Below are positions 1 through 64,000 of a DNA stretch of 64,000 nucleotides, in pieces (positions within the stretch are counted from its first letter, which is position 1; each line of letters starts with the position of its first letter). Location of the stretch: NCBI GenBank assembly GCA_905178155.1, contig CAJINV010000001.1:10404240-10468239 (forward strand), given 5' to 3'. The DNA comes from Amoebophrya sp. A120 (taxonomy: Eukaryota > Protista > Dinoflagellata). Both the position numbers and the translations under genes were made by a program. Under the pieces are notes generated by a model. The model saw nothing but the letters and a program-made list of their open reading frames with translations. It had not been told where the DNA came from and made no database searches.

Positions 1-1
1 T

Positions 2-661
2 GGACGTGGAAGAGTTCTTGACAGCGAGGAACCCCTGTTCTCCTCTCGCTGGAAGCGCGTTTTCGGAGCCGGCTTCGAGGAAGAGACTAAGGCCTTAATT
101 TTCAGTCCCAAGCGAGATTACGCTCGAGTGATACTCAAGCACGTCGTGCAGAAAGGCAAGGAGGTTGCAGTTCCTGCCTTCTTTGCTACTCTTGAAGCGG
201 AGTACATTGGGAAGACAGCACTGCTGAAAAAATTTTGGGGAAACAAATTCGATCGAGACGACCACTTTGGCTCCAGTTTTGCGGACGAATTCTTAGACCC
301 CATTGTCGCTCGCGGTCCCGGACCAGCAAAGGCAATTCGAAGGACACTTACGGTGGACATACGCACCCCCGTGTTTCGCTTTCTCGGGTACTGCCGGGAG
401 CTCCAGGAGATGCTGAACAAGGACTTGGCTGTGAGTTACGACATGAAGCACATTATGCACCCCCTGGAGCGAATTTCCGATGCGTTTCTGAAAAGAAGAG
501 ACATTTTGGAAGAACTCGACGAAGCTGGCATTTTAGCGCTCATGCGTACCCGATTCGACAAAATGACACGGCCGACAGCTCCGGAATGGCTAGAGGGGAA
601 GACGCTTCAATGGTCAGACATCCAAACGGCCCTCTGCGACGTCTTCAAGCCCAAGTCGTAA
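2..661 (+). CDS. 3' part of a hypothetical protein (5' end outside window)
   Basis: The frame of ORF 128..661 is open back to position 2 (GRGRVLDSEEPLFSSRWKRVFG...LCDVFKPKS*). Composition is protein-like but no family motif was recognised. Confidence 0.5.
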   Translation, partial: GRGRVLDSEEPLFSSRWKRVFGAGFEEETKALIFSPKRDYARVILKHVVQKGKEVAVPAFFATLEAEYIGKTALLKKFWGNKFDRDDHFGSSFADEFLDPIVARGPGPAKAIRRTLTVDIRTPVFRFLGYCRELQEMLNKDLAVSYDMKHIMHPLERISDAFLKRRDILEELDEAGILALMRTRFDKMTRPTAPEWLEGKTLQWSDIQTALCDVFKPKS

Positions 662-1919
662 ATCGGGAGGGCTGTGTGGTGTTTTCGCGGGCGTTCGTAG
701 TTGTTTTCTCCGTCGTCTTGCGATTGCTCCGCGGCAAGTACCTTTCGGAATCGAACTCGGCTGCTTTTTGACTTGAAAGAAAAGCATCTCCATCTTCTGA
801 CCCTGCACGGAGTTGTATTCCGAAATCAAAGCAGGCCAGGTTCAGGTTGTTGTACTTCCAGTCAATAGACAAGAAGACGACGCAATAAACCTAAACAAAG
901 TAGAGGAGCTTTCTTTTGTCTCTTGCTGTTCCTGTTTGTCAACACTTTCCTCGTACGATGGATCCTGCCACAAGGAAGTGCGACACTGGTTGAACACAAA
1001 ATCAAAATCGCAACATTCACGTTGCGGTTGTGTATTCAGCTCCTTCGGACCGTTTGTCATATCTTGTGAAGGACGTTTTCGTTTTTTTTGACTTTCATTT
1101 TTGGCGGAAGCACGAAGAGGAAGGTTAGATGCTACCGCGAGTGGTCGTGTGTGTGTGATATTCTGGAACAACCGTTTGTCTTTGTGGCATCTAGAATGTG
1201 TGTTGAGCTTGCCGATCAAGGTCTGTTTCTTTTTTTCTTTTCGCAAAGAACTGTGATCATAGATATCGCGCGACCACCTTTATGTGACAGTTGCCTCTCC
1301 TTTTGTGGTCTCCGTTATTTCTAAAGGATCAAGCCTTTTTGAAATGCGAAACGTGTCAGCAGGCAGGATCAGGAAGATTATCCGCAACACCCAGCCTTTC
1401 CTTGTTTAGTTTTACAGTCAAAGACAATCACAATAGTTTTCGTTGTTGTCATAGCAACTTCCGAAATTTTCTTGCTGCTGTTTGCGAAAACGAAATTTTC
1501 AATTGATATTTTTTCCTGCGAGGTCTTCTTTTCTGTTTTTATTGCTATTGGCACACATACCGCAAGCGCAACCCTGCTGCATTCAAGGCGGCCGGGTAGC
1601 ATATGGATATTGAATTTTCATTCGGCCGACTCTTGTATATTCTTTTTTTTTTTTAATTGACATTTGCACTTTGTTTTTTTCTCTTCTGACTACAACGTGT
1701 TGTTCGGCGTTGCCGACCTCTACATAGGCAGAGACTTCGTGGACCAGCTGCCTTCATACTCATTGGGTTGCTCGACCTCGACGGACTTCATCTTCTAACA
1801 GACGGGACTAAAAGCCAGCACGACGTTTTGGAGGAGCATACCACGACCACCCTCAACAAGCAGTGCAACCGACAGAGCAGTAGCTCTTTTTCTTTGTGCA
1901 GAAATTATAAGGCGCGGCG

Positions 1920-4900
1920 ATGCTACCTTCTTCTCAGTCCTCCTCTTCAGCGTCCGCTTCAGCTTCGTCGAGTGCGCAGGCCGCGGCTGCATCGCAGCAC
2001 CAGGGCCGTGATCAAGCAAAAGGAGGCGAGGATGACTTTCTCTTGCCGCACAAACACCCGTTGGTCGAAGATCTCCCGGCGGGAATTAAAGGGTATAGAA
2101 TAGCTGAGTGCTGTAAATAGTTAGGTGTTGATTTTGGTCGTCCGACGCCAGCAACAGTTTGCTATGACCAGTGCACTTGCAACGCCGTGAACTCGATCGA
2201 TCAGAAATGATTCCGGATTCGGCGTTTTGTGAACATGAACTAGATTGGCATTGAGATCCTCGCTGCTCCGCTTCCGGATTTGGAAGAAAATATTGCATGG
2301 AACAATGATGTAATACTCTCACAATCTGCAGCTTCCTTCTTGAACATATTCACTACAGCCACGCTTTTTTTGCGCGCGAGAAGAGGTTTATTCCAATTTA
2401 CGTTCCCTTCCTGACGCGAGAAATCGAAGCAACGTGAACTTCGTAAACAAGCTGTCCAAGTTCGATTTCCTCACCACCAAGGCAGATAACACTGCGAATG
2501 GACAAGTCTACGCAGCGGTACTTGAGTCTCATTCCGGTGCGACGTGCCACGTCGCAGTGAAAACCTTCCGAAATCCCTTCAAAGGCGCTTTGGATGATGA
2601 AAAAAAGCAAAAGGCGAAGGAACAGGCCGATGTGGAGGACCGCGTTGAGGAGGACGACGACGAGGACGAGGACGACGAAGAAAATAAGAAAGGTACAATG
2701 AGGATTCATCTGATATAGCAGCCTCTTGCTAGTCCTCTCCTAGTATTCCGAAAAAAATAAAAAAATGCCAGAACCAAAAGTAGTCAGATGAGGACGATCA
2801 TCGACGCTGCAACTATGTAGACACAGACAAAGAAGAGAAATTGCTAACCTGATCGATACACGGCGTTCTGTTACGTGCGTTCAACTTTGTTCTTTTCCAG
2901 ATGGCGACGACCATACCCGGATGCTGACGGAAATCGACTTCGCGTCGGCACTGTCGTTGGGAAAGGCCGGGGGTAATCCCGCTGGCTTTTTCTTTGCTCA
3001 ACCCGTCGCGGTGTGGACCAGCGCAGACGTTTACCCAAAAAGAATACGGATCGCAGACGTCGACCAGACGGATCGCTATGCCAAGCGTCGTGACTTGCCA
3101 TCCCAGGTCTGCGTTGCCTTTCGGAAAGAGGCTCCACCTCCAACTGCTGTCTTCGAAAAGGGTTCCAGCACGGTCGAAACTGCGACTCGGTACTGTTCGT
3201 AGCGATGAAGTGATAACGTATAAATTTACCTTCAAAAAAGTGCAGCATGGGGATTCTTGATTCGTTTTTGTTTGTTTTCCTCCTATTCTCGACTGGAAAG
3301 TGCCCAGACAGTTTTCCTCGCAGAAAACTCGACAGTGCCCAGACAGTATCTCGCCCACCTAGAGGCAAGCACCAATGTTGTTTTCCTCGTATTCCATACT
3401 TCTTTTCGCACTTGTTAGTTCCTATGTGTTGTGGCCCTGAAGACGCCTTTCTTCTGCCCTAGTACGGTCGCATATCGATACGCAATGGATTCCTGTTGCA
3501 GGTATCTTGCTGGGATCATATTGACGTGCGCCGCAGCAATCGAGTTCTTCACCAACCACGACAAAACCGACTTCTTCATCGTGGTCATGCGTGACCTGAA
3601 GATCGGTAACATTCTGCAAGCCGGCGAGCGTGCGCAGGAACTCTTGACGCCCGAGGAGCGCCAACGGCTTACCGTGATGGACGGCCAGATCGAGCTTCCT
3701 CATTTAGTCCATTGCGACTTCGCGTGCTATAAGGAGCTGAAAGTGCCGCAGACCGGAACGAAGCGGGGACTCATAAAAAGAAACCAAGCTTCGAAAGAAG
3801 CGGAAACGGGGTCAACTTTTAATGCCGCGCCGGAATTCCTGGAAAATGACAATGATGAGACAGAGAAAAACCGGAAGCCGTGGCTCGGGCCGAAATCCGA
3901 TTGCTACTCCATGGGAAAAATCCTCTTAGCGGCGGTGCACACTTTCGTCTCCGAAGCAGAGGATTTTGACGAAGTAAGTGAAGACGTGCAGGAGGCCCCT
4001 GTCAATGCTAGGTATTTTGCCCGCGCCTTATGGGCAAAAGGCAACCTGCCGCAAGTCTGCAAGGAACTCGGTGGTGAGGACCTCGAGCGGTATTTTTTTA
4101 TGTCAAATTACAATTGCTTAAAAAAGCTACTTCTCCACCAATACATAAAGATTCCAGCAGGTGGTCTCCTCGGGATACTTATCTACATCTAGCCGGAATT
4201 GGCTTCTTGTTACGGGGAAGGGGTCATCTTTCGCCATTTGGCTTTGCGAACAAAAGTCTTACTTCTTGCTACATCAAAAATAGAAGCATTGTAAATTATT
4301 CTTTGTTTTGTAGGCATGAAAAATTGAATAAGCAAAACAACCCTGCAGTTTCGCCAAACGGGTGATCGCAAACCCATACAACCCGCTGCAAGATGAGGTG
4401 CTGGACGAGGCTGTGAAGAAGAAACTCGACGCCAAAGCCAAGGAAGTGGCAAAAAATGTGAAAACGTTTGTCCAGATGAAAGTGGAGGATGATGCCACAT
4501 GCAAAGACGAAGTGGCAAAGCTGAAGTCAGCTGTGGTCACGATCCTTGTGAAGAGCCTCGCAATCGAAATGACCGATCGCCCCGGTCCGGAGGAAATCTT
4601 TGACGGTTTGCAGGTACGTACCTGTAATTGTAAGCTACTTACTAGATTAACTCATTCACGGATGTCATGCTATTGTTCCTTTGCACTGCTACTATCTCAC
4701 CTTTGCGTCGTCCCTGTGCATGCACCAGAAATAGAAGGCTGCTAAGACCAACACACTCCCTTTTCGTCGGCCGCAGCGAGTCGAAAGCGGCACGAAGAAA
4801 TCAGTTTTTGACTACGTGCACGACGGGTACTCCCCGTATTACTGTTTTTCTTTCGTTCTTTCCAGGTATCCGAAACTTTGACACGGGAGCTTCCAGCTAT

Positions 4901-5264
4901 GAAAGAATACCTCGATTTAGTACGAAACTCGGCTGTTGCGGAGAAAGACAGGTCTGTGCCGGCTCTGCGAATCAAACTCGCGAAATCACTTGCGGTGCTT
5001 AACGAAAACGGGGGTGGCTACTTCACCAACAAGTTGTCGACGGCGCCCTCTCAAAAGGTTTTCCCTTTCTCCGAACCGCCCCCTGGTGATAGTAGGGAGA
5101 ATACTTTCCCTTTCGTCAGCAAGACAAACAAGCGCAAGTCAACTAACTCCAACAAGAATTTTTACGACATGAATGACGATGACGAGGATGACTCCCCGGG
5201 AAAGCAAGCAGAAATAAGACGGACCGCCGCATTGATAAGAAAAAGAAATCAAAACTTGAAGTAA
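1920..5264 (+). CDS. Divergent Ser/Thr protein kinase-like protein, about 6 exons
   Basis: Joining exons at GT-AG introns gives kinase subdomains in order: NGQVY, HVAVKTF, MLTEIDF (alphaC Glu), VMRDLKIGNIL (catalytic loop), HCDFA, GSTFNAAPE, KSDCYSMG, DRPGPEEIF. The first-exon splice is uncertain. Confidence 0.75.
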
Positions 5265-5500
5265 AAAAATACAAGCGAAGATGAAACTCCAGTCCGTGCA
5301 ATCAGTATCACTGCTGTACCTACTGAATACAAAATCAACATCAAGCAGAGTTTGTACCTTGATTTTCCAATACGTCGCTACGCTCCCGCTCGAGCTGCCT
5401 CGTCTGGTTTTTAAAGTTCAAGGTGGCATGCATCAACTCTTTTTTCAATGTCCACTACGGCCGAATCGACTTTCAGTTGTGATTTCTCTAGGGATAACGG

Positions 5501-5812
5501 ATGTCAAATGTCCAAGTTCTATGGGGGACTGCCAAGGTGGAGGCTGACGGCTATCTTCATGTCAACAAAATTACCAATGCAAACGACGAGACGAAGAAGT
5601 CCGTGAAGGAATTGAAGTTGCTGAATCTCTCGAGTTTCACGGTTGCTGGAAGCGAGGATAAGAACTTCAAACCGTCCCGCTTCCTGACAAAAGTAGGTGG
5701 CCAGGGCGACTTATGGTACCACTGCGATTCCCGTAACGACAAGAACAGTGTACAAGCTGCATTGGGCGGTGGTCACAACGTTCAGAAATTGACCTACTGG
5801 TATGTAAATTGA
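5501..5812 (+). CDS. Small hypothetical protein, possibly PH-like fold
   Basis: ORF-track frame of 103 aa just downstream of a pyrimidine-rich AG. Beta-rich pattern ending WYHCDSRNDKNSVQAAL, resembling a PH-domain C-terminal helix. Weak. Confidence 0.3.
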   Translation: MSNVQVLWGTAKVEADGYLHVNKITNANDETKKSVKELKLLNLSSFTVAGSEDKNFKPSRFLTKVGGQGDLWYHCDSRNDKNSVQAALGGGHNVQKLTYWYVN

Positions 5813-6991
5813 GGATTCGCTTGGCTCCGTTTTTTCACTAACGTCTGGCTCTAGTCGTTTGATTTTGTAGAGCCACCTTATAGTTCATCATCAGTTCTTG
5901 CGTTAACGTCGTCCATGCTGCATTTCCGCCCTCGACATCAATAAATATGATTCACATTCAGCATCTGGATCTCTAACAATGAATACCAAAATCAGGATTG
6001 ACATCGAAGTCTTCAACGCGGACAAGGTTGCGGAGCACCAACGCGTAGCTGACATTTCCGCGCCGGTGATTTTCCAGTTCGACGCGAGTCGTGGCGCTGC
6101 CTAAATCCAGATTTAGGACGCGGCGCTCCGTCTCGGCTGCCAGCAAGCGGCGTGGAACGTCCAATCTCCAGAAAGTCAAAGTAGCAACATAATGGATAGA
6201 TATAACTACAAGATTTAGTTTTCATCGTAAAAATCGTAGACCTCCTCGACCATATTTTTGACACGGCTCTGTTATTGTTCTCTGCTAGTGGGATTGTGAT
6301 TTTTACAATGCATATCGACACTAGCGGGCGCGCACGCGGATGACCGATAATTATTTCCACCTCGTGACTTTTTTTATTAACTTCTCGCACAGACATACAT
6401 GTTAGTGTTACACGACGAGTCAGTGGTGCCCCTTGATGACACGACTACGAAACTGCATATGGAATGCAGCAGCTCCGCTGAAGACGTGAAGCTGGTCGTA
6501 CATCGTAGCTTTGTGAAGCTGGCAGACTGCAGCTGCGCAGCCGAAGCCGTGCCTCTGTCTTTACAACTCGTATGTCTATTCAACTTGTATGTATTCCGGA
6601 GAGTAGTCTCTCCACCTACAGTTTTCCGCCGTCACCGATTTACTGCTTAGAAAGATTTTCTTTTTTTCCGATTTCCATGTAGGTACGTTTTTTTTTTGAA
6701 TTCCAATTTCACTCTTTCTAGTTTTTCCACCAGTTCTAGACATTTCGGTTTCGCGCAAGTCAATTATATAAAGAAGCAAATAATACTTTACTGCTCGCTC
6801 CAGAGTAGCTGTAGGATTGCAATCATGATGATCATGATGTTTTTTTTAAAAAAGGCCATGGAGAAGAAGGAAGTAGAGCCGTCGTCGAGCCCAGCACGAT
6901 ATAATAATCATCAAGGTTCTGTCAACAGCAACAGCATCAATCTCGATCGAGCCAAGAACCGGAACGCAAGGCAGGGCCCCCGACGCAGACT

Positions 6992-8076
6992 GGGACGACT
7001 TTTGGCCGTCCGACGGCCGTCGGACAACTTTGGGTCGTCCGACGGCCATCGGACAACTTTGGGTCGTCCGACGGCCGTCGGACAACATTTGGCCGTCCGA
7101 CGGCCGTCGGACAACATTTGGCCGTCCGACGGCCGTCGGACGACTTCTGGCCGTCCGACGACCGTCGGACGACTTTTGGCCGTCCGACGGCCGTCGGACA
7201 ACTTCTGGTTGTCCGACGGCCGTCGGACAACATTTGGCCGTCCGACGGCCGTCGGACAACTTTTGGTCGTCCGACGGCCGTCGGACGACTTTTGGCCGTC
7301 CGACGGCCGTCGGACAATATTTGGCTGTCCGACGGCCGTCGGTCCGACGGCCGTCGGACGACTNGCCGTCCGACGGCCGTCGGACAATATTTGGCTGTCC
7401 GACGGCCGTCGGTCCGACGGCCGTCGGACGACTTTTGGCCGTCCGACGGCCGTCGGACAACATTTGGCCGACAACATTTGGCCGTCCGACGGCCGTCGGA
7501 CAACTTCTGGCCGTCCGACGGCCGTCGGACAACTCTTGGCCGTCCGACGGCCGTCGGACAACTCTTGGCCGTCCGACGGCCGTCGGACAACTCTTGGCCG
7601 TCCGACGGCCGTCGGACAACATTTGGCCGTCCGACGGCCGTCGGACAACATTTGGCCGTCCGACGGCCGTCGGACAACTTCTGGCCGTCCGACGGCCGTC
7701 GGACAACTTCTGGTTGTCCGACGGCTGTCCGACGGCCGTCGGACAACATTTGGCCGTCCGACGGCCGTCGGACAACTTTTGGCCGTCCGACGGCCGTCGG
7801 ACAACATCTGGCCGTCCGACGGCCGTCGGACAACATCTGGCCGTCCGACGGCCGTCGGACAACTGTCGGACAACATTTGGCCGTCCGACGGCCGTCGGAC
7901 AACATTTGGACGGCCGTCCGGCGGCCGTCGGACGACTTTTGGGCCGTCGAACGACTTTTGGCTGTCCGACGGCCGTCGGACAATTTTTGGCCGTCCGACG
8001 GCCGTCGGACAACTTTCGATCGGCTGCCCGGCGGCCGTCGGACGACTTTCGATCGGCTGTCCGACGGCCGTCGGAC
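6992..8076. repeat. Tandem array of a ~29-bp unit with an 18-bp perfect palindrome (GTCCGACGGCCGTCGGAC) and an 11-bp variable linker
   Basis: Roughly 35 units read directly. Linkers include aacatttggcc, aacttttggcc, gacttttggcc, aacttctggcc, aactcttggcc and aacatctggcc. An N at 7364 shows assembly uncertainty. Confidence 0.97.
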
Positions 8077-8797
8077 AGATTTTCGGGTTGGGCAACCAAA
8101 GCCAAAACCAAAAGTCGTTCGACGGCCAAAATAAGCTCGGAGTGTTGTCTAACAGCCGACAGTTTAATGTCCGGCGGCCCGCAACTTAACAAAAGAGGAG
8201 GTAGCATTGATGTTCATGCGTTTCGGTATGCGTATGCACAGCACGCAGGAGAAGCGCGCCGGCCGGCATATCTGCATTTCAGACGAGAAATTGCTTGCAA
8301 AACATCACTCTGTGATAACGTGAAATGCCCTACGGTTCAATGAATTGTGTATATGAATACGCTGCACAGTCCAGGGCTCCAAGTAGTGATATACCAAACT
8401 TTACGTAGAAGAAACAAAACCAAAATCCTATTGAGATGAAATGACGCACGCTGCGACAGAACACGAGAGATGACTGTGGTGGAACGTTTTCTGTGTTGCC
8501 TCTGCCTGTCCCGCTTAACAGGGACACACTTAAGTACGTAAATTACGCAGGCGCTCTCTCTTGCTCCTCTTTTATCTTCTCAACAATCTCACTATCGCTA
8601 CAGCTTCTACACCATGCAACTAAAAAGTTAGTGCCAACTAATATTGAGTGCGACAAGCGCGAGCGCAAATGAAGTGTTGTGAGTCCTCTCAAAGATATCG
8701 GCGGCGAACATCATGACGCCGTAGAACTAGAAGGAAGACGAAGGTGGAAAGACGCAGGCAAGATTCTCCACAAAAATCTCACAGCGACGTATATATA

Positions 8798-11700
8798 ATG
8801 TGGCTGAAATCGTCGGGAGTTGTCTTCTTGGTGTTTGGCTTCCGCTCGACGTCCGCCGAAAACTTCGTCCACCTGATCGCTCCCGCGGACGTGCGCAAGG
8901 ATGGCGGGCTCAAATTTCGAGCCAATCTCCCGGTCCCGGACACGGTTGAGGAACTGAAACAAAATTTCCGTGCGGCGCACCTGGAGCGCCACGGACCCCC
9001 AGGCTACGATGAGTTTGACTTTTTCAGCACCCGCTTGGAGGAAGTGTTGCTCAGCGTGGACCAGCTGGAAGACGGCGACGAGCTCCGACTTTTTCGTAAA
9101 CGCGGCACCCAAGCCCAACTCAGTCAAGCCCAGCAGGCTTCCGGGGCTGCCAGTGGCGGGACTGCAGGAGCAGTTGGTACTAGCGCGACGGGCGCTGGGG
9201 CGGCGAAGGGCAATGTGCCGGCGGCGACACCGCAAGCTTCTAAAAATGGGCGGAAAGATGCGGGCTCAGACGTCGCAAACACGAAGAAAGACGCGCCATC
9301 CAACAGTACAAGCTCCCCCACTTCTCTCTCCGCGCGGGTTCAAGCACCCAATGCTCTATCCGTGACGCTTCCCGACGCCTCTTCCCCGTTCTACGTGTCC
9401 GAACTGCTCTACATGCTGACACGCCCGCAGCTTTCCGATGCAGACCGAGATTTGGTTCTTCGCAGCCTCCGCGACGCGCAGCTGTCTGATTTTCAGCGAA
9501 AGCAGATCCTTGAGGACTTCCCCGTTACAGACTCAGTGTGTCAAGAGAGTTCCGATTCCTCTTTCCGGGAGTTTGCTACTGCGTACGTTCATTTGAATCC
9601 GAGTGCCCGGGGTATCCTCCTGCTGGCTGACTGCGACCCCACATTTCGCGAATCGCTCGTACGTGCCCAGTTTGCCCGGCAGTGGGAGCAATATGGAAGT
9701 TTGCTGAGTGCTGGACAAGATGCCTCGGAAGGTCAGCCTGACACAGATCAAGGTGCGGACGCCGCGCAGTCGACCTTTTTCCCGGGCTACATCGGACAGG
9801 GTGAAGCGATGCGAATGGTCAAGCCTCTTGTCTTGGAGCAGATGCTCGGTCGGCGCATCTCTGACGCGCCGCTGTCGTTTTTGTTTCTCGGCCCGTCTGG
9901 AGTGGGGAAAACCGAGCTGGCACGCAAGGTCGCAGAGAAAATTCACTGTCCAACAGCAGTAGAAAGTGCAAGTGGATCATCGCACCAGCCACACCACCCC
10001 AATTCATCCCCCTGCAACATCAAATCTCTGACCCAGTCCGGGAAATTCGTGGAGTTTAAGATGGGTAACTACCGCAACGAGGAGCAGTTCACGAGCTGGA
10101 TCGGGGTCCCGGACGGCGTCAAGGGGTCGGACGGGAAGCTCAGCGAGGTGCTGATGCAAAACCCAGACGCCGTGATCTACCTGGATGAAATCGAAAAAGC
10201 CATCTCCACCGCGGGGGACTTGCTTCTTGCGATGCTGGACAACAAGGGGAGCGTCCAGGTGGCCAAGACCGGCCAGCACATCAGCACGGTGAAGGCGACT
10301 TTCATCTTGAGCAGCAATTTGGCGACGAACGACATTTTGCAGGTCTGGTCTTACTACCCGCGCCTGCCCTACGAGCAGAAATACGCAAAAATATTGGAGA
10401 AGATCGACCCGGCGCTGGCGCAAAGCAAGATGTTCGCTCGTCCCGAGGTGCGCAACCGGATCGCCGCGATCGTGCCGTTTACGCCCTTTCTGCACAACGA
10501 GGTGCGACAGGTGATCTTACTGGAGCTGCAAAAGTTGCGGAAATCCTACAAAAGATCCGCGGGGTGGGGCCGTCCCAACATCGTGTGGACGGAGGAAGTC
10601 GTGGAGCTGTTTGCCGATCCGGTTCGTAACGTGCACTTCGAAAACGCGGTCTCCAAGGGAAATTTGCGCGAGCTGATCCGGTTTCTCGAGCAGTCTGTCA
10701 ACCGGGCACTGAACACGGCGAAGGACTGCGAAAATCCGAAGTGCGACCTGTTGCAGACCGGACCGACAATTTGTCGTCCGAAAGCGTCCGATCTCTTCTC
10801 CGGCGCGAGCGACAACTATGTTCTCGATGTCGACCCGCGGACGAAAACGCAGATCGTTGCGAACTCGGTCCCGGTGACCATTCGGGAGGCCTTTGTGTTC
10901 TGCGAGCTTTCCCCCCCGGAGCCGACCTTGTCTGAGGCGTTCTTCGGCGCAGCAGGGCCTGACGCGCCATCACTACTGGAGAATCCGTCGAAGTGGTTTT
11001 CCAATTTGTTTTACGACGCCCCGCAAAAGCGTCCGGCTATCATGCGACCAGGTAAGCAACCGCTGGGCTCAGCGAGTAGTTCATCCGCGTATCATGATCA
11101 CAGAGCTGCGCGTCAACCACAAAGAGTTTCAACATCGAGCTCTTCGCCTTCATCTGCGAGTTCTTCCGCAAGCGGGTCCTCTTCTGCAGCGACGTCCAGC
11201 AGGTACGAAACGGAGATGGATTACGCCTATGACCGGCTGTGGACCTTTCTCTTCGAGTACCAGAAATCTTTTTCGATTGCCGTTGCCTGGATTTTTTTCT
11301 TCAGCATCGGCTTTTGGTCTGCGGCCATCGCGTTTGCGGTGTTGAACTACGGAATTCTGCCACTATCCTACCTCGCGTACACGACCTGGCGGTCGCTGCC
11401 GCCCTCCGTGCAGCACGTGGTCATGGCCGGCGGGCGGGTCATCGGGCAGATTGGCAAGCAGGCTGTCCGCCGATTCGACATCAGCTTCATGCTTTTGCTG
11501 TTCCTCGAGTACCGATTCGGGCTGTGCCGCAAAGTTTTCTTCCAGCTGGTGCTACCCGTGCTGCGCATCATGTTCCGGAATTTCAGGACCCACCTGAAAA
11601 ATTTGCGCTCCACGGGGGCGGACGCGCTTGCAATAATCAACGACGGCGGGGAAGTAGGAGGTGGGATGAAAAGAAGAACTGAAGATAACACCACCGGTAT

Positions 11701-12457
11701 TGAGCTTGGCACGCTGCAGCGGAGGAGAACTAGAGGCTTGACTGCGCAAGGAGAGGCACCGTATTCATCCGCCGACGATGCCAAAACACTTGCAGATGCT
11801 ATATTCGCGGCCGCCGGAACGCCAAGAAACGATGCCTCTCTTACTTTCACGCGCGAGAGCCTCGCCGATGCGATTAGGGCAGCAGCTTCATCGCGAGAAA
11901 CAAAGACGACCGATGGTATGGGTGCTAACTTTAGTTCAGGCCTTTTAGCAGGGAGGAACGCGGCAGCGCTTTCCGCAGACAATGCGGATGCTGCCATGTA
12001 TTCGCACCTGATTGATTCTGAGCAGGATGCTGTGCTACTCCGAGAACTGCTGCACACCATTCGTCGCGTTTGCAAGGAAGAAAACGACCAATATGGAGCA
12101 CGCGGTACTACTATCTCAGGCACAGCTGGCAGCTCTACTGCTGCCGCCGCGACCGTACTATCCAAGTCGCCAGTCGCTCCAGATGACATCAAATCGACAG
12201 CGGCAGCCAGCAGTGAGGCTGGGACAACTAACGGTAAGTCACAAGCAGCGTCGAGCAAAAGCTCCGCTGGTAGTCGCAGTCCTCCGGGGAGGAAAGTTAG
12301 CCCGTCACAATTCGTACATAGCGTCGAGGACAATAAACACGGAACTGGTGCTGCTGCTGCGTCGCGTAGGAATGAAAATGTTAGCCATGAGGATGCAAAC
12401 GCCGAAGATTCGCAGACAGAAGGAGGCGAGTCACCCGACATTAGAAAAAGACGATGA
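8798..12457 (+). CDS. ClpB/Hsp100 D2-like single-AAA+ ATPase with hydrophobic N-terminus and C-terminal TM segments; intronless
   Basis: Motifs YIGQGEA, Walker A FLFLGPSGVGKTELA, Walker B VIYLDEIEKA, ATFILSSNLA and ARPEVRNRIAAIVPFTPF. N-terminus MWLKSSGVVFLVFGFRSTSA (ATG 8798). TM-like IAVAWIFFFSIGFWSAAIAFAVLNYGILPL. Confidence 0.85.
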   Translation: MWLKSSGVVFLVFGFRSTSAENFVHLIAPADVRKDGGLKFRANLPVPDTVEELKQNFRAAHLERHGPPGYDEFDFFSTRLEEVLLSVDQLEDGDELRLFRKRGTQAQLSQAQQASGAASGGTAGAVGTSATGAGAAKGNVPAATPQASKNGRKDAGSDVANTKKDAPSNSTSSPTSLSARVQAPNALSVTLPDASSPFYVSELLYMLTRPQLSDADRDLVLRSLRDAQLSDFQRKQILEDFPVTDSVCQESSDSSFREFATAYVHLNPSARGILLLADCDPTFRESLVRAQFARQWEQYGSLLSAGQDASEGQPDTDQGADAAQSTFFPGYIGQGEAMRMVKPLVLEQMLGRRISDAPLSFLFLGPSGVGKTELARKVAEKIHCPTAVESASGSSHQPHHPNSSPCNIKSLTQSGKFVEFKMGNYRNEEQFTSWIGVPDGVKGSDGKLSEVLMQNPDAVIYLDEIEKAISTAGDLLLAMLDNKGSVQVAKTGQHISTVKATFILSSNLATNDILQVWSYYPRLPYEQKYAKILEKIDPALAQSKMFARPEVRNRIAAIVPFTPFLHNEVRQVILLELQKLRKSYKRSAGWGRPNIVWTEEVVELFADPVRNVHFENAVSKGNLRELIRFLEQSVNRALNTAKDCENPKCDLLQTGPTICRPKASDLFSGASDNYVLDVDPRTKTQIVANSVPVTIREAFVFCELSPPEPTLSEAFFGAAGPDAPSLLENPSKWFSNLFYDAPQKRPAIMRPGKQPLGSASSSSAYHDHRAARQPQRVSTSSSSPSSASSSASGSSSAATSSRYETEMDYAYDRLWTFLFEYQKSFSIAVAWIFFFSIGFWSAAIAFAVLNYGILPLSYLAYTTWRSLPPSVQHVVMAGGRVIGQIGKQAVRRFDISFMLLLFLEYRFGLCRKVFFQLVLPVLRIMFRNFRTHLKNLRSTGADALAIINDGGEVGGGMKRRTEDNTTGIELGTLQRRRTRGLTAQGEAPYSSADDAKTLADAIFAAAGTPRNDASLTFTRESLADAIRAAASSRETKTTDGMGANFSSGLLAGRNAAALSADNADAAMYSHLIDSEQDAVLLRELLHTIRRVCKEENDQYGARGTTISGTAGSSTAAAATVLSKSPVAPDDIKSTAAASSEAGTTNGKSQAASSKSSAGSRSPPGRKVSPSQFVHSVEDNKHGTGAAAASRRNENVSHEDANAEDSQTEGGESPDIRKRR

Positions 12458-14012
12458 CACAGTTGTATTCATTGGAAGATGATGAACTCGTGCGTGACCA
12501 CGCATAATATTTGACCGCATTGAATAGATGTACCTGCCACTGCGCATTCCATGAATTTCTAGAGACAATCGAAAAGCGACAACATTCAACATCAGACTAA
12601 CAACAAGCTGGCTTCGTGTTCTAGTACCGTCCTTACTTGCCATTCTTGGCGAAGACATGATCTCATAAACCTATGCATACACTGTACACCCACGATGGCA
12701 GAATGACAACTTCATCTCTAGCTCTAATGCTACTGCATGGTTGGAATCGGATAAGATAAGAATATAAACGGTAGAACAAGTTACAAGAAGATGAAGAACT
12801 GCGTTTAGGTTGTTACTACTACATAAGAAAAGATGCATCCTCTTATAGTACTGTGAATCCGATTTCCTTTGATGTGTGATACCGCAAAAGCTGTTCGACA
12901 CCTTCCGAAAAGCAAACCACTTGCCAGTCCGACAAGACAAGGTAGATCCACTGACTTGTTGCGTTTCAAGTCTCTCCGTAACTAAGTGCTTACATACTAG
13001 CCTAGCACTAAAACTTAGCTTGATGAATAGGGCTACTTATGGGCTTTATATCACACGTGTCTTCTAGGTAGTTTTAGAAAGAAGCTACTAGCGAACGAAA
13101 TATTTTTCATGTAAACGCTTGTCCGATAGACTCTGCCCTGCGCGAGATTTTGCGGTCCGGCCATTTTGAGGATTTCTAAATCCTATCAATCAACTTCTTT
13201 CGAGCATTCATTCTTGTAGTTGAGACCTGTTTCACACGAAAAAACAAGTTGAAGTAACGCCAAGCATAAGTACGAAAAAAGGTCACGTCTGCTGAAATCC
13301 ATAGTAAAAGCAGTCAACAACCTCCTTTGAAGGTTTTTTAATACTGTTTGTATCATTTTTGCCCGCTGATTTTCCTCCGCGAGAGCGACGGCGTCCGATT
13401 CATTGAAAAAATCTTGTAAAAATTTTCCACAACTTCTAGGTTGTTAGCCGATTGTAAGATCTAGGGACGAAATCGATGGAATCTTAGCGGAGAAAGAATC
13501 TTTTCGCACTCCGGAAAAGTCATCAAAGTCGAAGACCGCCGCAAGGAGAAGATAATTCATTGGTGTTGGAAGAACGAAATAAAACACAAATCTACCTCCT
13601 CGGAAAGTCATATCGTGAGCAAGTAGTACTACGTCGAAGAAGCAAAAAGACAAGGGCATCACAAGGTCGGAAGTGAAGGACGTCACTTCGATAAACGTCA
13701 ACAGACAAATCAATACACTGTGGAGCTGCGACATCAGGTACCGAACCGAGCCAGGAAGTAAAGACAAGGACAGAAAGTGTGTCCTCTCGGACAGAGATTG
13801 AACCGAGGGAATTATCTCCACCTGAAGTTTACCATTCTATGAAGACAGATGAGAACAAGAGGAACAGCAACGGAACCAGAAAAGCAAGACGAAGAGGACC
13901 AAAAACGAAAATAAAGAAAACTGCGGAACGGGAACTGCAGCCCCGCTAACGACAGCTGCAACAGAAACTTTGGTAGCCGTGCCCGTGCGTTGCGAAGAAT
14001 AAATCTGCGAAA

Positions 14013-17000
14013 ATGACCGACGCAGTTACGGCCGCCAATGTTGATCCACAGGATCAAAAGCCTAAGCCTCCCACTTGGGAGCAGAGCACAGCCGCGCAAG
14101 GAGGTATGTTGGAATTTTTCCCGTCAGTTGCACGATGAATGATGAAATTCAAGATCCATGTCTTCTACTTTTTATCTGCTGATTGGTTTTCGCTGGGAAA
14201 CTGCGTTTCAGTTTCGCTTGCTGTGTATGTGCGTTGGGACTTTCGAGTTGATGGAGAACCGGAGATCATACATTAATGTCGCGCCAATTCCTCACTTTTC
14301 AGTTTCGGTCGTGGAGAGCCGGGTGCGCGATGCATTGGTGGGGTGCGAGTTTCATGACGCCCGCGGGAATCCTATCAAAGCGCTGGAGGTGCGGGCATTT
14401 GGGAGCTGCCTCAACGGTTTCGGGACTGCCACCTCCGATGTGGATGTCACGTATTAACTCAACAGAGCTTTTTGTTTTTCTTTTGCTGTTCGTCTGCATG
14501 AGGAGGGACATGCTGTGTTCAGCAGATAGCGTTTATGATTAAGAAGTTCCGACGATGCCCACACCGGCAATGGTGGATGTTAGCATGGCCATCTCCTTTC
14601 TCTTTTCAAAGTGATATCTTCCCATGATTCAGGCTCCTTACCCCGGAGGGTACCAGCGCGAACCCGTCGACCATCTTGAAAGTGGCGGCCATGGCCTGCA
14701 CCGAGGCGGGCTTTCAGAACGTGACCCGGATTCTCTGCGCCCAGGTTCCCGTACTGAAACTGACCGACCCTTCCACGGGGCTGGAGGTCGATTTGTGCGT
14801 CAATAACCGCCTGGGGCTGCGCAACACGGAACTGCTGAAGGCGTACGTTGCCTTGGACCCGCGAGTGGCGCAACTGGGGAAAATTATCAAAAATTGGGCC
14901 AAGTGGAAAGAAATTGTTGGTAAGAAGACGCTTCGTATTTATTTTCCCAGATTGGACCGCTACCGCGATGAGGGATTGAGGTGCCACCTGTAGTTTTGGT
15001 ATGCGAAACCTTGTCAGTGCATCAAAACCCGCTATTTCCTAGGTACATGCGACGGATATTTAAATTCTTACGCGTACATCCTGATGGTGCTCTACTTCTT
15101 GCAACGCAAGCAGATTTTGCCGAATCTCCAGGAGCTTGCGAAACAATTTAACGATCCGTCCGTTCGGGTCTCCGGGGACGGCATCGGGGAAGCATGGTAC
15201 TTGTAATGTAATTATGATCATGTGTGCTCCTACTATCTTCGTGATGAGAGCCTGCCCAACGCACAGATTTAGTATCGCGTAGAAGCCGCAGTTGTACAAG
15301 TAGACTCAGATTATTGAGTCTGGTTTGAAGATCTGCAAAGATGTAAGTAAGTACGTAATCCACCGCAGGGAAACGTGTTTTCACGACGGTTCGCAATGGT
15401 CTTCCCCGGCGAAGCCAACAGCGGATACTGCGAATGGCGATCTCTACAATTTGGCTATGGAGTTTTTCAACTTCTACAAGAGCTTCGATTGGAAGGTACA
15501 ACTTATATTTTTTTTGCTTTTCCCCGACCCCGTAGATAGTTGTTTTTTATTTGGCGATTGAAACGAAGTGGAAGTCGTGTAGTGATGATGAAATATGAAT
15601 TGCCTGTGCAAAGACGAAAAAATGAACCCTCAACACTTTTTCAGACCAAAGCGGTGGCGATCAACGCCGGCCCACAAGACGTGGAGAAAGACCGTCTCTT
15701 CGAGCGCAAGTCGTTCCAAAGCACGGCTCAGACGGTTTCGTACCTGCACACCCCGCCGAAGGATGGTGCTGTTGACGCCAACGGCTCAAGTAAAACGACG
15801 AGTCCCGGACTGAAAGTTGTCAACGCGACCACGTCTCCACCAAGCAGTGATCACGAAGGCGCGTCTGGCGACAGTGGCGCGGGTTCGCCCGCGCCTCGAA
15901 GCAGGGACACCTCCACTAGCCAGTCCGGAACGCCACCGCCCCCGCCGAGCGGAAATAGCAACGCAACTGAGCTCCTGCAGGTGGACCAGTGTAACGAGCA
16001 CTGGTGGATTCAAGACCCGTTCGACCTGTACCACAACCTGGCCGGGAAATGCACCGCGCGTGCGAAGAAGCACGTTATTCAGTGCATGAGCGATACCGTC
16101 GCGCTGATGCAGGCCCGAAGAGTTCACCCGCCGAGCAAGTCGCTGGAGGCGCTGCCGTGGTTGAATATGGATCCACTGGACGACAGCTACAAGTACTTCT
16201 TTTTGAACCTTTTTCTTCATGTTCATCTGCAAGTAATAGTGAATTTTTCTCGGCGATGTCATGCAGCTAGTACCTACAACTCTATGAATATTACTCGAAC
16301 AAGTCAATCCTCCATCCCAGAGCGCGTGATGAAGAAAAAAAATCTTCATCCTGAACAGGACAACTTACCTCCGGTTTCGGATTTCGGCCGATGCTAATGT
16401 GACAGAGCAGCAGATCATGGGCCGCTTCTTGCGGTACCACGTGCAGAATGTCTATGTTTTGGAGCCTCCGGACCGTCCCAGGAGCCGCGACGTGATCATG
16501 TCCTTTGTTGGCCAGGCGACGCGTCGGGCCGCCCATGCGGAGAACGAAAACCACATTGGTAAAAAGATCAAAAATGTTAATTTTTCGTTTGCGACACGAC
16601 CTGGTCGTGGTACTAAGGGTAACGCCCACGCATCGCAGCGACATATTAGAAGTGGAAGTCAGTGCTCAAAAAAAAATATAAAATGTGCCAATGAGAATGG
16701 AGCAGCTCAAGCTACAACTACTATTTCTATGACCACGAACTCCAACTTTTTCTCAGGCGACTGGCAACTGCAGATGTCTCGCACGACGGAAGCTTTTTAT
16801 CGGGACCTCGCACAGAAGGCCTTAAAGCACACCAAAATCGTGAACCCCCTGATCGAAGCGGCCAAAACCTCCGGACGCCAGCTTGTCTGCACTCCGCCAA
16901 CTGCGGCCGTGGTTCCTGGAGCAATGAGTATCATAAAATTTAAAGTTTTTGAGCAAGCTCTGTCAACACGTTAGTATGCTCTCCATTCATGTTCTTTTTT

Positions 17001-20000
17001 CTCTACTATCCGATGACACTGAGTGGTGAACAAGAATATGAAAGCAACTAGCTACATGTGTTCACACAAAATTTTTGCAGATGTTCCGGGTCTGAACGTT
17101 CATCCAGAGAACCAGCGCCTCCATCTTCAGCTACAGTGGGGCCAGGACGGCGGAGCGAGGACCACTGCCCCGCAGAGCGAGCGCTCGACACTGCCCTCAC
17201 TTGTTGACGAGTTCGCGGATGGTGCCGCGACGGCTGCCGGGAACGGCGCGGGAAGCAGCACCACTAAGCCGTTCAACGGCGCACCGGGCTTGGCCACGCC
17301 AAAAGGAAAGTCCGAAGAGAAGTTGAAGGCCGACGCGCAGCCGTTTGTGCCGCAAAATCTGAAGATGCAAACAGGCTTGAACCCGGGCGCCGCGGCGTTT
17401 GTCCCCTGCAGTCCGACAAATTTACGAGACAAAAAGATCGCAGGAGGAGTCGGTCCTATTGCAAGTGCTTCCACGTCTGCTTCCTCATCGGCAGACATCT
17501 CTGATGTCACTGGTACAACTGGAGGGGCACAACACAGCAGTTCGTGCACTACCAGCGACGTTGGAACTACAGGCAGTACTGTATCCTGAGTAAAAAGGTA
17601 CCCACACCATAGTCAAGATGGGAAATCGGCTAGACAAATCCACAAGTTTTGGCTGTTTTGCATGACAAATTTGGATTCGTAGTGTAGTGCTGTTTGAGCT
17701 AGCTCAGCAGCATCACAGATCTAGCATACCATGCTGATTGGAGCATGACAAATTGCAAAACACGACTAGAAAATGCTTCTCATGGGGCTCCGCATGAGAA
17801 ACATTTTCAGCATGCAGATTTGCATTACAACTCTGGTGTGGGTACGTTTTTACTCAGGATATACTGCCGATGCTGCGGCGAGTTGGACCAGCGATACGAC
17901 AGGCTCTCCCGTTATCAAATGTACTTAAAAATGTCTGGTTCTGGAAGAATGCATGTTTGTCATGCTTGTCTGGCATAACTCTGAAATCTGTCATGCACGC
18001 CACCCAAGAGCTCCACTTTTCTGTGATGCAGAAACGCAGTCTGTCATGCAGAATAGGCAACACCTAGAAGCTCAGAAACTTGTCATGCTGAGCCAGCATT
18101 TGTGGCCTCATCATGGGACGCCAGCCAGCATCACAAGTTTCCAGACCCAGACATTTTTACATTTGATACCCGTTTTCGAAAACAGTGCTGCTCTATCCGG
18201 CGCGAGCGGAGGTTCGCCGGCGGTAGAAAGAGGTGCAGCAGTTGCAGCTAGTACCAAAAATGCCGACACCAGCGCGCCTTCCGGGGCGAACAAGGCCATA
18301 ATTGCCGCTGTTGGTGCGGGAGGACCAAATCAAAAAACCGTCGCCCCACCCCCCGGGCTGCATTTGGACCATCACCAGGCGGCGCCCTCGATTACTAGCG
18401 AAGCAACGCACGCAGCTGGTGCAACAAGGACGACCTCTGTGCACACAAACTCCTCTACGTCAGGTGGGACTGCACATAACATGCCTAGTATATCGGCCAA
18501 TACCGAGTCCGCAGGACAGCAGCATCATCATGCTTCGCATAATGCGTCCGGCGCTGCTGCCGCGGCCGCCGCGAACGGGGCCGCAAGCGGTGGAGCTGCC
18601 TTGGCTGCCCAACATCAGGGGTATCACCACCACCAGCAAGGTCTCGCACATCACCAGCTTAACCAACAGAATGCTCAACACCTCAGTGCACAAGCACAGC
18701 AGCAGTTGCACTTGCAGCATCAGTTCGGCGCTGCAGCGGCTCACCAGGCCATGCTTATTGAGCGCGCGGCGGCCGCCAACGCTGCCGCCGGCGGTCCGGC
18801 AGCGATGGTGCAGCAGCACGTCGCGCAGGCGCACCACCACCACGCTCGCATGGCCGCACTGATGGCGGCTGCCCAGGTGCAGCAGCAGCAGCAGCAGCAG
18901 CAGCACGGTGGGTACCGTCAGCATAATCCGCACCACGCCGCAGCCGCACACCACCAGCATGGCGGCCATCACGCGCACCACCATCACCTTCCCGCCGCAG
19001 CGGCGAATCAGCTGTCTCTTTGGCACCAGTTGCAACAGCAGGCCATGGCGGGCAACGCGGGGAACGTAGCAGCCGCTTTGCATTTGAATGCACACCAGGC
19101 GCAGCAGCAGAGTAAAACGGTCACCACGCAGCAGCAGCACCTGGAGGTGTTACAGAAAATGTTGATCGAAAAAGACGCCGTGGTTCAAGAGCTGTTGCAG
19201 AAGAACCGCGCACTGGAGGCCGAATTGGCAGAGATTCGCCTGCAAGGGGGGCCACCAGCGGCTGCAGCTCCGGGTGGAAATGGAGCGAGTACAACAACTT
19301 CTGCAAGTGCAACCACGACCTCCGCGCGAGGCCCGCGACTCTCGGTGACAGATTTGGTCTTACCGCCCTCCAGTAATGGAAACGCTCCCCCGCTGTCTCC
19401 CGCGACCACACTGATCAATGGCGGAGCGAACAAGGTGGGTGGTGGCGCTGTTGCGTGTGCGGCTGTGGGCGAGGGAGCTGGTGCAAATGGCACGACTACA
19501 ACAGGAGGTGTAACTGCCACAACTTTTTCATCTAGTGCTCGCCGGCCTGCGCTAGCGGGTTTCCTGTAGTAGTGTAAAGAATTGCCAACAGTTTGAAATC
19601 TGTGCGAAGATTTGGTGTGCAGTCAACATCTGTATCGATACCGGTATCGATCTATAAGGAGTTACAGTTGCAGCTAGCAGAGTACTTGTTCTAGCGTATA
19701 CAAGACTAGACTTTGGTGCTCACAAGAGCTGCACGGGCCGCTCGCCCAGAAAACAATAGTCCTCGTCGCGCGGTGGGTCCTACTAGCTGCAATGAATCTA
19801 CTGGTGTAGTTGTCGTGTCGTGTAGGAATGCGACTGCACGAGTAGTCAAGACAACAGTACTTTGCACTTTCCGTGGGAACAACAAGTCCGAAGATTCTGA
19901 TTCCTATCATGTTCAGGAACAGTCCCCGCAGGACCAGCTGGCGGACAGCAGCAGCAGCAGCACGAGTTTCAACCGCCACCGCCTCCCCGGGTCCCCGCAG

Positions 20001-20167
20001 ACAACATCAAGCGAGCGCCGCTTCCGCCTCCAGTGCCAGCTCTCTACTCGCTTTTTGACTCGGTGGATCCAGGAACGGGATCTGGCAGCGCCGCAGGGTC
20101 GTCGGCACCTACTCCGGGCCTCTTCCGGCAGGCAACCAACAGCTCCCCGTTAATGCAGCCGGTATAG
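14013..20167 (+). CDS. Cid1/TUT-family terminal nucleotidyltransferase 1 (NTase + PAP-associated + RRM-like + PAM2-like motifs + Q/H/A-rich tail), multi-exon
   Basis: AFGSCLNGFGTATSDVDV (GS...DxD), VPVLKLTD...EVDLCVNN, IKNWAK, GYLNSYAYILMVLYFLQ..ILPNLQE, WIQDPFDLYHNLA. The frame continues into the 17953-19569 low-complexity ORF once the two MITEs are removed. Predicted last exon 19917-20167. The C-terminal extent is less certain than the catalytic part. Confidence 0.85.
17582..17861. mobile_element. MITE/introner family B (280 bp), TIR TATCCTGAGTAAAAAGGTACCCACACCA, TSD TACTG
   Basis: The left end tatcctgagtaaaaaggtacccacacca pairs with the right end tggtgtgggtacgtttttactcaggata (1 mismatch). 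TACTG lies at 17577-17581 and 17862-17866. Confidence 0.9.
17913..18168. mobile_element. MITE/introner family A copy 1 (256 bp), TSD CCCGT
   Basis: Ends tatcaaatgtacttaaaaatgtctggttctggaa ... ttccagacccagacatttttacatttgata. CCCGT lies at 17908-17912 and 18169-18173. Confidence 0.92.
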
Positions 20168-22990
20168 TACAGTTCCAGTTGTAATAAGGAAGAGCTTCAT
20201 TCGATTGCCTGCATGATTTGCTTTTATTCACGTGTAGCATTTGTTTGCGTCAAAAACAAAAAGTAAAATTCCCTGAAACTTGACTTTTGTTCACGCACGT
20301 GCACGCATGGGATTGTCCTTGTTGAGAGAAAGATGAAGACCATCAAGCATCCAATTCCAAAACAACTAAAACACAGAACAACGCGGGTGGCGCTGCAGCA
20401 CTTCATGGGCAGCATGCTCGACCGCAAGTCGCGGCTCCGATGCCTCCGGCGGCTGCTTACCAAATGTACTACTGAACCGCTCGAGAACTACTTTCATACT
20501 TCAGAACCTATCGATATTCAGTTGACAATTAAAGGGACAGCGTTGCTGGAAATTCATTGTCGCGAAGCGAGCGGTTATCAACATACATCTCTTGACGACA
20601 ACAGCCGCGTTTTTGTTTCTGAGACAGGGTGACGTTTCTATGGGTTGGCTTTCACTTCCAGTTCCAGCGAAGATAAAAACAGTATATACGATTCGAACAC
20701 AGTTTCTCGGGCCAAGTTTGTTTTATTTAGTATGTAGGATATTGCACTTCCACATTTTTGTGTTTTGAACTCTAGAGTAAAGCCGAGCGACTAGAGACGA
20801 GCGGACGCGAACTAGTTCGTTGCCAGCTCCTCCTAGATGGAAAGTATAGCTGTACCAAATAGCTTTGAGTCGAACAAGTCAAAAACTATGTACTCGCAAG
20901 AATACTTCAAGTTGTGAAATGAATATCCAAAGTTCTACAGTTCCGTCGTATATATTTTGTTTCTACTCTCGCTCGGCTCCGGCTCTGCGCCGTCTCTTGC
21001 CCCGAAATACAAATATCCTAGCTGGCTGTTGAAAAAAAGTCAGTTGAGACCCACAACAACATCTGTTGTGTCTCATCTGATTGCGCACAACACCAGCGAG
21101 AGCAGCACGGTCGCTAAGTACAACCCATGATGAAATTTACAGAAGTACATACAAGTAGGCGAACAATTTAGAAGCAGTGCGGATAGGTAGGAGTCTGGCA
21201 CTAGTCCTGCTCAGCGGGTAAAATTGAGCAATTTAGTAAAGAGAAAGGAAAATAACCAAAACGCTGCGCACCGAAACCCTGAGTTTGCTCTTCATCTCGA
21301 TAGCGCCGGGCTCTGTGTCGCACTGGAGCGAGAGGGACAACAACTCGGCGAAAGATGCCAGGCTTCATTTTCCTGAGGATGATTGATGTGATTCGTTCCG
21401 ACAAACCACCGACCACTCCAAAATAATATTCTATCGTTTCTAACTGAATATCTTGCAGTCGTCTGCGACTATTTTTAGTACAACAAGTAGTGCCAGCGCA
21501 AACACCTAAATCGAGCGAAAAACGATTACATTTTTGCAAGACTAGCTTCGATTTTCAGGCAGAGCCTCGACACCACCACAGCAATCGGCAACTACAAGAA
21601 AAGATAAAGCAAATTCAAGGAGGAATGCGAATGCTTTACTAGATGACACCTTAGGTCTTTATGTTCAAGAATATTACCGAATCTCGTCCTATTTCGCTGT
21701 TAATATTTCTGAAAAGTGAATGAATTTAATACATTCTTCTACCACCACAACTCAGCCAGTCGCTCTTCATAATTAATACGTAGCTAAAAACTACAGATTT
21801 ACTGCTTAAACAATCAGGTTCTCGTTGATGCAGTTTTTCTGTAATGAGTTGAAAATATTTTTCTCTACTAGTTTCTGTTTCATTCTATCTATTGCCATTT
21901 GAACAAAATTATACTCCTTATGAAGAATTGTGCGGACGAAGATGTAGAAGTTCAGTTGAGTTGAACAAGACAAAGATGTCATCGCAAAGAAGTGCTGTCG
22001 GCACCTCTGAAACGATCAAAATAACCAATCCCACAGAAGTACCATCTTCAGCGGAGAGCAATGATTTTATGCGAATAAAACTTCATCTCAAAGGAACACG
22101 CGTGGCCTTCCTGCGGCGTGGCCGCGCATGTGCCAAAGATAGAACACTAAGACTTCGCATAATAGTTGCTCGCTGAAGCTGCTGCGACCGAAAAAATATG
22201 GGTTTCTGCAGTTGTACAGTATTTATAGAGGGCCTGACTTCGGATATTTTTCAAAATATTCACTTTTTCCCGATTCAAAAAGTTAATTTTGAGGTTTTAG
22301 TTCTTGACCCAAAACCTTCTGCGGTAGTTGACGTAGTTGTAACCAATAAAGTACTCTGATTGCTGCAATTGGAGGCGGGAGCAGCTTCAGAGACAGAAGT
22401 AGGGACGACGTACGGAAATGCAGGGAATAAATCCCGACCAATCCGGGGCTGCTCAGCAAGTGAGGAGCGACTTTTTCTTTACAAGAACAGCTGCAGAGCA
22501 CATGACAGACAACCTACATTGGGACGATACATCGAGCAAAAGGCGCTCCCGTATTAAGTAGAGCACGAATAAAGTACAACTGCTGAGATTACCGTAGTTT
22601 GGGACGACGAAGATGCTGGGTCTTCACCTATTGCTAGACAACTACTCTTACCGCATTTCAGTCTTTGTACTTCACACTTACAGCTAATCAATTTGTCTGG
22701 TTGATGTCACTACTTCTCTTCCTTGTAAAGGTATGGCTGCAAGTAGGACTGCATGATGAGACGTAACCACCGCGCTTATGGGTACTTAACTGTTTCGGTA
22801 AAAATGTTGTTTGCAACTACTCATTGTCTGTTCATAGTCCACATAGAATATACAGAAAATTCGCTTGATGAAAATTCTAACACCAGAACTTGTATCACAG
22901 CATTTTCTTGCTGTGATATGGTACTACTTCAACATCTAGACACACGTCCTAAAAATGCCCCTATTTATACAATTGTTGAATTCATTGTTT

Positions 22991-23267
22991 TATCAAATGC
23001 AAAAATGTCTGGGTCTGGAAGGATGCAAGATTTGCCATGCACATTTTGCATGACTCCTGATGTCTGCGACGCATGCCCTAGCATCACAGATCTTGTGAGG
23101 GCTTTCTGATGCCTATAACGCATGAGAAATGCCCTCTCGCCGTGGCCATCAAAGCCAGACCTCTTTTGCTGTTCATGCAATACAGATTTTTGGAATTGGA
23201 TAATGCAGACGCAGTCGCAGCATCACAAGTTGCATTCTTCCAGACCCAGACATTTTTACATTTGATA
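22991..23267. mobile_element. MITE family A copy 2 (277 bp), intergenic, TSD TGTTT
   Basis: Ends tatcaaatgcaaaaatgtctgggtctggaaggatgcaa ... ttgcattcttccagacccagacatttttacatttgata. TGTTT lies at 22986-22990 and 23268-23272. Confidence 0.93.
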
Positions 23268-24967
23268 TGTTTGATTGAAAAGATGACCTTGTCTAATACA
23301 GCTTCGACGATTATTTCACTACAGATGCTCGCATGTGCACATCTTCTGTCCACCGATGTTGAAAGGAAGCGGAGGAGCTTTGCTTTGCTTGTAACAAAAA
23401 ATTATGTTTATCGAATGGATCAAGTATTTAATACATGGGAAAGAAAATCCCGACCGCGAGAATTTCTTTTGCAGCAGAATGGTTTTTCTTGAGCCATCAC
23501 CTGCATAGTGTTCCCTCTTTCCGAGTCCAAGAATTTCGTTTTCTCGTGTGAAGGATTTGCTTTCACACATCATAAAGGCATGTAATAGCACTAGCTCACG
23601 ACGCAGCAGAAGAGTTCCGAGTATGTATGCGTAGGCGTACGAGCAGCTGCAGCTGGATCTTTAATGATAAGCGGACATGAACATGGACATGAATATTCAT
23701 AGATAGGCACTCTTACTACGGCAATCAGAGGCATGACTCCGCAGCTGGCGTAGATCCTTATCCTTTTCCCATTTTGTACGGAGGACCCATTCTTGACTCA
23801 GACACATAGAAGCGTGCGTTTATTTTTGTGAAAGAATGTGAAGACTTCTAAACTTTTCTTTTCTCAGAGGCATCGTTAAAGATAACGCGTTTTCTAGGTC
23901 ACACCGGACACAAAACGCCTTCGAGTGACCGTGCTAAGTGACCGCTACATTGATAATCTGAAACTGAATGCAACTCGCAAGCTCGTCCGCATGAAAATTT
24001 TAGCGCCAGAAATTTGATATGTTTGTTAATAGCCCGACCCAGTGCAGAAGTCGTAGACAGTGTACTTAGACTCAGTATATCAACCGATTCCCTACAAATT
24101 TTTTTAGTCAAGAAAGATAGAAAGCGCATATCATATCCCTACCTGTAAGTAACTGTAGTATCTTCATCACGTTTTTAGTTCCATTTTTCCTCCCGCAGAT
24201 ATGTGATGTTATGTGTATGTCAGTGGTCTAACATTTTTTCCTACGTTACTCACCGCATTGTTAGATAGTTTCGCCAGAATCTCCTCGATGACATTAGACC
24301 CCTTTTGTTCCGCAACAATCAAAAATTTTTCATAGGACCAGAAGATTTTCTGTCTATCGGTATCGAAGAGAACCTGAAACTGAAACATCAGAGTGGAAGA
24401 AAAAGTATTTTTGACAAAAGCCAGAAAAAAGAAGATCTCGTTCAAGGAGTGCTCAACACAACTTCTACCTCACCCAACTGGAGGAGAAAAAACCAATTCC
24501 TTGTGACGAGGAACACGGAAACTACTTGCCGCGCAACAACCATGCGGCCGATTGTCATTGATAGTGTGGACACCGACAAGAGCTTTGTTTCAACATCCTG
24601 CTCGCAAGAACTGGCACTGCTTCGACTGAGGTGAAACTAGGTCTCCTCACCCAACAAGGGGAACGACCTACGGGGGCAGAAGGCGCGCAATACGACGAAT
24701 AAAGCAAGTGTGAAGGACGAAAGAACGTGAACAACACATCACGCGAACAGGAAAGAGAAAGAAGAAGATTCAGTATCAAGAACAAAGTACTTCTAAGCAA
24801 CTTCGGAGGTTGGACGACAAGCACATCGAGATCGACGAACGACAACATACATCAAAACCAACCCAGAAGTTGGAAGTGAAAGCACTTCTATCTTGCTTTA
24901 GACAAGCAAGAATTTCTACTTCGGCGTGGCACGACCATCACTGCAACTGCGAAGTGGAAGTTTTATT

Positions 24968-27900
24968 ATGGCGAACCACAATCAGATGGTGGTCGCAGCC
25001 AACACCGCGGTTTTACCCGTCGCGGGGGAACCAAATCCGAACTCCGACTACGCTAGCTTCTTGGAACAGATTGACCGGTCCCTCGCACAGCACATCGGGA
25101 AAGAGGGCGTCGACGGTGATCAAATGAAGGCACAGGAAGAAAAAGCGGAAAAAGTGCTGCACCGCCTGCACGCACTGATAGACGCGGCCAGAAACAAATC
25201 AGGTACCTATTGATATTGTGGAGAACGATTTATTTTGGAAAACCATTTATGGTTCCGTGGGCAGTTGTTGCCTTTTCTCCAGCCATTTTTGTGATATTGG
25301 CCGTGGAGCGATTCGTTCACGACGGTCTTCGACCTCGGCAACGAGGGCGTAGATGATCCCGGCGTAGAAGCTGCATGATGCAAATTTTCAAAACAACGCA
25401 GGTCTCGCAAGAGGTGCGATGCACGTTTTCGGCTCTTTTTCAAATGGCTTTAAGTCTGGCGGAAGCGACCTGGACATTGTCTACCTGTCGGAGGAGATTA
25501 CACTCAAGGGTACGGTAAACGCGTTGTCCAGTGTTTTGAACCTGGCCCACAACTACCAGTTCACCAACCTGACCAAAATTTTTCAGGCCAACGTACTAAA
25601 AATTTGTCTTTCTTTGTACTAGTTTCTTTTCCTTTTATTTTTTGGTGCGCAGATGTGCTGGCGCGTCTTTGAACTGCATTAGTACTACCTGTTATTTCTG
25701 TAGCATGCCGTGGTCATGTGGTGTAGCTCCTCACGGAAAAATCCGAATTTTCTTTTGATTTGTTCTTCAGTTTTGGTCCCACATATGATGATCCGAGCTT
25801 CGTCAACAAAAAATTGTTTACACTTGATCGGACTCGGACAACATACAGGTCCCAATTTTGAAGTTCACCGACGAGGAAACGGGCGTCGAGGTGGACTTTT
25901 GCATCAACAACCGGCTGGGCGCACGGAATTCCCTGTTGCTCCAGACCTATTGTTCGCTCGACAAGCGGGTCCAGGATGTAGGGCGGCTGGTGAAGGCCTG
26001 GGTGAAGCACAAGGACCTGGTTGGCACCGCGGACGGTTTTCTGAACAGCTACGCTTACATTTTGTTAGTCATCTACTTTCTCCAAGTGGGCTTGGAAGAA
26101 CCCGTGTTACCCAACCTCCAGGCAATGGCGGAGGAATCGCGGCGCCAAGACTTGGAGGAACTGAACAGCACCCCGTCCAACGCGGCCATGGCCTCCGGGG
26201 CCGCCCGCGGTGCCGGGGCCGGGGACCAGCCCCCGAGCGGTGGCTACATCGAAAAGATCGAGAAGCACATTGTCCGCGACAACAAGTGGGGACGGGACGA
26301 CGATTGGGACACGAGTTTTTACGACCGGGAAATCACACCGGAGATCTGCTCGAAACTTACCCACGGCAAGTTCGAACTCGGAAAAAACAAAATGACCACA
26401 GCTGAATTACTCTTCACCTTTTTCCATTTCTACACCAGGTATTAGGAGTCGCGGGTTTCGTTTACTGCTCTTCGATTTTTGCGCATCTACTCATGCTTAA
26501 GATAACTCCGAGGCCACTGAATTTTTCGTTTTCCATCCCAATACAAGACTCTTCTTTTGCGCTGGTGCTAATGAAGTCGTGGTGTACATATAATGCTTAA
26601 AACTGAACAAAAACAAATCTTAAACAGGATTTTCGACTGGCAGAACGAGGCCGTGAGCATTCGCATGGCGGACCCGATGACCAAGAACGGTTTTGAGGGC
26701 GAGTCCCAGTTAAAGTGGAACCGGCGAAAAAATGACAAATGGGAAGTGATCAACGACAGCGCCCGGATTACGATGAACTCCGTTCCGGGCCGCGACAGTC
26801 AATCGCTGAAAGACTTGTGGTACATCGAAGACCCCTACGACCTGCGCCACAATCTCGCGGGAAAAATGACGGTCACCGGCAAAGAACGTACTGTTTTTCA
26901 AGAGGTTCACTTGTTGGGCTGGTTGTTTCAATCGAGCAAGCAAAAATTTGGATTTTCTTTGGGCTCGAATACGAATTTTGTCATTGTTTCGATTGCGTGT
27001 GGGACAACGAATATTTAGATGTTGTTGTATTGCTGGTAATTGTACACACGTAACGCCAGGTATGATCTGCGAAATGGAGCAGACGATGCGGCAACTTTCC
27101 CAAGCGGGGAGCTGGGATCAGGTTGTTCCGCCCGATGGCACCCTGCCGATGCTGTACTTGCTGAAGTGTCGCATTTCCTCCTCAATTTCCCCGAGTCTGT
27201 TTATCCGCGAACTCGCTTCTACCGGAGTCGCACGGGTGCACATGCCAACAGGGACGAACAACAGGAACGCAAACAAAGGCGGGAGATACAACAGCATCGC
27301 CTTTCTCGAGTTTGACTGCCCCAAAACGCGCCGCCGCGCGCACACCCGGAACGAGAGCTACCTCGCTGATTGCCAATTGCAAATTCACTACAGCTCGCGA
27401 TGGGCATTGGAAGATGCCGTGGCGCAAACTCCGTACTCCGATGATCCTACACAATTTTCATTTGATTATTGATTCAACAACAAATACAAATCTTAAGTTG
27501 CTGGCTCCCGCGTATTTCTACCTTCACACGAATTTGAGTGCGCACATGTCGACTACTTCTGCGACACAATCATGATGAAACTGGCCTCAGAAAAGTATCC
27601 AGTCCAGGAGTTGTCCTCGAAACAGAGGACGACGCTGAGGACTGTGAGACCCAAATTTATGCGTGTCAGCTGATCTGTGTCACAGGAAAGCAAGAGAAAC
27701 ACCGATGTCTGAAGAAGGGAAGTGGATCAAAAAAATGCAATTTCAATTTCGAAGCATTTACGTTTTGTGCCATTTTACATGCCCATCTAGGAGCTGTTCC
27801 ATATTCATTGAATGGAGAAAAAGTTATGCTTTTTATCAGGTACCACCACTATGACGTGAAGGCGTACCTGGAGAGTGACGGCAAGGAAGGTCTTCTCATC

Positions 27901-30219
27901 GCCGAACCAGGGAAGCTCCCGCAGGCTCCGGAGTCCATCAAGAGAGCCGTGGAGCTGCACCGCGCGCACCAGAGGCTTATCGGGCAGCATCCCGGCGTCG
28001 GCGGTCCGCACAACATCAACTTGCTCGGCGGCAACGTCGTACCCGGGCGCGGACCGGGAAACCCGATGCAACCATACCAGGTACCGCAAACGCAGATGCC
28101 GCTGACCCGCGCAGCACCCGCGCCTCCCGGGCCGACCTATGCGCATCACGCAGCGCAGTACACGAATGGTGTGATGCAAGCGGGAAGTAGAGCTGTGATG
28201 GGTCCGAACGGAATGATGATGCCGGGTGCGGGCGGTCCTGCGGCTGGAAATCCAAATCCCGGTGGTTTCGTAGTTGGCGCTCAAGCACAATCAGGCGGTC
28301 CGCACGGGGGTGCGCCCATGGGCGGAAATCTCCCCGGAGGGCCACCGCGCACGAATGGCGTGCAGCCGGGAAGTCACCAGCTCCCGCCGGACGCGGTCCA
28401 TCAGCGTTTGCTCATGCAACACCGGCAGCAGCATGAACGCAAAGCGGCCACGGCACAAATTTTGAATGCAGGAGCTGTGGGTGGACCACTGGTCAACAAC
28501 AATCTGAATGGCACTGGGGCTCCGGGTGTGGGGGCGTATCCACCGTCTGGCGTTCCGGGGGTTGGTGCGCCGGGACCACCGGGACCGCCGCCGCCAACGA
28601 TTGTAAATCAACACTCTTCGATTTTTTTCATCACTTGTTGGTCTTTCATCGCTGACTCGTAGAGAAAGGCTAGTGATGCAACTTTTTCTTCTACTTTCGC
28701 ATTGTCCGCGCCATGGTGTCGTGGTGATTCAGTCTCGGTAGTATGGCAAGCGTATTGACTCTTTCTGTTATGCTCGTCTTGCGAAAAAATACCAGGGCGG
28801 ACCCCCGGCTGCTCGAGCGATTCCCCCGTCAGTGATGGCACAGCGTGCGCGACCGCGCATGCCCGTGGGATTCAACTTGCCAGACGACCAGCGCGGATTC
28901 CCGATGCCCTTGTACTACAATCGTCCGCCAAATACAGCCGGAAGTAGTGTGGCGCAACCGAATCATGGATCAACTTCGTCGAACAATGGAAATGCCAATC
29001 CCGGACAACTGACGGTGTCACTTTTTTCTATCTTGTTATCTCAACACACGCACGCTTCCGCTATTGTGATTGTCAAACAACATCTCGTGCGGCTAGCCTG
29101 CCATGGATTGACAACGCAGTCATGAACCACGTGTACTTATCTAAGCATATTCCGAGCGACTGAATGATCGTTGCTGCGATGGCCGCGTTGCGGAGCTTTT
29201 TGATCATGTAATCTCCTTCTTCCTATACCAAGTAGAAGCCGTAAATACAAGAATTTTCGAGCACAAACTAACAGCTCCCACTGCCACCGCTCCACAACCC
29301 GAGCGTGCCAGCCACCACGGGTGCTGCAAACGGATCATTGCAAACCGCGAGCACCTGGGCTCCTGGGAGACGATCGCCAGGCGAGGCGAGGCCGGCCCCG
29401 CGAACTGCGGTTCCGAACGTTCCTGTGGTGCAGAAAGCGGCACCAGTGGAATTACAAGAGCCATCAAGCACTAGCAGTGGTAGGAGTATGTTATAAAATA
29501 TGTGGATTTAGCGTGAAGAAAGTCGTGCGTTTTGACTTCATGCTCTTTACGATCAACATTATATATATGCTTGTGGTACTTACTGTACCTGAAACTGAAT
29601 CCCTCACTGTCGCTCCGCTTGACGCTGAGATCCTGAAGACTCTTCCAAATTAAACGCAATTCTTGCAGGCGGCCAACAAACAAGCGACAGTAGCGAGAAC
29701 CGGGGCGCCAGCTCTTCAGGAGCGGGAGGCCTCGGGCGTGGGCCGGCCCAGTTGAACGGCGGACCACAGTCCTCACGAATAGGCGGCAATCCGAGCAATC
29801 CCCAGAGTCAGGAGCAAACAGCTTTGTTGAGCAACGCTGCGGCGCGCGAATTTCTCGCTGCCCCGAGCGACGTGGTGACTGGCGGACCGACTTTGGTCGA
29901 CGCAGCGAGGGCTGCGCACACGAAGCTGGCAATACAGCGTATGCAACAGGCACAGCAGCGCCGGATTGAGTCGCAGCGCGAACCGAGACCACCGACAAAC
30001 AGCGCGTATCAAAACCAAAATCAACACCACAGTCCACCCAACGGGAACAGCAGAATCGAACAGACCCGATCTTACCCAGCGTACGCCGTGCCGCCCGGTG
30101 GTGCGGGGACAGCGGGAGGAGGTGCTGGTGCGGCGCACCACCTGATGCATCACACAAACAACCGCCATGCTGTGCTCGTACAGGAGCGCTCGCCGCCCGG
30201 AATGAACCAGTTTCAATGA
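24968..30219 (+). CDS. Cid1/TUT-family terminal nucleotidyltransferase 2 (NTase + PAP-associated + RRM-like + P/G/Q-rich tail), multi-exon
   Basis: HVFGSFSNGFKSGGSDLDIV, VPILKFTD..VEVDFCINN, VKAWVK, GFLNSYAYILLVIYFLQ..VLPNLQ, WYIEDPYDLRHNLA and RNP1-like IAFLEFD. GT-AG introns. The 3' low-complexity exons are less certain. Confidence 0.87.
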
Positions 30220-33200
30220 AGAAATACGTCGCTGAAAATATTATCGTAGCGGCATCATTGGTTTCCGTTTCGATTGTATGATGTTGACGCTGAATCTCTA
30301 TTCCACCGAATAAACGTTGTTGGAAAGATGCTTTTACTTCATTGTACACTTGAATATCTTCGCACTGCAAGATTCGTCGCGCCGCAAGTTTTGCAGCCCG
30401 AGCACCAAAACCAGTGAAAAAATGACGCAATGTTGCAAGGTCTATTCTTACAACGCAGCAATTCTTGTGTCCGTGTCGCAGCGTCCTGCCCTTTTTCGAG
30501 GTTCCCTTTGGCCTTCGTAAATTTGCACCTAGCTACGGACGACAGCTGACATTGTAAGTATAGCATCGGACAAAGGCTCTTCGCACAAAAATAGGCAAGT
30601 ACTCGACGAAAAAAGGTCAGTGTCGCAAGCAATATAAGTATCCACATCGATAGAAGTTCGCAAGTTGACGGTAGAATTTAGGAATACGATGTCTATCTAA
30701 GCCTGCGTTTTCGAAAGTTAGCAAGTTGTAAGGCAGCAAGAAGCAGAAGCAGCAAGCGCAGTCACAGCATGGCCGTGGTTGTGGTATCTGCAACTTTCTG
30801 ATGAAAAAAGTCTCCAGGACGTGAGGTTGAGAAAGAAAGTTTGAGTTTTTTATACTTGTAGAATTTGATTTCGAAGTCGCTCTCCCCGAAACAAAAAATA
30901 GTACTGTCTAAAACGACAGCTAATTCAAATGTACCAGAAACAGTTTCTCACTCTTTCGTGAGGTATTTGTACAGCGATTCAATGGAAGAAAATTTCTGTA
31001 AGAAAGTCGACCTATTTGATGATGAAACCTAGTTTTACTGACTTCTATATGCAATTGTCCCTACATTTCAAATGACCTCTTCAGATAATTTCTCGTAGAT
31101 GATTGAGCGATACCATACGGATGTAATCCATCGATACACGACGCCTGTTGCGCCTATTGTTACATTGATCTGCTGCTCACAGTACCAAGCACGACGCTAG
31201 CCTGCAGAAGAGAGCAGCTCGTCCTGTTCTTTCCTGCTACGCTGTCGCGAGATAGCTAGTGTCAAGATTCGCATGTAGTCGTGCTTGTGCAACTGCCACG
31301 ATTTTGTCTGACAGGTTCTAGTGATGTTTGGTAGAATAAACACGGCGAAAGTTTACTTCAACGGAAATCTTTGGGACATCGTTAACATTGCCCCCTGTAG
31401 TTGTTGCGCAACGGTACTAGAAGTCCGGCGATAAAAATCGGAGTGAAGAATGGAATAATCAGCGAGGGGACGAATACTGACATATTAGGAACCGTCCTTC
31501 TCCTGGTCGTTCCAAGTTTCGCACCGGGCGAATTCGTATCAGGCAGAATATTGCGCAGCACCGAGCACCAATTTGTAGGGAGGATACGATGACGCAAAGG
31601 TGAAAAGTACAACTCAGACGGTGAATTCTAACGGATTTTTCACTTGCATCCATTTAGAGATTCCCAATAGAAATAAATATTGCCACCTACGTTTCAGAAA
31701 ATGCGATGCTGGCGATATACTTGAATAAAAATATTTTTGTGAAGATTTTTTTTACGAATGACAATGTAAAAAATAAAAAAAAAGTATTGTACTGATTTTC
31801 CGGGATCGGACGAGATGATGGAACCTATATCTATGGCGAGAACGCCGCAAGCCTGCGATAACAGATTTTTATTTTTTGCGATGGCCGCTTTCGACCTGAT
31901 ATAACAATAAACTGTAATTGCTTGTAGACAGTGATATAAAAATAAGACGTAGCATCGCATGGCATTACAGTAAAAAGCTAGTGTGAACAGCTTATGGCAT
32001 TCGAAAGACCTGCGAACTAGTATCGATGACAGGATGTAGTAGTTAGTGCGCTACACGACGAGGACTTTTTTTGAGGTATTTTGAACGGACCTAATTTTCG
32101 GCTTTTGTCAGATCTTTTTCACCCACTTTACCGTTTCTTCATTGAAATCCGTTTCGCAGTCGCAGACGAAAACCAAAACACACCGATGGATTTGGAAGGC
32201 TTCGGCTCGTCTACTCTCTACTTCCAGTCTGTTTCTGAGATAAAGAAAAAAGCACACAGAGATATTTTTTTCATAAATGTATTTCGTAGGCGTTTTTCAT
32301 TGTTTCTATTGGAGGAAAGTCAAATGTCGACTGCGATCCCTCACGAACGATGGATGGATTGGGACAAATTTACGACTTGGAACATCATCGACAATATCAA
32401 AAGCAAAGGAATTCTACAAATGAAATGTCTTTGGGTATATTAATCAGAAGGGCCTGAGCGCTGAGATTGCCACTTTGCTGGTCGTAGTAGCGAGGTCGGA
32501 ACAAACAGTTGATGCCAAGTAGCGGATCATCGACACTCCATCTGATAGGAAGCAGCCCGACGTGAGTTTAGTAAAAATCGGGCGATCGACGCAAGAAAGC
32601 TGCTAGTATGGTCAAGGAGACGACCCTGCTAGATAAAATAATCCATCTGGAATATATTAGGAAGCTGTTTTATCTTACCCGCTCGTTGTTAACATAGAGA
32701 TATTTTCTCGTTTTTTTCATCATGATGACAGACGAAACAAAAACACCTATACCTTATCTAATAAGTGGTTGTTTAGCTGCATATGTCTCAGTTTCTGCCT
32801 GTAGAAATGATTGAGCCTGAGTTTGTTACGTACTACGAATATCCGGTATGCACATGCTGACGATGCCATCATTTTGACCGGCTACGAAACATTTGCTGTT
32901 TGAAAAATCCCCTGGAGTTTCTAAAACAAAAAGTCTCGATTTTTACACTTGTAGGTTCAAATGCTATCGCACGCTTTTGTAAAAATATCCTGTATTTGGT
33001 CCTCTATGCTGTAATTTTCTAGTTGCAAGCATATGGCTGGAAAGGCTATTGTAGTGCTGCAGCAGCACTTCGTCGCACAAAAAAAAGATGAAGTGCGCTT
33101 TCTCCGTTGCCTACGTAGGTAGAAAAATGAGTCCGCCATGGAGGTCATACGCGGGTGTCGGATTATCAAAAGCTAGTAAGAGACAGTGCCCGTCACTGTT

Positions 33201-34870
33201 TTTGGTGTACTATTGTTAGGGTAATTTAATATGAAGACCTCCCAAGTTTAGTATTTACCGCTGGACTTGGATTCTTGAAAATAATCTTCACATACGAGTT
33301 TCGCCCTGATGATAGATGAGTCCTTTTTGAAAATGGAACCCATGTTGTTGATAAAGAATCCAGAATATAAAAACGAATCGAAGAGAAGAAAATGCCTCTG
33401 ATTACCGAAATTATTGACGCACCACGTGGCTCCGGCCGCGTTGTGAATTAAGGAACTTCACATTTTTGACACTGGAAATAGTACGTATTGAACTTTACTT
33501 TATTCGGAAGAAAGAAGAGCAGGCGCAACAAAGTGAAAAATATTTCGCAAACAGACTCCCTCTCCCGCACAGAAGTTCTACAACTTGGAATCTCAATCGG
33601 CACCCGTGTCTGTCATCCAGGGAGATGTCGCATAGCCAGCCGCAGAACGAATGAGAAGCTCCAATTCTTTTTGACGCCCCAACATCGAGTGTAGCCTTTG
33701 TTTCTCCATGCCCTTGTCGTTGCTTCATTCGACTTCTACCTTGTAAGTTTATTATCGTATTTCAACACAACTTCCCCCCCTAGGCCTAGAGATTGCAACG
33801 AGAATACACCGAAGTCGCCATCGACACCTCGATTTATGCACCAAGTTTTTTGTTTCGTTCGCCAAGTTTGAATTAGTGTTTTTGTTTTTAGCGCGTCGCT
33901 GAATTCATTATTAGTATTATTTCCGTTCGGTTCTTCTCGTTCTTTGCCTGTTGCTTACAAATTGTTTGTCTTTTCGTTCGCACGACTGAGCGAGTCGATC
34001 TGTCGCCGGCGGTCTCATACGACAAAACACGAAAAAGCGGACGACGATGAGCTGCACTAACATCTGGTTCTGATATTATACTAGCAAATTTATTTACATC
34101 TTTTCTCACCTAACGTGCGTGTGTTGAAGAGTACACTGTTCTGATTGAAAAAATATATTTCCGGCAGACAAAACAAGCTTTTGAAGATCTTTAGATATAT
34201 TCAAGTCGCATATTTCTACAGCTATAACACCACATCGATTAGATTGCTACGTATGAGGTGCTTTTAGGATTGTATCTGTTCAGAAAATGAAGCCCAAAAA
34301 AGAAACTGATGAATTTGAACAAACCACTGTATGGTAATCAACAGTTCTTAGCGTTTACTTTGTGGATTCCAAAATTTCCATTTCGTTGTCAGATATCCGC
34401 GTTTTTTTCTCGTCGAAAACGCCTTTATTTTACGAGCTGCAACTACATCTCGTGACGTCGAGTGTATGTCAGATGTTCATCCTTGGTTGTTCGACCTGCC
34501 TATTGCAGAGAAGCAGACCAGCACTTCGTTGCTGACAATTATTTTGTTGGCCTTAGCGGCTCGCTCTGAATGGAGAGTCTTGGTGGTTTGAAGAATCACC
34601 TCTCGTCAGTCGATTCGTGATGTAATCGTTAGCGCAACCTGAAATTTCTACGTTCTTGGAGAGGGAGAGAGAGACGTCGCAGTCGCACTAAACTGCCTCC
34701 TCACTACTCGTGGTGGTGGTGTTGTTGCCGTTCGGACCCGGACTTCGACTTTGGTAAATTGAAATAAAAACGTAGGAGCTACTGCATCCGCTAGCAGAAA
34801 GAAAAAGATGGATATGGATATGGATTTCAACAATGTATGCCTAGAAACAGAGAATTGAACAAACAGGAAG

Positions 34871-37233
34871 ATGTCGTGCATTTTTCAGTTCGGCAGACCT
34901 GCACGGAGCAGCCGTGTCGCTCTGAGAGTGTCCAGAACGATCTCCAAGTCGCTCCGCTTGCTGCTGCTTCTGAAATCAACCGCGATTCTACCTGTCGACC
35001 ACGTGCAAGCGTACACGGGACGGTACCTGCGCAGAGAGAGAAACGGAGTAACAAGTTCCAAGAAACAGCAATACGAAACGGAGAATGTAGGTGATCAGGA
35101 GGAAGACACGACTTCGGCCATCGCAGACCAGGAAGAAATCGAGCCGATGCTATTTCTGGAGCACCCAACCCCAATGCCGCCACGGCACGACCAGCTGGAC
35201 GATTCTGTTATACAGGTCAGAGCAGGTGGAGGAGCGCCAGGACAAAATATCGATGAAATTGCGCTGTCGCGACCTCCGTCGAAGAGGAGTAAAACCCGGC
35301 ACCATTTGGTGAGGCGCTTAATGCGACCAAGATCCCCTACTTCCGCAGTGGCAGCACCTGCCACCACCCAGGGGGTTGCTCCTGCTTCGTGGTGGAATTG
35401 GTTTTACGGGCCAAGAACTACTACCGAGGTGGTCGACGAAGCAGATCGTCCTTATGATGTGGTTGAGGAAGAAGTTCTCGACGAACCCAGCCCCGTGGCT
35501 GCTTCTGAAGTTGTTGTACAACAAGAATATGAAGCTGCTCCGTCCTACAACGACCAGGAAGTTTACCTCGACGAGATGGAAGATGTCGGCGCTCCTTCTT
35601 ACACAGCCTCCCGCACGCCGCGTCCACGCTACATCGTGCGGCGCAGTCAGCCGCATAAAAGCCTCGCTGTCATCAGAAGAGTCATTGTGCCGCGGCGGAC
35701 TTCTTCTACGACGAGGGATCGCCCGCGTGTGGGCGAGGAAGAAATTCTCGTCGACGGTGATGGTTCTTACACTGATGGACAAGCTGAAGAAGCTGGCGAT
35801 CGCAGCCCACGACGACCGGCGCATCAGGAACAAGTACCAGACCTGCACAATTCGTATTCCGCGGCTCGAAGCGACGGGGGCCACGACAATGATGTTTTCA
35901 CCCAGCGATCTTCTCAACAAGTTGCAAGGCACCTCTCGTCCGCAGGAGGACAACACCCGAACCCAACATCAGCATCTGGGTCTTCTTTTATCGAACAAAC
36001 GCAGCGTGGAGACGAAGAAGGGAAGAAGGAACAAGGGTCTTCTACCGGGTCCGCTAGCGAAAACAAGGAAGTCCAAGCTTTCACGCGGGACATCCGGCAC
36101 CAGTTGCTCGCCTGCCGCACGCTCGCGGACAATACCCTGAAGAAGCAGCGCACCCAACTCGCCGCCCTCAGCCCGCAGCCGCTGAGCGAGGATCAAGACA
36201 CGGAGCGCGCGGCGAAGCGGCTCGAGCTTGAAAACACGATTCTGGATCGCGCGAAGCAGATCAACGCCGACACCGCCAGTATGTTGACCGTGGACCCGAA
36301 ATCCTTCCGCATCAAAGCCATCGACAGCAGTAAAGCCATCGACAGTGTGGGGCTGGACGTTGACGGCAGTGCAAGTAGTACTCCTCTGCGGGAGGCGACG
36401 CAGAATGAACGAAAGTTATATGACCAGGCTCGCGAGCAGATTACCTCGGAACAGCGAGAGCAGATGAAGAAGCACCAGGACGACGACCGGGAAGCGATGT
36501 TGAACTGTTTGCAGGTCGGCTCAACAAAGTTGGAAGGTGGACGGGCAAGGGCAGAAGCAGAGACGGACGCTTCAAAGGTAAATTTAAGTCAACAGGGATA
36601 CTGATGTCGATTCTGGAAATGCTTTCACTCTTCAAACAAGCAGGGCGGGTTGGCAGCCAAGTACATCTTTGTACTTCTACTTTTATCCCTCAGAATGCTT
36701 TTGTAACTGTGACTGCAATTGTTTCAATTTCCGTTCCCACACAGAAAACTTCCTACCTTGAAGCGGTGCGAGAATTGGAAAACACGTGGAAGCTGTTGCA
36801 CGCCCGCGACCAGGCGTTGCTGGCGAGTCAGCAGCTCGGCAATTTACGATCCAAGGCCCAAGACGCGGGGGAGCCGGAGCGATTTGTCGCCAAAAGAAGC
36901 TGGGAAGAGAGCGGGAAGATAAGGGATTCGTTTGAGAATTTTTACGAAAAAATCAAGCCATTCACCACCGCTGTGACGGGCGTGGTGAAGAACCAACGGG
37001 ACTTGCAGCACAACTTGGGCCGGTTCTCGCGCAACCTGCACGCGTCCGAACTCTCCCGCGACATGGAGGAAGAGCACTGGAAGCGGTTGCGCGACGCCCA
37101 GGAGGTGGATGCGTTCTACAAAATCGGGGACATCAGTCTCACCGGTCAGTACCAGCCACCCAAAGACCTGCCGAAAGACTACAATCCCAACCAGAGACAA
37201 ATGTACGTGCAAGATTTCAAAGCGAGCAAATGA
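34871..37233 (+). CDS. Hypothetical, possibly secreted protein with C-terminal coiled coil (2 exons)
   Basis: A 577-aa ORF with hydrophobic LRLLLLLKSTAILPV joins via a GT-AG intron (~36578-36744) to the 36604..37233 frame (KTSYLEAVRELENTWKLL...). Confidence 0.7.
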
Positions 37234-37888
37234 AGAAAGAGCTACTTGCAGAGAATGTCAAAAATGTATCGATTTCTTGTTTCTTGTTTTGGTGCTTGTA
37301 CGGCCGTCGTGCGATTCAAATGAACTTTGCCTGTGCGACGAGCTTGTTGTGTCCAAAATCAAAGTGAAAACGTGAATGGGACCGGCTGCGGTCAAAATAT
37401 TGCGTTTTGTATCTTTTCAGTGCTTGTTCGGGCGCTGACCTGTGCCTGTGCTGATTTCCGAGGCGAAAACCATATCTGTCTCTTTCTCTCTGTCTCTGCT
37501 GCACGTGCTAACCTCGTGTCGTTTTAGCTTGCCCGACAGCTGCTAAAAGCAAATTTTCCCTTGTACAATGAATGCGATCTCGTCCTCTTGATTCGACGTT
37601 TTGCTTTCGTGAAGGTCGCTCGAGCAGGCTTTTCTTCCTGCCTCAGTTCTAGGTATCCTTGATTCGGTCGTGGCAGCAGAAACAGGGCATGATCTAGTCA
37701 TCTTCCATTTCGGTTCTATTTCTCTTCGTCTTCTTTGCTCAACATTCAGATTAAAAGCGTCACAGTGTTAGTGAAAACAGAGTTCAAGTATTTTACTACT
37801 GTTGTGAGCCAGGGTAAACAGGGGCCATTTCGTCCTCTTGAAGTTTTTTTTTTTAATTGAATACTCACATTAAAATTTTTCGACGCTC

Positions 37889-40170
37889 ATGCTGCTCGTT
37901 CGCACAGGTTCCTCTCGTTCCTGTAGCTCATCTTCCTCGTCTTCGGCTGGTGCCTACGCGAGGGCCCGAGGATGCACAAGCGCGCTACAAGATCCCCAGC
38001 ATGCAAAGAGCGTCAGATGCTTCTGGGCGGGGGCGTCTGCAAGCTGCAACAACCCAAGCTACGTGTCTGCCCGCGATTCCCACGTGTGTTGGCGACGCAG
38101 GTTCGATTTAGAGCAGGAGGAGGTAGCGTTTGCATATTCTCATCTCGACACCACTTCCGCTGGTGCGTCAGGTGGTGCAAGAACATACCACGGACATGCT
38201 GAGGTTGGAGGTGGAACCACGCCGACCACGGAAGGTTGCCTCGGAGCAAAAGTATTGCCAGATCCAGCTCCAGCTGCAATGCCACCTGATAAGCCGGTCT
38301 TCGACGACTCAATTGTCGCCGCAAACGGTAACAGCTCCAGCTCCATGTCATCCCTTGCCGATCTGTCGCCCCATTCGTCCATTGACGAGAATCTGATGGA
38401 AAAGGTGATGCTAACGTGGAACAATACTGACCCCACCAGCAGCACCCTTGGCGACCCCTGGGTTGTCACCCAACTAGTGACGGACGGGTTCTACACCCTC
38501 CACGACTCCCTTGGTCTCTCCTGGCCGGCGACGATTGTGGCCGGCAGTTTTCTTTTGAGAATCTCCGTTCTCGCCCTGCAGCTCCGCGCAAGGGGCAACA
38601 TGACGAAGGTGCAGAAGCAGGTCGAGGGCGCCGGAGACTTGCAGCGAAAAGCGTCACGGAAGGCCAACGCCGGGGACAGTGAGGGCGCCGCGAGGCTGAT
38701 TTCCGAAGCGCAGCGATTGACCCGGGAGGTGAAGCGGGCGAAGATCAAGTACGGCATGTTCGGCGTCACCTGGATGGGCTCCTACGTCAGTGCCATGGCC
38801 GCGCTCCGCCGCATGGCGTACGAGCCTTGGAACCACCCGAGTTTCGCAACGGAGCAAGCCTTCTGGTTCCAAGAGAGCCTCGCCTTACCGGATGGAGTTG
38901 TGCTGCCGAGTCTAATCGCTGCCCTGGCATTGTCCATGTTGCGCTGCGTGTACTACCCCCTGCTGGAGCAGAAAGGTAAATGTATGATGACTTTGAGTTT
39001 GCGCTTGCTAACCTCAACGACGACGTCGAGGTGTAATTGTAAATGCTAAACTGCATGAGTGACTACTCACTTGACAAAGCAATCGCGTCAAAGACAACAC
39101 CACAGCTCGCCAAGGCCCGGTAACAGTTCTCGGCCAGCCAGTGGACCTTCAGTCTTTCCTTCCTCTCCTCCGCCCGTTCGGGGTCACCGTTTGCGGCGTG
39201 TACGTTGCTTTTCTCTCTCCGTACTTCAGCGCAGGAAATACACTGTTCTACCTGTGCATACTATCCTACCACGGCCTGCAGCGAATCTTCGAGCAGTCAG
39301 GTTTTGCCAAGACGTATCTCTTGGGCGAAACAGCGGGGGCCACTGATAGCGGAGCTGCAATAGAGAACCGTGGACGGCAGGTACATTGATTCAGGAGCTG
39401 GTGCACGGACTATTCATTCGGTAGTTCTGCTTGTGGCTTAGCATCTACGTGTGGGTAGTGAGGGTGTGTGCGTGACTCAGACTGAGATTGACGAATCATA
39501 ATATTCCCAGGCAATTGCGGCTTCCGGTCTTAAGACCCACCGGTCGAGACTGACTGGCGCGCAACCGACGTCTTCGAATCAAGAAGACACGGAGCAGCAG
39601 GTGGAGCATCCTCCGATCTCCTCGCCACTGGCTGCCTTTATGCCTCTTTCCATGAATTGGAACAAGCGGGGGCGCTATCTTCCCGGCGGTAACGCCGGGG
39701 CCGACTCCAAGCCCGCGAGCTCCTCGCTGAGTGTGCCACTGGCTCTGCGCTACGACGTGAGGGCCGCCCATCGCGTGCTAGAGGAGCAGTGTGCGAAACT
39801 GCAGCTTCAAGGGGACGCGCTCGAGAAAGAACGGCACCTGTTCAAAACCAGTAGGCTCTGGCAGCAGCTGTTCACGATGTACCAGAAGACCTGTGAACGG
39901 AAAAGCCGCCACATCAAGACCTTCGCCTTCCACAAAAACCACTACCAGGGCTCGTGCAAAAAAGCGGCACTCTTCCATTTGCGGCAGCGCATTCTGGGCT
40001 ACACGGCGGCCGCGACATCGCCGGAAACCATTCCTGCCCTTGTGCGAAGTCGGAATCGTCCATTGATCACAGCGCGGCCCAGGGAGGCGCCACTCTTGCG
40101 GGGCGCACAACTGGCCGCCGCTCCAGAGGTGGCTGCACATGAAAGTGCAATGGCAGGCGCAGGATATTAA
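37889..40170 (+). CDS. Oxa1/YidC/Cox18-family membrane protein insertase (3 exons)
   Basis: TLHDSLGLSWPATIVAGSFLLRISVLAL and AFWFQESLALPDGVVLP match the Oxa1 patterns GLPWW..I...T...R and LWF.DL...D...LP. The Ser/Arg-rich N-terminus resembles a mitochondrial presequence. Two GT-AG introns. Confidence 0.75.
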
Positions 40171-40674
40171 TGTTCGCAGAAAATTAAACTGGACGATGTA
40201 ACATCTTCGCGCCTTTCAATTGCAATGACGCCGGTGTCACTTAACAATACAAATGCAAGCTGCCAAGTCTGTCAGTGAGCGCGCATCTACTTTGCAGATT
40301 TTGTCTAGTCTAAAACGGGAATACGAAGTAGAGCTCCGTTCCTCTACTATCTCGTCCGTTGTTCATACCTCCTATTCGTGAGATAGTACTTCGTGTACAA
40401 GTACCCTGACTGCATTGGCAGTGCATGTGAGAGCTAAGGGGCGGGAGATGTAGAGTGTGTGTGTACAGAGAACGAGGGTCCTGCTTAAAGGTTGAGGTTG
40501 TCGGGATTGTCCGACTCTTGAGCGAAAATTTCAATTTGCAAGGCGCACATGCAACCTGACTGTGTCCTTTTGCCCCGGGGGCGTGTTGCTCGCATGCATG
40601 GCGCACGGGACCTTGATCATGACAGGTCGGAGTCCTCTTAGTTTCGTTTCTTTTGCAATCACTGTGGCGGAGCG

Positions 40675-42736
40675 ATGGCTTCGTCGCCAATCGACTCCGT
40701 CGGCGGGGCCGTGACTGCCAATGACGACAGTGCCAAGGAAGCCGTGACCGCCATGCAGTCCCCCGAAGTGGCCGACAAGCCGGCGTCGCCGGATGCGCCG
40801 GCCGGTGCGGCGGCGGCGCTCGAGGACATCGAATTGACCGAGGAGAGCCCAAAGGCTGCAGCGGCGGCAGAACCAACTCCGGCTGACAGCACAGCTGGTG
40901 GAGGGGCTGGGGCTGGATCATCAGCAGATGTCCAGTCAGAAGACCACCCCTTGATCTTCATCGCGGTCAACCCTTCGTCGGGGAACAAGAAGGGAGCGGA
41001 CTACGTCAAGGTGGGGGAGCCCATCGGGGAAACCGGAGTGCGGAAACTGGACTTGGACGTACAGGTAAACAACGCGAAAACGGTGACGCTGCTGATTTTC
41101 AACATCAAGGAAGGAAAGCCGAGCAACAAGCCCGGGTTCCAACACCTGAAGCGCGTGGTCGAGGCCAGCAGTCTTGATTTACCCACAAGGATAATCGTCG
41201 CGGGAGGGGACGGAACCATCACGTGGGCCGTGGAAGAGATGGATGCGCATGGGGTATTAGAACGATGTTCTTAACTTGATGTTTTTCGTGGTTACCAGCT
41301 GTTCTTGTTTCATCGATTGCGAAGTGCTGCCCTTATCTAACTATTTTTGTTGGTTCTTCGCAATCACCCCCAGATTCCCTCCGAGCAAGTCCTTCTGGGT
41401 GTGAAAGCCTTTGGCACGGGCAACGACTTCAGTCGAAGCTACAACTGGGGTAAGGGAAGTCCCAGCGACGTGATTGGGGGTTCGACCTTCAAAGTGCTGA
41501 AAAAGGATGTCTCTATGTGGTTGACCGCGAAGACCGCACCGCACGACATCTGGGGATTGGAAATCGAGACGCACGAGGGCGGGAATTTCAAATACGTCAC
41601 GGGCTACAACCAGAAGGGCATCAACGACGGCCTTTGCGCGCAGCACCGCATCGTGGATGTGGACGGAGGGGGGAAGAAGTCGACGAAAACCATGTGCAAC
41701 TACTTCTCATTCGGGCCAGAATCCAGGGTGGGCATGGGGTACTGTTGATAAGGTGATTTCTTAGAAAATTTCCATATGCAGCACGATATTGCTCTAGTTA
41801 TAGCCTTGTTAGTCCTCTTAATAGGCTCAGAAATAGAGAATCGGCGGAGCTTGCGTATCTATTAATTCTAACAGCATGGAGCGACGGCGAAAAGCGAGCT
41901 GGGCCGGCAATCAGCTGATGTATGGTTTCTCCGGTTTATCGACGATGTGCTGCAAGAAGAGTCCAAAGCTGAAGGATGTGGTTACCAACGCCGTAGAAAC
42001 CCTTCCGGATGGAACACCAAAGGTTATTTTTCAAACCGACACCCCACCACCGAAAAAGCCCACAGACCCTCAACCCGATGGGCCATACCTGCGGCGGTGG
42101 CCAGCGACGTTCGCAATCCTGAACACGGACACCATGATTGCCGGTCAGCACATCTGGGACCGCACCGGCGCGCGACTGGCGGTGAAGGGGGAAGGAGAGC
42201 AGAGAGAGACGCTGATGCAAGGAGTCCACAAGATGGGCGACGGGAAACTGAACATGATGACCTGGCGGACCATGCAACAGTTCAACTGCGACGCCGTCTG
42301 CGGGCTCTGCTGCAGCTGCGTAAAACAAGAACTCCACTTTTCCTCGTGCATGATTTCGTTGTTGGTGTTGTATATTTGCATGCTGAAGTTCTGTTCCACA
42401 AGTTGATGTTGAGGATGAGGACTACGGTGCTTAGGATATGCCTTTTTTTGCGGCGGAACTTAGGAGTAAGTTCAAGCTGCCGAAGCAGAAATGTCGTGAA
42501 GTGGAACACGATACAACGAAAAACAGGTATGCTGTGGCTTGCGCGGTAGCAACCGCCTTGCGAGCATCGGGAATCCCGTGACCATCAACTTCCGGGACAA
42601 GGAGCAAGCCAACTACCGAAAGGAGGGGCGGATCTACATGCAGATTGACGGGGAGTACTTCATCTGCCAGTATCCAAAGGCCATTAGGATCAAGCACCGG
42701 GAAAAGTTGCATGTCTTGGACAACCGCTCCAGTTGA
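40675..42736 (+). CDS. Diacylglycerol kinase (DAGKc + DAGKa), 4 exons
   Basis: FIAVNPSSG, RIIVAGGDGTITW, FGTGNDFSRSYNWG, MCNYFSFG and YMQIDGE. Three GT-AG introns keep the frame. Confidence 0.92.
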
Positions 42737-43891
42737 GCTGCAAAATGAAGACATGGTGCGTGATTCGGGGATTCCCACCACTTCAACTTCTGCGCGCACA
42801 CTACACAGAAGTGAAGACGAAGAGACACTACATGCTCATGCACTTGCATGTAGTTGGGGTTTCTGAAGAAAGTTCGAAGTAAACTACACAGGTTTCATCT
42901 TGGTTGTGAGCAGAAGTAATAATTGGAACTACGATCATAACAGAAAAGGTCACTCTCACTGCGAAAGCCTGTTGCTGCTGCAGAGGCAACGAACGAAGGT
43001 TAACCTGGTCGAATCCAAGCTGAATTCGAATTGTAGAATTGATAGCTTTTTTTATTGATAGTAGTGATTATGATGCTGAAGATGCAACAGCGTTGCTCTT
43101 GGCGGCTCCTGGTGTGCTGAAGTACCAAGAAACCTTTTGGCAAGGAGAAAATCAATACTATGTATACCGAGGTCGGTAGTTTCACAGCATTGGAGTTGCT
43201 ATGCTGTTGTTCGAAAAAATGAAGTAGGCGATGAAAGACTTGTGCTCGCTCCGTGTCTTCTCTTGGTGATTTGCCTACAGATCTGTTTTTATCGAGGCTT
43301 CCGAAGTCGACCCGTTTCTGTGCATCTGGTTATCATTTTTTATTTTTTTGTAAGAAAAAGAATTGGCGCTCAACCTCATCGCTTTGAAAGGCTCGCACAA
43401 GATCCAAAATTGCAATTAAATTTTTTGATCCCCCAAAGCAAAACCGTCGATCACACAAGATCTGCTCTTCCATGGTGTGAATTGGAGTTCATACATGATA
43501 AGTACCTTTTTGGGTTGAGGATTTTCCGTTTTGAACTTGTGATGTGCCTCCCCATTTCTGTCCCAGGCGCGGCAATATTAAAGAAATATGAATACTTATC
43601 TGCGAGCTACTAACTAGGCGAAGTAACGTCAGGGTTACCACTTGACTTCAGCGATTTGTCATATTTTTCTAGTGAAGTGTCTTTGTTTTGGCGGTTATAA
43701 GTAGCAGTTGAAGGCTCGAACTTCTATCCTATCGAGTGGGCGACTATCTAGAGATTTTCACGACACTTTTCCTTCAAATACTTACCAGTAGAGGTAAAGG
43801 TAAAGACTTCACGATTAACCCGATAGTAATACTGTGGAAGTTCTGGATCAACTTATTCCCACGCCACCCCTACCCCTAGGAACCGAAAGCC

Positions 43892-45815
43892 ATGAATCAC
43901 GACGACATTCTGTGCACCTCCATCCCCTCGGAGGAGGGCAAGCGACGAGATCTGCTGGAAATTGCCAAGCAACGAGCCAAGGGGACCTTTCAGATGCGGG
44001 ATCTGCACAATGCGGAGAAGTTGTACGCGAGATGTATCGAGGTCGCCAACCTCCTAAATGAACCCGATCGACACTTGCTGTACTCCAATCGCGCTGCCGT
44101 CCGATTATTGAAAAGCAAGCACCAGCTCGCCCTGGACGATTGTGAGGCCTGCATGGATATGGATTGCAAATATGTCTGGGTCTGGAAGATTGCCAGGTTT
44201 GTCATGCATATTTTGCATAACCAATGATGCCTGTAATGCATGACCTAGCATCACAGATTTTTAAATGGCATTCTGATGCGTATTCCGCATGACAAATGCC
44301 ATTTCCGCGTAGCCCAATTTGAATCCTCTTGCTGGTCATGCAATACAGGTTTCTTTAGCATCCAAATGCAGCATCACATCAAGTTTGGCTCTTCCAGACC
44401 CAGACATTTTTGCATTTGATAATGGATCTAGACGCGGCTTTCATCAAGGCGCACTTTCGTACTCTTTTTTTCTTTCTTCCTGTGAATTTGTCTAAGATAT
44501 ACCATAGGTAATATTGCATCCTGGAACAAAAATAGATACTGTGGTAGAACAATGCGGCATAGGATAAGAGGAAGATCTAGAATTTTCGCACCCTTATATA
44601 TTGCTAAGCTCCTTCCACAAGCACAAACACACCACAGGTAAGTGTCAAGCACTTGTGGGCCTTGAAAGGTTTGAAGACGCAATTTCAGCGGCGAAAACAG
44701 CCCTAGAAATACATCCGGGAAACAAAGATCTCGTCGATATTCAGGGCACGGCGGAGAAAAAGTGGGAGGCGCAGAAAGCAAAACCCGATCCGGAAAAGCC
44801 CACCTTTGACGACTACCGACCGGTCCGTGTAGAGCCCGCCAGCAAAGCCGCAAAGGGAGGAGATGGTAACCCTAACTTATTTCGACGCTGTTCCTTTACT
44901 TAAATGGCGGCTCTAGTACTGTTCGTCTTCGTTTCTGGAAATCGAAATGACTCGGGCAGGCGTACCCCTGCTCCTGTCCAAGATAAATAGATTCGCTTGG
45001 AACTTGCTCAGAAAAACCCCTCCCATGTCCACCCACAGGCTCTGCAGAAGGCGCAACGAGCTCCACCGATTCAGCTACCAAGGCGGATGAGATGAGGGGA
45101 TACAAAAAGACCGCAGACGGTCGCACAACGTCCTACTTTCACACCGAACTCGACGAAAACGCAAAGAAGTTGATTGGTGACTGCAAGCCAAAACAGATTT
45201 CTGCAGACGCGCAACTCGGCAACAAGACAACCTCAGCAGGAAGTGCATGGAATCAAGCAGGTACTTCTACGCGTGTGGTTTTGCAAAGATGTCGTCCATG
45301 TGTGACAAGTACGACCATCAGTGGCTTTGATGCTGATTGTTCTTGCAACTGAAAATAGAAACTCGAACCATTCCAACCAATCGATGCTAGGTACTTTTGA
45401 AGAGCGCGATTACACGAAGTGGTTTTCCGAGGAGGTCCGAAAGGAGGTGAAGGGCAAGTTCCAGGTGCCAGACGAGGCCAAGACGCTGTCCTTCTCCGTC
45501 ACGGATGTGAGCGGCAGCGCGCAAATCACGTCTTCCCGCGGAAAGGTACGGTACATCCACGACAGCACCATTGAACTCAAGTGGAAATTCCCGGTAAACG
45601 AGGACCACACCGAGTACTGCAAGGGTACGATCACCTTCGAGTCCGACGGAGCGGGCGACTACGACATCAACTACGCCTGCACGGAAAAGCAGCACATGGG
45701 AAGAGGCGTCGTCGACAAACACGTCAAAGGCGACGCGTCGACGCTGGTGAAACACATAAGAGAAAAACTGCAAGTCGTGGAGGGGAATTTCAAAGCACTG
45801 AATCCGTTCAAGTAG
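43892..45815 (+). CDS. TPR-repeat + Aha1 N-terminal-like Hsp90 co-chaperone, 5 exons (first interruption is a MITE)
   Basis: TPR segments AKQRAKGTFQ..LYSNRAAVRL..ALDDCEACMDLDAAFIKAHFRKCQAL, then MRGYKKTADGRTTSYF and SAWNQAGTFEERDYTKW (Aha1_N-like start). Confidence 0.85.
44158..44421. mobile_element. MITE/introner family A copy 3 (264 bp) inside a TPR exon, TSD ATGGA
   Basis: Ends tatggattgcaaatatgtctgggtctggaag ... cttccagacccagacatttttgcatttgata (left terminus degenerate). ATGGA lies at 44153-44157 and 44422-44426. Confidence 0.92.
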
Positions 45816-46189
45816 AATGTGATGAATGTGAAATGAATAAATGTGGTCGTTGCCGCTCCTGTCCTCTTGGAGTTGGATCCCGTACCACGTCGCTCATTTA
45901 AGATGCAGAAAAAAGTTCAACTTTTCAGCATTTGAAAAACAAAGATCTTCGTAATTTGCCGCCATCTAACGGCGTTGACGTTGGCGATTGCGAGACGTCA
46001 CGCCACGTTATGTTCGCGCTCTTTTGCTGATCCCCATCTTGCTCAAATCTCGATCCGGTAAAAATACTATGCCCGTTATAAGTACACGGACTATGCAATC
46101 TAATGGTAATGGTAATGCTATGGACGATCTCTCCCTTTTGCTGATGTAAGTAGATCTTTATTGCTCATACACTTGTGCCGAAGTAGATC

Positions 46190-46310
46190 TTTTTACGGGA
46201 TAAATACTTCGAGTGAAAGCATCGTCAGCAAGATCGGTCTCGTTCATATTCATCGTTCATACATTCATTTACAGCCCCGGCTGGGATTTCTGGATATTTT
46301 TTCAGTTTTC
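46190..46310 (+). repeat. Split direct repeat A1 (121 bp)
   Basis: Matches 58918-59038 with one mismatch (aaatacttcg vs aaatatttcg). Confidence 0.97.
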
Positions 46311-46815
46311 TGGATTTATATCAGACATTGGTATACCATTAGGTCAACCTTCACTCCTTTTTCTGACACCAGGACTTCGGTTCTCGTCGATGAATTAGGA
46401 GAGGAGGGGTGTTTTCTGGAGGGGACACCGCCCTCTCGGATTTCTGTTCGACGATGGTCGTCAGATTGATGAGAAGGATACCTTTGTCACAGTCACGCCC
46501 TGGATAGTAAATCGCGCAAGCGAGCCCCTCGCTACAACCATGTTGTGGCGTTACTAGTAGGCAGCAGGAAGTTTCGTCTTGGAAAGTTTAGACCAAGCTG
46601 GCAATCGTACCACTGTAGGCAGTTCACGGCAGAACTAGCCCTTGTCGCTTCGTTGTTCGACACCAGGCAAGCAGACACTCACAAATAGACACAGCAAACA
46701 AGCAGAGAGCTCCAGAGCTGAGACATGGAGCGGAGATACCACGACGCACGAGAGAACGCACTAGTACACTCAAATTTCCCTTCCTATCTCATGACTAGAA
46801 ACAGCTTAGCACAGA

Positions 46816-47885
46816 ATGCCCCGCCACGTCGGGTACTCGCCGGGCCTTGAAGGCTCGGTGCTGTCGCCGGTAGTAGACATCCGAAAGACCAAAGCAGAAC
46901 TATGGCAGCAGTCAGACAAATCGATGAGTCTGATAAATTTTCCGGCCCCGAGAATACACACGGACTACATGTGGCAGGGGAGAGCTGTAGGAGACGGCAG
47001 GCCACTGCCAGACTTTCTGCACAGGACACCAAGGGCAGCATACCTCCCACCAGTAAAGTACGAAAACAGCAATCCACTGAAAGCGCAGGTGTACGCAGTG
47101 CATGCCAAGTGGATACCAGAGCCCAAGGACGAAAAGATATGGGCGAAGCTAGGAGCACCAGAGATTTTTGGTACAGATTAACCCCTTTTTTAGCGGATGC
47201 ATTCATAAAACTGCATGACGCGAGCACATGACACATGTACACATATTATCCCTGGCCAACAACTCTTCAGGTTTGCCAGAAGCTTTCTTTGAAGTGGAAG
47301 TGATCTTGCACACGCAGTACAGTGCGAGGTACGGATTGGCGGAGCAGATGTTCGTGTTGCCCAAGATGATCTGCCCAGTGGGAATCCTGTGGATGCAAAA
47401 GCTGACTTTCACCCGAGAAAGAGACAGACTGAAAGCCTACGAAGCAAAGTTCCAAACGGAACGAAATTACACAAGATATAAAGTTTTCATGCACAGCGAC
47501 CGCTTGTGCAAAGAGTTAGAAGAGGATATAGAGTCCCTGTACAACATAGAGCTAGAAACATCCATCTGTGATCAAACAAAGAGCAATCTCCTGGGCGGAT
47601 TTGTATGCCTTCTCCGGCTCGCAACGAGCGCGACAGATCTTCAACAGGCATTTCGTAGAGCAGCACCAGATGCACGAAGCGTGCATACGAAGTTTCAATT
47701 ACGACATCAGCCCACCCCCGCCGTGCACTTTCTATTGTCATGGCAGATCAAATTTAGCTTTCAGAACAAGGGTGAGAATCTCCGAATTAACCACCAGGAT
47801 CAAAAAGGAAAAAATCGAAAAACCGGACGGACAGCTAGCGGATGAGTATAGCATTGATGTGGATGTTGAGTCAGATACAGACTAA
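46816..47885 (+). CDS. Element accessory ORF-A, unknown function
   Basis: ORF 46816..47181 joins the 47228 frame via GT-AG intron 47171-47270. The 3' end is either 47845 or, with a frameshift, 47885. Confidence 0.55.
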
Positions 47886-48092
47886 TCGCAACTTTCCAAA
47901 ACCAGTCAGCGACTGCTTCCTCCTAGTATAGAAGCGGCGTCCACGTAGATACCAAAATCTAACGAAGAAAACTAGTTTTAGTATAAGAAAAAGCAGTAAG
48001 TTTAGTGCACAACTAGCAACAAGAAATTGTTTGTCAGCGATTCAGCCACCTTAGGTTTTTAAGTTTCACTTTGACCCCAAGCAAAATCGAAA

Positions 48093-48938
48093 ATGAGTGG
48101 CATCAGCCACGACGTCTCCATCAAGAATTGCGACACAATGCGTGTCGGAAAATGTGATAACTTAGTTGATTTGGCGAGGAAGCAGGGAGCTAGCGTCATG
48201 AACTTGCTTGAGGACATTGTCAAGAATGGTGGCAAAGATGATGTAGGATCTAACGCTGCCGGGATCTTCATGAATGATCTTACTTCTAAACACAGCTCCC
48301 ATTTAGGTGTCGACGGAACCCGTGTTCCGACTCTGTCTGAAGGACAGAGCCAGAAGCTACTGCATGTGTACAGGTCTTTGGCGCAGTTCGCTATCACTAC
48401 TGTGATCCCGGCGCTCAGTGCTAAAGTCGCGGCTTATAGTGAGTTGATTGACGAGTTGTGGGTGGACTTAAACCCCACCACGGTGCAAACTCTCTTCCCG
48501 AACTGGATGACTTTCTGTGCCGAATGTGCAGCAAAAATATATTTTTTGCGAGGTAAGCTTGCCTTGCCAGAGCTGCAGATGTCCCAAGAGCTTAAGCATT
48601 TCAAGCATGTGTGCATCAAGCGTAGGACGGACGGCATTACTACCTCCGGGTTCGTCCCGGTCGTGGGAGGACAAGCCACCGGAACCACAGCTACGGAATT
48701 AGCATCCCAGTTAACTACCCATCTCTCCAAAGAGCCGTACTTCATTGCGTACGATGACGAAGAGTTAGAAGATTTAGGAGAAAAGGTGTTGAATTTAGCG
48801 AAGATGTATTCCAAGACAATGGATGAAGAAATGAAGAAGAAGTATGAGAAAGCCGGACGGTACGCATTCGGACTGCCCGGTGCGCAGTCGTCCAGCTCGG
48901 GCGGATCCTCTTCTTCCTCTAGCAAGGGAGGAAAGTAA
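48093..48938 (+). CDS. Element accessory ORF-B (281 aa, intronless), unknown function
   Basis: Clean ATG ORF with helical, protein-like composition. No motif recognised. Confidence 0.7.
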   Translation: MSGISHDVSIKNCDTMRVGKCDNLVDLARKQGASVMNLLEDIVKNGGKDDVGSNAAGIFMNDLTSKHSSHLGVDGTRVPTLSEGQSQKLLHVYRSLAQFAITTVIPALSAKVAAYSELIDELWVDLNPTTVQTLFPNWMTFCAECAAKIYFLRGKLALPELQMSQELKHFKHVCIKRRTDGITTSGFVPVVGGQATGTTATELASQLTTHLSKEPYFIAYDDEELEDLGEKVLNLAKMYSKTMDEEMKKKYEKAGRYAFGLPGAQSSSSGGSSSSSSKGGK

Positions 48939-49076
48939 TTTCATACAATTTAGTTTGGGTACATGTGTGAGAGTGGACGCCGCATGTATGTGTTAAAAAT
49001 AGCGATTAGCAGCTAAGCGCAGCCTTTAAAATATCATTTTTATTTTTAGAAACATCACCTTCAGTAAGATTCTACA

Positions 49077-49980
49077 ATGGGACGCTGCAGCTCCAGAGCG
49101 GACGAGCAGCCTACAGCTCAAGGGAGTGCAGTCTCCAGCGATGATGAAAGCGATATCATTGGTACAGTTTGGATGCTGCTGCTAAACTCTCATCTTCACA
49201 TCAATGAAAGTAGTACACGCAGACACATACTAGCCCGCATTCACCCAATTTCAAATCAGATACAACATCCGATAGCACGAACCACGAGCAAGACACGAGA
49301 GAGCGATACGGTTTTGGTCTGATCCGGAAAAAACCAGAAAAGTATAGAATCATACATGAGTTTCACAGTTCCTGATGCCTTTCTGTGGGCAGATGCTTTT
49401 AGTGGTGCATGCCTGCCTTCCATCAAATACATTTCGACACACCATGCAGGTTTGATATCATGTCGACGCTCGGAAAACCAGCTGAGCACGTACTGACAAA
49501 AACCGAAAGAGCAAATGCTTTATCGACGATGATAGCACATGCGATACTATCTCAATGCTGCCGGACCAGCGGAACAGTCGAAAGAGCCTTCTTCGGGAAA
49601 ATGATACAAGACACAATAGAGGCGCGGTTCATATTAGTTTCCATGTCTGGCACGAGTGCCAGGATTTACATCACACTCATGATGGACACCAGCACGCGAT
49701 GCAAGTTAAATGCACACCACCAAAATACATTTCCCAGGTTCGTACCCTGATGGACATCCAGAACATACACCCGCTGATTCAAAATTTCTTGCGGACAACT
49801 ACCTCCCCAGTGGCGGTGCACGAAATTCCGAGGCCAGGACTGCGTTATTACGAGTCGGGAAATGTTTTCTGGTCTACGACAGAAAAAGAATTCTTGACAT
49901 ACGTAGTGAGTGGCTCTATGAAAAAAGGGTGCAAATACAAATTGACAGCACCGGCAGAAGAAATTTTAGATGGAAAGTGA
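49077..49980 (+). CDS. Element accessory ORF-C (4 exons), unknown function
   Basis: Introns 49162-49259, 49342-49449 and ~49637-49737 link four open segments in frame. Starts MGRCSS. Confidence 0.55.
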
Positions 49981-50398
49981 ATACTCGAACCCGAGAACGC
50001 AGCTGATTTGAAACAAGAAAAACTTTTAATGTAGCTGTGCATGTTGCTACGGACCACAAATCAAAACCCTCACCACCGGCTACGTAAGCCTGCCAGCTTG
50101 TTTCATTCAAGCTTGATGTTGAATTCTCTACGGCACAGCGTCTAAACGTGGTAGACTGTCTCTCCTGGTTTTGAAGTTGCAAGATGTCAGCTCGCTCGTC
50201 GAAGGTGCGGCACCACACAAGGCAGACATAACAGCACATACAATAGTATACAGAGCCATCAGTGTCAGTGTGTAAGATCCGGAAATCACAGTTTGAGTTG
50301 CGTTTCGTGCGTGCCCGGAGCTCCCATGTGACCCTCTCCATGAAAAAAGCCTTAGCGGCAGTTACCTGCGTGTAGTTGTTTTAGGTTAGTAGTGAAGG

Positions 50399-53300
50399 AT
50401 GACGGCTTCGTCGTCTTCTCAGGGCCCGGACCAAAAACCGGGAAGCGGCGCTCCGGACGCACCGCCAAGCGGTCCACCGGCCGGAGCATCGTCGTCCAAG
50501 AAGAACATTACACAGGATAAAGAAAAATCGAAGATGTCGAAAGACAAAAACCAGCAACAACAAAAGCTAGCTGGAGGAGCAGATCAGCAGCATGCGCCAG
50601 CGGATGACACCTCAGCAACCGAGGCAAACAAAGACTTCCAGATTGGTACGATTCGCATCACAGACGCAGTTTCGCAGTGCGAGCCTCCGAGGCAGTTCAC
50701 CTCAATGGAGAATGCGACCATCTTCAATGAGAAAGCAGGACAAGCCTGGGAAGCTTTTCTCAGCGACCCAGCCCAGTATGCAGATGTGATCTCCATACTA
50801 CCGGACAATAAGTCGGCGCGGCGCCTGATAGTAGAAAAACTAGCCAACATCAATGAGGGAGCTGAGCTGGACTTGCAGAACCTGCAGGCGATGGCGGACA
50901 TAATCTGCACAGCACTGGCCAAGACGTCGCTGTATGCGCACGACAACGGACCAATGATGATCCAATCCATGACGGAAGGTGCATGTAAAGCGAACGGAAT
51001 CGACTACGTCTCACCGTCAAAAGCCTTCGGCGCAATAGTAGGTGACGCAGGAGTGAAGCTAGCAGCCTACATCAGGAAAATCTTCTCGCTCTTTGTGAAC
51101 AAAGTGTGCGACGGCAAAATCTCACAGCTCCCAAAGCACGTAAGCGGCGTTTTTGTGCACGTCAATACCAGGTCAACGATGGGACTCATCCAGCAGATGA
51201 TTTGGTATCTTTTAACATACAGCCTATTTTTGTTAGCAAAGCAACTAACGACAGCACATTTATCGCAGCCGACGTGCATTGATATCCCCCCTTCTCTTCA
51301 AATATCAGGACAATGAGAGCGCAGATTCTGGTCACAGCGCCAGAAAGCGCAGCGAGGGACAAGGACATTTACGGAAAGGACCGCTTCACCGAGCTACTGC
51401 CGGACGCCATACAAGAAATCCTCAACCTGGGGCACACCAAAATCGCAGGACTGGACTTGTCGTCGGAGGGCGGCAAAAAGCGGCTCGGGTGGAACGTCCA
51501 TGACTTTCACGACCTAACCAGCAAAGCGAATGGCCTTGCGCCGAGCTGGCCGTGGGCAGGGATCGCGTACACGACTTTCTCCGACTTCGCAGCAGCATGG
51601 AGCAAGAAATTTGTACCACCACAGCAGCCGGAAGTAGACTTGTCAAAGTCCATATCAGCCCCGAAGAAATCAGCATTACAGCTGGACTTCTCCGGTAGCA
51701 TCAGGAGAAAGTTCCAGTTAGCGCAGCCAGATAGCACCGACCAGTCTTTGCAGGGCCAGGTAAAGCAAGAAGCAGCAAGCTGGGCGAGCAAGTTACAGCC
51801 AAACAGCACCAAAACACAGCAACAGTACATCCCACCAAGCAATCCAGCACACCCTCTCAACCCAACGAACGCAGGAAGCTTACAGTCTTTCTTAGGTTTC
51901 GGAGCAGCAGCCTCGTCATCATCGAATACAGCAGCAGCTTCCTCGGCAGCAAGAGCAGCACAAGTTAGCTCCTCCAGTGCACACAAGAACTTCTTCAGTC
52001 AGTTTAGCAGCAAAAGCAAGAAAAATGGCGTAGCCGTCGGCAACGATAGCAGTAGCGATAGCAGCGACAGCGACGACAGCAACAAAGCAACATACCCGAG
52101 CAGCATGGTATTGGGGAAAAAGCAGAAAAAGCAGCACGCATACCCAAGGCAGGCACAGAACCAGAGCGCCATGGTGTCAGCTCTTGATTTACTTTTCGCC
52201 AAAACAGAAGAAGACGCCAAAAAAGCAGTAGTCACAGAGCAACAAATGGAAGTTGCATACCACTACATAATGGAAGGAGACCCGACCGCTTACGATGTTC
52301 CTTTCGACGAGCAAAATGCGATCCCGCACAACGTCAGGAAGTACACAGCTCTAGACCCGAAAGGAGACCTGAACCCGATTGACTTTGTGCAAGCAAAACA
52401 CGAGGTCGAGGCCACGCTAGTAAAAGGCTTAGCAGCGATGGAAGAAGGCGAACTAGAAGACCGTGTAGCTCCTTTCTTTTCTGTTTTTCTGATGATGAGT
52501 TATGCGCATTATCATGAAAACAATGATACAAGCCCTTTGATATTATTCTTCAAAAAATTTCTTATCAGTCCGCCCCCAGAACGACAGACACTTTGCGTGC
52601 ACGACGAAAGCTGTGCTGTTGCCTTTCAAAACAGTAGTTGAAGCCGGACGAGAAAAAGCCAGGGACTTTGTCTTCGACGTGACGATAATTGGACAGCAGG
52701 GCAGATTGCGAAAAGAGAGATGGCGTGACATGCTGAAGGATCACCCGAACGGATGTAAGCTAGAACCGAGCAAAGCCAATTTCAATTGGCCAAAATCCTT
52801 CGTGGACAAGGACAGAGTAATGAAGACGCTGCTGCAGATCACAAGAGGGGCAGCGGCTGACGATTCCCACCTGTGCAATAGGATCGGGGTAAAATCGCCG
52901 CAGGAGCTGACAGAGCTGAGGAGGATGTTAGAAAAGGTGCCCCCCTTTTTTAAGTCGAGAAAACATTGGACAATAACCAAGTGCACACAGCACGAGCATG
53001 ACAGACATACAGCACTGCACCACAAACCTGCAGCATGCGTTATTTTCTCTCTCCCTCCCAGGTCAAGGACGACTGGGCGCCGAACAGGAGTGACGGCGAC
53101 AGGAGCCCGCAGATTTCAAGCAGAGCCAGCGCGTTCTCGTTGGTCGAGAAGTTTAGTTACGCGGCCATCTTAGCTGCAGCGCCACTGCTGCAGGGGGTGT
53201 GGACGGACAGTGCAGAAAGCAAGTGCGGTTTAGTAGCGTCGAACATCAGAGAAGACGCAATCTGGAAAAAGTTTTGTGCCGAAAAGTTATCGCAAGCGAA

Positions 53301-54084
53301 GGGAGTTTTAGTAGTAATCGACAAGCTACACACAGACGAAAAGTTCAACAAAAACGACTTCAAGCCAAAGGACTACACAAACGCCTTGAAAAAGTGGCGC
53401 ATGGACGTGAATGAAGAGGATCAAGAAGACAGGGACTTCATGGAGAAGATCAAGAACGCCAAAGGGAAAAACAGGAAGGGAAAGAACAATAATAACAACA
53501 ACAACAACAAGGGAGGAGGCAGCAGAGACAACAGAGGAGGTATCAGCTTAGAACATTTTAGCTTCTTGCATCATGCATGCATGCAATATAGGTAGCTTTG
53601 TTGCTTCCTCGGGAAATGCAGCACCAGTGAGTCATTATATTTTCCTTTCTGTTACACTCCAGGAGGCAAAGGCCGAGGAACAGGAAAAGGAGGAGGAGCA
53701 GGCACAGGCAAGGGCAGTGATGAGAGCAAGGGCTTCTTCTTGTTCTTGGATCACACGCGGAATAGTATTTGCGAAGTCATCGACAAAGACCCGGCCAAGT
53801 TCAACTTCCAGAATTGCTGCATCCCGGCGCTGGCCGAAAAATACGGCATCACAAATGCGCAAGGAGAGCTAATCTCTTGCAAGCATAAGGATGGTAGTGA
53901 GTGTAGGAAAGACAAGTGGCACTCGCAAGCAGCCAAAGTCTACAAAGAAAGTCCCACTGTGAAAGCAGTCCCCAGGCCTACCAAGAAGGCAAAGAAGGGC
54001 GCCCCTTCAAGTTCGGCAGCTACCATTACCAGCAATGACACCGAGGCAGCCACAGCTGAAGCTGGAGCGGCTGCTACGGCATAA
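50399..54084 (+). CDS. Gag-like ORF of the YR retrotransposon (5 exons)
   Basis: Introns ~51172-51308, 52463-52634, 52937-53061 and 53540-53662 join the frames. The C-terminus has GGKGRGTGKG and a Cys/His cluster (CC...C..C...H). Assignment as gag rests on position before pol. Confidence 0.7.
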
Positions 54085-54426
54085 TCGTTTCGATCGCAAG
54101 CAATGGATTTTTCATGGGAGTATCAGTTTCGCTCGCTTTTCATGTCTGTCAAACACAAATTTACTGCTGTGCAAGATGTAAGACGGAACCACTCATACCT
54201 GATTCGCAGCACCATTAGTGACAAGGTTGCCGAGGCAAGGCTGCCTACCTTGTCCCCACAAATACAGTTCGTGTTATCGATTCTGTAACACAAAGAGTTG
54301 TGAGAGTAATTTTAGATGCTATGACAGGGAGCAAGAGGACCAGTATTCAGACCTGCATACTAGCCAGCGCGCCACTTTTTCCTCTTCTCAAAACCCACAT
54401 AGCAAGCGGACAATGACCATGGAAAA

Positions 54427-56972
54427 ATGATGACTCTCCCCTTCATCTTCGTTGCGGCAGCAGCAATGCAACCTCGTGCAGTAAGCCTCCGACCCCCCAA
54501 AAAAGCCACCACCAGGATGCCGGTAGTCACACCAGACTGGAAGATGTCGATAGACCACCTGAGGTCGACACACGACTATGACCCGCTCACAAGATTTCAG
54601 CGGGAAGCAGAAAGGCGAGACAAATTAGTCGAGGACTTGTTAAAAGTGGAGCGCGACAACGCTACGACGATAGCGGAGTACGAAAAAGAAAAACCGGATC
54701 ACATCAAGAAGATCAATGACTACTTCGAGGGATGGGACACGATCTACAACACCAAGTACTAGTTATGTTTGATCCTCTTTGGGGTGATGCACTTTGTTTC
54801 TTGCGTATCGAGCGTTGCATGCCATCGACATCATTCATTTTTATACACCGCAGGAGGATGAGCACCTTCATGCACTTTCACGCAGCGGAGCAGTGCAATT
54901 ATTTGGACCCAGACCGCAGGACGCTGCTTTACGGGAAAAAAGGATATGTTAATTGTGGTTTAGAAAGTCAGGGGCAGCTACCCAAATATGGAGCCTGGCC
55001 CAATGGCAAAGAAGTGACAAAGTCAGAGCTTAGCAATCTATCAAACTTCGACATAAACGATCCAGCACGAAAATCAAGCCTAGATAAGTTTGCCCAAATC
55101 AGAGACGGCCCGTGGCACTTCGAAACGGAAGACGTCACAGAAAGGTCGTACAAAAGCTACAGCAAGCTCATGGACGCAGGACTGGCGTCTATGCTCTGTG
55201 AATCCTGTGCAAAATGGGAAATAGAGCAGGGCACATGGTTCGCAGCCATTTTTGGCCTGGGCCAGAAAAAGTGCCACGAAACAGGACAGCGCAGTAAAGT
55301 GCGCCCTATTAGCAATGAGAAATATAGGAATAAAATTTTAAGCCCGCCAGTCGAACATCTTACGTTCAGCGGCCTACCCGAAATCTTGCAGGGCATTGTG
55401 TACTGCTGCAACCCAGAGTACGAAGACTCATACTTCGAAAATAAGAAAGACGTACTTAGAAGCATACAAGTAGCAAGCGACAAAGCTAAAAAGTGGCGCA
55501 AAGGCAATCTCAAAAAGATGACCTGGCGCGACATCCGCACGCTGCCACGAAAGAAAAAAGAGCACAAAGGAAAATCCTTTTTGCCCTGTCTTAGCAAAGA
55601 CGACCTTGCTAGTGCCTATTGGCAATATGGAGTTAAAGATCCAAAACAAAATGGATTTCAAATATACTGCCCCGAAAAACAGCGTATGGAATTCGGATTC
55701 TTACGTTGTTTGAATTTCGGCAATATTCATTCCATATATGGCTTCTGCGCCTGTTGCAGCCAATGGATGGAAAAATGGTTCAACCAAATAGGGAAAGTAC
55801 CAGTATTCCAGTATGTAGATGATTTAGTCTACTTTTCAGATCAGGGCGGAACTTTAGCACCGCTATACGAACGCTTCATAAGGCGCGTGCTAGCAATATG
55901 GGGCATAGCCTTAGCACCAGAGAAGCACGAGCAAATGCTCCCAAGCCAAGACATAGGGGAAATTTTAGGAATAGGATGCAGAAGACTAACAGACTCAATT
56001 GAATTCTTCTTACCAGAAGCAAAAGCTAAGCGGATTGCGGCCGACTTAGATAGGGTGGCAAATTTGATCAGAGATCCAGACCAGCGGACATTAGAATCGA
56101 CGCACAAAGAGTTGGAAAAAGTCCAAGGGTTACTCTGTCACGCGATGTACAGTAGGAAATTTAGAAGAAGTTTACCGGTATTAAAGCACATTTTTGCACT
56201 TACATCGCAGCCCAAAAATTTTGCCCAAAATATTAGCAGCAAAAGCAGACGCGAGCAGTTACTGATAGTCTTGAAAAAGTGCAAGGAGATCATAGAGAGA
56301 AGAGACAAGACAGGCATAGCCCGAGACAAAATGTGTAGGGACAGAGTGCACATGTTTACAGACGCAGCCGCATCACAAAGCGACGGGAAAATTAGTTTCG
56401 GCGCGATAAGTTTCTTAGAAGACGAGGCTAGCAGTATAGGTTTCTTCCTGCATACTAGTCAAGATGAAGTCCCGTCCTTTTTCAAAAGGTCAACAGTAAT
56501 GTGCTACGAGGCGGCTGCAGTGGCATTAGGACAGCGGCTGCTGACGAGATTTAGCGAATCGCCGAGCTACATAGTCAATGTGGACAACTCTTCGCGCACT
56601 TACGGTATAGTGAATGCATCAGTTGATTGTCCAAAAACAGCGTCCGTGATTAGCATCTTAAGTGACAGAGCATATTCGCAGCAAGTTGAGTACTTTTATA
56701 GTTATGTCTCAACGCATTTGAACAGTGCGGATGCGACAACAAGAATAGAAGTGATGGATTCACTAAGCCGATCATACAGCACAAAGTTTCCACTTTCGCG
56801 AAGCGAAGTCATGCAGGAGCTAGAATTGCTGGCAAAAGAATGCGAAGAGTTACATGACGAACTGATGCTAGGGGATATTAGGAAAGAGCAGATGCTTCAC
56901 ATATTTGTTTCAAAATGCACAGGCCGACCAGAAAAAGAAGGCCAAGCTGAAAGAGCCGAAGAAGTCGTGTGA
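54427..56972 (+). CDS. Reverse transcriptase + RNase H (pol), 2 exons
   Basis: RT motifs KVRPISNE, DDLASAYWQ, CLNFGNIHS, QYVDDL and ILGI. RNase H motifs MFTDAA, YEAAAV, VDNS and NSADATTR. Intron 54756-54853. Confidence 0.93.
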
Positions 56973-58266
56973 TTTCGCACGATGCGCAGGCAAAGTTTGT
57001 CACCATTTTAATGGGATCAAGACACAGTTGGAGCGCTGGTCTACCCTGCTCGCCCAAAAGAAAGCCCCAAACATCGTACCCTATCACATCAGCATACAAT
57101 GGCCATTACCACCACAGACAGTCTTACTATTTTGGCCTGAAGAAGAGCGGGATTGCCGCATTGTAGGTATCTGAGATGAGTAGTGTTTTTTCCCTTTGCA
57201 AATCAGAGGAGAGCAAGGCTACATGACAGAGAGTACATACCTCCCCTGTCTTCTTCGCATTTATTTTCTTCTCAGGTGAAGTCGAGACACGAAATTCAAA
57301 GTGGAGAGTTTGGATGCGCTATTGTCAGCTGCACCACCCGGAGTTTTTCTTCATTCCCCACACTTTCACCACACAAGCAGAAGTAGAAGTAATCAAAAAG
57401 CGACACGCCAATGTCACCTTCAGCCACCACCTCATCCCGTTTGCCAATTGGATTTGCGAAAAAGATATCGGGAACCCGATCCCGTACATCTCGACGATCG
57501 CTATCAGATTACGATCGCTGGAGCTTCTGGAGCAGACACAGTCGTACTGCCAGCAAATACAACAAGCAACATACCACAGACTGAAGAGCCTGGCGAAGGA
57601 CCTCTCAGTTAAAAGAGCCATCCCGCCTGACACGAGCAAGCTGAACCTGCTGAACGCAAGAGAATCTCGGTTATTCGCCATGTGGGCGCCCACAGGACTC
57701 CGACCATCAGCCTTTGCGTCGATAGACCCGCTGCAAGTCAAGGATGACCCGGAAGCACCGGGGCGCTTCGTCAGAACACTAGTCACATCCGAAAAAGTGT
57801 TCGCCGTGCCAGGCGAGAGTTTCTATGCCAGAATTCCACAGAATTCATGGTGCTATTAGTTTAGTGATGGTAGCCTATGAGCAGTGTAGAGCATTTGCAT
57901 ACATGCTTTGAGTGCATATACCCCATTGCCTCAGTGCATACAAATATTACAAGGTATCCAGCAGACTTCCCGGCGCACAAAACCGAGATGGACATTTTGT
58001 GCAGAAAGTTAGGCACAACGCCATACGGAGTCAGAAGAAGCTTAGCGATGTGGCTCAGGTTCAGAAGCCTGGAGTGCGGTGCAACACCCGCGGGCGATGA
58101 GATCGCAATGAAGAAATTTGAAGTTTTCAAGAGGAAAGTGACAAGCCATTTTGGATGGTCAGAGTCAAGTTTGATGTGGGAGGAAACCTATTCAGTGGAT
58201 TGCTTGAAATACATCAGCCACAAGTTTTACGTCCACCCAGACACTCAGTGGTGGTTTACTGTATGA
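56905..58266 (+). CDS. Tyrosine recombinase, 3 exons; start unresolved, overlaps pol
   Basis: TGLRPS (Arg), PYGVRRSLA (HxxR-like), HFGW and EETY (candidate Tyr nucleophile). Introns 57167-57275 and 57850-57953. Confidence 0.8.
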
Positions 58267-58647
58267 TCGTTTCGTGTTTCAATCTGAAAATGCAAGAAAA
58301 ACAATGATCTCCCAGCAGGAGGAGAAGAATGTCTGTAGCAAGCGAAGCCTTTCTCGAGTTCCTTTCGTACCAGTCGCAAGTACTACGCTTGTAGTTCGCA
58401 GCCCAAGCATGAGATCTTCCAGCATAACAGAGCAGTGCCTGACGGTGTCCCCTCCATGACCTACACTGATCTTTTGTGCTCAGATCTCTACCTTGTGCTC
58501 CTACTGATCCCCTGGATCAGACCGGTCGTCCCTCATAAGATTCAGATCATATCAGCGACGCCCTGAGAACGTTTGGGGCGCTTTATCGTGCACACGATAG
58601 CCAAAATACAGAAGCACTCTTCGCGCCCGTGAAGAGGAGGAAAGCCA

Positions 58648-58920
58648 CAGCTAGCACTACCCCGACCTTGTCGCGGTGTGTGCTCTGCTGGGTCTTTGCT
58701 GACGCACTCCCCGGAGTGCGTTACTAGTCCGCGCTTGCGGTCTACCCTTGGGTGGACCTTTGCGCTGACTTTCGTCCAGGCATGCTGTGACACTCGTGTC
58801 GCAGCCCGCTTGGACAGCATGGATCTGGTATTTCTTCACTTCTCGATGCTGAGAAGCTGCATCATACAGATACATCATATCGATCCTTGTACTGACGAGT
58901 GCTTTTCACCGTGAATATTT
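58648..58920 (+). repeat. Split direct repeat B1 (273 bp)
   Basis: Matches 59068-59340 with 4 mismatches seen. Confidence 0.97.
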
Positions 58921-59038
58921 TTACGGGATAAATATTTCGAGTGAAAGCATCGTCAGCAAGATCGGTCTCGTTCATATTCATCGTTCATACATTCATTTAC
59001 AGCCCCGGCTGGGATTTCTGGATATTTTTTCAGTTTTC
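58918..59038 (+). repeat. Split direct repeat A2
   Basis: Copy of 46190-46310, overlapping B1 by TTT. Confidence 0.97.
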
Positions 59039-59067
59039 CCCGCCCGCCTACACCCTGATGTAGCGAC

Positions 59068-59340
59068 CAGCTAGCACTACCCCGACCTTGTCGCGGTGTG
59101 TGCTCTGCTGGGTCTTTGCTGACGCACTCCCCGGAGTGCGTTACTAGTCCGCGCTTGCGGTCTACCCTAGGGTGGACCTACGCGCTGACTTTCGTCCAGG
59201 CATGCTGTGACACTCGTGTCGCAGCCCGCTTGGACAGCATGGATCTGGTATTTCTTCACTTCTCGATGCTGAGAAGCTGCATCATACAGATACATCATAT
59301 CGATCCTTGTACTGACGAGTGCTTTTCGCCGTGAATATTT
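59068..59340 (+). repeat. Split direct repeat B2 (element 3' end)
   Basis: Copy of 58648-58920. Confidence 0.97.
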
Positions 59341-59541
59341 ATTGCTCATACAAGGACCTCCGTTGACATTTTTCTTTTTGTCATAATTCATTGCGTTTAC
59401 AGGTCGTATTGATTTTGATTTCGTGTGTTCAACATTGACATTGAAAGTACAAGAAGTTTAGCTTTTCGTAAACTTAAATACCCCGCATAGTTCTGGCTTT
59501 AAGGAAAAGAAATATAACGGAAAGACAAACAAGACAAACAT

Positions 59542-62500
59542 ATGGTATCCCCAACAAGAGATTCGAAAGCCAGCGGTCCGCGGTTGAGGGGTTTCAGAAT
59601 CTGGGGTCGGCACATTTCATTTCTGACCTTCTCACTAGCACTGGCATGGTTCTTCCGCACCGCAACCGCTGCGGATCTTTTCGGTTTCAGGGCCGCGGCA
59701 GATTCGGATTCCGAAGAAGGTGAATTCGCTAGCCCCACGACGGACAGAAAATGGGAGCTGATACAGAACGACAAGGGCCTGACATGCTATCGGCGGCTCG
59801 ATGTCATCGGGCAGCCGGCGCTACGGACGGACACCATCGTCTTTGACCTGGACGAAACTATTTCCCTGATCACAGTCGACATCCGGTCGGGTGACAGCGA
59901 TGCGACAAAGCGCTCCCACTGTGCTATCTCGATGGGCGGCGGCAAGGGATTCGATAAACCAGGAACTACACCAGCTACAGTTGAAGCGGTTCCCGACAAG
60001 AACGTAGATGGGCAAAAGAGGAAACCGAAACGCGTGAGGTTCGAAGACGTAAATGATAGCACCAGTCCTTCGGCGTCTTTGCCCTCTTCGAGAAGAACGC
60101 CGTCGTTTGGCGAGCGATATTCATCTCTAGGATCGGCGTCAGCTAACATAGGAGCGCAAGAGAGCTCTGCTTCTGACCGGCGCACACGCGACCAGCATCA
60201 GGAGCTGCAGCAGCAGCAACAATATTCTGGGGTCGCGACTACCTTGGCCTTGCTGCCAGGGTTTGTAAAACTGGGCGGCAACTACCGAATCGAAAGGCTA
60301 CTGCACACAGTCCGCATGGCGCATAATGCCGGTATGAAACTCCTGCTGATGACCAGAAATCAAGGTGGAGTGTATCGCATCCTTTCCTTCCTGCGGAACT
60401 GCGTTCCCGGGTTGCTGCCCTACTTCAAGCATATAATATCGCTGCACGACAGCCACATTGTGACCAATCCAGACGTAAAGAAGTCGGTGAGAACTTTCCT
60501 ACACGGCGTTACTATTAGACACGACCACGGTTACCTGCACAGTCACGATTGGGAGCGGTACGCAGCTCGGCTGGACGTCAGGGAGTTCCCTTTAGGCGCG
60601 CGCGATCTGGGGCTGGATGACGACGCTTTGCAACGCGCGCGAAACGGGTTTGAGGGACTTCTGCGCGCACTGTGGCCACCTGCGCGTAGCAATCCGCACA
60701 GCGTCAAAATTCCGGCCATCAGTAAAGCGAGTCTGCTGCGAGTGCTCGCGCCGAAACTCCGACTGTCGGCGGAAAGAATGCTGTTGGTTGATGACGATGT
60801 AAATCAGCACATCCCGAATCTCGACGAGGTGTGGTTCCGCGGGGATGATAAACCGAGGAAAACTGGATCTACAACTTCCTCGCGGGACAGAAGAGCAATG
60901 CAGCCCCCGTCATCTGTCGGCGGCGCGAAGAAGCGAATGGAAGCCCTGAACGACGAACTTGTTTCTGTCAATGGGTGGTCTCGGGCGAGCATGAACGCGC
61001 CTGAAGTTGCAGCTGCTGATCAACCGCATTCGCGGGTGGTAGCGCCGTCTTCTCCACTTTCGCAGGAGGACCAACGCGCCGGCGGGCGGCACACACTCAG
61101 TCAGACAACCACAACTATTCCGGTGCTCAGTGGAATGTACGGCACGCAGGACACAAACTGCCTCGCCACAAGCAAATCCAGGGCAAGGGGGACCGGCGTC
61201 AGCAAAAGCAGGACAACTGCAACATCCACTACAACACCGTTCTTAGCTGCCTTCCAGCAGCTCGTCACAATCAATTCCCACGATGCAGATGTGAAAGTAA
61301 GGGCGGATCCTGCGGACAACACTAGAACCACAGCTGCACTTCCTGGTCAGACGAGGACAGTCACCGGTACCTCCGTAATTAGTCCGCAGCGAGTTGCGGC
61401 AGGTAGAAAAAAACTTTTCAGCACCGATCTACAGGAGCCGCCATTCGACCCACTGGGCTTTCTCAGTGGTCCCGATGACGATCTTTCCACTCAAGATCCG
61501 ACGACTGACGAATCCCCCGAGGATGAAGAAGTGCCTGAGGCAGACGAATTTCGAAATCCAAAGGCCAACGGCCCGCAAAAACCTGGAGCGCGAAGGAGAA
61601 TCTGTAGTACTGGAGCTACTCCGGCAAAAGTAAATGATGTACAGGATGCGGAGCCTGACTGCGTCCAGCAAGAAGACCAAATTGTAAAAGGCCTGGCTGC
61701 CCTTACTCTGCGCAATGCTTACGAAAGGTGTCGTGAGGACCTCCGAGAGGTAGACGAGGAAGATGTTGACGTGATAAGTCTTGATCATTCCGCTCACGCA
61801 CCGGTGGGTGTTTTGGACGTGGGAAAGAACCATGCACCAGATGGACAAATGCACGACGGGGCAACGGGTCGAAACAGTAGTAGATTCTGTGTGTACGAGT
61901 ACACCTCCCTGGCAGACATTGTACCAAGGACCAACGAGACGGCGCAGCCATTAGCCGGAAACTGGAACGTCGCAAGACTGAACCAAAACCAACTACAAGC
62001 CATCAACGCATACACAACGAACAGGTGCAGCACTGGGGTTAAAAAGCTGGTCAAGAAGGTTTGCAAACGCTTGAACCCCCTGGCGGCCAGCGCAGGAGAG
62101 GACTGCTGCGGTAGTGTGAACTGGTGCTCTGGCGAGCGAGACTTCGAAGACGGGGACGAAGAAGTAAAGCCATCGAGCAAGGAGATCTGGAAGGGCAGAC
62201 AGCAACGAGACCCGCAGCTCCTGGAGGAAGCAGAACGACGGCCTGGTGTTCCTGCGAGAAGGAAATCAACCCAAAAGCATGACACGCGGCTGCGCGAAGA
62301 AGATTTACTGGCAGAAGACCAAATGCTTCCGCGTGGCTGTCTCGTCCGCAAGTCCGATGAATTCGAAAATTTGCTGCATGCACTCTTCCCGTACGAGCCG
62401 CTACACCCGCTGGGAGGTATCGGCGGCGGCAGGGCTGAGGGCGTTCTCCACTGGCCGGGGTCGCACCGGGAACACTTGGATAACGAGTTTGGTTTGTTGG

Positions 62501-62883
62501 ACTTCATGATCCATGACACGGTCGGCCTCGAGGACAAGCTGAAGCCACAAGCAGCGCAACTACACCTCCACGACTATGACAGCGACGAACTGGCACAGAT
62601 ACGCCACGAGGGAAAGATGCTTTCTGCCGCGTTGACACCCTACGTCGGAACAAGATCTATGTTGAGCAAAGAATCTCCTGCCTCCGCAGGTGGAGAAGCA
62701 AGAAGCAGCAGCGCTGGGCAAGGCGCAGGTCCGGACCGGCAACCGCTTGGTTTATCTAGTGGAAAAACTCGGGCGCCGGGACTCGGCAATACTTTCGCCC
62801 GGAAAGTTCTAGACACGAACGACGATGCGCACAAGGCACTGCGACAAGCAAGCGGCACGAATGCTGACAAGTATCTAATTTAG
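59542..62883 (+). CDS. HAD-superfamily phosphatase-like protein with N-terminal signal/TM segment; intronless, 1113 aa
   Basis: TIVFDLDETI (DxDxT motif I), LLLMTRN (motif II), ISKA (motif III Lys) and LLVDDD (motif IV). Hydrophobic ISFLTFSLALAWFF near the N-terminus. Long low-complexity tail. Confidence 0.7.
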   Translation: MVSPTRDSKASGPRLRGFRIWGRHISFLTFSLALAWFFRTATAADLFGFRAAADSDSEEGEFASPTTDRKWELIQNDKGLTCYRRLDVIGQPALRTDTIVFDLDETISLITVDIRSGDSDATKRSHCAISMGGGKGFDKPGTTPATVEAVPDKNVDGQKRKPKRVRFEDVNDSTSPSASLPSSRRTPSFGERYSSLGSASANIGAQESSASDRRTRDQHQELQQQQQYSGVATTLALLPGFVKLGGNYRIERLLHTVRMAHNAGMKLLLMTRNQGGVYRILSFLRNCVPGLLPYFKHIISLHDSHIVTNPDVKKSVRTFLHGVTIRHDHGYLHSHDWERYAARLDVREFPLGARDLGLDDDALQRARNGFEGLLRALWPPARSNPHSVKIPAISKASLLRVLAPKLRLSAERMLLVDDDVNQHIPNLDEVWFRGDDKPRKTGSTTSSRDRRAMQPPSSVGGAKKRMEALNDELVSVNGWSRASMNAPEVAAADQPHSRVVAPSSPLSQEDQRAGGRHTLSQTTTTIPVLSGMYGTQDTNCLATSKSRARGTGVSKSRTTATSTTTPFLAAFQQLVTINSHDADVKVRADPADNTRTTAALPGQTRTVTGTSVISPQRVAAGRKKLFSTDLQEPPFDPLGFLSGPDDDLSTQDPTTDESPEDEEVPEADEFRNPKANGPQKPGARRRICSTGATPAKVNDVQDAEPDCVQQEDQIVKGLAALTLRNAYERCREDLREVDEEDVDVISLDHSAHAPVGVLDVGKNHAPDGQMHDGATGRNSSRFCVYEYTSLADIVPRTNETAQPLAGNWNVARLNQNQLQAINAYTTNRCSTGVKKLVKKVCKRLNPLAASAGEDCCGSVNWCSGERDFEDGDEEVKPSSKEIWKGRQQRDPQLLEEAERRPGVPARRKSTQKHDTRLREEDLLAEDQMLPRGCLVRKSDEFENLLHALFPYEPLHPLGGIGGGRAEGVLHWPGSHREHLDNEFGLLDFMIHDTVGLEDKLKPQAAQLHLHDYDSDELAQIRHEGKMLSAALTPYVGTRSMLSKESPASAGGEARSSSAGQGAGPDRQPLGLSSGKTRAPGLGNTFARKVLDTNDDAHKALRQASGTNADKYLI

Positions 62884-64000
62884 ACAGGCACTTGCAAAGG
62901 AACTATGGGTGCTGAGGCGACCACAAATTAAGCACCGAGACTGACTAATTTAAAAGCTACATACTATGTGCAAACTACACCAGCTTGACCACGCACGACT
63001 GGACTTGCAGCAGCTCATGATCTCTATCGAAGTGGCGATCGACCAACCCCCTTTTCACTTTTTTCGCACAATTTTTTACTGCACTTACTTACATACTTGA
63101 CGACAAGAAAATGATGTCTTGCCACGAAGAGCTCTCATCTCCAAAAGTAAAAGGTAAGTACCGTACTCCGTGGCTCGGTGTCGCTGTATTTGCTGAACTA
63201 GAGGCCAAGGGGGCGAGGATGGTACAAGCCAAAAGAAAAAGATCGCGCAAAGTGCCGGGGCGTCGAAATTACTTAATTTCCTGCTGGCCATTTAGCGATA
63301 ACTCGCGACGGAAGCAAATCTGGCCAGCATAGTAAAATATGCCACTTATTTTGATGTTCTGGTTCTCGAGAATATTTAGAATGAAAATTGTGAATTGAAT
63401 TAAGCAAAAACAATGAGTAAGGTTGGAATGAGAAGCAATTCCAATTCGAACTGCATGTAGTGCCGTAAAAAATATATACTAAAAAGGAAAACGTTGACCT
63501 ACAGGTAGTTCTAGATTTAGTTTTGTCGTTGAGCTCTGTTTTGAGAAATGCACCCTTTACGTAGTCGGAGGTCTCTGAAAGTGGCCCGCCAGAGAGTATA
63601 GGCAAGCTTGTGTCTGAGGGCGGAGACTAGATTACTGTTTTCGAAGTTTCGTATAAAGATGTATGTTGATTGAACACAACTACATAAGAATGAATTCGTA
63701 CGATCTGTTAAAACGCAATTCTGATTGCCACTATAGGTTCGTTACGAGATTCGAATAGCTTCGCCCGCTGGGTGTGACATCGCAAACTTGCGCTAGAAGG
63801 AACATTTTTCACAGAGTTCACCTGCCGCGACGGCGCGCAGGCGTTTTCGGTATCAACTGAGAAAGACACTGCCTCTGCTGTCGTGCCGCAGTGCGTTTCC
63901 AGCTGCAAGGAAGCCCAGCCGGAAGCACATTGAAAACGCATCCGCAGCGCATCCCAGCCGGAAATGCCTCTTCAGGGCATTTCTACCGAGCTGGTGGAGA

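Follow-up and report, generated by a model that had tools for sequence, protein, structure and literature searches.

The 64,000-nucleotide stretch of contig CAJINV010000001.1 of Amoebophrya sp. A120 analysed here (the window) holds a tyrosine-recombinase (YR) retrotransposon of about 13 kb (46190-59340, on the forward strand, as are all features below), which, judged by architecture and gene content, is a Ngaro-type element and carries at least 11 predicted introns. It is probable that unspliced RNA is the usual template of this element, that spliced RNAs serve for its proteins, and that introns are occasionally lost. Elements copied via RNA normally lose their introns, intron loss being the standard proof of an RNA intermediate, and the keeping of introns is therefore unusual.

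The element is framed by split direct repeats in the order A1..B1-A2-B2. Repeat A1 (46187-46310; from 46190 it opens with the TTT recombination core, 46190-46192) is 98% identical over 124 nt to A2 (58915-59038; 58918-59038 as the counterpart of A1 from 46190), with 1 difference in 121 nt from 46190. Repeat comparison places B1 at 58648-58920 and B2 at 59068-59340, with 4 differences in 273 nt and a distance of 420 nt between them; the 3' end of B2 is the TTT core, and a unique spacer of 29 nt (59039-59067) separates A2 from B2. The paired repeats are thus close to the 99% identity given by the first-pass annotation. A circle junction predicted from the end of B2 and the start of A1 equals the internal B1/A2 joint. 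Once the element is removed, a 24-nt direct repeat of the host flank (46148-46192) regains its second copy, so that only the TTT core is common to the element ends and the target, with no target-site duplication at the one insertion examined. Both the circle junction and the shared trinucleotide match the DIRS integration model, as far as it is set out in the available text of PMC7192593. Read depth in the DNA run X1 (62-112 over the element against 43-52) indicates only about 2 further genomic copies, and present activity should therefore be low.

The pol gene (54517-56972, with a conserved start Met at 54517) encodes RT and RNase H, and no methyltransferase family was found in the window or in 27 relatives. 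The RT matches Pfam RVT_1 at E=1.2e-5, with a score under the gathering threshold, and the YxDD motif and the RNase H D/E/D/D residues are invariant in 40/40 aligned sequences. A structure model of pol (pLDDT 89) resembles retroviral and pararetroviral RTs, the single-sequence fold prediction being uninformative (pLDDT 36). Searches of PDB sequences returned 0 matches with pol alone and weak RT matches only with the pol profile (best E=3e-4), and a word-index search returned 1 relative. Pol ends about 48 residues past the last RNase H motif (P0001); the stop found at 56889-56891 in both sister copies is CAG in the window, with read-through to 56972.

The YR gene (56923-58266, 376 aa once spliced), which as in the order DIRS stands in place of a DDE integrase, retains its catalytic residues, which are also conserved in relatives (R 12/12, K 10/12 with 2 gaps, H/Y 12/12, R 12/12, W 12/12, Y 12/12), and the first-pass statement that the RT, RNase H and YR motifs are preserved is borne out. 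In the ESM Atlas the protein matches (0.95) a cluster in which 28% of the members carry PF00589; its single exons gave no Pfam match, and a word-index search among longer proteins found nothing for exon 2. The gene is without an early ATG, the first in-frame Met being residue 95, and a predicted extra splice acceptor CAG (56920-56922) lies 5' of its first exon. This acceptor ranks in the top 6% of AG sites, YR homology in relatives begins at about 56922, and around this point one sister copy (L001) is 36% diverged with an indel just upstream and conserved downstream. The recombinase may be expressed when an upstream exon is spliced to the acceptor at 56922; the phase-0 donors of introns C3 and G3 would fit, being compatible with the phase-0 acceptor. 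Fusing B-C, C-gag, gag-pol or pol-YR through a single intron would be possible with pairs that keep the frame, none of them outstanding.

Upstream of pol lies a gag-like gene (50399-54084, 1075 aa once spliced), homologous to the region 5' of pol in relatives; the assignment is tentative and made from position, size and this homology, with both a Pfam match and a CCHC knuckle absent and no relatives of exon 2 by word-index search. Of its X1 variants, 11/15 among those listed are synonymous. Further upstream, ORF-C (49077-49980) encodes 198 aa once spliced, and ORF-B (48093-48938) is intron-free, encodes 281 aa and is present in a sister about 10% diverged; no Pfam family above the cut-off and no ESM Atlas match was found for it. 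ORF-A (46816-47845), for which the Pfam search found no family, carries a 4-nt duplication near 47573, after which the window copy no longer follows the selected frame. That frame continues to 47885; downstream variants are synonymous in 5/8 cases in the other frame and in 1/8 in the window's. This frameshift and the lost pol stop mean that the element cannot be called intact, as it had been. Two further introns, predicted at 47846-47948 and 47981-48081, may join ORF-A to ORF-B. The 27 tested relatives yielded no homologue of these two ORFs or of ORF-C.

The eleven segments themselves, 98-125 nt long, all start with GT, and 10/11 end with CAG and one with AAG. They are intron A1 in ORF-A (47171-47270, 100 nt); C1 (49162-49259, 98 nt), C2 (49342-49449, 108 nt) and C3 (49637-49737, 101 nt) in ORF-C; G1 (51205-51308, 104 nt), G2 (52463-52568, 106 nt), G3 (52937-53061, 125 nt) and G4 (53540-53662, 123 nt) in gag; P1 (54756-54853, 98 nt) in pol; and Y1 (57167-57275, 109 nt) and Y2 (57850-57953, 104 nt) in YR. 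With them taken out, ORF-A, ORF-C, gag, pol and YR become open frames, as the first-pass annotation had reported, and its coordinates for P1, Y1 and Y2 were exact; all of its segments exist, but its range of about 98-172 nt was too wide, 51205-51308 being the best position for the first gag intron. That frames are restored is by itself weak evidence, since many weak GT-AG pairs also restore frames. The acceptors are more telling: in a leave-one-out test 10/11 rank in the top 0.4-7.3% of 1162 AG sites, and the ranks combine to P of about 5e-6, corrected for choice among frame-compatible acceptors. Donor scores are poor for C3 (29th percentile), G2 (65th) and P1 (41st). In GT donor, YAG acceptor with a pyrimidine-rich tract, freely changing length and in-frame exons under selection, the segments agree with spliceosomal introns. 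Comparative support exists for P1, Y1, Y2, C1, G1 and G3, and sister copies and protein alignments make P1, Y1 and Y2 well supported as predicted introns; A1, C2 and C3 are predictions alone, and G2, with its weak donor and strong acceptor, is nearly so. Three RNA runs (X4-X6) yielded no reads over the element or over the host exons beside it, and matched just a host repeat over short lengths, so that they do not contain this organism and have no bearing on expression.

Protein relatives, about 35% identical, provide a further view of the joints (27 of 142 matches used). Alignments run gap-free across the spliced joint in 25/25 cases at P1, 7/7 at G3, 2/2 at G2 and 2/4 at G4, where the sequence is of low complexity, and with no more than 2 gap columns in 9/10 at Y1 and 11/12 at Y2. 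Most of the relatives being ab initio gene models, these alignments confirm the joints and leave the relatives' own intron content aside. One ORF from a Logan/ENA contig (P0107) runs through the P1 site unbroken, so that P1 is probably not universal. Close parallels include gene models of Amoebophrya sp. AT5.2 (EukProt), in which pol, YR and gag are about 35% identical, lie in matching order and share the catalytic residues; they are annotated as host gene models only and unclassified. No relatives were found among viral contigs. Such elements evidently enter annotations as host genes, as did 15/20 of the relatives looked up.

Central to the argument are the sister copies: L001 (89% identity), L002 (96.8%) and substitution-bearing contigs from X1, the X1 results drawing on 15/64 joints, 40/487 substitutions, 12/17 indels and 8/11456 pieces. 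L001 retains P1, Y1 and Y2 with GT and AG kept, L002 retains Y1 and Y2, and X1 contigs cross G3, G4 and Y1 gap-free, with 1-nt indels inside G1 among those listed. Between L001 and the window, differences fall in 70/310 intron columns against 323/3313 exon columns (P=4e-10), and indel events number 6 in the introns and 0 in the exons (P=4e-7); taken by itself, L002 shows no significant contrast between introns and exons (P=0.16). The length changes in L001 are +1 (P1, 99 nt), +4 (Y1, 113 nt) and +17 (Y2, 121 nt), none a multiple of three, Y1 and Y2 measuring 108 and 104 nt in L002. All five spliced exons show purifying selection, with dN/dS of 0.03-0.07 against L001 and dS up to 0.6; intron P1 is conserved above the synonymous-site level.

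These comparisons bear on whether the segments are introns at all. They could be decayed sequence, or spacers that frameshifting or editing bypasses, given that frame-restoring GT-AG pairs are easily found by chance and that splicing is predicted from DNA only. Such a reading is barely credible: the non-triplet length changes are confined to the segments, GT and AG are conserved, read-through past the P1, Y1 and Y2 donors meets a stop within 16 codons in every copy with an open upstream exon, and protein homology crosses four joints gap-free, besides one precise intron-less joint in genomic DNA.

This joint concerns C1, whose flanking exons are joined exactly in one X1 contig, with two synonymous changes at the joint, a short side of 30 letters and a depth of 50.8 (single-copy; 43-52 in the flanks). 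It fits the signature of spliced-RNA copying and so an occasional loss, or one gain, and does not fit a gain of all the segments after insertion; C1 could instead be a gain in the window's lineage. Sister copies lacking the segments, regarded by the first-pass annotation as evidence against its reading, were thus found for C1 only, P1, Y1, Y2, G3 and G4 being kept where seen. As the X1 results cover 15/64 joints, other losses may have escaped notice, and the introns may be kept less fully than they seem to be.

It might then be thought that spliced and unspliced RNAs are copied freely, and that intron-less copies form often, are poorly expressed and die out in an intron-dependent host, the introns being maintained by selection and not by choice of template. 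The sister without C1, the partial view of the joints and the resemblance of the element's introns to ordinary host GT-AG introns would suit this idea. Nonetheless it seems quite unlikely, as every sister stretch seen over P1, Y1, Y2, G3 and G4 keeps its intron, and even the dead L002, whose YR carries a stop, is intron-bearing, when some clean copies would be expected.

Another possibility is that a resident or domesticated copy acquired the introns once it was in place, with the sisters being segmental duplicates or orthologous loci. The host has very active intron-forming elements (Amoebophrya introners, described in part of PMC7789003), and the flanks of L001 and L002 lie off their respective contigs. 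This history is highly improbable. The same introns occupy the same sites in copies separated by dS of about 0.56, the paired repeats are 98.5-99% identical and the element ends precise, and the extra X1 depth begins at the left end of the element, leaving the left flank uncovered. Moreover, an introner origin was considered and rejected: unlike the host introner, the introns are without terminal inverted repeats (inverted words of 3-6 nt at the longest), short direct repeats (slide of 0-3 nt) or mutual similarity (matches of 13 nt at most). A direct repeat between exon end and intron end is likewise absent (2-9 matches in 20).

More weight attaches to the proposal, already raised as an alternative in the first-pass annotation, that the element moves mainly as DNA, its recombinase excising or copying a circle that re-integrates, so that the introns escape reverse transcription and the RT is rarely used. 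The recombinase is complete, the recombination core stands at both ends, copy number is low, YR-only DNA transposons (Cryptons) are described in PMC3212892, as far as its available text goes, and intron retention would need no special handling of RNA. We nevertheless consider it unlikely. Purifying selection on the RT and RNase H is no weaker than on the YR (dN/dS 0.06 against L001), and the precise C1-less joint lies in genomic DNA. Further, the paired repeats have been homogenised within the copy: window B1 and B2 agree against L001 B1 at 13 sites, and window A1 and A2 against L001 at 2. Homogenisation thus followed the split from L001, as an RT cycle would bring about, and the introns likely survived reverse transcription, although B1 and B2 lie close enough for gene conversion to homogenise them and L001 B2 lies off the L001 contig.

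Copying of unspliced RNA, as first proposed, therefore agrees with the retention of P1, Y1 and Y2 in the sisters and is qualified by the absence of C1 from one contig. Introns kept over dS of about 0.56, together with one precise loss, suggest that RNA is selected for copying either ahead of splicing or in opposition to it. By analogy with the DIRS/Ngaro model, a transcript would span the element from A1 through B2, template switching within the A and B repeats would yield a circle with a junction identical to the internal B1/A2 joint, and the recombinase would integrate this circle at the TTT core. Proteins would likely be made from spliced RNAs, the splicing itself being predicted, while the full-length unspliced RNA is likely reverse-transcribed, so that new copies inherit the introns; the rare copy losing one intron would likely stem from partly spliced RNA. 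Unspliced RNA might be selected by nuclear copying, or by Gag binding that blocks splicing, and the unusually conserved P1 is a candidate signal for this selection.

A bolder version, which we offer tentatively, holds that the retroelement resembles a small host gene cluster rich in introns, that five or six one-strand genes are each reached by splicing, that active protection keeps the spliceosome off the full-length template at a dozen sites, and that introns are gained and lost singly within the lineage of the element. If so, the family would constitute a natural assay in which RT-mediated intron losses can be counted, and would suggest that YR retrotransposons have a general replication route that retains introns. 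More broadly, the element bears on where and how DIRS-order elements replicate, and it offers a test system for RT-mediated intron loss.

Its description as an undescribed system was too strong, since the architecture is of the known Ngaro type and intron retention is in print for Penelope-like elements. Spliceosomal introns are reportedly mentioned for some YR retrotransposons by Goodwin and Poulter (2004). Within open papers, no description was found of a YR retrotransposon rich in introns, nor of YR elements of any kind from Amoebophrya, and the word 'intron' is absent from the main text of PMC3783388 and PMC6681497.

Among known systems, Penelope-like elements also keep introns through retrotransposition (PMC8557442, in part), but they have another RT class, a GIY-YIG endonuclease, pseudo-LTRs and few introns, often one in the 5' UTR. 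A Crypton is rejected by the conserved RT/RNase H, and a DIRS1-like element by the terminal repeats, of which only direct and no inverted ones were found. DIRS-1 of Dictyostelium discoideum resembles the element in its RT/RNase H, YR and trinucleotide at the circle junction, and differs in its methyltransferase and its inverted repeats with an internal complementary region; natural introns are not reported in the available text of PMC7192593. For tagged DIRS-1 with an engineered intron near the 5' end, however, the same text records unspliced cDNA, and its authors suggest that splicing and retrotransposition factors compete. PAT-like and VIPER elements share split direct repeats and the same order (available parts of PMC6681497 and PMC7192593); VIPER is described from kinetoplastids, and a PAT-like assignment is rejected by the missing methyltransferase, which in PAT-like elements follows RNase H. 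Split direct repeats define Ngaros (PMC13465315 and PMC8547959, in part), and the element has both the A1...B1 A2 B2 arrangement and an RNase H with no methyltransferase behind it. The Ngaros of Cafeteria burkhardae, as portrayed in the available text of PMC8547959, share the A1-[ORFs]-B1A2B2 layout, the order of gag-like, RT/RNase H and YR genes, and the lack of methyltransferase and target-site duplication. They measure about 6-7 kb, whereas the present element reaches 13 kb, has two or three extra ORFs upstream of gag, places its YR after pol behind a predicted acceptor where the Ngaro YR widely overlaps pol, and carries at least 11 predicted GT-AG introns, spread over all its genes except ORF-B.

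The Ngaro-type tyrosine-recombinase (YR) retrotransposon at 46190-59340 carries all of its ORFs on the + strand (ORF-A, ORF-B, ORF-C, a gag-like gene of 1075 aa, pol and YR), and DNA comparison supports it well as an intron-bearing element whose splicing is predicted. The first-pass annotation had proposed about 11 intron-like segments that restore frame, and 11 GT-AG segments of 98-125 nt were indeed found whose removal opens every frame. Frame restoration alone is weak evidence, since many poor GT-AG pairs restore frames too. The segments are T-rich (31% vs 19% in exons), 10/11 end in CAG, and leave-one-out scoring puts 10 of the 11 acceptors among the best 7.3% of 1162 AG sites (combined P ~5e-6 after correction); three donors have poor scores.

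The strong evidence for the predicted introns is comparative. Two sister loci were obtained from 46 pattern matches in a metagenome collection. The first, L001, is 89% identical over 54604-59022 and holds the pol intron P1 (54756-54853) and the YR introns Y1 and Y2, with GT and AG preserved and lengths changed by +1, +4 and +17. Indel events (6 across 310 intron columns, none across 3313 exon columns; P=4e-7) and substitutions (23% in introns vs 10% in exons, P=4e-10) concentrate in its introns, and its five exons give dN/dS of 0.03-0.07 in the spliced frames and at least 1.3 in shifted frames. The second, L002 (96.8% identity), holds Y1 and Y2; its intron/exon contrast is by itself not significant (P=0.16) and its YR is interrupted by a stop. 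Further, when 27 of 142 relatives were aligned across the spliced joints, those of P1 (25/25), Y2 (11/12) and Y1 (9/10) were crossed with <=2 gap columns, as were the gag-like joints G3 (7/7), G2 (2/2) and G4 (2/4); none of these alignments extends to the gag-like intron G1, intron A1 of ORF-A or introns C1-C3 of ORF-C. Being mostly ab initio models, the relatives confirm joints, not introns of their own. Gene models of Amoebophrya sp. AT5.2 (EukProt) account for 15 of the 20 relatives looked up. Many diverged family members (P0002-P0035, P0112, P0127) are annotated there as host genes, several models are gag-pol-YR fusions, and a second, more distant group (P0021, P0153) is also present.

The pol, which begins at a conserved Met at 54517, matches RVT_1 at E=1.2e-5, below the gathering score, and an unindexed search returned 142 relatives, 19 of them at E<=1e-30. 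In all 40 aligned sequences the YxDD aspartates and the four acidic residues of RNase H are unchanged, and a structure model built from that alignment (pLDDT 89) matches MMLV, CaMV and HIV RT at E ~1e-10. As the sister pol ends 48 residues past the last RNase H motif, there is no space in it for a methyltransferase; 27 relatives likewise showed none. The spliced YR carries R224, K255, Y297-x-x-R300, W341 and Y352, conserved in 12 aligned relatives (K in 10; 5 have H and 7 have Y at the H/Y position), and its exon 2 lies near phage-integrase clusters (Atlas, 0.95; PF00589 on 28% of members). The selective regime of RT and RNase H matches that of YR.

The copy had been taken as intact, a description that has to be relaxed, for ORF-A is frameshifted and CAG replaces the pol stop that both sisters have at 56889. 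A contig from X1, a DNA sequencing run with further copies, misses 4 nt at 47573. Upstream of this site the ORF-A frame of the window makes 3/3 variants synonymous; downstream it does so for 1/8, against 5/8 in another frame, which points to the window copy as the frameshift carrier; the 4-nt frameshift may itself be an assembly error. The selected downstream frame is predicted to be joinable to ORF-B via two more intron-sized GT-AG segments, at 47846-47948 and 47981-48081. The first 94 codons of the YR frame have no ATG, yet they are under selection (dN/dS 0.07). L001 shows 36% divergence and an indel just upstream of the CAG at 56920-56922 and is conserved downstream, and the models of four relatives start YR at about this point, so that YR is likely expressed through a splice from upstream onto this predicted acceptor. 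Pyrimidine-rich AG sites lie shortly 5' of most start codons (46790-46815, 48060-48092, 49025-49076, 54380-54516), a pattern that would fit the splitting of a polycistronic RNA into separate mRNAs through cis-splicing or spliced-leader trans-splicing.

Depth in X1 is 43-52 over the unique flank, with 0 differences, vs 62-112 over the element, which indicates about 1-2 additional copies. Substitution-bearing contigs cover 52545-53950 (G3, G4) and 56821-57540 (Y1) gap-free, and one contig carries two single-nucleotide indels within G1, at 51209 and 51284. In a contig of depth 50.8, position 49159 is followed, after four letters, by 49262, which is exactly the spliced joint of C1 with two synonymous changes. 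This confirms the borders of C1 and reveals one genomic copy without it. The joint comes from a single contig with a short side of 30 letters, among the 15 of 64 joints listed, so other intron losses may exist. The expectation that sister copies keep the introns thus held for P1, Y1 and Y2 in L001 and for Y1 and Y2 in L002, and failed for C1 in one X1 contig. A C1-less copy is the product that copying of partly spliced RNA would be expected to yield.

The direct repeats follow the order A1 (46190-46310) ... B1 (58648-58920), A2 (58918-59038), a 29-nt spacer and B2 (59068-59340), and the end of B2 joined to the start of repeat A1 gives the internal B1/A2 joint exactly. Their near-identity, put at ~99% from the sequence alone, was borne out: repeats A1 and A2 differ at 1 of 121 nt, B1 and B2 at 4 of 273 nt. 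Of the four B1/B2 differences, three fall close together at 58747-58761 / 59167-59181, a stretch variable in both sisters too and possibly a hotspot or template-switch point. There are 13 sites at which B1 and B2 of the window agree against L001 B1, and 2 such sites for the A1/A2 pair; this points to renewal of the repeats from a single template once the two lineages had separated, a step that the retrotransposition model requires. The main alternative for the B1/B2 agreement is gene conversion between the two, whose separation is 420 nt. In both lineages P1, Y1 and Y2 persisted. P1 differs at 11/98 sites vs 40% at synonymous sites (P=1e-8), whereas Y1 and Y2 change at the synonymous rate (P=0.47); P1 may therefore contain a signal for regulation or packaging. 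Tagged DIRS-1 gave unspliced cDNA when its intron was close to the 5' end (PMC7192593), so in this order of elements reverse transcription can precede splicing.

The host has a 24-nt direct repeat here, and the insertion lies inside its second copy (46148-46192, 59341-59352). Deleting the element in silico restores that copy, so a target duplication is absent and TTT alone is common to element and target. Elsewhere in the window, a 29-nt unit array at 6849-8079 is also palindromic and has long open frames on both strands. Host ORFs at 8717-12457 (1246 codons, with an AAA-type P-loop by eye) and 59518-62883 (1121 codons, no Pfam match) are intron-less. A TPR and Aha1 host gene contains a non-canonical 269-nt intron (44159-44427) that has inverted repeats at its termini as well as a 6-nt direct repeat and whose removal restores frame; its summed contig depth of 109,000-243,000 vs ~45 in unique DNA implies a very large family of introners, the host's intron-forming elements, with further copies near 17927-18168 and 22991-23267. 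An introner origin was rejected for the 11 segments, which lack inverted and direct repeats and do not resemble one another.

Full-text literature searches found no description of an intron-rich YR retrotransposon. Introns in some YR retrotransposons were reportedly mentioned by Goodwin and Poulter in 2004, so the trait would be known in milder form. The accessible portions of PMC8226300, PMC12477816, PMC8547959, PMC9940879, PMC5890265 and PMC3212892 do not describe such an element, and 'intron' and 'splic' are both absent from PMC3783388. Penelope-like elements retain introns (PMC8557442). The host intron at 44159-44427 is alike to the Amoebophrya introners in being non-canonical, with inverted repeats and very high copy number (PMC7789003). 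Together with the share of AT5.2 models among the relatives, this makes an Amoebophrya-type marine alveolate the likely host. Overall, the element has the structure of a Ngaro and works like one, a class assignment made on structure. Its split-direct-repeat layout is common to Ngaro, PAT-like and VIPER elements, as given in PMC8969392, PMC13465315 and PMC6681497, and its TTT core fits the model in which DIRS elements integrate at a trinucleotide (PMC7192593).
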